DNA from: Candidatus Iainarchaeum sp.
Lineage (GTDB): Archaea; Iainarchaeota; Iainarchaeia; Iainarchaeales; CSSED10-239
Direction: 5' to 3'
Length of the DNA stretch: 29,578 nucleotides
NCBI GenBank assembly: GCA_937968065.1
Contig: CALBUD010000043.1
Coordinates: forward strand, 1 to 29,578
Made by a program: the position numbers and the translations under genes. Below are positions 1 through 29,578 of the stretch, piece after piece. How positions within the stretch are numbered: position 1 is the stretch's first letter; every line of letters starts with the position of its first letter. The notes beneath the pieces were generated by a model. The model ran no database searches, was not told where the DNA came from, and worked only from the letters and a program-made list of their open reading frames with translations.

Positions 1-28
1 AATAAGAAAAAATAAAAGTAAAAATCAA

Positions 29-388
29 TTATTTTCTTGCATATTTACTTTTATAACCAATATATTTCTTTCTAATATGAGCATCTTTACTTTTTCCTGT
101 ATCTGATTCTTCTTCAGCAGGCATTTTTTTAATATTATTTTTTACAGGTACATTTCCTGCGTTAATTAAAATAATATCATCTGCAGATATAACTTTATTA
201 TAAGGTATACTATGCTCAGTTATAATTTTTTTTGCTTCTAATTTAGAATTTACTTTTAAAGGTTGTGTTGTAATAGTTTCTATAACACCTTGCTCTATAT
301 TTACTATTAAATCATGTACTTTTCCTCTATAAGTAGCATCTGTTTGGTATATATCCATACCAAATAATTTAGATATTCTTGTTGTCAT
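29..388 (-). CDS. PRC-barrel domain protein (small archaeal type) with K/E-rich C-terminal tail
   Basis: 119-aa ORF. 'GMDIYQTDATYRGKVHDLIVNIEQGVI' and 'IPYNKVISADDIILI' resemble the PRC-barrel fold signature. Pattern recognition only. Confidence 0.6.
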   Translation of the reverse strand: MTTRISKLFGMDIYQTDATYRGKVHDLIVNIEQGVIETITTQPLKVNSKLEAKKIITEHSIPYNKVISADDIILINAGNVPVKNNIKKMPAEEESDTGKSKDAHIRKKYIGYKSKYARK

Positions 389-570
389 TTTAACTCCTCC
401 AATAAAATAAATATTAATTTTATAATATAGTGTTATACAAAAGATTTATATATCTATTTATTTAAAATAACCTTAAATTTAATAATAAACAGTTTATTTT
501 TCAAACATCTATTAAAAAAAATAAATTAAAATTAATTATTTATTACAAGAAGTACGGGGTGTTAGTTATT

Positions 571-1422
571 TTATAAATTATCTAATGGATTTTTAATAAT
601 TTTTAATTTATTTGTGTTTACTTTTGTATATATTTGTGTAGTGTTTAGATTGGAATGTCCTAAAAGTTGTTGTATATACCTTATATTTACATCATTTTCA
701 AGAAGACTTGTTGCAAAAGAGTGTCTTAAAGTGTGTGGAGATACTTTTTTTAAAATACCTGCTCTTTTACTAGCTATTTTTAAAAATTTTTGAACAGTAT
801 CAACAGATAATGGTTTTCCTTGAGAATTACAAAATAAATATTCTGAAATAATACTTTTATTTCTTATTTTTAAATATTCTGTATATTCTTCAACCCATTT
901 TTTTGAGAGAATAATAATTCTATCTTTATTTCCTTTTCCAGAAACAACTTTTCCTGTATATTCATTAAAATCAAGATCATTTATCTTCATTATCATACAT
1001 TCGGATATTCTTACTCCTGTTGAAAATATAAATTGTGTTATTAATTTATTTCTTTTGTTTTTTATATTTTCTAAAAGTAAAATTAATTCTTTAGAAGTTA
1101 GAACAATAGGTATTTTATTTGATTTTTTTGGAAGTTTAATATTTATTTCTAAATCTTTTTTTAAAAAATTTGTATAGAAATGTTTTATTGCAGAAAGTAC
1201 AAGATTCATAGTTGTACTTTCAACTTTTTTTTCTGTTTTTAAAAAAGAAAGATATTCTATAACATCGTCGCTTTTAATAGTTAATAAATCTTTTTTTATA
1301 AATTTATAAAATAAAGAGACATACATAGAGTAAGTTTCTATGGTTTTTAGACTATACCCTTCTATATTTAATTCATTTTTAAATTTATTTATTAATTTGA
1401 TGTTTTCATCTATTTTTTCCAT
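571..1422 (-). CDS. xerA: Tyrosine recombinase XerA/XerC-like
   Basis: 283 aa. Arg box 'TGVRISEC' and C-terminal catalytic box 'HTLRHSFATSLLENDVNIRYIQQLLGHSNLNTTQIYTKV' (HxxR ... H ... Y). N-terminal core-binding region 'GYSLKTIETYSMYV'. Confidence 0.9.
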   Translation of the reverse strand: MEKIDENIKLINKFKNELNIEGYSLKTIETYSMYVSLFYKFIKKDLLTIKSDDVIEYLSFLKTEKKVESTTMNLVLSAIKHFYTNFLKKDLEINIKLPKKSNKIPIVLTSKELILLLENIKNKRNKLITQFIFSTGVRISECMIMKINDLDFNEYTGKVVSGKGNKDRIIILSKKWVEEYTEYLKIRNKSIISEYLFCNSQGKPLSVDTVQKFLKIASKRAGILKKVSPHTLRHSFATSLLENDVNIRYIQQLLGHSNLNTTQIYTKVNTNKLKIIKNPLDNL

Positions 1423-1455
1423 ATTTTAATTCATTTTTAATTTTCGATATAATCA

Positions 1456-1487
1456 TGTATTTTATGTTTTATATAGAATAAAATACA
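1456..1487. repeat. Perfect 10-bp inverted repeat TGTATTTTAT-N12-ATAAAATACA in the divergent xerA / cobA-nrdJ intergenic region
   Basis: Read directly: 1456-1465 is the reverse complement of 1478-1487. Function unknown (operator or recombinase-site candidate). Confidence 0.8.
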
Positions 1488-1662
1488 CAGATTATTTTAT
1501 ATAATGTTTTATTTAAATCTATTTAAACACACATATATACATAATATATTTTATAATCTAAAAAAAACAAATCATGTGTTTTGTTATTTGAACCAATTAC
1601 TATAAAAATAAAACAGGGTACTATATTAAAATAATTATAATTTTTTTTAAAAAGGTTTTTTT

Positions 1663-2181
1663 ATGGTTTTTGGAAAAATACAAATATATACTGGTGATGG
1701 TAAAGGAAAAACTACTGCTGCTATTGGATTATCAATTAGAGCAGTTAGAAGAAATGCAAAAGTATATTTTGTTCAATTTTTAAAAAAACAAAGAACAGGA
1801 GAACAAAAAACATTATCTAAAATAAAAAACATTGTTTTCAAAAGATTTGGGTTTAAAGAATTTATAATAAATAATCAAATTTTAAAAGAACATAGAGAAA
1901 CAACAGAACAAGCAATAAAATATATAGACTCTATTTTAAAAACAAAAAAAATAAATATTTTAGTTTTAGATGAATTAAATGTTATTTTATACTATAAATT
2001 AATTACATTAAAAAAAATAAAAGAAATAATTAATATTTGTAAACAAAAAAATATAGAATTAATAATTACAGGTAGAAAATTAAATAAAAAACTAATAGAT
2101 TTAGCAGATTTAGTAACAGAGATGAAAGAAATAAAACATTATTTTCCTTTACTAAAAGCAAGAAAAGCAATTGAATTTTAA
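1663..2181 (+). CDS. cobA: ATP:cob(I)alamin (corrinoid) adenosyltransferase, CobA/CobO/BtuR family
   Basis: 172 aa. P-loop 'YTGDGKGKTTAAIGLSIRA', then 'VQFLK', 'LVLDELN', 'IITGRK' and 'LADLVTEMKEIKH ... ARKAIEF'. This is the typical CobA-type motif order and length. Confidence 0.85.
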   Translation: MVFGKIQIYTGDGKGKTTAAIGLSIRAVRRNAKVYFVQFLKKQRTGEQKTLSKIKNIVFKRFGFKEFIINNQILKEHRETTEQAIKYIDSILKTKKINILVLDELNVILYYKLITLKKIKEIINICKQKNIELIITGRKLNKKLIDLADLVTEMKEIKHYFPLLKARKAIEF

Positions 2182-2205
2182 TTTAATAAAAAAGGGGTTT
2201 TAATT

Positions 2206-4812
2206 ATGAATATGGTTTTAAAAATTAAAAAAATTACACAAGTTAAAAAAAGAACTGGAGAAATTGTTGATTTTAATAAATTAAAAATAAGAAATGCAAT
2301 ATTAAAAGCAATGAAATCAGTAGATGAAGTTAATGAAAGTTTATTAGATGTAGTTGTAGAAAAAACCATTTTAGTTTTAGAATCAAAATTTATTAATAAA
2401 ATTCCTTCTGTTGAAGATGTTTCAGACGCTATTGAATATGTTTTAATCGCAACCGAGATTACAAATGTTGCAAAATCATTTATTCTTTATAGAGAGGAAA
2501 AAAGAAAATTAAGAGAAACAAAAGAAGAAACAAAAGATATAGAGATTGTAAAAGAGTTAAAAGAAAAAAAAATTACTTTATCAAAACAAGCAACAAATGT
2601 TTTAAATAATTCATATGTTTTTAAAGATTTAGGACTAATCATTTTTTTAGATAGATATTCTTTAAAAACAAAAAGAAATGAAATTGAAGTTGGTGATTTA
2701 ATAATCACAATTATTAAAGAAGATTTTAAATATCCAAAAAAAGATCTAGGCATTGTAAAAAATATTGAAAATAATAAACTTATTTTACATATGATAACAG
2801 GAATTTATGCAGATGATTTTTATAAACACGAATTCGTGCAAGAAATTAGTAAATGTGAAAAACCACAAGAATCTGTTTTTGATACATATAAAAGAGTTTC
2901 AAAAGCTGTTGCAAAAGTAGAAAAAGATGATTTTTTAAAAACAAAATGGTTTGAAGAATTTTATGACCAATTAAAAAATAATCATATCTCTCCTGGAGGA
3001 AGGATTCTTTCAGGTGCTTCAATTGATGATTTAGGATATACATCAAACTTAACTTTATATAATTGTTATGTAATACCTTCTCCAAAAGATTCAAGAAAAT
3101 CAATTATTAAAGATTCAGCGCATCAAATGGTTGAAATTTTTTCAAGAGGTGGTGGGGTTGGTATGTCTTTATCAAGTTTAAGACCTGCTTATGCTTATGT
3201 CAAAGGAGTTCATGGAAGATCTTCTGGATCTGTGTCATGGGGTGGACTTTATTCTTTTCTAACAGGACTTATAGAACAAGGTGGTTCTAGAAGAGGAGCT
3301 TTAATGTTAATGCTTGATGATTGGCATCCTGATATTTATTCTTTTATTGATTCAAAAACAAAAACAGGTGTTTTAGAACATGCAAATATATCTGTAAAAG
3401 TATCTGATGAATTAATGGAAGCTGTAAAAAATGATGGAGATTGGTATCTTGAATTTCCAGATCATGAAAACCCAAATTATTCTGAAATATACGATCAAGA
3501 ATGGGATGGTGATTTAAAAACTTGGAAAGAAAAAGGATATCCTACAAAAATATTTTCAAAAATAAAAGCAAAAGAACTTTGGAGAAAAATAATTAACTCT
3601 GCATGGAAATCAGCAGAGCCTGGTGTTGTTTTCATGGAGAGATACAATAAATTAAGTAATAGTTATTATTTTAATAAAATTGTTGCAACTAATCCTTGTG
3701 GAGAACAAGGACTTCCTCCATGGGGTGTCTGTAATCTTGGACACCTATATCTAGCATCTTTTGCAGATAAAGTTGGAGAAGATGATGTTGGTCCTATTTA
3801 TGAATTTAATTGGGATAAATTAAAAAAATCTGCAAGAGTTTTAACTAGATTTTTAGATAACATTATAGATTTAACTCCTTACTTTTTTGAAGAAAATGAA
3901 AAAATTCAAAAATCTGAAAGAAGAGTTGGTGGGGGAACTTTAGGTCTTGCAGAATTACTTATAAAATTAAGAATTGTTTATGGTTCTCAAGAAAGTTTAA
4001 AATTTATTGATGAACTTTATAAAACAATAACTTGTGAAATGTACACAACTTCTGCATTAATAGCAGAAGAAAAAGGTTTCTTTCCAAAATATGATAAAAA
4101 TAAATTTTTAAACAGTGGATTTGTAAGAGAACTTCCTTTAGAGGTTCAAGAAAAAATAAAAGAAAAAGGGATTAGAAATGTTACATTAACAACTCAAGCA
4201 CCAACAGGATCAACTGGAACCATGCTTGGAACCTCAACAGGTATTGAACCTTATTTTGCTTTTAAATATTATAGACAATCAAGATTAGGTTTCCATGAAG
4301 TTAATGTTCCTTTAGCAGAAGAATATTTAAAAAATGGGGAATTACCAGATTTCTTTATATCTGCAATGAGTTTAACTCCTGATGATCATATAAAAGTACA
4401 AGCAGCTATACAAAAATGGACTGATTCTTCTATAAGTAAAACTGCAAATGTTCCTTCTGATTTTACTGTTGAACAAACAGAAGAGCTTTACATTAAAGCA
4501 TATAATCTTGGTTGTAAAGGTGTTACAATTTATAGAGATTCTTCAAGAGATGAACAAGTTCTTTCAACAAATAAAGATCAAGAAAAATTAAATCAAGAAG
4601 CTATTGATAAAAAAACAGATGCCAAAACTAATAAAAATAAAATACAAAAACAAACAGAAATTGTTGAAGAAAAAAAAGAGTCTGTAGTTTATGGAGATGA
4701 TACTGGAAACACCTGTCCTTCTTGTAAACAAGGAAAAATGATAAAGTTAGGTGGTTGTACAGAATGTTCTGCAGGGTGTGGCTTTAAAGGTTCTTGTGAT
4801 TTAAAAACATAA
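2206..4812 (+). CDS. nrdJ: Class II (adenosylcobalamin-dependent) ribonucleotide reductase with N-terminal ATP-cone and C-terminal Cys-rich zinc-finger tail
   Basis: 868 aa. ATP-cone-like 'VKKRTGEIVDFNKLKIRNAILKAM'. Core motifs 'SGGGVGMSLSSLRP', 'GGSRRGALMLML', 'TNPCGEQGLPPWGVCNLGHL' and 'SISKTANVP'. C-terminal 'CPSCKQGKMIKLGGCTECSAGCGFKGSCD'. AAGGGG SD-like element upstream of the ATG; an alternative ATG lies at 2212. Confidence 0.93.
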   Translation: MNMVLKIKKITQVKKRTGEIVDFNKLKIRNAILKAMKSVDEVNESLLDVVVEKTILVLESKFINKIPSVEDVSDAIEYVLIATEITNVAKSFILYREEKRKLRETKEETKDIEIVKELKEKKITLSKQATNVLNNSYVFKDLGLIIFLDRYSLKTKRNEIEVGDLIITIIKEDFKYPKKDLGIVKNIENNKLILHMITGIYADDFYKHEFVQEISKCEKPQESVFDTYKRVSKAVAKVEKDDFLKTKWFEEFYDQLKNNHISPGGRILSGASIDDLGYTSNLTLYNCYVIPSPKDSRKSIIKDSAHQMVEIFSRGGGVGMSLSSLRPAYAYVKGVHGRSSGSVSWGGLYSFLTGLIEQGGSRRGALMLMLDDWHPDIYSFIDSKTKTGVLEHANISVKVSDELMEAVKNDGDWYLEFPDHENPNYSEIYDQEWDGDLKTWKEKGYPTKIFSKIKAKELWRKIINSAWKSAEPGVVFMERYNKLSNSYYFNKIVATNPCGEQGLPPWGVCNLGHLYLASFADKVGEDDVGPIYEFNWDKLKKSARVLTRFLDNIIDLTPYFFEENEKIQKSERRVGGGTLGLAELLIKLRIVYGSQESLKFIDELYKTITCEMYTTSALIAEEKGFFPKYDKNKFLNSGFVRELPLEVQEKIKEKGIRNVTLTTQAPTGSTGTMLGTSTGIEPYFAFKYYRQSRLGFHEVNVPLAEEYLKNGELPDFFISAMSLTPDDHIKVQAAIQKWTDSSISKTANVPSDFTVEQTEELYIKAYNLGCKGVTIYRDSSRDEQVLSTNKDQEKLNQEAIDKKTDAKTNKNKIQKQTEIVEEKKESVVYGDDTGNTCPSCKQGKMIKLGGCTECSAGCGFKGSCDLKT

Positions 4813-4856
4813 AATAAAAAATAGTTTTTAAATATAAATTAAAAAGTGATTAAAAA

Positions 4857-5294
4857 ATGATAAATGTAAAAAAATTAACCGAAAGTGCAAAAATTCCAGA
4901 AAAAAATCATGAAAACGATGCTGGTTTTGATTTATTTTCTGATGAAGACATAATAATACCATCTATGGAAAGAAGAGTTATAAAAACAGGAATTTCTATA
5001 TCTTTAGAAAATAATTTTGAAAATAATTTTTCAGCATATTTAAGAATAGCACCAAGATCTGGAATGGCCGTTAAAAAAGGAATTAATGTTTTTGCAGGTG
5101 TTGTTGATTTAGAATATAGAGGAGAAATCATGGTTTGTCTTTTTAACTCTTCAAAAGAAAACATTGAAATTTTAAAAGGAGATAAAATCGCACAAATGAT
5201 ACCAACAATTATTTTAAAACAAGAAATTAAAGAAGTTGATTCTTTAGATGATACTGAAAGAGGAGAAAAAGGATTTGGATCTTCTGGTAGGTAA
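4857..5294 (+). CDS. dut: dUTP diphosphatase, classical homotrimeric (bacterial/eukaryal/viral-type) Dut
   Basis: 145 aa with all five Dut motifs: 'DAGFDL', 'APRSGMAVKKGI', 'GVVDLEYRGEI', 'GDKIAQM' and 'ERGEKGFGSSG'. AGTGAT SD-like element 6 nt upstream of the ATG. Confidence 0.9.
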   Translation: MINVKKLTESAKIPEKNHENDAGFDLFSDEDIIIPSMERRVIKTGISISLENNFENNFSAYLRIAPRSGMAVKKGINVFAGVVDLEYRGEIMVCLFNSSKENIEILKGDKIAQMIPTIILKQEIKEVDSLDDTERGEKGFGSSGR

Positions 5295-5314
5295 TCAAAT
5301 ATTGTTTCTAAAAT

Positions 5315-7480
5315 TTAAGCAACACCTTTCTCTGTTTTCTTTTTTGTTTCTTTTTTTACATTATTAATTTCTTTAATTGAATCTTCTAAATATTTTTCTG
5401 TAATTGTTAATTTTTTTTCTTTTCCAGAAATATTCTCTCTTAAAACTTTCATACCGCTATTTCTAATAATTTCTTCAATGTGTGCTCCTGAAAACCCTTC
5501 TGTTTCTTTTACAATTTTTTTTATATTTATTTTTCCTTCTACTTTCATTTTAGATAAATAAACATTAATAATTTGTTCTCTTGATTTTTCATCAGGCAAA
5601 GGAATTTCTAATTTTACATCAAATCTTCCTGGTCTTAAAAAAGCAGGATCTACAATATCAATTCTGTTTGTAGCACCAATAATAATAATGTCTTTTAATT
5701 TAGATATTCCATCCATTTCTGTTAAAAGTTGAGCAACAACATTTTTTGAAACCCCAGAAAGATCTTGGTTATTTCTGTGTGAGGTTATAGCATCAATTTC
5801 ATCAAAAAAAATAATTGATGGAGCTACTTGTCTTGCTTTTTTAAAAACATCTCTTATTTTTTTTTCAGATTCTCCAACCCATTTATTAAATATCTCTGGC
5901 CCCTTTATAGATATAAAATTTGCAGAACTTTCATTTGCAATTGCTTTTGCAATCATTGTTTTACCAGTGCCTGGAGGGCCATATAAAAGAACTCCAGAAG
6001 GAGGATTTATTCCAATTTCTTTAAATTTCTCTACATATTTTAAAGGCCATTCAATCATTTCTTTAAGTTTGTTTTTTTGTTTTTCAAGACCACCAATATC
6101 GTCCCAAGAAACTGAAGGGATTTGAACTTGAACCTCTCTTAAAGCAGATGGTTCTACAACATTCAAAGCGTCCAAGAAATCTTGCTGAGTTATAATTAAT
6201 TTATCTAAAACTTCTCTTGATAAATATTTTCCACTTTCTTTATTAATCAAAGGCATCAATCTTTTAATAGCTTTTAAGGCAGCTTCTTTACAAAGAGCTG
6301 AAATATCTGCTCCTGAAAAACCATTTGTAATTTCAATAATTTCATCTATATTTAAATTCTCAATAGGCATACCTCTTACATGCACCATTAATATTTCTTT
6401 TCTTGCATGTTTATCAGGAACTGAAATTTCAATTTCTCTATCAAATCTTCCTGGTCTTCTTAAAGCAGGATCAATAATTTCTGGCATATTTGTGGCAGCA
6501 ATAACTACAACTTGTCCTCTTGCAGTTAATCCGTCCATTAAAGTTAAAAGTTGAGCAACAATTCTTTTTTCTGTTTCTCCATGTATGTTTTCTCTTTTAG
6601 GAGCAATAGCATCAATTTCATCTATAAAAATAATTGCAGGTGCGTTTTCTTCTGCTTCTTTAAAAATATTTCTTAAATTTTCTTCAGATTTTCCATAAAC
6701 TCCAGAAACAATTTCTGGACCGTTAATAGTTATGAATTTTGCATCAGTTTCAGAAGCAACTGCTTTTGCAAGAAGAGTTTTTCCAGTTCCTGGAGGTCCA
6801 TATAACAAAACACCTTTTGGAGGAGAGATTCCTAATTTTTTAAAAACTTCTGGTCTTTTTATAGGAAGTTCAACTAATTCTCTAATAGCTTCAATTTCTT
6901 TTTTAAGTCCACCAATATCATCATAAGTAATTGATGGTGTTTTAAAATCATCTGATCTTTCTGAAATTATTATTTTTGTATTTTCTGTAATTCTTACAGC
7001 GTTTTTAGGTATTGTTTTATTTACAACTAACTGTAAATCTCTATATCCGTCTTCAGTTAAGATAGGAAGGCCAGGTATCTTTACTATGTTTTTTTCAATA
7101 ACATTTAAGTTCAATATTTTTTCTTTAATTATACTTTCTACATCTTTATTTAAGTTTATTTTTCTATTTTTTTCAATAACTGGAGAAAGGTTAATTGTTT
7201 GACAATTAGAAACAATTGTTTTTTCTATAAAAACAGGATCATCAATTGAAGCTCCTGAATTATATCTTAAAACCCCATCTATTTTTATTTGGTTTAATCC
7301 AACATCAACTTCTGTTCCTCTGGTTGCATAAGCTACAGCTTTTTTATTTCCTTCAATTAAAATAGCATCTCCGATAGATAATTTCATTTTATCAAAGACA
7401 AGAGGGTCTATTTTAGCCATTCCTTTTAAAGCGTCTTTAATATTTGTTTCTTTAACAGTTAATATTATTTTTTCAGTCAT
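5315..7480 (-). CDS. cdc48: Cdc48/VCP-like AAA+ ATPase (two AAA domains plus N-domain)
   Basis: 721 aa. Two Walker A motifs 'GPPGTGKT' and two Walker B motifs '[10 protein letters not shown]' / '[10 protein letters not shown]'. Second-region-of-homology '[14 protein letters not shown]' / '[14 protein letters not shown]'. N-domain '[17 protein letters not shown]'. Confidence 0.95.
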
Positions 7481-7554
7481 ATCTTTTTCTTATTTAATAT
7501 TTAAATAATATTATGATTAAAAGAGCTTAAAAAGATTTAGGTTATTTATAATAA

Positions 7555-9621
7555 TTAGTTAAGATCATTTCCTTCTTTTTTTTCTTCATCTTTCATTTTT
7601 TTTAAAAACTCTTCTTTTGTTGGACATTTATGATTTAGACACATTTCATAAGTTTTTCCTCTTTTTGATGCAACCTTTATCATAGGGCTTTTACAAGTCT
7701 CGCAAAACACGCCTTCAATCGCACTAACAATTTTGTTTTGTGGAAGAGGAAAAGTATTTCTACAAGCAGGAAAACCAGAGCATGCAACAAACTGTTTACC
7801 TGTCTTACCATGTCTTATAATTAGTTTTTTTCCACATTTATTACATTTTCCAATATAATTATTTTCTGAAATTCCATCTCTTAATTCTTTTGCAATATCA
7901 TCTTTTTCTTTAAGAAGAATCTTTATAACTTCATGAAGTATTTTTCTAGTTTCATTTACAACTTCTTCCTTTTCTTTTTTTCCACTTGCGATTTTTTCCA
8001 TTTCTTCTTCAGTATCAGCTGTAAGTTTTGGTTTTGTAATAACATCTGCATGTTTGTTTAAAACACTACACACAGAAATTGCAATTTTGGTTGGCTCTAT
8101 TTGTTTTTCTGGAACAATATACCCTCTATTTCTTAATTTTTGAATAATTGCAGGTCTTGTAGATTTTGTTCCAAGATTTTGTTCTTCCATTAATTTTATA
8201 AGACCTCCTTCAGTATATCTTGGAGGAGGTGTTGTAACTTTTTTATCTAAAAATTTGTATTTTATAGAAACTATATCTCCTTTTTCAAGAGGAGGTAGAA
8301 GGACTTCATTTAATTTAGAATAAATATATATTTTTTTCCATCCTGGATCAAGTATCCTTTGTCCATTTACAATAAATGGTTCTTTTAAAACATCAATAAC
8401 TACTGATAAATTTTCTGTTTTTGCATCTGTTGAAAGCGTTGCTAAAAATCTTCTAACCACAAGATCATATATTCTTTGTTCTGTTCCTGTAAGATCAAAA
8501 GCAACATCTACAGGGTGAATCGGGGGGTGATCTGTTGTTTTTTTTGCACCTCTTGATGGTTTTAATGGTTTTTTAAGAATTTCTTTTATATCTTTTTCAT
8601 ATTCTTTAATTGTTGCAAGTTTGTTTAAAATTCCTTTAAAATCAAGACTTGAAGGATACACAGTGTTATCTGTTCTTGGGTAACTTATAAGTCCTCTTTG
8701 ATATAAACTTTCAGCAATAGAAGTTGCTTTAGATGTTCCAATTCCAATTGCACTTGCGCTTCTTAAAAAACTAGTTGTGTTAAAAGGATCTGGTTTTTTT
8801 AATATTTTTTCTGATTTTGAAACTGATTTTACAACACCTTCTGTTTCATCTTTAATTTTTTGAAAAATAACATCTGCTTTTTCAATATCAAACATTTTAT
8901 TTTCTTTATAAGTTCCTTCAAACTTAATTTTGTCTTTTTCAAATAACATTCTAATAACTCTGTATTTTTCAGATACAAAATTATTTCTTTCTATTTCTTT
9001 ATCAACTATAAAATTTAAAAGAGGGGTTTGAACTCTACCTGCAGATAAAAACAATTTTCCTTTTCTATTTGAAATTACAGATAAATATCTTGTAAGTATA
9101 GCACCCCATAAAAGATCAATTTCTTGTCTTGCAAAAACAGAATAAGCATAATTAAAATCTAATTTTCTTAAGTTTGAAAAAGCTGTAGTTACTTCTTTTT
9201 CTGTAAGTGCACTAAAATACGCTCTTGCAAGTTTAGATTCTTTATTTTTTAGATTTACATAATTATATGCTTCAAGACCAATAGCTTCTCCTTCTCTATC
9301 TGCATCAGTTGCAATAATTATTTCTTCTAAATTTTTTCTTTTTTCTTTTAATAGTGCAATTATTCTTTTTTCAACTTCTTTGTATATAAAAGATTTGTCT
9401 GCAAGAAGATCTAAATTAAAAATACTCCAATATTTATCTTCATTAACAAAATCAACTGTGTTTATATGTCCTCTTAAAGGTATAAGCAAATATTCTTCTT
9501 TATCTTTTGTAAATTTAAAAGTATCTATACCTTTATCTTTTATAGTTTCATATTTATTTTTAGAAAGAATGCTTGCAATTTTTTTACCTGCTATTGCTTT
9601 TTCAGAAATAATTAGTTTCAT
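7555..9621 (-). CDS. topA: Type IA DNA topoisomerase (TopA/Topo III-like) with C-terminal zinc ribbons
   Basis: Toprim 'IIATDADREGEAIG'. Active-site Tyr context 'GLISYPRTDN'. 'GTKSTRPAIIQKL'. Two Cys4 ribbons: 'CNKCGKK...CSGFPAC' and 'CETCKSP...CLNHKC'. The track ORF starts at a TTG (9630). I prefer the in-frame ATG at 9621 (MKLIISEK...). Confidence 0.9.
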   Translation of the reverse strand: MKLIISEKAIAGKKIASILSKNKYETIKDKGIDTFKFTKDKEEYLLIPLRGHINTVDFVNEDKYWSIFNLDLLADKSFIYKEVEKRIIALLKEKRKNLEEIIIATDADREGEAIGLEAYNYVNLKNKESKLARAYFSALTEKEVTTAFSNLRKLDFNYAYSVFARQEIDLLWGAILTRYLSVISNRKGKLFLSAGRVQTPLLNFIVDKEIERNNFVSEKYRVIRMLFEKDKIKFEGTYKENKMFDIEKADVIFQKIKDETEGVVKSVSKSEKILKKPDPFNTTSFLRSASAIGIGTSKATSIAESLYQRGLISYPRTDNTVYPSSLDFKGILNKLATIKEYEKDIKEILKKPLKPSRGAKKTTDHPPIHPVDVAFDLTGTEQRIYDLVVRRFLATLSTDAKTENLSVVIDVLKEPFIVNGQRILDPGWKKIYIYSKLNEVLLPPLEKGDIVSIKYKFLDKKVTTPPPRYTEGGLIKLMEEQNLGTKSTRPAIIQKLRNRGYIVPEKQIEPTKIAISVCSVLNKHADVITKPKLTADTEEEMEKIASGKKEKEEVVNETRKILHEVIKILLKEKDDIAKELRDGISENNYIGKCNKCGKKLIIRHGKTGKQFVACSGFPACRNTFPLPQNKIVSAIEGVFCETCKSPMIKVASKRGKTYEMCLNHKCPTKEEFLKKMKDEEKKEGNDLN

Positions 9622-9647
9622 TAATAACAAATCCTTTTTTTGTAAAT

Positions 9648-10118
9648 TTAAAAAGTAGTTTGTAAAATTTTACTTGGTAAGGTTTTACTATTTTTATGTT
9701 CTTTTAAGATTGTTAACAAATTTACTTTTAAGATACCATCAATTGAATAAATATTATCTAGTACTTTTTTTAAATCATTTTTATCTTGTGCAATAATCTT
9801 ACATATAAGGTTATATTCTCCAGTTACTTCAAGAACATATAAAGTATCTTCATTTTCTTTTAATTTTCTTATTATTTCATTTTTTTTAGAAGGATCTACA
9901 GAAATTAAAATTTCTAATATTTCTTTATATCCAATAACATTATAATCTATTTCTGCAAAAATATTTTTTAAGATTCCTCTTTGCTTTAATCTTTCAAGTC
10001 TTTTTTTTATTGCAACATCTGTAAGATTAATGTCTTTTGCTATGTTTGCAAAAGAAATTCTTCCATCTTGAATTAATTTTTCAATAATATGTTTATCTAT
10101 TTTATCAATTATTTGCAT
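9648..10118 (-). CDS. Lrp/AsnC family transcriptional regulator
   Basis: 156 aa. N-terminal wHTH 'DKHIIEKLIQDGRISFANIAKDINLTDVAIKKRLERLKQRGIL', then an alpha/beta RAM-like domain ('VTGEYNLICKIIAQD'). Confidence 0.85.
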   Translation of the reverse strand: MQIIDKIDKHIIEKLIQDGRISFANIAKDINLTDVAIKKRLERLKQRGILKNIFAEIDYNVIGYKEILEILISVDPSKKNEIIRKLKENEDTLYVLEVTGEYNLICKIIAQDKNDLKKVLDNIYSIDGILKVNLLTILKEHKNSKTLPSKILQTTF

Positions 10119-10124
10119 ATTTTA

Positions 10125-10844
10125 TCACTTTAGTTGATGTCTTGGTTTTAATAAATTATATTTATTTAAATAAATTTCAGTTTTTAAAATTTCAATATAT
10201 GGAATTACAAAAATTATTAAAAAACCTGTAGATATAATTATTCCTGCAACTCCAGGTATTAAAACATCTAATAAATTTGTAATTAATATTAATATAAATG
10301 CACATACAAACAAAGTTATAAAATGAAACCAATTTCTTTTAAAATATTTTATACTTAAAAGAATTGACTTAGAAATTGTTTCATTTTCTAAAATAATTAT
10401 TTGTGGTACAAACCATAAAAATATAGCTATTAATAAAAATATTACTTGAACAATAATATTATTTAATAAATTTAAATCATATAAAATAGTAGATATTAAA
10501 AAAATTAGAATAAAAAAAGAAAAATTAAATTTTAAAAGTTTATAAAAATAATTTTTTATTTTTCTAAACGGAACTGTTTCTGAAAAATTATAATCTTTAC
10601 CAATTTTATATATTAAAACACTCTGTATCAAAGAATAAATAAACATGAAAATAAAAGTTGTAAATAATAAAATTATGATATCTACAAAAAAGGCATTTAC
10701 TAAAGTGTAAGAGATATTTAAGGCACCTCCAAAGATACTAATGAACGGATCTATAACAAAAAGTAAAAATATAAATAAAATACTGTATGAAAAAGCCAAT
10801 TTGTAATTTTCAAAATATTTTTTTAAACTTAATTCTAAATCCAT
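10125..10844 (-). CDS. Polytopic membrane protein, function unknown
   Basis: 239 aa with about 6 hydrophobic segments and no recognisable motif. It ends 6 nt upstream of the Lrp start on the same strand. Confidence 0.55.
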   Translation of the reverse strand: MDLELSLKKYFENYKLAFSYSILFIFLLFVIDPFISIFGGALNISYTLVNAFFVDIIILLFTTFIFMFIYSLIQSVLIYKIGKDYNFSETVPFRKIKNYFYKLLKFNFSFFILIFLISTILYDLNLLNNIIVQVIFLLIAIFLWFVPQIIILENETISKSILLSIKYFKRNWFHFITLFVCAFILILITNLLDVLIPGVAGIIISTGFLIIFVIPYIEILKTEIYLNKYNLLKPRHQLK

Positions 10845-10919
10845 ATCTAACTATTCTCTTTTTTTATATTATATATAATATCTTACAATTAATTTAAAAA
10901 CCTAACTTTTTGTGGGCAA

Positions 10920-12152
10920 TTACTTTGTTTTTAGAATATTGCCTAGTAAATAGTATTTATCTACTTTGTTTATCTTTACTTTTATTTTTTCACCAATATT
11001 TATATTTTCAAAAACAACAACTGATTTGTACTCATTTGTTTTTCCAATCATACTATTATTTTTACCTTTTTCTGTTATTAATATCTCTTTTGTTTTGTTT
11101 AAATATTTTTTATTATTTTCAAAACAAATTTTTTCAAAAAGATTTGTAATTTGTCTAGATCTTTCTTTTTTTATAGTTCCTGATAGTTCCTTGTATTTGT
11201 TTGCTTCTATATTTTTTCTTTGTCCGAATCTTGATATGTTTATAATATCTGGTTTTATTTTTTTAATTACTTTTAAAGTATTTTTGAAACTTTTATTATT
11301 TTCTGTTGGATATCCAACAATAATATCTGTTGCAATAGTTATATTTTTTATATTTTTTTTAAATTCAGTTATTATTTTAAAAGCATCTTCTATTTTGTAA
11401 TATCTGTTCATTTCTTTTAAGACTTGGTTCTCTCCAGATTGTATAGGCACGTGTAAAAACTTGTAAATTTTTTTATTTTTATAAATTTTAATAAGATCTT
11501 TTAGAATAGGTAAAAGATGTTGTGGATTTCCCATTCCTACCCTCACTTTAAAATCTTTTTTTATTTTTATAATTTCTTTTAAAAGTAAAACAAGATTTGA
11601 ATTAATGTCTTTACCATAACACGCACAATCTTGAGAAGTTAGATATATTTCTTTTGCGTTATTTTGAGTAATTTCTTTTTTAATTTCTTTAACTATTTGT
11701 TTGATAGGTTTACTTACAAGAGTTCCTCTTGCAAATTTAACTGCGCAATAATAACAATTTCCTAAACAACCGTTTGAAATTATTATTATTTTTGTAGTTT
11801 CTTTTATTTTTGCTTCTTTTCTTTTTCCAATTATCTTTTCAATTTTTTCTTTTTCTGAAACTTTAAAATATCTTGCATTTGGTATAATTTTTTTTAATGC
11901 ACTTTTATCAATATCAACCAAACACCCAAAAATAATTATTTTATTTTCATTTATTTTTTGTTCTTTAATTTTTTTCAAGAAATTAATTATTTTTGTTTGT
12001 GTTTGTTCTTTTACTCCACAAGTGTTTATCAAAATATAATCAGCCATTTTTATGTTGTTTAAATCATCTGTATATTCATCATTTTTAACTATTTCTAAAG
12101 TATCTTTTTTATTTAAAGTACAACCAAATGTTTTTACAAACAATCTAGACAT
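10920..12152 (-). CDS. Radical-SAM tRNA methylthiotransferase, MiaB-like archaeal/eukaryal (MtaB/CDKAL1) type
   Basis: 410 aa. UPF0004 N-domain cysteines ('FGCTLNKKD', 'INTCGVKEQT'). Radical-SAM 'CLGNCYYCAV' (CxxxCxxC). C-terminal TRAM-like 'IGEKIKVKINKVDKYYLLGNI'. Confidence 0.85.
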   Translation of the reverse strand: MSRLFVKTFGCTLNKKDTLEIVKNDEYTDDLNNIKMADYILINTCGVKEQTQTKIINFLKKIKEQKINENKIIIFGCLVDIDKSALKKIIPNARYFKVSEKEKIEKIIGKRKEAKIKETTKIIIISNGCLGNCYYCAVKFARGTLVSKPIKQIVKEIKKEITQNNAKEIYLTSQDCACYGKDINSNLVLLLKEIIKIKKDFKVRVGMGNPQHLLPILKDLIKIYKNKKIYKFLHVPIQSGENQVLKEMNRYYKIEDAFKIITEFKKNIKNITIATDIIVGYPTENNKSFKNTLKVIKKIKPDIINISRFGQRKNIEANKYKELSGTIKKERSRQITNLFEKICFENNKKYLNKTKEILITEKGKNNSMIGKTNEYKSVVVFENINIGEKIKVKINKVDKYYLLGNILKTK

Positions 12153-12182
12153 AATTCTCTAATTATTTTTAAAAAAAAGTTT

Positions 12183-12590
12183 TTATTTAGATGCTATAAC
12201 CCCAAGAGTCCCTGCAAATAAAAATTCTAAAAAGGCAGAAGACAAAAATAATTTAGGATTTGAAAACATAACATTAAATAATTCTGAAATTGGTATGTTA
12301 TTTAATAAAATAATATTCCAATAATAAAAAAAAATTGCAACATAGTAACTTACGATTCCAACAATTAGAAAAATTAATGCAAAATAATATCTATTTTTTA
12401 TTTGCATATAATCTATTAAATATTTAGAAAAAAAATACATTCCTAAAAAACCAACGATAGGCAAAATCATATACATCGGAGATTTGAAAAAATCATTAGG
12501 AGATAAAAAATAGATTAATAAATAAGAGGTGCCGATAGCAATAACAAACCACATAATTGCTTTTAAATTAAATTTTATATCTTTAAACAT
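12183..12590 (-). CDS. Small 4-TM membrane protein, function unknown
   Basis: 135 aa, four hydrophobic segments, no motif recognised. Confidence 0.5.
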   Translation of the reverse strand: MFKDIKFNLKAIMWFVIAIGTSYLLIYFLSPNDFFKSPMYMILPIVGFLGMYFFSKYLIDYMQIKNRYYFALIFLIVGIVSYYVAIFFYYWNIILLNNIPISELFNVMFSNPKLFLSSAFLEFLFAGTLGVIASK

Positions 12591-12768
12591 GTATACTCTA
12601 TTCTATATTATTTTTTTAACATATTTAATATAATTATATTAATAAAGTTATAAATAACTTTCTTATTTTTTTGTAATTGTTGTTTTAACATATAATTACA
12701 TATATTTAAAATATCTTCTAAAAACAATAATAAATATATTTTTTAAATAAAAATATCTGTGATAAAAA

Positions 12769-13806
12769 ATGGGTGCTAGAAAAAAACAAAAAAAGATATC
12801 TGCTCTTGAAGAGATAAGAGTATCAGACACCCCAGTTAAAAAGAATTTAAAAAATAGTAAATTTAAAAAAACCATTAAAAATAAATCTAAAATAAAAACA
12901 TTTAGTTTTAATTATTTTAAAGAAAACAAACAATCTCTTTTAACTAATTTTAAATATTTAGGACTCGGAGCTATAAGTATTTTAATTGCAATTTTTATAT
13001 CTTATTTTTTATTTCCAGAAAATGTAGGTATTTTTACAATTATTCTAACTACTTTGTTTTTAATGCCTTATATTTTCAAACATTCAAAATATAGATATTT
13101 GTTGTATGGTAAAAAAACAGAAGTTGAAAAAGATGGTGCAAAGCTAATTCAATTTACACCAACATCTAGTAAATTCACAATAAATAAAGTGTATGATGAA
13201 CATAGAGATTTAATAAATATTTATTTTTTGTTTTTCATAGGAATTTTACTTGCAATTTTATTATTTATACTTGTTTTTCCTTCAAATGTTTCTTCAAATG
13301 TTTTTTCAACAGTTGGATGGAACGATAATTTAATACCTACAAAACAATTTGGTTTTGAAGGTCAAGATAAATTATCTGCCTTTAAATCAATTGCAACAAA
13401 TAATCTTTCAGTTATCTTTGTTTGTTTTTTATTTGCATTAATATTTCCTTCAGCTGGAATTTTAATTATTGTATGGAATGCTGTTTTTTGGGGTGTTGTT
13501 TTTACTCAGTATACTTTAACTTATTCAGCTTTATTTTCGATTAAATTTCCAATAGCGTTTTTATCTATATTTTGGAGTGCTCTTCCACATGTTCTAATAG
13601 AAGCTATTAGTTACTTTTTAGCAACAATTTCAGGTATTTTGCTTGCTTTTGCAATTAAAAATCATTTTAAAAATCCAGACCGACTATATTTATTCATAAG
13701 ATATTCTTTAGTTTTACTTGCCTTTGCAATCATATATATGATTGCTGGAACTATCTTTGAAATTTATCTTTTTGATCTTTTAAAGAATTTATTTATTAAT
13801 TTATAA
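12769..13806 (+). CDS. SpoIIM/DUF95-like integral membrane protein with basic N-terminal extension
   Basis: 345 aa. 'NNLSVIFVCFLFALIFPSAGILIIVWNAVFWGVVF' and 'LPHVLIEAISYFLATISGILLA' resemble the stage II sporulation protein M family signature. The first ~45 residues are K-rich. Confidence 0.55.
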   Translation: MGARKKQKKISALEEIRVSDTPVKKNLKNSKFKKTIKNKSKIKTFSFNYFKENKQSLLTNFKYLGLGAISILIAIFISYFLFPENVGIFTIILTTLFLMPYIFKHSKYRYLLYGKKTEVEKDGAKLIQFTPTSSKFTINKVYDEHRDLINIYFLFFIGILLAILLFILVFPSNVSSNVFSTVGWNDNLIPTKQFGFEGQDKLSAFKSIATNNLSVIFVCFLFALIFPSAGILIIVWNAVFWGVVFTQYTLTYSALFSIKFPIAFLSIFWSALPHVLIEAISYFLATISGILLAFAIKNHFKNPDRLYLFIRYSLVLLAFAIIYMIAGTIFEIYLFDLLKNLFINL

Positions 13807-13886
13807 GATTAGTTTTATTTTTAAAGTGAATACTATTATAAATATATTGTTTTACAATATACTATAATAATATAAGAATAATAAGA

Positions 13887-13891
13887 GTGAT
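13887..13891 (+). promoter_or_regulatory. Shine-Dalgarno-like GTGAT upstream of rfcS TTG start
   Basis: Same (G)GTGAT core recurs 4-8 nt upstream of several starts here (4846, 14883, 19808, 22137). It would pair with an archaeal 16S 3' end of the ...GAUCACCUCC... type. Confidence 0.45.
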
Positions 13892-13896
13892 TAATT

Positions 13897-14874
13897 TTGA
13901 GTTTAAAATCAGATGCATCTTTTCCATGGACTGAAAAATATAGACCAAAAACATTAGATCAAATAATAGGTCAAAAACATATATTACCAAGACTTAAAAG
14001 TTATGTGGAAAAAAAAAGCATGCCAAATCTTTTGTTTGCGGGCCCTCCAGGGATTGGAAAAACATGTTCGGCCATAGCTCTTGCAAAAGAATTATTTAAA
14101 AATACATTTTCTCAAGACTTTTTAGAGTTAAATGCTTCTGATGAAAGAGGAATTGGGGTTGTAAGAGGAGCTATAAAAGATTTTTCAAGAACCATACCAT
14201 TAGGTGCTGATTTTAAAATAATTTTTTTAGATGAAGCTGATGCCTTAACAAATGACGCTCAACAAGCTTTAAGAAGAACCATGGAAAAATACACTGGAAC
14301 TGTAAGATTTATATTAAATGCAAATTATTCTTCAAAGTTAATTACTCCAATACAGAGTAGATGTTCCTTATTTAAATATAAACCTCTTTTAAAAGAAGAT
14401 ATTAAAGAATATTTATTATTTATTTCAAAACTAGAAAATATAACTATAGATGAAAATGCTATTGATGCTATTTTTGATGTTTGTGAAGGAGATATGAGAA
14501 CAGCTATTAACTATCTTCAGGCAGCATCTTCTATAAGCGATAAGGTAAATCTAGAAAACATATATGCAGTATCTAATTCTGCTAAACCACAAGATATCTA
14601 TAACATGATAGATGCATGTCTTTCTTTAGATTTTTTAAAAGCAAGAAGTTTTATGGAAAAGCTTTTGTTTGAACAAGGCTTGAGTGGAGAAGATATAATA
14701 AACCAAATCTATAAAAAAATAGTAGCATATCCTGATGATAAAATAACTATTGAACAAAAAATAAAAATTATAGATAAAATTGCAGAAATTAATTTTAGAT
14801 TGGTTGAAGGTGCAAACGATAGAATCCAACTTGAAGCTTTACTTGCACAAGTAATATTATTAAATTCAAAATAA
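13897..14874 (+). CDS. rfcS: Replication factor C small subunit
   Basis: 325 aa. 'PWTEKYRPKTLDQIIGQ', Walker A 'GPPGIGKT', 'FLDEADALT', 'SRC' box 'PIQSRCSLF' and 'GDMRTAIN'. TTG start is the only in-frame start upstream of the conserved box, with GTGAT 5 nt upstream. No intein. Confidence 0.92.
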   Translation: MSLKSDASFPWTEKYRPKTLDQIIGQKHILPRLKSYVEKKSMPNLLFAGPPGIGKTCSAIALAKELFKNTFSQDFLELNASDERGIGVVRGAIKDFSRTIPLGADFKIIFLDEADALTNDAQQALRRTMEKYTGTVRFILNANYSSKLITPIQSRCSLFKYKPLLKEDIKEYLLFISKLENITIDENAIDAIFDVCEGDMRTAINYLQAASSISDKVNLENIYAVSNSAKPQDIYNMIDACLSLDFLKARSFMEKLLFEQGLSGEDIINQIYKKIVAYPDDKITIEQKIKIIDKIAEINFRLVEGANDRIQLEALLAQVILLNSK

Positions 14875-14882
14875 ATATTTTA

Positions 14883-14888
14883 GGTGAT
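14883..14888 (+). promoter_or_regulatory. Shine-Dalgarno-like GGTGAT 6 nt upstream of the pilus ATPase ATG
   Basis: Read directly. It lies in the 20-nt gap after the rfcS stop. Confidence 0.55.
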
Positions 14889-14894
14889 TTAAAA

Positions 14895-16679
14895 ATGACA
14901 TCCTATATAGATGATTTAGTTAAAAAATATAATTCTGAAAAAGGAGAAGCTTCCTCTTCTAAAGAAAAAAATGATTTACCTTTAAAAAATGAAATTAAAG
15001 ATTTTTCAAAAGAAGGAGAAAAGAAATCAAGCACAGAAGAAAACAAAAATAAAGATGAAAAACCAAAAGAGATTTCTATAGAAGATCTTTCAAGAGAGGA
15101 TGTTTTTCAAAAACCTGTTGATAAAAAAAATAAAGAAGAAGCTATACAAAAATTAAGATCTTTAGAATCAAACAAAGATATTAAACAAGATGAGCTTGTA
15201 GGAGATAAAAACGAACCTTTTGAAAAACAAGAAGAACATGTAAAAGATGCGGTTTTAGTTACAAAGTATGGAGATGTAAAAATCTATAGATTAAAAAGTC
15301 AATCTCTTCTTCATTATTCAGTTCCAGTTCCAAAACCAAACTCCAGTCAAAAAATAATAATTAATACTTTAAAAGAAGCAGCAACAAGGCTTGTATCTTC
15401 AGATCCTTATAAGATAAGAGACCCTTTACAAAGAAAAAACATTTATTATCAAAAAATAATTGATATTTTAGAAACAGCTAAAGAAATAAACATTCCAAAA
15501 CATATGTTTCCTTTTTATGCAGATGCTGTTGTTAAAGAAATGACAGGTTATGGTATGATTGAACCTTTACTTCAAGATGATAAGCTTGAAGAAGTTATGA
15601 TTGTTGGTTCAAATAAACCTGTGTATGTTTATCATATAGATTATGGTATGATGACAACAAATATAACTTTTTTCTCAGATGACGGAATTTATGAAATTAT
15701 TGATAAAATTGCAAGAGGACTTGGAAAAAACATTGATATCTCAAATCCTCTTTTAGATGCAAGACTTCCAGATGGTTCTCGTGTGAATGCAACTGTTCCT
15801 CCAGCTTCAATTGATGGTTCAACTGTAACTATTAGAAAGTTTAGAGAGGATCCTTACACCATAATTGATCTTATTAATTTTAAAACAACAAACATAGAAG
15901 TTGCTGCCTTTTTATGGTGTGTGGTTGAAGGATTTGGAGCAAAACCAGCAAACATTTTAATATCTGGTGGTACAGGATCTGGAAAAACTACAACTTTAAA
16001 TGTTCTTGCAAACTTTATACCAGAAGCTGACAGAATTCTAACTATTGAAGACACTGCAGAATTAAAACTTCCATTAAAGCATGTTATTAGATTTGAAGGA
16101 AGACCACCTGGTCTTGAAGGAAAAGGAGAATTAAGTTTAGATATTTTAACTAAAAACACATTAAGAATGAGACCTGATAGAATAATTGTAGGTGAAATTA
16201 GACACAAAGAAGCAACCACTCTTTTCACTGCTATGAACACAGGACACGATGGATGTATGGGAACTGTGCACGCAAACTCTGCAAAAGAAACCTTAGTAAG
16301 ATTAACTTCTCCACCAATGGATGTTCCTCCTTTAATGCTTGCAGGAATTGATTTTATAATTATTCAAAAAAGATTAAGAACTGCAAAAGGACAAGTTAGA
16401 AGAATAACTGCAATTGCAGAAGTTGTTGGTGTTTTAGAAGGTGATCCTAAAATCAACATGGTCTTTGCATGGAATCCTGAAACAGATTCTCTTGAAAGAA
16501 CAAAAGAACCTATCTATTATTTTGATGTTATAAAAACTTATACCAATTATAATGACGAGCAAATAAAACAAAAAATAGAATTTAGAGCAAAATTATTAAA
16601 AGAAATGGTTGATAAAAAAATAAGAAGTATTGAAGATGTTGCAGAAGAAGTACAAAAAGAATATATTTTGAAAAGATGA
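14895..16679 (+). CDS. Type IV pilus assembly ATPase (T2SSE/FlaI/PilB/TadA superfamily) with ~115-aa charged N-terminal extension
   Basis: 594 aa. Walker A 'ISGGTGSGKTTTLNVL', Asp box 'ILTIEDTAEL', Walker B 'RPDRIIVGEIR', His box 'GHDGCMGTVHANSA'. GGTGAT SD 6 nt upstream of the ATG. Confidence 0.9.
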   Translation: MTSYIDDLVKKYNSEKGEASSSKEKNDLPLKNEIKDFSKEGEKKSSTEENKNKDEKPKEISIEDLSREDVFQKPVDKKNKEEAIQKLRSLESNKDIKQDELVGDKNEPFEKQEEHVKDAVLVTKYGDVKIYRLKSQSLLHYSVPVPKPNSSQKIIINTLKEAATRLVSSDPYKIRDPLQRKNIYYQKIIDILETAKEINIPKHMFPFYADAVVKEMTGYGMIEPLLQDDKLEEVMIVGSNKPVYVYHIDYGMMTTNITFFSDDGIYEIIDKIARGLGKNIDISNPLLDARLPDGSRVNATVPPASIDGSTVTIRKFREDPYTIIDLINFKTTNIEVAAFLWCVVEGFGAKPANILISGGTGSGKTTTLNVLANFIPEADRILTIEDTAELKLPLKHVIRFEGRPPGLEGKGELSLDILTKNTLRMRPDRIIVGEIRHKEATTLFTAMNTGHDGCMGTVHANSAKETLVRLTSPPMDVPPLMLAGIDFIIIQKRLRTAKGQVRRITAIAEVVGVLEGDPKINMVFAWNPETDSLERTKEPIYYFDVIKTYTNYNDEQIKQKIEFRAKLLKEMVDKKIRSIEDVAEEVQKEYILKR

Positions 16680-16680
16680 C

Positions 16681-16692
16681 TTTTATTTTTTT
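16681..16692 (+). terminator. Oligo-T tract (T4-A-T7) immediately after the ATPase stop codon
   Basis: Archaeal termination commonly uses oligo-T. A 120-nt AT-rich gap follows before the platform gene. The AT-rich background lowers specificity. Confidence 0.3.
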
Positions 16693-16799
16693 AAAATAAA
16701 TTATAAAAAACTATAAATATAAAAAGGAATAGGTAATATATTTAAATATAATAGTTTACATTATATATAGAAAAAAAATAATAAAAATATTTTTTTAAT

Positions 16800-17942
16800 A
16801 TGGACTCAAAGAAAATAGAACTTTTAAAAAGTGATTTAGATAAATCTAAAAAATCAAAAGACTTAGATATAGATCTTGATGCTGTCCAAAATATTGTTGC
16901 AAAAATGAAAAAGAAAGATAGTAAAATAAGTTCTGAATCTTTGCAAGATAATAATTTAAAAGAACTAAGATCTGCAATATCACAAGGAAGACTTTCACAA
17001 CTAGATGTTAATTCAGCATCAAAGCTTGCAGAAAATCTTGATAGTGATTTAGAAAAATCTGCAGTCAAATATTATTCTCCATTTAAAAGATTTATTGATT
17101 CTATTGTTCTATCTATTTTAAAAAACCCTTTAGGTAAAAAAATATCTTTTCTTTTAACTTCTGCAAACTATAAAAGGACTTTAGTTCAACATCTTGTAAT
17201 TTCTACAATTTTTTCATTAATTCTTGCAACTATTATAACTTTTATGTTATTTTTTATTTTTTTAGCAACAAAACCAGTGTGGCTTATCTCTTTGTTATTT
17301 ATTTGGCCATTTTTATTCTTTATAGGACTTTATTCCTTTTCTTATTTAGTTCCTTTACAAAAAGCAAAGATGCGTGGAATAATGATTGATGTAGAGCTTC
17401 CATTTGCTTTAAGACACATTGCAACTGAACTTCAAGCAGGGATTGGGCTTTATAAAGTTTTACAGTCTGTCGCTGCAAATGACTATGGTGTTCTTTCAGA
17501 AGAGATGAATAGAACTATTCTTGAAATTGAAAATGGAACTGATACAAAAACAGCTTTAAGACATGCTGCTTTAAGAAGTCAATCTAAAAACTATAATGTT
17601 GCATTATTCCACATTGTAAGAACTTTAAACACAGGTGGAAATCTTGCAAACACAATTAACAGTGTTGCAGACTCTGTTGCTTTTGATCTTTTAGAAAATG
17701 CAAAAACCTTTGGAGAAAAAATGAATTTCTTTGGAATTATTTTTATTTTTGTTGCTATTGTACTTCCTGTTTTTGCAGCAATTTTAGGTGCGATTGCAAA
17801 TGCTCCAATAGGACAAGACGGAGCGTTGTTTTTACCAGGAGTTATGACTTCGACAACTCTTGCAATTATTTTCTTAGTTGCTTTACCAATAATATTTATA
17901 TTTTTAATATTTTATATAAAAATGATAGAACCAAAAATGTGA
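16800..17942 (+). CDS. Pilus platform membrane protein, single T2SSF domain (TadB/TadC/EpdJ-K-like), with ~90-aa charged N-terminus
   Basis: 380 aa. T2SSF-like cytoplasmic domain 'LPFALRHIATELQAGIGLYKVLQSVAAN...ENGTDTKTALRHAA...LNTGGNLANTINSVAD' flanked by TM segments. Confidence 0.8.
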   Translation: MDSKKIELLKSDLDKSKKSKDLDIDLDAVQNIVAKMKKKDSKISSESLQDNNLKELRSAISQGRLSQLDVNSASKLAENLDSDLEKSAVKYYSPFKRFIDSIVLSILKNPLGKKISFLLTSANYKRTLVQHLVISTIFSLILATIITFMLFFIFLATKPVWLISLLFIWPFLFFIGLYSFSYLVPLQKAKMRGIMIDVELPFALRHIATELQAGIGLYKVLQSVAANDYGVLSEEMNRTILEIENGTDTKTALRHAALRSQSKNYNVALFHIVRTLNTGGNLANTINSVADSVAFDLLENAKTFGEKMNFFGIIFIFVAIVLPVFAAILGAIANAPIGQDGALFLPGVMTSTTLAIIFLVALPIIFIFLIFYIKMIEPKM

Positions 17943-17945
17943 TAA

Positions 17946-18848
17946 ATGTTGACATCAAAAAGATTAGAAAGATACCAAGTATTTTTATTAGGGTTGAAAA
18001 TAAAAGTTCCTGCTAAAGTATGGATTCTTTTAATTTTCTTTTTAAGTCTGATCTTAGGTGTGTTAGGTTTTTTAATAGATGTAAAGATAGGTATTCTATT
18101 ATTTGTAAATGGTTTAGTTCTAGGTCTTGGACTTCCAATGTATGTTTATTATAAAAAAATAAGAACTATTGAAAGATATTGGCCAGAAGCTTTAAAATTA
18201 ATAGCAGACACCATGAAAGCAGGATCTTCTTTTGATTATGCTTTAAGAGAAGTAACCTCAGCTGACTTTGGTCCAGTTTCTTTTGAGATTAGTGAAGCTA
18301 TAAGAAGACTTGAGATGGGAGATACCATGCATGTTGCATTAAGTTATCTTTCATTAAGAATAGAATCTAAAATTGTAAGAAGAACAGTTACATTAATACA
18401 AGAATCTTTAAGATCAGGTGCACAACTTGCTGATGTTTTAGAAGAAATTGCAAATGATACTAAACAATTATATAGAATTAAAAAAGAAAGACATACAAAA
18501 ACAATGCTTCAAACAATCTTTATTGTTGCAGCAAGTGCTGTTATTGCTCCATTTATTTTTGGAATGACAAGAGTTATAACTGGTTTTTTAACAGATATAG
18601 CAGCAACAACAGGTATTGCAACAGCAGAAGCTCTTGAAGTTTCTTTAGTTACACAAAATAGAATCTTTTTATTCTTAGATATTTATATTGTTATTGAAAT
18701 CTTTGCAGCTTCTGCAATGATTAGTGTTATGAGAGAAGGAGATTTAAGTTTTGTTGTAATTTTCTTCCCTGTGTTAGTTACTTTAGGATATATTATTTAT
18801 TTCTTATCTCAAGTAGTTTTAAATTTAATGCTTTCAGGATTGGTATAA
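17946..18848 (+). CDS. Pilus platform membrane protein, second single-T2SSF-domain paralogue
   Basis: 300 aa. 'WPEALKLIADTMKAGSSFDYALREVTS...GDTMHVALSYLS...LRSGAQLADVLEEIAND' flanked by TM segments. Starts 3 nt after the upstream stop. Confidence 0.8.
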   Translation: MLTSKRLERYQVFLLGLKIKVPAKVWILLIFFLSLILGVLGFLIDVKIGILLFVNGLVLGLGLPMYVYYKKIRTIERYWPEALKLIADTMKAGSSFDYALREVTSADFGPVSFEISEAIRRLEMGDTMHVALSYLSLRIESKIVRRTVTLIQESLRSGAQLADVLEEIANDTKQLYRIKKERHTKTMLQTIFIVAASAVIAPFIFGMTRVITGFLTDIAATTGIATAEALEVSLVTQNRIFLFLDIYIVIEIFAASAMISVMREGDLSFVVIFFPVLVTLGYIIYFLSQVVLNLMLSGLV

Positions 18849-18849
18849 A

Positions 18850-19032
18850 ATGAAATCAAAAATAAAAAGAATATTAAAAGAGAATAAGGGTCAGATTTCT
18901 TTAGAGTTAATTATTATATTAGGTGTAGTTATATTAGTAGCTTTAACTGTTGGTATATATCTTAAACAGACCTCTGCAAAAAACGTTGGAACAAGCATAA
19001 GTTATCAAAGAATTGTAGAGGGAGGAAGTTAG
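18850..19032 (+). CDS. Flp-sized class III signal-peptide prepilin (mature ~46 aa)
   Basis: 60 aa. 'KENKG|QISLELIIILGVVILVALTVGIY' is a basic leader, K-G-Q cleavage motif, Glu at +5 and one hydrophobic helix. No Cys. ATG lies 1 nt after the platform gene stop. Confidence 0.7.
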   Translation: MKSKIKRILKENKGQISLELIIILGVVILVALTVGIYLKQTSAKNVGTSISYQRIVEGGS

Positions 19033-19053
19033 AAACTAGGAAAGCTTTAGTTT
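19033..19053 (+). terminator. Weak hairpin AAACTA-N9-TAGTTT directly after the small pilin stop, followed by a T-rich stretch
   Basis: 6-bp perfect stem (19033-19038 / 19048-19053), extendable by two G-U pairs, then 'gttttctt'. Confidence 0.25.
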
Positions 19054-19106
19054 GTTTTCTTAAAAAGAAAGTTATATAAAGTTATTGCTTTACTAATTAA
19101 TTAATT

Positions 19107-19127
19107 TAACTTATGAAAAATAAGTTA
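19107..19127. repeat. 8-bp inverted repeat TAACTTAT-GAAAA-ATAAGTTA upstream of the candidate major pilin gene
   Basis: Read directly. Centre is ~64 nt upstream of the ATG at 19181. Could be an operator or a 5'-leader stem-loop. Confidence 0.6.
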
Positions 19128-19180
19128 TGCACTTAATGTGTAAAAAAATATTAAAAAAAATATAAAAAGGTGTTTAAAAA

Positions 19181-19705
19181 ATGAATAAAAAAATAAAAGG
19201 ACAAGGTGCGCTTGAATACCTTCTATTAATAGGTGGTGCAGTTTTAATCGCAGTAATTGTTATTGCGTTACTTGTTGGTATGGGTGGTCAATCAAGAGAT
19301 ACTGCTACAGAGCAAGGAGAAAGAGCTCAACAAGCAACAGATATTGCTCAACCAGCTCAAATTACAGGTATTGAATCATTTAGAGATGATTGTGTAGATA
19401 CTCCTGCTAATGCAAAATTTTCATTATCATGGGTTCCTGTTGGTGACGGTGGTGTTTATGAATTAATAATTAAAGATTCTAGAGGTAATATATTAGACGT
19501 AAGTTTAGATGATATGGATACAAATGATTTAGATCCTATAAAAACAGCTAATGTTACTGGTTCTGTTAATATCAATTCAGAAGCAGACGGAAATTCAATT
19601 AGTCCTGCAAATAATTGTGGAGACACATTCACTGCAGTAATTAAAACAACTAAAAACCAACAAACTGTAAATTCTCAATCAAGAATTTTCAGATGGTCAA
19701 ACTAG
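19181..19705 (+). CDS. Class III signal-peptide pilin with acidic beta-rich globular domain; candidate major pilin
   Basis: 174 aa. 'KKIKG|QGALEYLLLIGGAVLIAVIVIALLV'. Two Cys in the globular part ('DDCVD', 'NNCGD'). AGGTG SD 8 nt upstream. Own AT-rich upstream region, and a hairpin plus long oligo-T downstream. Confidence 0.8.
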   Translation: MNKKIKGQGALEYLLLIGGAVLIAVIVIALLVGMGGQSRDTATEQGERAQQATDIAQPAQITGIESFRDDCVDTPANAKFSLSWVPVGDGGVYELIIKDSRGNILDVSLDDMDTNDLDPIKTANVTGSVNINSEADGNSISPANNCGDTFTAVIKTTKNQQTVNSQSRIFRWSN

Positions 19706-19716
19706 AATTATAAATT

Positions 19717-19758
19717 AATATAGATTTTAATTAATCTATATTTTTTTTATTTTTTTTT
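19717..19758 (+). terminator. 10-bp stem hairpin followed by T8-A-T9 after the candidate major pilin gene
   Basis: 19717-19726 (AATATAGATT) pairs with 19733-19742 across a 6-nt loop. Oligo-T runs follow at 19741-19748 and 19750-19758. It starts 12 nt after the TAG stop. Confidence 0.55.
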
Positions 19759-19817
19759 AAAAATTAATTTAAATATTTATAAAAAAAGAAGATAAAATAA
19801 AAAGAAAGTGATATATA

Positions 19818-20249
19818 ATGGATTTTATAAAAAATAAAGGAAAAGGACAAGGTGCCTTAGAATATTTATTAATTATTGGAGCTGCATTAATTGTCGCTGT
19901 TACAGTTATTGTTCTTGTAATTAGTATGAGCGGATCTAGTACAGAACAAGCAGGACAACAAGGTGAAACCTTAAGTACATTAATCGATAATGCATTAAAT
20001 CCTCCTGTTGTAACTTATATTAATGGTTGTGGAGATGGTGCAAAAATACATTTAATTGAAACTGAGACAAATGGTACTTATAAAATTTATAAGGATGGAA
20101 CTGCTGTTGGAGGCATATATACTGCAAGTAATGGAATTATTACTTTAGATTTAGAATCCGCAGAGTCAACAGATAGAATAACAGTTAGTTTAGTAAAAAA
20201 CAACAGAGAATCAAGACCTTCAACACCATCAAGTAGATGTACTCCATAA
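19818..20249 (+). CDS. Class III signal-peptide pilin, paralogue of 19181..19705
   Basis: 143 aa. 'NKGKG|QGALEYLLIIGAALIVAVTVIVLVI'. Two Cys ('NGCGD', 'SRCTP'). 'TYKIYKDGTAVG...ITVSLVKNNRESRPS' resembles FN3-like beta-sandwich patterns. GTGAT 5 nt upstream of the ATG. Confidence 0.8.
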   Translation: MDFIKNKGKGQGALEYLLIIGAALIVAVTVIVLVISMSGSSTEQAGQQGETLSTLIDNALNPPVVTYINGCGDGAKIHLIETETNGTYKIYKDGTAVGGIYTASNGIITLDLESAESTDRITVSLVKNNRESRPSTPSSRCTP

Positions 20250-20277
20250 ATAACATAATTAAAATTACAGAAAACAT

Positions 20278-20472
20278 ATGATTTCCAAAAAATTACAAGA
20301 TATTTTAAATGACCAAAAAGGTCAAGTCTCTTTAGAATATCTTGTGATGATTATCTTTGGAATGATTTTAGTTATAACAACCGGACTTGTTATTCTAAAT
20401 TTAAATAGTTTAGTAACTGTTGCAAAAGCTAAAATATTGACTTACAGGGATAACATTTTATCTTCTTTATAG
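20278..20472 (+). CDS. Flp-sized class III signal-peptide prepilin (second copy)
   Basis: 64 aa. 'NDQKG|QVSLEYLVMIIFGMILVITTGLVIL'. No Cys and a short C-terminal tail. Confidence 0.7.
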   Translation: MISKKLQDILNDQKGQVSLEYLVMIIFGMILVITTGLVILNLNSLVTVAKAKILTYRDNILSSL

Positions 20473-20503
20473 TTTTTTTTAAAATAAAAACTAAATTTTT
20501 TTT
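20473..20503 (+). terminator. Two T8 tracts after the second small pilin gene
   Basis: T8 at 20473-20480 directly after the stop, and T8 at 20496-20503. AT-rich background. Confidence 0.3.
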
Positions 20504-20517
20504 AAAAGGAAACAACT

Positions 20518-21639
20518 ATGTTTAATTTTTCTTTTTTTATATTTTCAATAACTCTTTTATTTTTAATAATTGCAAGTTTTTCAGATTTAAAAAAAAGAAC
20601 CATACCAAACAGTTTAGTTTTTTCTCTTTTAATCTTAGGAGTTATTATGAAGATTATAGAAGCAATTACTTTTTCTGAAATTAATATTTTCTTAAATGCT
20701 TCTTTATCTTTTATAATTACTGTTTTTGTATCTTACATTTTATGGGAAGTTGGTCTTTTTGCAGGTGGAGATTTAAAACTTTTTGCAGCAATCTCTTTTC
20801 TAAATCCTTTCAATCTTAATTTTTTAGGTTTTATTTTTTCTTTTGGAGTTATTAATTGGCCAATCTTTGCATTAACTTTAATAATTGTAAGTATTCTTTC
20901 AACAGCACCATTACTTATCCTTCATTCTTTGTATTATTTTATATTTAAAGGACATCATTTTATTTTATGGGAAATTTTAAAATCAAAGAACAACATTTCT
21001 TCATTTATTAATTCTGTTTTAATTATTTTCTTTATAAGTTCTTTTCTAAATATATTCTCACTAAATATATCTTATTTAATTTACTTTTTATTTTCTATTT
21101 TCTTTTTGTTGTTTTTTAGAAAGATAGAAAAACACAACAAAAACCATTTTTATTATTTAATATCTATTTTCTATGTTTGTTTAATAATATATTCAATTAT
21201 TTGTAAACAAAACCTCTTCTCTTTTTATGATTTTATAACAATTGTAATTATGATAAAACTAATCTTTTTACTTGTTACAATCTATAGAATAATTTCAGAG
21301 AAAATACTTAAAGAAACTAAAAAAATAAAAGATTTAAAAGAAGGAGATGTTGTATATAATAATTATTATAAAATAGGTTATAAAACTATTGAAAAAAACA
21401 TATCTTTTATTAATTATATTAAACAAACTATAAAAAACAACTATTCAAAAAATCTAATTATTGATTCTAGAAAGGTTGGTGGCTTAACTTCTAAAGACAT
21501 AACCTTTTTAAAGAGTTCTTATAAACATAATTTAGAGAAACCAGTAATTTTAAAGAAGACAATTCCATTTACCCCTTCAGTTTTAATAGGGTATCTAATA
21601 TTAAATGTTTTGGGAGATTTTATCTGGATGTTAATTTAA
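20518..21639 (+). CDS. Prepilin peptidase, A24 family GxGD aspartyl protease (EppA/PibD/FlaK-like) with large insertion
   Basis: 373 aa. First catalytic Asp 'FSDLKKRTIPN' (D23), second 'FAGGDLKLFAAI' (D85). C-terminal helix 'IPFTPSVLIGYLI' is typical of the family end. Extra TM segments and a ~85-aa soluble segment lie between them. Confidence 0.85.
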   Translation: MFNFSFFIFSITLLFLIIASFSDLKKRTIPNSLVFSLLILGVIMKIIEAITFSEINIFLNASLSFIITVFVSYILWEVGLFAGGDLKLFAAISFLNPFNLNFLGFIFSFGVINWPIFALTLIIVSILSTAPLLILHSLYYFIFKGHHFILWEILKSKNNISSFINSVLIIFFISSFLNIFSLNISYLIYFLFSIFFLLFFRKIEKHNKNHFYYLISIFYVCLIIYSIICKQNLFSFYDFITIVIMIKLIFLLVTIYRIISEKILKETKKIKDLKEGDVVYNNYYKIGYKTIEKNISFINYIKQTIKNNYSKNLIIDSRKVGGLTSKDITFLKSSYKHNLEKPVILKKTIPFTPSVLIGYLILNVLGDFIWMLI

Positions 21640-21680
21640 ATAAATTTTATAAAAAAGGAAGAAAGAGAGTGTGTTTATAA

Positions 21681-22160
21681 ATGAAAAATAAAAAAGGCCA
21701 AATTGCTATTGAATATATTATTTTTATATCTGTTTTATTATTATTTTTTCAAGCAATAGTATATCCTAATATAAATTTTTCAGAAAATGTGATTACTGAT
21801 ATTTATAATGCGACCCAGACAAAACAATCTATTGAAAAATTAGCAGAAGGCATTTCTTCTTTTTCTAGTTCTTCAGGATATGGTACTCGTTCAGTTTATT
21901 TCTATCTCCCAAATAATGGGGAATTTAAAGGTTGTGTGCAAGGAGGGGGAGTTACAAACCTTTCTTATTCTGTACAATTATCTCAACAAAATCCAAAACC
22001 AAGTTATATTTCTTCATGTGATGTAAATGCTCTTTGTAATTTTAAAAGAAAAATTTATATTGGCAAGGCCAATATTACTTGTACTGCTGTAGGCCCTGGT
22101 TTTAATGGTTATTTAAAAATTACAAAAGAAGAAGATGGTGATATAATTGTTGAACCATAA
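21681..22160 (+). CDS. Class III signal-peptide minor pilin-like protein
   Basis: 159 aa. 'KNKKG|QIAIEYIIFISVLLLFF'. Four Cys and four N-x-S/T sequons (NFS, NAT, NLS, NIT). Confidence 0.7.
   Translation: MKNKKGQIAIEYIIFISVLLLFFQAIVYPNINFSENVITDIYNATQTKQSIEKLAEGISSFSSSSGYGTRSVYFYLPNNGEFKGCVQGGGVTNLSYSVQLSQQNPKPSYISSCDVNALCNFKRKIYIGKANITCTAVGPGFNGYLKITKEEDGDIIVEP
22137..22142 (+). promoter_or_regulatory. Internal Shine-Dalgarno-like GGTGAT inside the 3' end of the upstream pilin gene, serving the TTG-initiated overlapping pilin gene
   Basis: GGTGAT read directly. TTG codons at 22147 and 22150. Confidence 0.5.
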
Positions 22161-22512
22161 AGCTCAAACAAGCATAGAGTTTTTAATGGTAATTTTATTT
22201 TTAATTCTTATAGCTATAACTGTTAGTGTTTTTTTAACTTCAACTTTTGATATTAGTGTTTCTGTTTATAAAACTAAAAACAGAACTTTAGAATATATTT
22301 CTTTATATCAAGATCCTTTGTATATTCAAAGCATAACTTATAATTATAATAATACTAATCTTGATATGTTTGTTTCTTTAAATAAAACACCAAATAACCT
22401 TTGTCCTGATCAAAACTATTTTGAGGAAAAATATAACTATGGATCTTTAAAAGATTATTTACAAACAAACACTAAATTTGACACAGTTACAATAACATTA
22501 TATTGTAACTAA
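22147..22512 (+). CDS. Class III signal-peptide minor pilin-like protein (TTG start, overlaps upstream gene)
   Basis: 121 aa. 'LNHKA|QTSIEFLMVILFLILIAITV'. Two Cys and three sequons. The first in-frame ATG would delete the signal motif. GGTGAT at 22137-22142 lies 4-7 nt upstream of tandem TTG codons (22147, 22150). Confidence 0.6.
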   Translation: MLNHKAQTSIEFLMVILFLILIAITVSVFLTSTFDISVSVYKTKNRTLEYISLYQDPLYIQSITYNYNNTNLDMFVSLNKTPNNLCPDQNYFEEKYNYGSLKDYLQTNTKFDTVTITLYCN

Positions 22513-22526
22513 AAGGAAAAATAATT

Positions 22527-23024
22527 ATGGATAAAAATTTATTATATTTACAAATCTTGTTTATGTTTGCAGTAATTGTAAACATATTTGTACAAAACAA
22601 ATTATTTTTAAATATATTGTTGGTGTTGCTTGTCTTTTTATTCTTTTTTAAAGAAGTGGATAATTATGTTTATAATAGAAATAAATATATGTATGTTGGA
22701 ATAGGTTTTTCTACAATTTTAGTTTTATTTATCTTAACTGAATATATAACTCACATATATTTCTTAGTATTTTTTATGTGTGGTGTTGTGTTATATCTTT
22801 ATCTTTATAAAGTTTTATTTAACACAAGTTATGGAACTGTTATAAAAAGTACAACTACAAGCATAACATTTAAAATTGAAGATTCTTTTTTTAAATCAAA
22901 AAAAGAACATACTTTAAAATATTCAAAAAAAGTTCCAATAGGGTCTACTGTCTTAGTTGAATTATCAAAATCAATTGTTTCTAAAAAACCCATAAAGGTT
23001 AAAAAAATAATTCCTAAACCATGA
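22527..23024 (+). CDS. Membrane protein (3-4 TM) with ~65-aa K-rich beta-type C-terminal domain, function unknown
   Basis: 165 aa. Hydrophobic N-terminal two-thirds, then 'YGTVIKSTTTSITFKIED...VPIGSTVLVELSK'. Starts 14 nt after the last pilin-like gene. Its stop overlaps the next start (ATGA). Confidence 0.55.
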   Translation: MDKNLLYLQILFMFAVIVNIFVQNKLFLNILLVLLVFLFFFKEVDNYVYNRNKYMYVGIGFSTILVLFILTEYITHIYFLVFFMCGVVLYLYLYKVLFNTSYGTVIKSTTTSITFKIEDSFFKSKKEHTLKYSKKVPIGSTVLVELSKSIVSKKPIKVKKIIPKP

Positions 23025-23389
23025 CTTTTAAATCTTTAAATATTTATTTAATAATTCTTACAGTTACTTCTCTTTTTATTTTATTTTTATATACTTTTTT
23101 TTATACTCCTTTAGAAATATCTTTGCTTGAAAACAACACTCTTCATTTAGAAAAAGTTGTTTCTGTTTCTGGAAATTTAAAAAACTTAGAGTTAAAAGAA
23201 AATAATTTATTTTTAGAGGCGTGCAACTATTCAAAATGTCTAAAAGCAGTTTATTTTAACATTTCTAAAAATAATCATGAATTACTAAATAACGCTTATC
23301 TTTATAATAAGCAAGTTAAGTTAACTGGTAAATACACTCTATATAATAAAAAAGAAGAAATTATAATTTATAAATTTGAGGTTAAATGA
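23021..23389 (+). CDS. Single-pass membrane-anchored protein with OB-fold-like ectodomain, function unknown
   Basis: 122 aa. N-terminal TM 'IYLIILTVTSLFILFLYTFF'. 'VVSVSGNLKNLELKENNLFLEACNYSKCLKAVYF...KQVKLTGKYTLYNKKEEIIIYKFEV' has the strand pattern of small OB-fold domains. CxxxxC pair. ATGA overlaps at both ends. Confidence 0.5.
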   Translation: MTFKSLNIYLIILTVTSLFILFLYTFFYTPLEISLLENNTLHLEKVVSVSGNLKNLELKENNLFLEACNYSKCLKAVYFNISKNNHELLNNAYLYNKQVKLTGKYTLYNKKEEIIIYKFEVK

Positions 23390-24573
23390 TATTTGATATT
23401 ATCTTAGGTTGTTTTTTAGGTTTTATTTTTGGTTTAATTCCCTCTCTTCACATTAATTTTATATCTTATCTATTCTTATATTTTGGATTATTTTTAGTTT
23501 TTCCAGATAAGTTTTATTTTTTCTTAAGTCTTTCAATCTCTCAATTAATAACAAGTTATCTTCCTCAGACTTTTTTCTCAGTTCCAAATGTTGAAAATAT
23601 AATGAATCTATTTCCTCTGCAAAGATTATTTTTAAAAGGAGAGGCTTTAAAAGCAATTTTTATAACTTTTGTAGGTTCTTTTTTTGGAGCTATCTTTGCA
23701 ATACTTTTACTTCCATTTCTTTATCTTCTTTTTTCTTCTCTAATAGGCTTTCATTTTTTTATTTCTTTTGCTATTCTTTTTGTACTTTTAAGTTTTGTTT
23801 ATTATCAAGAAAATCTAAAAGAAAGAATTATTGTTATTTTTATAATTCTCTCTTCTGGCCTTTTAGGTATTTTAACTTTAAAATACAATGTTTTTTTAAA
23901 AGAGTCTTTATTTGTGTGTGTTGTAGGATTATTTACTCTTCCTTTGTTATTTAAATCTATATTTGAAAAACAAACAAGAGTTTTTCAAAAAATAAATTTA
24001 AAAGAAATAAAATTAAATTTAAAAAAATCAATGATTTTTTCGTTTATGGGTTCTTTAGCATCAATGTTTATTATTCTAGTACCTTCTTTTTCATCCTCAC
24101 AAGCAGGAACCATGGTTTCAAGAATTAAAAGAAATCTTTCTTCTGAAGAATATATTTTATTATTTTCTAGTATATCCATAAGTGCTTTAATATTTTCCTA
24201 TTTTCTTGCTATGTTTTTTTATAAGCCAAGGCTAGGTTATTTTGCAATATTATTACTTGAAAAACAAATAATTCCAAGAACAGAGATTTTCTTTTTTATA
24301 ATAACTGTTCTTTTATCTGTTTGTTTAATTTTATTTATATTAAAATCAATAATCAAAGATATAATTGTTTTTATAAACAAACAAAATCTTACAAAAATAA
24401 ATGTATTTATCTTAATTTTTTCAATAGTTTTAGTTTTTTTAATATCTGGTATAAAGGCCTTACCAATTTTATTTTTAAGTGCTGTAATTGGGTATCTTCC
24501 TCTGCACTATAAAAAATCAAGAGTGATTTTAATGGCATACATTATGATTCCAACTCTTTTATTTTACCTATAA
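23386..24573 (+). CDS. Polytopic membrane protein (~10-11 TM), possibly TctA/DUF112-like
   Basis: 395 aa. N-terminus 'ILGCFLGFIFGLIPSLH' weakly resembles the TctA-family G-x-x-PG start. Otherwise no motif. Family assignment is tentative. Confidence 0.5.
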   Translation: MIFDIILGCFLGFIFGLIPSLHINFISYLFLYFGLFLVFPDKFYFFLSLSISQLITSYLPQTFFSVPNVENIMNLFPLQRLFLKGEALKAIFITFVGSFFGAIFAILLLPFLYLLFSSLIGFHFFISFAILFVLLSFVYYQENLKERIIVIFIILSSGLLGILTLKYNVFLKESLFVCVVGLFTLPLLFKSIFEKQTRVFQKINLKEIKLNLKKSMIFSFMGSLASMFIILVPSFSSSQAGTMVSRIKRNLSSEEYILLFSSISISALIFSYFLAMFFYKPRLGYFAILLLEKQIIPRTEIFFFIITVLLSVCLILFILKSIIKDIIVFINKQNLTKINVFILIFSIVLVFLISGIKALPILFLSAVIGYLPLHYKKSRVILMAYIMIPTLLFYL

Positions 24574-25310
24574 AGATTAAGTTTTAAAAGAAAAACAATA
24601 ATTTTATTTTTAAAACCAGGAATAAAAACTACTTTTTTCTTATCAAGTGCATTTATTGATTTTAAAACTACTTTTTCAGAAGACATGAATAAAAAAGAAG
24701 GTATTTTATCATATGTTTTTTCAAAAATCTTTGTTTTATTAAAGTTTGTTCTTGTAAAACCTGGACAAAGAGCTTGTATCTTTATGTTTTTCTTTTTTTT
24801 ATTAATCTCATGTTGCAATCCTTTTGAAAATTGAACAATATATCTTTTTGTAGAATTATAGATAATACTACTTATAGAAGAATATGTAAAAGCTGCAATT
24901 GATGCAAGATTAATTATTGTTCCTTTATTTCTTTTAATCATTTGTTCAATAACTGCTCTTGAAAGAAGTGTTGTTGCAAGAACATGCACGTTTATCATTT
25001 CTTCTGTTATCTTTATATCTGCTTCTATAAAATATTCTGGATCTCCAAACCCAGCATTATTTATTAAAACATCAACTTTTTCATTTTTAATTTTAATTAT
25101 AAGTTTTTTAATTTCTTCTGGTTTTGAAAGATCACAAATAAAATATTCGCAATTAATTTTATGTGTTTCTTCTAAGTCTTTTTTAATTTCCTCTAATCTT
25201 TTTTTATTTCTTGCAACTAAAAGTAAATCTTTTTTTCTTTTAGCATATTCATATGCAAAGGTTTTTCCAATTCCACTTGATGCTCCAGTAATTAATATTT
25301 TTTTTCTCAT
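24564..25310 (-). CDS. Short-chain dehydrogenase/reductase (classical SDR)
   Basis: 248 aa. 'TGASSGIGK' cofactor motif, 'NNAG', and catalytic 'S...YNSTK' (YxxxK). The 3' end overlaps the convergent gene by 10 nt. Confidence 0.85.
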   Translation of the reverse strand: MRKKILITGASSGIGKTFAYEYAKRKKDLLLVARNKKRLEEIKKDLEETHKINCEYFICDLSKPEEIKKLIIKIKNEKVDVLINNAGFGDPEYFIEADIKITEEMINVHVLATTLLSRAVIEQMIKRNKGTIINLASIAAFTYSSISSIIYNSTKRYIVQFSKGLQHEINKKKKNIKIQALCPGFTRTNFNKTKIFEKTYDKIPSFLFMSSEKVVLKSINALDKKKVVFIPGFKNKIIVFLLKLNLYR

Positions 25311-25374
25311 AAGTTTCTTTCTTTTTTTTTTTTAAAAAATAATATATATATACTTAAAAAACTATATATAATAT

Positions 25375-25764
25375 ATGGTTAAATGGTTTATTTATAAAGA
25401 TGTTCTTGAAAGCATAATGGAGTTTTCAAAAAGCTTTTATCCTAATGAATTTTCAGGAATGCTTTATTCTAAAGATAATATTATTGAAGATATATATATA
25501 ATTCCTCAAACAAAGAGCAATTATAACTCTGCTGTTATTCGTTTAGATTTAGTTCCTATGTCTTTTTATGTAAACGGCTCTGTTCATTCACACCCTACAC
25601 CAAATGGAGATCCTTCAAATGCTGATCTTTCTTTTTTTCAATCAAAGGATATAAATATTATAGCCTACTACCCTTTTTCTTTATCTTCTTTTAAAGCTTA
25701 TAATTCTTTTGGAAAAGAGGTGTGTTTAGAGGTAATAATACGCGAAGAAAACAAAAATTTATAA
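25375..25764 (+). CDS. Minimal stand-alone JAB/MPN (JAMM) metalloprotease domain protein
   Basis: 129 aa. Upstream Glu 'NEFSGML' and JAMM motif 'HSHPTPNGDPSNADL' (HxHx7Sx2D). Confidence 0.8.
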   Translation: MVKWFIYKDVLESIMEFSKSFYPNEFSGMLYSKDNIIEDIYIIPQTKSNYNSAVIRLDLVPMSFYVNGSVHSHPTPNGDPSNADLSFFQSKDINIIAYYPFSLSSFKAYNSFGKEVCLEVIIREENKNL

Positions 25765-25857
25765 ATCTTTTTACACAAATGTTATAAACTTTTTGCACCA
25801 TTAGTTATTTTAGAGCTATTTTTTACTATTTTTTAAAAAAAGGAGGCAAGAAGACTT

Positions 25858-26418
25858 ATGTCAAACAATACAGAGAAAAAAGAAGAGATTGCAAAAAATG
25901 ATGTTTTAGAAGAGAAAGATTCTTTAGAAGAAAAAGATCCTTTAGAAGAAAATGATTTTTTAGAAAAAACAAAAGAAGATGAATCTTTAAAAAAAATAAA
26001 TTATTTAGAAGATCAATTAAAACGAACACTTGCAGATTTTTCAAATTATAAAAAAAGAATTGAAAAAGATTTAGAACAAATAAATTTTAATGAAAATTCA
26101 AAAATAATAATTGAATTTTTATCTTTTAAAGAAATTTTAGAAAAAGCAATTGAACATGAACAAAACATTCAAGCAAAAAAAAACTTAGAAGAGTTAAATA
26201 ATAATTTTGAAAATATTCTAAAAAGATTAAATATAAAAAAAATAAATCTTAAAGATACAGTTTACGATTATAATTTTGCAGAATGTATACAAACAATAAA
26301 AACAAATAAACAAGAAGAAAATAATAAAATAAAAGAAGTTATTGAAAACGCATATACTTATAAAGAAAAAATAATAAAACCAGGAAAAGTAATAATTAAT
26401 ATTTTTACGGAGGAATAA
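25858..26418 (+). CDS. grpE: Nucleotide exchange factor GrpE
   Basis: 186 aa. 'LKRTLADFSNYKKRIEKD' is the GrpE signature. C-terminal beta domain 'VIENAYTYKEKIIKPGKVII'. AGGAGG SD upstream. Confidence 0.9.
   Translation: MSNNTEKKEEIAKNDVLEEKDSLEEKDPLEENDFLEKTKEDESLKKINYLEDQLKRTLADFSNYKKRIEKDLEQINFNENSKIIIEFLSFKEILEKAIEHEQNIQAKKNLEELNNNFENILKRLNIKKINLKDTVYDYNFAECIQTIKTNKQEENNKIKEVIENAYTYKEKIIKPGKVIINIFTEE
25900..25971 (+). repeat. In-frame 18-nt tandem repeat x4 in the 5' part of grpE, encoding D-x-L-E-E-K
   Basis: Units: gatgttttagaagagaaa / gattctttagaagaaaaa / gatcctttagaagaaaat / gattttttagaaaaaaca. They encode DVLEEK DSLEEK DPLEEN DFLEKT. Confidence 0.9.
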
Positions 26419-28290
<1,872 letters not shown>

Positions 28291-28334
28291 TTTTTCTTCT
28301 CTTTTTATTTTTTTAAAAAAAGATTTGATAATTT

Positions 28335-29486
28335 ATGGCAGATAAAGATTACTATTCTATTTTAGGTGTTTCAAAAGATGCTTCTTTAGAAGATATAAAA
28401 AAAGCATATAAAAGCTTAGCAAAAAAATATCATCCAGATCTTGCAGGACAGGACGCTGATCCTGAAAAATTTAAAGAGATAAGTAATGCTTATTCTGTTT
28501 TATCTGATTCTGAAAAAAGAAAACAATATGATTCTTTTGGACATGATGCTTTTTCAAAAGGGTATGCGGGAAATGCTGGACAAGGCTTTTCTGGATTCTC
28601 TCAAGGCTTTGGTTTTGATTTTTCAGATATTTTTTCATCCTTTATGGATGATGATGATAGTGGTTTTTTCTCTCAGTTTACAGGAAAATCTAGAAGAGAG
28701 AGAGGAGAGAGAAGAAAAAACTTAAATCTTGTTTATAATTTAGAAATTCCTTTTAAAACATCTGTTCTTGGAGGAAAAGAAAAAATTGAATTTTATAAAG
28801 ATATTGAATGTTCTTACTGTGCTGGAACAGGATCTATTGATATGCAAAAAGATGTTTGTCCTACCTGTAAAGGAAAAGGAAGAACAGTTAACACAAGAAG
28901 AACTCCTTTTGGTATGTTTTCTGTAGAATCTGTTTGTTCAACTTGTAAAGGACAAGGAAATGTTATAAAAAACCCATGTTCTAAATGTTCTGCAAAAGGA
29001 TTTGTAAAAGATAAAAAAACATTAACTGTTGATATTCCACAAGGAATTAATACTGGAGATGTTATGCGTTTAAGAGAACAAGGGCATAACCATCAAGGAG
29101 TTAAAGGAGATCTTTTTTTAAACATCTCTGTTAAAGAACATTCTTTTTTTAAAAGAAAAGATTTTGATCTTTATTGTGAAGTTCCAATTACTTTTTCTGA
29201 CTTAGTTTTAGGAACAACTATAAAAATAAATAATTTTAAAGATAATATAAAATTAAAAATTCCTGCTGGAACAAAAGATAATACTGTTTTTAAGTTAAAA
29301 GATAAAGGAATCTCTGTTGTTAACAAAAGATATTCTTACGGAGATCTTTTTGTTAAAGTTTATGCATATGTTCCAGAAAAAGTTGACTCTGATTTAAAGA
29401 AAAAATTAAAAGAAATAAATGATATTGAAAAAGAAGCTATTAAAAAACATTTTTCAAAAGAAAAAGAAGAATTTATAGATTATTAG
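28335..29486 (+). CDS. dnaJ: Hsp40 co-chaperone DnaJ (type I: J domain, G/F region, four CxxCxGxG zinc motifs)
   Basis: 383 aa. 'DYYSILGV...KKYHPD', a G/F-rich linker, and 'CSYCAGTG', 'CPTCKGKG', 'CSTCKGQG', 'CSKCSAKG'. Confidence 0.95.
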
Positions 29487-29515
29487 TTTTTTTATAATTT
29501 TTTTCAATTTTTTTT
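29487..29515 (+). terminator. Three oligo-T tracts (T7, T7, T8) after dnaJ
   Basis: Read directly after the TAG stop at 29484-29486. Confidence 0.35.
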
Positions 29516-29578
29516 ATAATATCTTTAAAAATAACAATACCTTTATAATGATAATATAAATAGGACTAATAGGGTATG

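Follow-up and report, generated by a model that had tools for sequence, protein, structure and literature searches.

An Epd-like pilin set in an Iainarchaeota archaeon, with a headed pilin as candidate major subunit

Which of six pilins builds the fibre? The window that we analysed, a 29,578-nucleotide stretch of DNA from an Iainarchaeota (DPANN) archaeon near Ca. Forterrea, holds six plus-strand open reading frames in which a shared cleavage motif, [K]-[G/A]|Q-x-[S/A]-[L/I]-E, precedes a hydrophobic helix. A sequence-only reading had noticed that they fall into two size classes, Flp-sized and domain-bearing, and had asked which of them forms the filament. Both the six genes, each with its motif, and the two classes proved to be as described. 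What we show for the locus is which genes it contains, the motifs they carry, how they are conserved and the folds predicted for their products. The six small genes are genuine pilin precursors of a known archaeal adhesion-pilus kind, the EppA-dependent cousin of bacterial Tad/Flp. As to the fibre, comparison with related genomes suggests the 174-aa pilin B1 rather than the small pilins.

The small genes first have to be genes. Two of the ORFs encode only 60 and 64 aa, and spurious ORFs are common in AT-rich DNA, so that the small ORFs could be chance hydrophobic frames. However, the strict motif occurs six times in the window and not once in 300 dinucleotide-preserving shuffles. A six-frame scan of the window with a relaxed pattern found six helix-followed sites, all within the six ORFs, and no further site with a hydrophobic helix elsewhere in the window. 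The Pfam class III signal peptide family PF04021 matches five of the six pilins, and three of these matches, that of the 60-aa pilin included, exceed the gathering score. Moreover, positional orthologues of the small ORFs in 13 genomes keep both motif and length, which refutes a chance origin and leaves it a negligible probability. Loss of the motif from homologues had been named as grounds for doubting the shared signal; all six have orthologues in up to 12 related genomes, where motif and gene order are both retained, and chance resemblance is thereby excluded.

The processing site is also largely constant across the wider set of related loci. Among 237 pilins from 80 ATPase-anchored loci, Gln occupies +1 in 231, Lys or Arg −2 in 225, Glu +5 in 227 and Tyr +6 in 149. 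The pilins of the window carry E5-Y6 (B1, B2, C and D), E5-L6 (A) or E5-F6 (E). Their sites match those of the Methanococcus maripaludis Epd pilins (KGQI, KGQV, KGQL and RAQI; PMC4371748, Table 1), and EppA cleavage requires Gln at +1 (PMC4390842). Pilin sizes are bimodal across the 80 related loci (50–80 and 110–190 aa). The mixture of size classes, which had been presented as a puzzle of this locus, is therefore a recurrent feature and a described Epd hallmark.

The pilin genes belong to a complete archaeal type IV pilus operon. As the sequence-only reading had it, they adjoin platform genes and surround a prepilin peptidase: the order, all on the plus strand, is secretion ATPase, two single-domain TadC-like platform genes, pilins A-B1-B2-C, an EppA-like peptidase and pilins D-E, and A-B1-B2-C-EppA-D-E is kept in 13 genomes. 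The pilus assembly ATPase (T2SSE/VirB11-CpaF type, 594 aa, 14895–16679; Pfam T2SSE, E=1e-48) is 77–78% identical to those of Ca. Forterrea and Iainarchaeum MAGs and 47–50% identical to those of related loci of the same layout, which include Thermococcus, Hadarchaeota and Hydrothermarchaeota. The contiguous platform genes encode inner-membrane proteins with one T2SSF stretch (PF00482) each, a TadC-like protein of 380 aa (16800–17942; Pfam E=1e-15) and a TadB/C-like protein of 300 aa (17946–18848; Pfam E=3e-15).

The peptidase (373 aa, 20518–21639) matches Pfam Peptidase_A24 and Arc_PepC and has about nine hydrophobic, TM-like segments. Asp23 and Asp85, the latter within a GGD, are invariant in 12 orthologues and are the putative catalytic residues. 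NCBIfam NF053826 (prepilin peptidase EppA, equivalog) aligns with residues 8–364 over profile positions 5–330 of 334, at 48.6 bits (E=7e-13). As this is far below the model's cutoff of 450 bits, we call the protein EppA-like rather than an EppA equivalog. It corresponds to the arCOG02300 type, described as a long form with 9 TM (375 aa in Thermococcus, for example).

Downstream of the last pilin gene lie three tightly packed membrane-protein genes (22527–24573, plus strand), encoding 165 aa, 122 aa and a 395-aa TctA/DUF112-like protein (Pfam TctA), with successive overlaps of 4 nt. They are kept 3′ of pilin E in all close relatives, and a TctA-like gene also lies 3′ of D/E in some distant loci. 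They are possible accessory pilus components, of uncertain membership.

This architecture is that of the M. maripaludis Epd pilus in four respects. The pilins have a short basic leader ending in K/R-G/A and then Gln+1, present on all six, and Glu+5; a dedicated long-form 9-TM A24 peptidase (EppA) is encoded amid the pilin genes; two separate single-T2SSF platform genes accompany one ATPase; and headless pilins of ~60–75 aa are mixed with pilins of ~120–160 aa. The headless pilins here, A (60 aa) and C (64 aa), fall within the ~55–75 aa expected of such pilins, and both are kept in 13 genomes. We are highly confident in calling the six-gene region an Epd-like pilin set. It nevertheless differs from its M. 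maripaludis counterpart. The locus is one compact operon, whereas M. maripaludis has its components dispersed among at least four loci; the window lacks the large DUF2341 adhesins, FleN/MinD and FlaH-like ATPase; Tyr+6 is present in four of the six pilins here and absent from the M. maripaludis pilins; the relationship of the peptidase to the curated EppA model is a distant one; and the most conserved pilin lineage is headed and major-like, whereas EpdE is headless.

The locus shares features with bacterial Tad/Flp (type IVc) pili as well. Both have a split TadB/TadC-type platform, a CpaF/TadA-like ATPase, and Flp-sized headless pilins with larger pilin-like proteins encoded beside them. The Tad processing motif is G|xxxxEY, with Glu+5 and Tyr+6, and B1, B2, C and D have sites of this type. 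A pair of platform genes together with short pilins is the defining mark of both Epd-like and Tad systems, and the presumed ancestor of Tad is an archaeal system of the Epd-like kind (PMC6668835). However, the long EppA-type peptidase contrasts with the short TadV type, and the host is a single-membraned archaeon. Flp-sized though they are, neither A nor C matches Pfam Flp_Fap (PF04964) even at E≤10, and the signal present is the archaeal PF04021. One Thermococcus-type relative alone has a sub-threshold Flp_Fap match (E=0.077). Pfam families for TadE/TadF pseudopilins, secretin RcpA, TadZ or TadD/G are absent from D, E and every other ORF of the window; ‘TadE/F-like’, a label that the sequence-only reading gave to minor pilins, is thus only an analogy, as neither D nor E matches a TadE-like model. 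We rejected a bacterial Tad system in favour of an Epd-like archaeal pilus, given the PF04021 pilins and the 9-TM EppA-like peptidase with its Arc_PepC match.

The two headless pilins have little beyond the helix. Pilin A (18850–19032; KENKG|QISLE; PF04021 32.1 bits, above cutoff) begins 1 nt past the platform protein 2 stop at 18848, and upstream alignments of related loci revealed no promoter of its own. Its orthologues span 57–72 aa in 13 of 13 genomes, with a single copy in all relatives. Pilin C (20278–20472; NDQKG|QVSLE), also single copy, is kept over its full length including the AKAKILTYRDNIL tail, with mean identity of 73–77% in stalk and tail among 13 genomes. With 46 (A) and 49 (C) mature residues, they have the ~45–50 predicted for them, and their genes flank those of B1 and B2 as had been proposed. 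A and C have the look of minor pilins, conserved and present in one copy.

The other four carry globular parts of 142 (B1), 108 (B2), 128 (D) and 90 (E) residues after mature residue 25, in line with an earlier estimate of 90–140. Pilin B2 (143 aa, 19818–20249; NKGKG|QGALE; PF04021 24.7 bits) is a paralogue of B1 in its stalk, with 38% identity over the first 98 residues, and its head belongs to its own conserved family found in 14 loci. Pilin D (159 aa, 21681–22160; KNKKG|QIAIE) has a 61-residue helix and a β-sheet head with four invariant cysteines (AF2 pLDDT 89). This head family occurs in 23 loci, distant ones included, and D is a candidate conserved minor pilin. Pilin E (121 aa, 22147–22512; LNHKA|QTSIE) has a TTG start and overlaps D by 14 nt; its orthologues (112–121 aa) abut or overlap D in 11 loci, and it is a candidate fast-evolving minor pilin.

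Pilin B1 (174 aa, 19181–19705; KKIKG|QGALE) stands apart. It combines a 28-residue invariant mature stalk, a 44-residue N-terminal helix, a variable β-sandwich head and a conserved Cys71/Cys146 pair. Mature residues 1–28 are identical across 13 genomes (14 of 15 genes). The first 25 mature codons nevertheless all have synonymous variants, with mean nucleotide identity of 83% and a minimum of 71%. Of the 25 stalk columns, 24 are invariant in B1, compared with 13 in C, 7 in D, 6 each in A and B2, and 3 in E. Core packing need not be the cause of such invariance, which some other conserved interaction could also produce. The head behaves in the opposite way. Two genomes that are 94–97% nucleotide-identical over 8.7 kb drop to 53–68% in the B1 head only; in the same pair protein identity is 96% for A, 100% for C and 90% for B2, but 62% for the B1 head. 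Across relatives the B1 stalk is fused to at least four head families with no detectable mutual similarity.

B1 also has what appear to be its own expression signals. About 100 nt upstream, at 19062–19080, a purine-rich BRE-like AAAAGAAAG and a TATA box TTATATAAA form a promoter-like element that is kept in upstream alignments of related loci and that would act as an archaeal promoter. A strong Shine-Dalgarno, GGTG (19169–19172) lies 8 nt 5′ of the start codon, and AAAGGTG or GGAGG precedes B1 in 13 of 13 loci. Downstream, at 19718–19758, is a terminator-like hairpin (ATATAGATT/AATCTATAT) with two T-runs (folding-window dG −8.2). About 10 of the 13 loci have a perfect hairpin with an 8–9 T tail 3′ of B1, the stem sequence differing, and comparison of the 13 loci revealed no equivalent hairpin/T-tail 3′ of B2 or C. 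These promoter and terminator calls are consensus-level inferences in DNA of 25% GC, in which AT-rich motifs are common.

The apparent separate transcription of B1 from the operon that carries A would suit a different scheme, in which one machinery makes two filaments under different conditions: headless A and/or C would form a thin one, and headed B1/B2 a thicker one. Passages of a 2026 survey propose two System 1 pilus types from pilin diversity (bioRxiv 10.64898/2026.04.22.720090), and Haloferax volcanii builds pili from alternative major pilins (PMC4371748). We nonetheless think this improbable: the window has no second ATPase, platform or peptidase, the copy number of A and C never expands, C is conserved end to end like a component that interacts with the machinery, and nothing points directly to two filaments.

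Copy number and distant relatives bear on the more serious contender, that headless A or C forms the fibre, as EpdE and Flp do, with B1 and B2 as accessory adhesive pilins, sparse or at the tip. Precedent is on its side. In M. maripaludis, whose Epd pilus is the only one studied by experiment, the 74-aa headless EpdE is the major pilin, and the minor ones are the short EpdD and the 130–156-aa EpdA-C (PMC3875500); Tad fibres are made of Flp. By analogy, the shaft here would consist of A or C. Shortness is characteristic of the major pilins in Epd-like and Tad systems (PMC6668835), the pilin A site, KGQI, is that of EpdE (PMC4371748), A and C are universally present among the relatives, and variable B1/B2 heads would be accounted for too. 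The genes themselves tell against it. A lies 1 nt past the platform gene with no promoter of its own, C follows B2 by 10–73 nt with a weak Shine-Dalgarno, and both are strictly single copy, whereas B-type genes number two to four per locus. Nor are their stalks as well conserved as that of B1, in which 24 of 25 columns are invariant, compared with 6 in A and 13 in C. Furthermore, the headless pilin of distant relatives whose stalk is multi-copy and best conserved is a member of the B family, not an A or a C: the pilin with the B1-type QGALEYLLLIGGAVLIA N-terminus is there a headless protein of 51–66 aa, as one would expect a major pilin of the Epd/Flp type to be. We regard a fibre of A or C as possible but rather unlikely.

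On balance we lean slightly towards B1, and not the Flp-sized pair, as the major subunit. It is the best candidate on account of its invariant stalk, its own promoter- and terminator-like signals, its copy expansions, the divergence hotspot in its head and the Flp-sized relatives of its stalk. A B1 shaft reverses what the Flp/EpdE analogy would lead one to expect. Major pilins that differ in their heads but conserve the H-domain do have a precedent in H. volcanii PilA1-6 (PMC4371748), paralogues with a near-invariant hydrophobic N-terminal domain, each of which can be the major pilin. These belong to another T4P clade, however: they are PibD-processed, lack Gln+1/Glu+5 and use a single two-domain platform.

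The predicted fold is compatible with a pilin. The AF2 model of B1 has the 44-residue helix and a β-sandwich (pLDDT 88.6), and against the PDB it resembles over its whole length only haloarchaeal T4 pilins, the Natrinema/Haloferax structures 8gi2, 9myg and 8fj5 with their helix and Ig-like head. The similarity is weak (E ~0.007–0.04; TM 0.3–0.4), with no sequence homology beyond the helix. The heads are generic β-sandwiches without a significant PDB match, and archaeal non-pilin substrates also bear class III signals (PMC4858521), so that B1 and B2 might be surface proteins that use signal and helix as an anchor, like the Sulfolobus bindosome substrates. We consider this very improbable. The continuous 44-residue helix with a small head is, in the model, the ‘lollipop’ architecture of pilins, Glu+5 and the invariant core helix suggest helix–helix packing in a polymer, and the B1/B2 genes sit amid the pilins of an assembly operon in every relative.

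From these observations we infer how the prepilins are processed, what the filament contains and what each pilin does. The six prepilins would be inserted into the membrane, and the co-encoded 9-TM aspartic peptidase (Asp23, Asp85) would cleave after [K]-[G/A] and so remove the short basic leader, with Gln+1 as the new N-terminus and Glu+5 retained. The ATPase and the split TadC-type platform would then assemble a surface filament from the mature pilins. B1 most likely makes up the shaft, where the invariant 28 residues of its N-terminus would lie in the core and its β-sandwich head, variable between strains, would be exposed; B2 would be a paralogous second shaft or an accessory pilin. A, C, D and E would be conserved, single-copy pilins of low abundance that probably prime or cap assembly, in the way of EpdA-D in M. 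maripaludis. Taken as a whole, an Epd-like (‘clade 1 / System 1’) T4P pilin set with a B1 shaft and low-abundance A, C, D and E is the best explanation, and probably the right one.

The System 1/Epd-like pilus is known from M. maripaludis and already recorded in DPANN, so the locus is a further member and not a new system. Indeed, the survey cited above catalogues System 1 in DPANN genomes by MacSyFinder models, in passages that describe two platform genes and high pilin variety; those passages do not describe the A-B1-B2-C-EppA-D-E order, nor an invariant-stalk, variable-head B1 with headless counterparts in relatives (bioRxiv 10.64898/2026.04.22.720090). What is new is the gene order conserved in 13 genomes and, in B1, a pilin that unites an invariant stalk, its own signals, copy expansions and a head hotspot with Flp-sized counterparts in distant relatives.

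All six prepilin genes claimed by the sequence-only reading are present, on the forward strand. They encode pilins A (18850-19032, 60 residues), B1 (19181-19705, 174 residues), B2 (19818-20249, 143 residues), C (20278-20472, 64 residues), D (21681-22160, 159 residues) and E (22147-22512, 121 residues, with a TTG start and a 14-nt overlap with D). The claimed 1-nt spacing between A and the preceding platform gene stop is confirmed. The common cleavage motif is also real. A six-frame search with a relaxed pattern found only these six sites preceding a hydrophobic helix, and the strict motif [KR][GA]Q.[SA][LI]E[YFL] has six matches in the window versus none in 300 dinucleotide-preserving shuffles. 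The Pfam Class III signal peptide model (PF04021) matches five of the six pilins, and for three of these the score exceeds the gathering threshold. Sizes are as had been proposed: mature A and C, which we call headless, have 46 and 49 residues, and past mature residue 25 the globular part, or head, comprises 142 residues in B1, 108 in B2, 128 in D and 90 in E.

E appears to start at this TTG, inside the 3' end of D (22147-22160). At the same junction in relatives the genes overlap by 14 to 20 nt or are separated by gaps of 2-15 nt, a sequence pattern that suggests D and E are translationally coupled. The public protein collection lacks an E protein with exactly this start, which probably means that annotators picked a different one or overlooked the gene.

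Pfam places the pilins within an assembly operon that is complete and runs on the forward strand. It includes a pilus ATPase (14895-16679, T2SSE), two adjoining platform proteins with one T2SSF domain each (16800-17942 and 17946-18848) and, between C and D, a prepilin peptidase of 373 residues (20518-21639, Peptidase_A24 plus Arc_PepC). About nine hydrophobic segments are seen in the peptidase, whose catalytic residues Asp23 and Asp85 (the latter in GGD) are invariant among 12 orthologues. The NCBIfam EppA model covers its full length and fits better than FlaK, with a score (48.6 bits) far under the 450-bit equivalog cutoff.

This arrangement closely resembles the EppA-dependent (Epd) pilus of Methanococcus maripaludis in its processing sites, ATPase, two platform proteins and range of pilin sizes. 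In that organism the processing sites are KGQI, KGQV, KGQL and RAQI, the ATPase is EpdL and the platforms are EpdJ and EpdK (PMC4371748, Table 1); EppA cleavage requires Gln at +1 (PMC4390842). The major pilin EpdE has 74 residues, EpdD is short, essential and minor, and EpdA-C are minor pilins of 130-156 residues, the Flp-like sizes having been remarked on by the authors (PMC3875500). Makarova et al. describe the same system as clade 1, with a 9-TM EppA (arCOG02300), two TadC genes, major pilins of about 70 residues and at least five minor pilins (PMC4858521), and a 2026 survey lists it as System 1 in DPANN archaea (bioRxiv 10.64898/2026.04.22.720090). One difference is the Flp-type E5-Y6 pair, which is found in four of the six window pilins, whereas the M. 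maripaludis pilins lack it. We conclude that the locus is very probably an Epd-like pilus system.

As such it is ordinary: the motif, dedicated peptidase, split platform and two pilin size classes are all known in M. maripaludis. The two size classes had been presented as a puzzle. The classes are genuine, but they are a described hallmark of Epd systems, and the 231 Gln+1 pilins of 80 related loci are likewise bimodal in size (50-80 and 110-190 residues). The earlier interpretation therefore stands only in part, as a pilin locus with two size classes, and its comparisons with bacterial pilins are analogies. D and E, proposed as TadE/F-like minor pilins, have no match to TadE-like models, and the small pilins are Flp-like in size but have no Flp_Fap match; the single NCBIfam match to the pilins is sub-threshold (TIGR04205, to A). 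With secretin and TadZ also absent from the window, we rule out a bacterial Tad system. Epd-like and Tad systems both have short major pilins and a platform split into single-domain proteins, and it was an archaeal system of the Epd-like kind that gave rise to Tad (Denise et al., PMC6668835).

The remainder of the window (GC about 25%) carries archaeal housekeeping genes, including CDC48, Lrp/AsnC, topoisomerase, ribonucleotide reductase, GrpE-DnaK-DnaJ and the small subunit of replication factor C (RFC). The RFC gene (13897-14874) stops 20 nt before the ATPase gene, adjoins it in all close relatives and lies within a few kb of it in several distant loci; such a conserved neighbour is unexpected and has no evident connection with pili. 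Downstream of E, three membrane-protein genes with mutual 4-nt overlaps (22527-24573, forward strand) encode proteins of 165, 122 and 395 residues, the last TctA/DUF112-like. All three follow E in every close relative, the TctA-like gene also lies 3' of D/E in several distant loci, and they may be accessory pilus components. Near the contig start, a tyrosine recombinase of 283 residues (571-1422, reverse strand; Phage_integrase plus a SAM-like N-terminal domain) is likely a XerA-type chromosomal recombinase and not a mobile-element gene. We scanned the window for Rfam families and tRNAs and found none.

We anchored related loci on the ATPase, so that our class III signal scan of 80 loci carried no pilin-sequence bias. 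Counterparts in Ca. Forterrea multitransposorum and Ca. Iainarchaeum MAGs share 77-78% identity with the ATPase; DnaK reaches 93%, and synteny extends across the whole 20 kb. This places the host among the Iainarchaeota/Diapherotrites (DPANN). The order ATPase, TadC1, TadC2 (the platform genes), A, B(n), C, EppA, D, E is common to 13 Iainarchaeota genomes with pilin sizes kept, and distant loci with the same layout occur in Micrarchaeota, Hadarchaeota, Hydrothermarchaeota and Thermococcus (ATPase 47-55% identical). The pilins fall into six orthologous positions. A is single copy, with orthologues of 57-72 residues and a variable tail; C is also single copy (59-66 residues) and is 73-77% identical over its whole length, the AKAKILTYRDNIL tail included. 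The B2 head forms its own conserved family in 14 loci, the D head family is kept in 23 loci, distant ones among them, and E is a fast-evolving position.

B1 differs from the other five pilins in six respects: stalk, head, copy number, expression signals, headless counterparts and fold. Its stalk, the mature N-terminal part, is frozen. Invariant columns among the 25 of the stalk number 24 in B1, 13 in C, 7 in D, 6 each in A and B2, and 3 in E, and the mature N-terminus QGALEYLLLIGGAVLIAVIVIALLVGMG of B1 is identical across 13 genomes (14 of 15 genes). Yet synonymous variants occur at each of the first 25 stalk codons (nucleotide identity 83% on average, minimum 71%), which points to purifying selection and not recent transfer.

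The head behaves very differently. Over 8.7 kb, two genomes are 94-97% DNA-identical, and the B1 head is the one place where identity drops, to 53-68% (locus L001, 14320-14756, versus L019, Ca. Forterrea); for the same pair, protein identity is 96% for A, 100% for C, 90% for B2 and 62% for the B1 head. So sharply bounded an island of divergence is suggestive of allelic replacement or diversifying selection. Moreover, one B1 stalk is joined to at least four head families without detectable mutual similarity.

Some relatives carry extra B-type pilins with heads of 198-494 residues on a near-identical QGALEYLLLIGG stalk (L022, 198-6090, and L014, 1265-2749, both reverse strand; L017, 14772-15650). 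Some of these genes are not in the operon but elsewhere, encoded on the opposite strand.

Distant relatives have a pilin with the same N-terminus as B1 (QGALEYLLLIGGAVLIA...) that is only 51-66 residues long, is often multi-copy and sits between A-like and C-like small pilins. Such a headless counterpart is what one would expect an Epd/Flp-type major subunit to look like. Headed B1 may thus be a headless pilin that gained a domain.

Which subunit builds the fibre? By analogy with M. maripaludis and Tad, a headless pilin might do so, B1 and B2 being adhesive accessories. We rank this as the main rival, and as clearly less likely. B-type genes number up to four per locus, A and C are never expanded, and we found no promoter for A of its own. 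B1, by contrast, has conserved expression signals: a BRE/TATA-like element about 100 nt upstream (19062-19080), a strong SD (GGTG or GGAGG) in 13 of 13 loci and, downstream (19718-19758), a perfect hairpin with a T-run in about 10 of 13 loci, its stem sequence different each time. Hairpins in the downstream regions were scanned with ViennaRNA; the standard terminator scan demands three or more G-C pairs, a rule that lets AT-rich hairpins escape it in DNA of 25% GC. The B1-type hairpin is absent 3' of B2 and of C. On balance we favour, by a little, B1 as the major (shaft) subunit. As proxies for expression, codon-usage figures point neither way in so small a sample: B1 has the highest GGT/Gly fraction (0.75) and slightly more C-ending codons.

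A sigma-70 promoter scan (59 sites versus 56 expected) was uninformative and, for an archaeon, irrelevant. The 5' untranslated region of B1 holds a small conserved palindrome or hairpin, GTTAT(G/A)CACTT(A/T)A(T/A)GTGT(A/G), at 19124-19142, after the TATA-like box and before the SD; it occurs in the window and its four closest relatives, with variable flanks. As an operator or as an RNA hairpin, it might regulate this candidate major pilin.

AlphaFold2 predicts for B1 (106 homologues, pLDDT 88.6) an N-terminal helix of 44 residues and a head with a beta-sandwich fold; the head has a conserved cysteine pair, Cys71 and Cys146. Foldseek found nothing in the PDB at E<=0.001 for this model, and the only whole-length resemblances, all weak, were to haloarchaeal type IV pilins. 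The D model (pLDDT 89) has a 61-residue helix, a beta-sheet head and four invariant cysteines. It too had no PDB match at E<=0.001, and we set aside its weak likeness to minor pseudopilins of the T2SS. Searching PDB sequences with pilin A and with a B1 profile gave no meaningful matches.

How might the pilus assemble? The analysis itself shows which genes are present, their motifs, the catalytic residues, the patterns of conservation and the predicted folds; the assembly route is inferred. From the established biology of A24 peptidases and type IV pili, the EppA-like peptidase would cut after K-[G/A], and the ATPase and split platform would polymerise the mature pilins. The comparative data suggest that B1 would form the shaft, its invariant stalk in the core and its variable head outside, with B2 as a second shaft subunit or an accessory. 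In M. maripaludis normal piliation requires EpdA-D; by analogy, A, C, D and E would be pilins of low abundance, each from a single-copy gene, with a role in priming or capping assembly. Tentatively, and with less confidence than in B1 as shaft subunit, we propose that in this Iainarchaeota lineage the headless (Flp/EpdE-type) major pilin usual in Epd/Tad-class pili became modular, combining a frozen 28-residue polymerisation stalk with beta-sandwich heads that are interchangeable, differ between strains and are replaced through recombination or diversifying selection, A and C being obligatory minor (priming or capping) subunits.

The locus type itself is of modest interest; the value lies in the comparison. 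The locus is a compact, single-operon set of five pilin families (A, B, C, D and E) kept across many uncultured DPANN genomes, and what is new is the frozen stalk with a strain-variable head and its headless counterparts in relatives. Because family B alternates between headless and head-bearing forms on an identical stalk, the relation of Flp-like to 'lollipop' pilins and the identity of the shaft subunit in Epd/Tad-class filaments become directly testable. The comparison also nominates a hypervariable surface protein, B1, as a candidate determinant of attachment or host specificity in ultra-small archaea. If the pilin is indeed modular, specificity for a host or surface could depend on its variable head in these DPANN archaea, whose lifestyle is predicted to be symbiotic.

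Follow-up and report, generated by a model that had tools for sequence, protein, structure and literature searches.

The window analysed here, a stretch of 29,578 nucleotides on one contig of a Candidatus Iainarchaeum assembly, contains two neighbouring genes whose products, called pilin A and pilin B below, begin almost identically and then part company, which raises the question of what these proteins are and how they relate to each other. A preceding sequence-only reading had described them as paralogous, acidic, lysine-poor pilins with FN3- or Ig-like patterns in their heads, such as surface adhesins would be expected to have. The source is a Ca. Forterrea-like archaeon of the Iainarchaeota (DPANN); DPANN archaea are believed to rely on other cells, and whatever meets them, be it a host, a phage or a DNA molecule, first touches the surface of the pilus. 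From the features collected in Table 1, A and B are read as the precursors of type IV pilins in the EppA-dependent class of archaea (Epd-like, "system 1/clade 1"), and we give this reading a probability of about 0.8.

Table 1. Features of the pilus gene cluster and of the region around pilins A and B (positions in the window; a slash marks the predicted processing site).
Feature	Position	Strand	Basis or remark
Pilus assembly ATPase, FlaI/TadA-like	14895-16679	+	PF00437 T2SSE, 166 bits
Platform protein 1, TadB/EpdJ-like, one T2SSF domain	16800-17942	+	PF00482, 57.9 bits
Platform protein 2, TadC/EpdK-like, one T2SSF domain	17946-18848	+	PF00482, 56.9 bits
Mini-pilin 1, 60 aa, KG/QISLEL, headless	18850-19032	+	PF04021, 32.1 bits
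BRE/TATA-like archaeal promoter element of A, AGAAAgtTATATAAA	19066-19080	+	function inferred
Two small hairpins, predicted 5' leader of A	19107-19142	+	fold z-score -3.35
GGTG, ribosome-binding motif of A, 8 nt ahead of its ATG	19169-19172	+	
Pilin A precursor, 174 aa	19181-19705	+	ORF, PF04021, alignment, model
A: leader MNKKIKG	19181-19201		
A: helix, residues 10-53			
A: predicted Ig-like head, residues ~57-174	19349-19702		
A: Cys71	19391-19393		
A: Cys146	19616-19618		
Hairpin (19717-19742), then T8-A-T9 tract; terminator-like end of A transcript	19717-19758	+	
Pilin B precursor, 143 aa	19818-20249	+	ORF, PF04021, alignment, model
B: leader MDFIKNKGKG	19818-19847		
B: helix, residues 11-60			
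B: predicted FN3-like head, residues ~61-143			
B: Cys71	20028-20030		
B: Cys141	20238-20240		
Mini-pilin 2, 64 aa, KG/QVSLEY, highly conserved	20278-20472	+	ORF, synteny
Long-form A24 prepilin peptidase, EppA-like	20518-21639	+	PF01478 and PF06819, above cut-off
Pilin-like protein, 159 aa, KG/QIAIEY, 4 Cys	21681-22160	+	ORF, synteny
Pilin-like protein, 121 aa, KA/QTSIEF, 2 Cys (orthologues 2 or 0)	22147-22512	+	
Polytopic membrane protein, Lys-rich tail	22527-23024	+	kept in Forterrea-like clade
Single-pass membrane protein, OB-fold domain, CNYSKC	23021-23389	+	PF01336 in family
TctA-like membrane protein, ~11 hydrophobic segments	23386-24573	+	PF01970, 96.6 bits

The identification starts from the N-termini. 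Their near-identity, 14-nt repeat included, had been noticed from the letters and held up on inspection, the 14-mer AAAGGACAAGGTGC having exactly two copies in the whole window (positions 19196 and 19842), with 0 expected from 100 shuffles. Both proteins share the stretch KGQGALEYLL[LI]IG... and match the Pfam model PF04021 (Class_IIIsignal) with 29.3 bits for A and 24.7 bits for B, the cut-off being 23.7. In each of them a short basic leader with Gly at -1 is directly followed by a hydrophobic helix, and the predicted processing (MNKKIKG/QGALEYLLLIGGAVLIAVIVIALLVG in A and MDFIKNKGKG/QGALEYLLIIGAALIVAVTVIVLVIS in B) leaves mature proteins of 167 and 133 aa, respectively. The motif around this site is KG/QGALEY in both, with Gly-1, Gln+1, Glu+5 and Tyr+6; Gln8 and Glu12 of A are invariant among 69 relatives, and Gln+1 and Glu+5 are likewise kept in the B family. 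The EppA substrates of Methanococcus maripaludis are characterised by, among other things, Gln+1 and Glu+5 (PMC3875500). What had been taken for a Q/E/G-rich linker after this segment forms, in the models of both A and B, the latter half of a single unbroken helix. An exact record look-up returned no entry for the A protein of the window or for a near-identical variant of B (P0132), and these pilins go unmentioned in the Forterrea genome paper and in the groundwater omics papers.

The second line of evidence is the surrounding gene cluster. A secretion ATPase gene stands with a platform split over two neighbouring genes of one T2SSF domain apiece, the layout that defines Epd/Tad-like systems (PMC6668835; PMC4858521; preprint 10.64898/2026.04.22.720090). 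The best NCBIfam matches of the ATPase are FlaI and TadA, both under cut-off and FlaI far under it, and platform protein 2 has weak NCBIfam matches to FlaJ and UpsF. A reading of the locus as an archaellin cluster was ruled out, the platform being split and the window being devoid of FlaF/G/H and ArlCDE. The peptidase has Asp23 within DLKKRTIP, a GGD84 motif and about nine hydrophobic segments; among NCBIfam models EppA fits it best, with an alignment spanning positions 5-330 of 334 and 48.6 bits against a cut-off of 450. Mini-pilin 1 begins 2 nt past the platform gene and is kept in all syntenic loci; mini-pilin 2 shows 64-87% identity in five of seven syntenic loci and 39-53% in the other two, with dN = 0 between Forterrea strains. 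The co-oriented cluster ends with the TctA-like gene, and the OB-fold gene before it shares 4 nt with the gene on either side. The window yielded no Rfam match and no tRNA. Because the class III signals share an operon with a presumably cognate peptidase, an ATPase and a platform, the earlier naming of A and B as pilins is supported.

In the model that we favour, for which we infer cleavage, assembly, disulfide, choice of major subunit and pilus ligand, the long-form A24 peptidase of the operon would cut the short basic leader after Gly-1, leaving Gln+1 and the Glu+5-Tyr+6 pair at the start of the mature protein. The nearly invariant hydrophobic helix would first act as a membrane anchor, and the FlaI/TadA-like ATPase, together with the split platform, would then pull the pilin from the membrane into a filament with the helices in its core and the acidic, Lys-poor heads (Ig-like in A, FN3-like in B) outermost, each of them probably stapled by one disulfide.

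The Epd system of M. maripaludis (pilins EpdA-E, EppA, platform EpdJ/K and ATPase EpdL) has in common with this cluster the class III leader with Gly-1, Gln+1 and Glu+5, the PF04021 (formerly DUF361) N-terminus, an A24 peptidase of the long form that is probably dedicated to the pilins, a pair of single-domain platform genes and a mixture of headless pilins of ~60 aa and headed ones of 120-175 aa. Here, however, a single cluster holds all the parts, which in M. maripaludis are distributed over at least four loci (PMC3875500). Moreover, unlike the pilins of that species, A and B have Tyr+6 (PMC3875500) and, since this residue follows Glu+5, they carry the Flp-type "EY" pair; their heads, each with a conserved Cys pair, are covered by no Pfam or NCBIfam family.

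The bacterial Tad/Flp systems (Flp, TadE/TadF, TadV, TadA and TadB/TadC), for which an origin in an Epd-like system of archaea has been inferred (PMC6668835), resemble the cluster in their split platform, TadA-like ATPase, G/xxxxEY motif (QGALEY in both A and B) and tiny pilins beside larger pseudopilins. Unlike bacterial Tad loci, the window shows no secretin and no TadZ, and neither A nor B has a TadE Pfam match at E <= 0.1. A and B are also three times as large as Flp, and the Flp description (a mature protein of ~40-60 residues with no head) fits the two mini-pilins of the locus instead. In Haloferax volcanii, PilA1-PilA6 have a near-identical hydrophobic N-terminus with varied C-termini, much as the A-type N-terminus bears many heads, and each of the six can serve as major pilin (PMC4371748). 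In contrast to A and B, these are PibD substrates with a RAVS/DAVS motif, have neither Gln+1 nor Glu+5, belong to a different pilus clade and are encoded away from the machinery (PMC4371748).

As regards composition, mature A has five lysines and a pI of 4.22, and mature B four lysines and a pI of 4.67. The lysine poverty counted in the sequence-only reading does make them outliers: Lys amounts to 4.6% of A and 4.9% of B against a median of 9.4% in a background of 65 soluble ORFs drawn from the window and seven syntenic loci, only 1.5% of which have 5% or less. The remaining low-Lys ORFs are mostly the other pilins of the locus, and the trait extends to the A family (median 3.3% among 120 relatives). 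Acidity can be affirmed for A and B of the window and for the A relatives (median mature pI 4.5), but it is less consistent among B orthologues, whose precursors range in pI from 4.6 to 9.0.

These compositions bear on a further reading, absent from the sequence-only one and compatible with A and B being pilins, according to which the A/B pilus mainly captures DNA for uptake and the OB-fold and TctA-like proteins receive it; we would place it somewhat short of even odds. Natural transformation of M. maripaludis requires the Epd pilus genes as well as MMJJ_13020 (one TM and an OB fold) and the adjacent TctA-like MMJJ_13030 (PMC10133366), to which the pair in the window is likened by the OB-fold and TctA-like descriptions and the Epd-type pilus context. 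In M. maripaludis that pair lies apart from the pilus genes, whereas here it forms the 3' end of the pilus operon, downstream of the pilins and linked by the 4-nt overlaps. The OB-fold family, assembled from syntenic loci after a homologue search with the 122-aa ORF had given two relatives, has PF01336 matches in 24 of its 26 members (best E 2.5e-15), and its profile matches the OB folds of RPA32, ExoVII and AspRS; WD40 matches of the same profile in a PDB sequence search were set aside as summed-repeat artefacts. A co-oriented TctA-like ORF is present in 22 of the 25 Iainarchaeota loci with enough downstream sequence. On the other hand, the OB protein of the window is, taken alone, below Pfam significance, and DNA transport by TctA-like proteins is still a hypothesis even in Methanococcus (PMC10133366). 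Furthermore, acidic, Lys-poor heads (pI 4.2-4.7) bind DNA poorly, so that the DNA receptor would have to be something other than these two pilins.

A stronger version, which we offer tentatively, is that the cluster from 14895 to 24573 may be a self-contained DNA-uptake machine, leading from an Epd-like pilus that the variable acidic pilins A and B would build or coat, through an outward-facing, membrane-anchored OB-fold receptor, to a TctA-like channel. If so, it would be the first operon-level link, in Iainarchaeota, of three components that are scattered in Methanococcus, and it would point to nucleotide or DNA scavenging as a core trait of these genome-reduced DPANN symbionts; the archaeal pilus surveys consulted make no mention of a pilus-OB/TctA linkage. 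That an Epd-like pilus is physically linked to the pair of OB-fold and TctA-like genes would support the pair as archaeal DNA receptor and channel, a proposal testable through comparative genomics over dozens of species.

Turning to their origin, A and B are two old, separate, syntenic families and not recent paralogues. When their profiles were compared (hhalign), the N-terminal ~55 residues were homologous (probability 99.7%, E 2.8e-26), whereas no resemblance could be detected between the heads (probability 1%). A common origin of the heads was thus rejected, the sole aligned stretch (..TTKNxQT../..VKNNRE..) being suggestive but not significant. The gene order mini-pilin, A (one to three copies), B, mini-pilin, peptidase and two more pilins recurs in at least ten Iainarchaeota genomes, including Ca. 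Forterrea, and each family keeps it; the two genes are not freshly diverging duplicates. The word "paralogous" therefore suits the shared N-terminus and not the heads. The A family counts 359 relatives, with residues 8-39 nearly invariant and a column entropy averaging ~2-3 bits in the head; its one to three copies stand in tandem and it is also found as orphans, B being single-copy. No single head is conserved nearly as widely as the A-type N-terminus, which recurs in Iainarchaeota with many different heads.

No part of the locus evolves faster than the heads, and among the genes of the cluster pilin A alone is swapped between close strains, the allele of a sister lineage differing by 36% of nucleotides in the head against a background of 6%. 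Nevertheless, the diversifying selection anticipated by the sequence-only reading found no support: in relatives, three strain pairs and three tandem paralogues, a sample with few close sequences, gave dN/dS values of 0.27-0.58 for the head and none that exceeded 1, and positive selection on the whole domain was rejected because omega stays below 1. The adhesin half of the same claim fares better, an adhesive role for A and B being plausible; in relatives, the same pilin module bears Laminin_G_3 or long CHB_HEX_C_1/Fn3_assoc repeat arrays, and so appears to be reused for the display of lectin-like and long repeat adhesins.

Pilin A is also flanked by expression signals. Its promoter element was located by aligning orthologous upstream regions, where AGAAA and TATATAAA are invariant in eight loci, ~100 nt upstream of the A ATG. 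The second leader hairpin (ACACTTnATGTGT) is kept in four loci, AAGGTG is found in all eight, though in differing alignment registers, and T-rich tracts follow A in orthologous loci too. A scan with a bacterial model of sigma-70 promoters and terminators, which gave 16 promoter-like sites against 12 expected, is uninformative because the organism is an archaeon.

With a putative, conserved TATA-type promoter, a leader and a terminator of its own, a copy number of one to three and the allele replacement, A is most likely a subunit that forms the filament and defines its surface. B is single-copy, with only small gaps between it and the genes behind it, from the peptidase onwards; its likeliest role is that of a partner or minor pilin. 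A head domain is also borne by MTH60 of Methanothermobacter. The opposite assignment, with A and B as minor or tip pilins in a priming or adhesin role and one of the headless mini-pilins (18850-19032 or 20278-20472) as the shaft, deserves serious attention, even if we do not favour it. In M. maripaludis, whose Epd system is the only one studied, the major pilin, MMP1685, is a headless protein of 74 aa and the locus-encoded EpdA-C, of 130-156 aa, are minor (PMC3875500); since the present locus holds two well-conserved headless mini-pilins, A and B could be minor subunits as well. System 1 main pilins are headless (PMC4858521; preprint 10.64898/2026.04.22.720090), and large adhesin extensions such as those on the A module in relatives are typical for tip pilins. 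Several features speak against this assignment: the invariant promoter element and the terminator belong to A, whereas the mini-pilins sit between machinery genes; tandem copies together with orphans are the major-pilin criterion of PMC4858521; the allele replacement falls on A; and it is the A-type N-terminus that is kept more widely than any single head. Finally, the major pilin of Methanothermobacter clade 1, MTH60, belongs to another family than the ~70-aa Methanococcus pilin (PMC4858521).

The heads that A and B would expose on such a filament are predicted to be beta-sandwiches, as had been guessed from sequence patterns, Ig-like in A and FN3-like in B. The AlphaFold model of A (pLDDT 88) has 7-8 strands after the helix, and that of B, of moderate confidence (pLDDT 73), was built on 11 sequences. 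Foldseek searches with A gave Ig-like matches only (best E 3.6e-3, target-normalised TM up to 0.60). Among the best of them were two archaeal type IV pilins with the same combination of N-terminal helix and beta-sandwich head, PilA1 and PilA2 of Natrinema sp. J7-2 (PDB 9myg, 8gi2), with a probability of 0.96-0.98 but an E of only ~1e-2, a TM of ~0.3 and 14% identity. With B, FN3 domains dominated the top 50 (target-normalised TM 0.55-0.67, probability 1.0); no Foldseek match of either model reached E <= 1e-3. At the sequence level, A has no match to Pfam fn3 (PF00041) or Ig models and neither pilin exceeds the gathering threshold of any of these models, the only such match of B being Ig_RIMBP2 (15 bits where 27 are required, E 0.025); for the A head there are no more than weak matches that add up over Ig_3/fn3 proteins with many repeats. 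Searches of PDB sequences with the profiles of A and B gave chance-level or repeat-driven matches, and once YcnJ (E 0.04), antibody light chains (E ~1) and armadillo repeats are dismissed, there is no sequence-level match to any chain.

Each of the two pilins has exactly two cysteines, as originally counted, and the pair is kept family-wide: among 69 relatives of A, C71 never varies and at least 90% have C146, exactly two cysteines occur in 105 of 120 A relatives (an even number in 116, an odd one in four), and two are found in 10 of 11 B relatives. The even counts claimed for the rest of the locus were likewise recovered, with four in the 159-aa pilin, two in the 121-aa pilin, whose family has two or else none, and CNYSKC in the 122-aa ORF. 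The strand order of the models suggests that, in A as in B, the two cysteines share one end of the sandwich, and one disulfide probably staples each head. It is unlikely that the pair provides free thiols, metal ligands or an inter-subunit cross-link, although the relatives originate in CO2-rich deep aquifers, whose anoxic groundwater makes extracellular disulfides less favoured, the window contains no thiol oxidoreductase, and four odd counts do occur. The predominance of even counts, the conservation of C71 and C146, the two-or-none pattern of the 121-aa family and the suggested placement at one end all argue for a disulfide, and the pilin of Pyrobaculum arsenaticum is described with bond-forming cysteines (preprint 10.64898/2026.04.22.720090).

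Far less credible is a role of A and B as class III signal-anchored surface proteins, retained in the membrane or forming no more than a short pseudopilus, like the substrate-binding proteins of the bindosome type. Archaeal non-pilus proteins do use such signals, and Haloferax pilins kept in the membrane can mediate adhesion (PMC4371748). Here, however, a complete assembly machine is co-encoded, the 30 residues of the helix hardly vary, as packing in a filament core would lead one to expect, and neither protein has a solute-binding domain.

As pilins, A and B would add two uncharacterised head-domain families, one Ig-like (the 359 relatives of A) and one FN3-like, to the EppA-type pilins of archaea. 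The database label of both families is only "class III signal peptide-containing protein".

Pilins A and B are type IV pilins, each with a sandwich head as its C-terminal globular domain and a conserved cysteine pair. Both open reading frames (174 and 143 aa) are as the sequence-only reading described them, and the 14-mer AAAGGACAAGGTGC that it reported in the two genes is confined to the two sites listed in the table, with 0 expected by chance. At the N-terminus of each protein, a short basic leader precedes GQGALEYLL[LI]IG. The mature form of A contains 5 Lys, with a pI of 4.22 and cysteines 71 and 146; that of B contains 4 Lys, with a pI of 4.67 and cysteines 71 and 141. The Glu+5-Tyr+6 segment is found in four of the six class III proteins. 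This Tyr+6, the Flp-type 'EY' pair, likens A and B to bacterial Flp pilins and distinguishes them from the pilins of the EppA-dependent (Epd) type IV-like pilus of Methanococcus maripaludis, from which the pair has been reported absent (PMC3875500).

Coordinates of the features discussed (window positions unless a related locus, L, is named)
Feature	Positions	Remarks
Nucleotide-metabolism block	1663-5294	
Pilus gene run	14895-24573	+ strand; T2SSE ATPase, two platform genes (one T2SSF domain each), mini-pilin 1, A, B, mini-pilin 2, A24 + Arc_PepC peptidase, pilin-like ORFs of 159 and 121 aa, polytopic membrane protein, OB protein, TctA-family protein
Mini-pilin 1	18850-19032	60 aa, head-less
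Invariant element 5' of A	19066-19080	
Candidate 5' UTR of A	19066-19172	
Pilin A	19181-19705	14-mer at 19196; Glu+5-Tyr+6 segment 19202-19219
Pilin B	19818-20249	14-mer at 19842; Glu+5-Tyr+6 segment 19848-19865
Mini-pilin 2	20278-20472	64 aa, head-less; Glu+5-Tyr+6 segment 20323-20340
159-aa pilin		Glu+5-Tyr+6 segment 21699-21716
Membrane-protein/OB/TctA stretch	22527-24573	also at L001, L004, L006, L007, L010, L011, L018-L022, L028, L034-L079
OB protein	23021-23389	122 aa, single-pass
TctA-like protein	23386-24573	
Divergent A region, Ca. Forterrea	L002 6001-6607	compared with L008
Tandem A paralogues	L007 5194-7032; L018 5513-7373	
Orphan A-like pilin, Ca. Forterrea	L015 5959-7233	424 aa
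Protein adjoining the orphan pilin	L015 3783-5891	minus strand, 702 aa

From B onward the genes of the run are separated by gaps of at most 45 nt or overlap. For the peptidase, EppA is the top NCBIfam model, aligned end to end at a score far under the curated cut-off. What defines the Epd-like type IV filament ('clade 1' or 'system 1') is the combination of a split platform with an EppA-type peptidase of its own and pilins that have Gly-1, Gln+1 and Glu+5; the system has been reported from methanogens, Thermococcales and some DPANN archaea (PMC4858521, PMC3875500, PMC6668835, preprint 10.64898/2026.04.22.720090). A and B are additions to an already known pilin class and have its typical fold; what makes them more interesting is that pilin A swaps alleles and serves as a scaffold, and that their operon also holds candidate genes for archaeal DNA uptake. 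The window, with a G+C content of 22-30%, carries as archaeal markers an RFC small subunit, an archaeal A24 peptidase C-terminal domain and class III signal peptides.

Archaeal type IV pilins and archaellins typically have a long helix that bears a beta-sandwich head. The model of A (pLDDT 88, 69-sequence alignment) has a helix at residues 10-53 followed by seven or eight strands, and its Foldseek matches in the PDB are Ig-like sandwiches only (E about 4e-3 to 1e-1); two archaeal pilins, Natrinema PilA2 (8gi2) and PilA1 (9myg), are among them at full length. The model of B (pLDDT 73, 11 sequences) has a helix at 11-60 and seven strands, and FN3 domains dominate its top 50 matches (target-normalised TM 0.55-0.67). 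The guess of beta-sandwich-like heads is thus supported at the level of the fold, membership of Pfam Ig or fn3 by sequence being absent for both heads; since such heads are typical of the class, with which the Natrinema matches agree, the fold is expected rather than surprising. The cysteine pair is conserved family-wide: relatives of A have exactly two cysteines in 105 of 120 cases and an even number in 116, and those of B have two in 10 of 11, while the 121-aa pilin family has two or none. In the predicted models, one cysteine lies just past strand 1 in both proteins, and the other just ahead of the penultimate strand in A and within the last strand in B; this strand order would place both cysteines of each protein at the same end of the sandwich.

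The Lys-poor character of the two pilins stands out against a background of 65 soluble ORFs, taken from the window together with seven syntenic loci (a small set from related loci, not a whole proteome), in which the median is 9.4% Lys and just 1.5% of ORFs have 5% or less; most of the other low-Lys ORFs are themselves pilins of this cluster. Medians in the A family are 3.3% Lys and a mature pI of 4.5 (120 relatives), and B orthologues are likewise Lys-poor, with precursor pI from 4.6 to 9.0. The genes of A and B have the highest G+C of the 31 ORFs, 0.335 and 0.319, while G+C at their third codon positions is ordinary, so that their composition is an amino-acid and not a codon effect.

A search with A recovered 359 relatives at E <= 0.01, the top ones full length at 50-56% identity and all unnamed or annotated as 'class III signal peptide-containing protein'. 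Genome matches are to Iainarchaeota/Diapherotrites MAGs, among which is the closed Ca. Forterrea multitransposorum genome, and the order mini-pilin, A (one to three tandem copies), B (one copy), mini-pilin, peptidase and two further pilins is shared with GCA_015657875.1 and at least 10 species representatives. A-type pilin N-termini were also found on contigs filed as bacterial (Bacteroidetes, Chloroflexi, Falkowbacteria) or Thaumarchaeota MAGs (L017, L033, L049, L041, L061), which are probably mis-binned Iainarchaeota; the OB/TctA pair, too, is present on L041 and L049. The A alignment shows little or no variation at residues 8-39 and none at C71; C146 is retained in at least 90% of the sequences, and W84, G91 and a TTKNxQTVxS...W motif are conserved as well. 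For B, a k-mer-limited search gave 11 relatives, both cysteines being conserved, and the syntenic loci show a family spread as wide as that of A. The description of A and B as paralogues holds for the N-terminal ~55 residues (hhalign probability 99.7%, E 2.8e-26) but not for the heads (probability 1%); they are two distinct old families with only the helix in common as an assembly handle. A-type handles with 60-100% identity occur in dozens of other Iainarchaeota loci, followed by sequence unlike A, which recalls the six Haloferax PilA pilins and their common hydrophobic domain (PMC4371748).

Between the window and seven syntenic loci, identity is 56-84% for the machinery, 29-40% for the A head and 9-42% for the B head. 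Ca. Forterrea and a close relative differ at ~6% of nucleotides in the background, at 36% in the A head and at 56% in the spacer 3' of A, and divergence returns to 5.5% where B starts: head and spacer together make up an allele-replacement cassette, with the conserved helix on one side and the start of B on the other. The dN/dS is 0-0.18 in the A helix and 0.27-0.58 in the heads, and in the swapped allele dS is raised too. These rates fit relaxed constraint and recombinational exchange, and at such values the diversifying selection previously proposed for the heads is unproven. In tandem A paralogues, dS is 0.4-0.6 in the helix region, under half the 1.0-1.2 of the heads, a difference that points to gene conversion, or else to strong constraint on the codons of the 5' part.

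When the A head by itself was the query, an exhaustive search gave only 20 clusters at E <= 1e-3. In two metagenomic relatives among them (P0149, 970 aa; P0151, 1433 aa), A-type signal, helix and head are followed by six to nine CHB_HEX_C_1/Fn3_assoc repeats, with cadherin-like or Ig_7 domains in addition; a third (P0156, 417 aa) has Laminin_G_3, a fourth (P0142, 354 aa) bears a ~190-residue insertion nested within the A-type head, and Ca. Forterrea has an orphan A-like pilin. All four metagenomic relatives have the A-type signal, helix and Ig-like head as their N-terminal part. Proteins of this kind support a putative adhesive or recognition role for the family. The protein encoded beside the orphan pilin resembles, by eye, an asparagine-synthase-like N-terminal part fused to a PP-loop ATPase; diphthamide-synthase-family PP-loop ATPases have been noted in clade 1 pilus loci (PMC4858521).

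Upstream of A, AGAAA-nn-TATATAAA is invariant at eight loci, lies about 100 nt ahead of the ATG, and is followed by small hairpins, one of them conserved (ACACTTnATGTGT), and by a conserved GGTG 8 nt from the start codon. This region looks like a long structured 5' UTR, which might have a regulatory role; 3' of A there is a hairpin and then a T8-A-T9 tract. The mini-pilins lack signals of this kind, and the first of them begins 2 nt past a platform gene. These signals, together with the tandem and orphan copies, make A the best candidate for an abundantly made subunit. The opposite assignment, with a head-less mini-pilin as the major subunit, draws support from M. maripaludis, whose major pilin is a 74-aa head-less protein (PMC3875500); it is rather doubtful, if far from negligible.

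The neighbours downstream alter the functional picture of the pilus cluster. The OB-fold protein gene overlaps by 4 nt that of the TctA-like protein, which has ~11 hydrophobic segments. Of the 25 Iainarchaeota loci whose sequence extends 5.5 kb or more downstream from an A/B-type pilin, 22 have a co-oriented TctA-like ORF, usually with the OB protein directly 5' of it; the OB match is a family match, the window's own copy being too diverged to match alone. M. maripaludis needs each of the following for natural transformation: Epd pilus genes, a single-TM OB-fold protein, and an adjacent TctA-like protein that is proposed to be a DNA transporter (PMC10133366). Domain content and arrangement suggest that the two pairs may be homologous. 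Two archaeal pilus surveys make no mention of such a linkage to pilus genes. A and B themselves are unlikely DNA receptors because their heads are acidic; the basic mini-pilin 1 (pI 10.1) and the OB protein are better candidates. Elsewhere in the window, a corrinoid adenosyltransferase (PF02572) lies directly 5' of an ATP-cone ribonucleotide reductase, and a dUTPase comes next. This small nucleotide-metabolism block agrees with the proposal that Ca. Forterrea has a lifestyle centred on nucleotides.

Follow-up and report, generated by a model that had tools for sequence, protein, structure and literature searches.

An OB-fold/TctA-like gene pair fused to an Epd-type pilus operon in a DPANN archaeon, and its possible part in DNA uptake

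The window analysed here, a stretch of 29,578 nucleotides from Candidatus Iainarchaeum sp., carries an archaeal type IV pilus operon that is continued at its 3' end by three genes for membrane proteins, p165, p122 and p395 (Table 1). The question raised by this arrangement is whether the three proteins serve the pilus, lie beside it by chance, or form together with it a machine for another task. A first-pass annotation, made from the sequence alone, regarded all of them as being of unknown function, but this no longer applies to two: p122 and p395 match, in architecture and in order, a pair of genes essential for transformation in Methanococcus maripaludis (PMC10133366). It is therefore proposed, with about an even chance of being correct, that p165, p122 and p395 are the translocation arm of an archaeal DNA-uptake machine co-expressed with an Epd-type pilus.

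Table 1. Positions and assignments of the pilus genes, the three membrane genes and their downstream neighbours in the window
Feature	Position	Strand	Description
Pilus assembly core	14895..20472	+	T2SSE ATPase, two T2SSF, four class III signal-peptide pilins; TFF 'system 1', Epd-like layout
Class III signal (prepilin) peptidase	20518..21639	+	Peptidase_A24 4.3e-13, Arc_PepC 2.4e-07
Two pilin-like genes, 159 and 121 aa, 14-nt overlap	21681..22512	+	N-termini resemble class III signal peptides
p165 ORF, 165 aa	22527-23024	+	Four-TM protein, basic C-terminal five-strand OB-like beta barrel
p122 ORF, 122 aa	23021-23389	+	Single-pass, N-terminal anchor, OB-fold ectodomain, conserved Cys pair
p395 ORF, 395 aa	23386-24573	+	Polytopic TctA/DUF112-family (arCOG04469-like), candidate translocation channel
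SDR gene	24564-25310	-	Separates TctA from the JAB gene in the window
JAB/MPN-domain gene	25375..25764	+	Prok-JAB 7.5e-06

The identification of the upstream genes as a pilus operon is borne out by Pfam matches to T2SSE (1.1e-48) and T2SSF (1.3e-15 and 2.7e-15), by Class_IIIsignal (PF04021) matches on the core pilins and by the A24 peptidase. An ATPase and a pair of platform genes define TFF system 1 (10.64898/2026.04.22.720090), and the window holds what defines its Epd-like form, namely T2SSE, two T2SSF proteins, PF04021 pilins and a peptidase with both Peptidase_A24 and Arc_PepC domains. The best NCBIfam match of this peptidase is EppA (NF053826), but the score, 48.6 bits, falls far short of the cut-off of 450, such that it is not assigned to the equivalog. 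Of the two pilin-like proteins, the 159-aa one has a weak PF04021 match and the 121-aa one has an orthologue, in locus L003, with a weak precomputed match to the same family; the pair travels with the p165-p122-p395 module.

The three ORFs are arranged precisely as first described, with ATGA overlaps at 23021-23024 (p165/p122) and 23386-23389 (p122/p395), and with 14 nt between the stop codon of the last pilin-like ORF (22510-22512) and the start of p165 at 22527. At 25% GC, the chance of a stop-free stretch is ~1e-5 for 122 codons, ~3e-7 for 165 and ~2e-16 for 395, and conserved homologues exist for all three proteins alike. The ATGA overlaps couple the translation of the three genes, which favours co-assembly of their products; a GAGGT Shine-Dalgarno-like motif is also found 5 nt 5' of the p395 start. 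From the A24 peptidase gene through p395, the gaps between the six genes are 41, -14, 14, -4 and -4 nt, while T8 runs are present inside the 45-nt gap 5' of the peptidase gene. The peptidase gene probably opens the last transcription unit, which runs to p395. The JAB gene, directly 3' of TctA in L005, L109-L111, L119-L123 and L128, and adjoining it in most relatives, may also belong to the p165-p122-TctA unit.

As expected from its proposed ~10-11 TM helices, p395 is polytopic. Its likeness to TctA, however, had been thought weak and N-terminal, and is instead strong and full-length: the PF01970 match (E=1.6e-27) scores 96.6 bits, the cut-off being 28.9, placing the protein within the TctA/DUF112 family, and joins residues 5-383 to profile positions 4-422 of 423. 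An alignment with the TctA-like proteins of Methanobacterium runs from one end to the other, and those of the Methanobacteriales share 20-23% identity with it over their full length. No solved relative came up when the TctA profile was searched against PDB sequences. Neither TctB nor TctC is matched by p165, by p122 or by any other of the window ORFs scanned, which comprised those outside 2206-12152 together with 10125-10844, nor is either family matched among 19 p165 homologues.

The account of p122 as a single-pass protein with an OB-like ectodomain and a CxxxxC pair stands. One N-terminal helix is indicated by a hydrophobic stretch at ~2-36, with a TM core at ~8-26, and 35 of 37 family members carry a CxxxxC-like pair. 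PF01336 matches 19 of 30 members of the family (best 1.9e-12) and PF13742 matches 13 of 30; the p122 of the window, 46-50% identical to the nearest aligned members, itself falls below the Pfam threshold. On these profile matches, the p122 family consists of single-pass proteins whose OB-fold is of predicted nucleic-acid-binding type. A single-sequence AF2 model of p122, of low confidence (pLDDT 57), has the order TM helix, b1-b3, helix, b4-b5, and its top Foldseek matches are mostly DNA-binding OB-folds, none of them significant and all above E=0.01. DUF4131, the N-terminal OB domain of ComEC, weakly matches one p122 homologue (E 0.0058). A homologue search with p165 and p122 concatenated found p165 relatives only.

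The functional evidence comes from M. maripaludis, in which the adjacent genes MMJJ_13020 and MMJJ_13030 encode a single-TM OB-fold protein and a TctA-like protein (Fonseca 2023, PMC10133366). Deletion of either gene abolishes natural transformation and complementation restores it; the Epd type IV-like pili are likewise essential, the epd genes and eppA having come from the same screen, and a TctA-like homologue is essential in Methanoculleus thermophilus too (PMC10133366). The p122-p395 pair has the same architecture and gene order, its members being adjacent through a 4-nt ATGA overlap, and the OB-fold is recognised by PF01336 at the level of the family, with the window p122 below threshold. 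Judged by architecture, Pfam family and gene order, p122 and p395 appear to be orthologous to the products of MMJJ_13020 and MMJJ_13030. The window carries what appears to be the pair that Methanococcus needs for DNA uptake, and therefore the operon probably encodes a pilus and a DNA import apparatus, rather than a citrate transporter.

The earlier description of p165, with 3-4 TM helices and a small K-rich beta domain, agrees with an AF2 model built from a 14-sequence MSA (pLDDT 86.6, pTM 0.75), which contains four TM helices (3-21, 26-46, 51-71 and 77-97) and a basic five-strand beta domain with strands across 100-162. The leading Foldseek matches of this model in the PDB are nearly all OB-folds or small barrels (RPA, CspA, S1, eIF5A), the best E-value being 0.044. 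The C-terminal domain is 22% K+R and 6% D+E, compared to a window background of 14% and 12% respectively; poly-Lys tails are common at the C-terminus of the homologues, and the barrel is predicted to lie on the cytoplasmic side. The family is very narrow, with 12 close representatives among 1.84 billion in an exhaustive profile search. In the absence of a Pfam or NCBIfam match, p165 was not assigned to TctB, NfeD or another known family. Two p165 homologues match DUF2101 (PF09874) weakly, at E 0.033 and 0.066, along most of their sequence; the window p165 has no Pfam match to it. The protein occupying the p165 position in the divergent locus L128 is a true DUF2101 protein (E 1.9e-10, 41.3 bits, cut-off 22), and an hhalign comparison of it with the p165 family was negative. 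p165 is possibly a distant relative of DUF2101, a domain of which no mention was found in the literature searched.

In the mechanism proposed, for which we infer DNA as the substrate, the membrane topology and the role of p165, the Epd-type pilus would bring DNA to the cell surface, where p122, held by its one-helix anchor with the OB-fold outside the membrane, would take it from the pilus. The TctA-like p395 would then provide a polytopic path through the membrane, and the very basic OB-like barrel of p165, often poly-lysine-tailed, would receive or tether the incoming strand at the cytoplasmic face.

Comparison of related loci shows how closely these genes are tied to each other and to the pilus. 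In all 44 loci that include upstream DNA, drawn from the window's clade and the divergent relatives L126 and L128, p122 lies immediately 5' of TctA, the interval ranging from -34 to +8 nt; where at least ~900 nt of upstream DNA is available, p165 is directly 5' of p122, except in L128. Pilus genes are found 5' of the module in 20 or more related loci, wherever the flank suffices. The region from RFC to DnaK-DnaJ is syntenic as a whole in the window's clade, unrelated genes included, and therefore much of this conservation may be plain shared ancestry. In the rearranged locus L123, the two pilin-like genes, p165, p122 and TctA are together, away from the A24 peptidase. The pilus linkage also recurs in L128, a locus of 46% GC with a TctA of 26-27% identity, where the order is T2SSE, two T2SSF, pilins, A24, pilins, DUF2101, pilin-like genes, OB, TctA and JAB. 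Adjacency of OB-fold and TctA genes is further seen in L126 and L130, and in an NJ tree the TctAs of L128, L126 and L130 cluster apart from the window clade. In four Methanobacteriales loci, a TctA-like gene is ~1.2 kb from a T2SSE/T2SSF pair. By contrast, the TctA-like gene is solitary in 80 Woese-, Pace- and Nanoarchaeota loci, with no OB-fold, p165 or pilus gene within 10 kb; the genome scan, made with a second TctA alignment (A2), gave loci of these groups only, and no Methanococcus locus. No report of TctA-like genes tied to archaeal pilus clusters was found in the literature searched. The suggestion of a pilus-associated module is thus upheld insofar as the linkage is tight and conserved in these 20 or more loci, L123 and L128 among them, but not as a universal rule, since TctA occurs alone in another lineage, which is the lack of linkage that the first-pass annotation had named as refuting the idea.

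The same distribution bears on an alternative, that the three proteins help to build, anchor, glycosylate or retract the pilus, and that the Methanococcus mutants fail at transformation as a secondary result of losing functional pili. The probable single transcription unit with the prepilin peptidase and the two pilin-like genes is as this would predict, as are the movement of p165-p122-TctA with pilin-like genes in L123 and the position of the DUF2101 protein between pilin genes in L128, and the piliation of the MMJJ_13020 and MMJJ_13030 mutants was not reported (PMC10133366). However, it is difficult to reconcile with TctA-like genes that stand far from pilus genes in the 80 DPANN loci and are solitary in most archaea too (Makarova 2015), and two published censuses of archaeal type IV filament systems make no mention of TctA or an OB-fold protein. 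Furthermore, it is not obvious what a nucleic-acid-type OB-fold or a lysine-rich barrel would do in assembling a filament, and, as originally noted, none of the three proteins is a canonical type IV pilus component. Such an accessory function is considered unlikely; the specific role in anchoring or alignment suggested previously is no more than conceivable.

DPANN archaea often lack nucleotide synthesis. The proposed uptake machine might serve nutrition and not transformation, bringing in DNA or oligonucleotides from which a DPANN archaeon of reduced genome would salvage nucleotides. Every point in favour of DNA uptake counts here too; additionally, the contig is archaeal and very AT-rich, its named relatives are DPANN ('Candidatus ainarchaeum', Woese/Pacearchaeota), and arCOG04469 has been inferred in all DPANN ancestors examined (10.1101/2025.08.05.668663). 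The content of the window does not tell nutrition from recombination; a purely nutritional function is regarded as rather improbable. Least probable is the alternative raised in the first-pass annotation, an ordinary TTT-type importer of carboxylates such as citrate lying 3' of the pilus genes by chance, with p165 as its TctB-like small subunit: although p395 belongs with confidence to the TctA family over its full length, arCOG04469 has been interpreted as a carboxylate transporter (PMC5898192) and as a DPANN citrate importer (10.1101/2025.08.05.668663), p165 shares four TM helices with TctB, and the synteny of the wider region extends to unrelated genes, the usual partners are missing, with no TctC binding protein or TctB match for p165 in the window ORFs scanned, the protein translationally coupled to p395 has a nucleic-acid-type OB-fold, the OB-fold/TctA-like pair is essential for transformation in Methanococcus, and the linkage to pilin genes persists through rearrangement (L123) and deep divergence (L128).

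A bolder form of the DNA-uptake proposal is that this one DPANN operon encodes a complete, self-contained import machine, comprising an Epd-type pilus with two dedicated minor pilins, an OB-fold receptor on the outside, a channel of TctA fold and, on the inside, a lysine-rich OB-like receiver, and that arCOG04469 is a nucleic-acid translocase. This is speculative and somewhat doubtful. Were it true, the machine would be analogous to bacterial ComEA/ComEC/ComF without being homologous to it, arCOG04469, the 'citrate importer' that is near-universal in DPANN and Euryarchaeota, would really be a nucleic-acid translocase, and reduced-genome archaea would acquire DNA by this route, whether for genes or for nucleotides.

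To our knowledge, archaea lack ComEC. The sole candidate for passage of DNA across the archaeal membrane is the TctA-like protein with its OB-fold partner, from Methanococcus genetics (2023), and the operon provides independent evidence from genomic context, the candidate translocon being physically and translationally joined to a pilus in some DPANN lineages. The OB-fold/TctA-like pair was already known; its fusion to a pilus operon, with p165, is a new variant, and offers a third candidate subunit together with two candidates for dedicated minor pilins. Caution is further advised over DPANN metabolic reconstructions that treat arCOG04469 as a citrate importer, and the six genes from peptidase to TctA are a compact set for heterologous or structural work.

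Set against known systems, the operon has the components of archaeal TFF system 1, or Epd, pili: an ATPase, a pair of platform genes, several class III pilins and a dedicated A24 peptidase that carries Arc_PepC. It also includes TctA-like and OB-fold genes, which the two published censuses do not mention. Bacterial TctA proteins, at ~500 aa, are longer than p395. The resemblance to bacterial TctABC lies in the full-length TctA membership of p395 and the four TM helices and TctB-like size of p165, whereas the window has no TctC or TctB match in the ORFs scanned and the coupled partner of p395 is an OB-fold protein. p165 is also similar to DUF2101 in joining a multi-TM N-terminus to a C-terminal beta domain. 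Bacterial ComEC/ComEA follows the same logic, combining a type IV filament with a polytopic channel and with a membrane-anchored OB-fold or DNA receptor on the extracytoplasmic side; in the window, however, the parts would be separate small proteins with the candidate channel in the TctA fold family, p165, p122 and p395 having no match to the ComEC competence domain (PF03772) and no beta-lactamase-like nuclease domain. The closest parallel is MMJJ_13020/13030, likewise an adjacent archaeal pair of a single-TM protein with a PF01336-type OB-fold and a polytopic TctA-family protein without TctB or TctC, acting in a process for which Epd-type pili are required too. The locus tags of the Methanococcus pair are distant from the epd genes, while the pair in the window is fused to an Epd-type pilus operon, translationally coupled, and preceded by p165 and two pilin-like genes.

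The first-pass annotation described three translationally coupled membrane genes directly after the last pilin-like gene, and this description holds: the coordinates of the ORFs, here termed p165, p122 and p395, are confirmed, as are the ATGA overlaps at 23021-23024 (p165/p122) and 23386-23389 (p122/p395), the 14-nt gap (AAGGAAAAATAATT) between the stop of the pilin-like ORF at 22147-22512 and the p165 ATG, and the existence of conserved homologues for all three. GC content in the window is 25%, and with stop codons so frequent in such very AT-rich DNA, the frames are not attributable to chance, open frames of these lengths having a probability of about 1e-5 to 2e-16. The RFC small subunit, CDC48, DnaK and class III signal-peptide pilins that it encodes mark the window as archaeal.

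Features of the pilus cluster and its downstream genes
Feature	Coordinates	Strand	Product
T2SSE ATPase	14895-16679
Two T2SSF platform genes	16800-18848
Four class III signal-peptide pilins	18850-20472
A24 prepilin peptidase with archaeal C-terminal domain	20518-21639
Two further pilin-like genes	21681-22512
p165	22527-23024	+	165 aa
p122	23021-23389	+	122 aa
p395	23386-24573	+	395 aa
SDR (short-chain dehydrogenase)	24564-25310	-
JAB/MPN-domain gene	25375-25764	+	motif HSHP...S..D

The genes upstream of p165 are a complete type IV pilus-like set. One ATPase with two platform genes is the layout of TFF system 1, a class that includes the Methanococcus Epd pilus and is reported from methanogens, Thermococcales and DPANN (10.64898/2026.04.22.720090). 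The cluster is probably divided into several transcription units rather than forming one operon, as the gaps after T2SSE and the genes pil60, pil174 and pil64 (16680-16799, 19033-19180, 19706-19817 and 20473-20517) are longer than the others and carry runs of T8 or longer, archaeal-terminator-like in appearance. Downstream of the peptidase the successive spacings to p395 are only 41, -14, 14, -4 and -4 nt; given the T8 runs in the longer upstream gaps, the last unit most likely comprises the peptidase, two pilin-like genes, p165, p122 and p395.

The 3' end of p395 overlaps the convergent SDR gene by 10 nt. This gene is wedged between p395 and the JAB gene, which directly adjoins the TctA-like gene in most relatives, including the divergent locus L128, and may belong to a unit with it. 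At the other end of the cluster (13897-14894), 20 nt separate the end of the RFC small-subunit gene from the pilus ATPase gene, a juxtaposition conserved in the relatives L001, L003 and L005. Further upstream (571-5294), tyrosine recombinase and corrinoid adenosyltransferase genes (Pfam) precede large ribonucleotide reductase-like and dUTPase-like genes, the last two recognised from reading translations only, in what appears to be a small nucleotide-metabolism cluster.

Linkage was assessed in the window's clade and the divergent relatives L126 and L128, with TctA-like proteins 26-100% identical. Upstream DNA is available for 44 loci, and in every one p122 lies directly 5' of TctA; p165 directly precedes p122 wherever this DNA extends to at least about 900 nt, L128 excepted, and pilins, peptidase, platform and ATPase genes are found wherever the flank is long enough. 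Synteny within the clade covers the entire stretch from RFC to GrpE-DnaK-DnaJ, and much of this conservation may reflect common descent. At the rearranged locus L123 (1937-5318) a large secreted protein (at least 607 aa), and not the A24 peptidase, precedes the block of two pilin-like genes, p165, p122, TctA and JAB, which implies that the block relocated as one unit. L128 (46% GC) has a TctA only 26-27% identical, clustering in an NJ tree with the Woese/Methanobacteriales type, and the order T2SSE, two T2SSF, pilins, A24, four pilins, DUF2101, four pilin-like genes, TM-OB, TctA, JAB. Its DUF2101 gene (5577-6167) encodes a bona fide PF09874 membrane protein; no publication on DUF2101 turned up in the literature collection searched. 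OB-TctA neighbours also occur in L126 and L130.

In four Methanobacteriales loci (L009, L011, L093 and L092, the last from Methanobacterium paludis CP002772) some 1.2 kb separate TctA from a T2SSE/T2SSF pair, no OB-fold gene adjoins TctA, and the order TctA-like, PrmA-like (opposite strand), T2SSE, T2SSF is conserved. The TctA-like gene is solitary, between divergent genes, in 80 Woese/Pace/Nanoarchaeota loci, with no OB-fold, p165 or pilus gene within 10 kb; most archaeal members of its orthologue group, arCOG04469, are likewise solitary (Makarova et al. 2015).

The match of p395 to Pfam TctA (PF01970) is full-length (96.6 bits; cut-off 28.9), and the protein aligns end to end with Methanobacterium proteins annotated as tripartite tricarboxylate transporter permeases; a PDB sequence search with the TctA profile found no related solved structure. 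p122 has a single N-terminal hydrophobic helix and alone matches nothing significant in Pfam. Its family profile aligns weakly with the Stn1 OB-fold, a low-confidence single-sequence model gives the OB-fold order (b1-b3, helix, b4-b5), and DUF4131 is hinted at by a weak match in one homologue. A CxxxxC-like pair, conserved in 35 of 37 family members, would fit an extracytoplasmic domain. The family to which p165 belongs is very small, with 14 proteins found by word search and, in an exhaustive profile search, 12 representatives out of 1.84 billion. Prediction from the 14-sequence alignment confidently gives p165 four TM helices followed by a barrel of five strands (pLDDT 86.6), for which the leading PDB matches are nearly all OB-folds or small barrels, none significant. 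The barrel contains 22% K+R and 6% D+E, against 14% and 12% in the window, and is predicted to be cytoplasmic by the positive-inside rule. In many homologues (L102, L003, L105, L110, L120, L123) the C-terminus is extended by a poly-lysine tail, 5 to about 50 residues long, that recalls DNA-binding tails.

The best-supported reading, to which we give about an even chance, sees a translocon for DNA uptake that is co-expressed with its pilus: p122 would be the external OB-fold receptor, p395 a TctA-fold channel and p165 a basic OB-like receiver on the inside. Work on Methanococcus maripaludis JJ, combining transposon screening with clean deletions, found two adjacent genes, MMJJ_13020/13030, each essential for natural transformation; the screen also yielded Epd pilus genes and eppA, the TctA-like homologue is likewise essential in Methanoculleus thermophilus, and the authors put forward the TctA-like protein as the DNA transporter that archaea had seemed to lack (Fonseca et al. 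2023, PMC10133366). As piliation of the Methanococcus mutants was unreported in that study, an accessory role in pilus biogenesis or anchoring is retained, though unlikely. Slightly less probable is an identical machine used for nutritional DNA import. A plain carboxylate transporter is the most doubtful: one paper still treats arCOG04469 as a citrate importer in DPANN (10.1101/2025.08.05.668663), but no TctB or TctC match turned up among the window ORFs scanned, the partner of p395 is an OB-fold protein, and the Methanococcus genetics argue otherwise.

For the archaeal OB-fold/TctA-like pair, a role in transformation is already on record (PMC10133366). The joining of this pair to an Epd-type pilus operon, the additional candidate subunit p165, possibly DUF2101-like, and the pilin-like genes that travel with them go unmentioned in the two censuses of archaeal type IV filament systems consulted and in the only papers found to cite arCOG04469. 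p122 and p395 match the Methanococcus pair in architectures, Pfam families and gene order, and on these grounds are its putative orthologues, but differ in being joined to pilus genes. With p165, they would form a functional parallel, without homology, to ComEA/ComEC.
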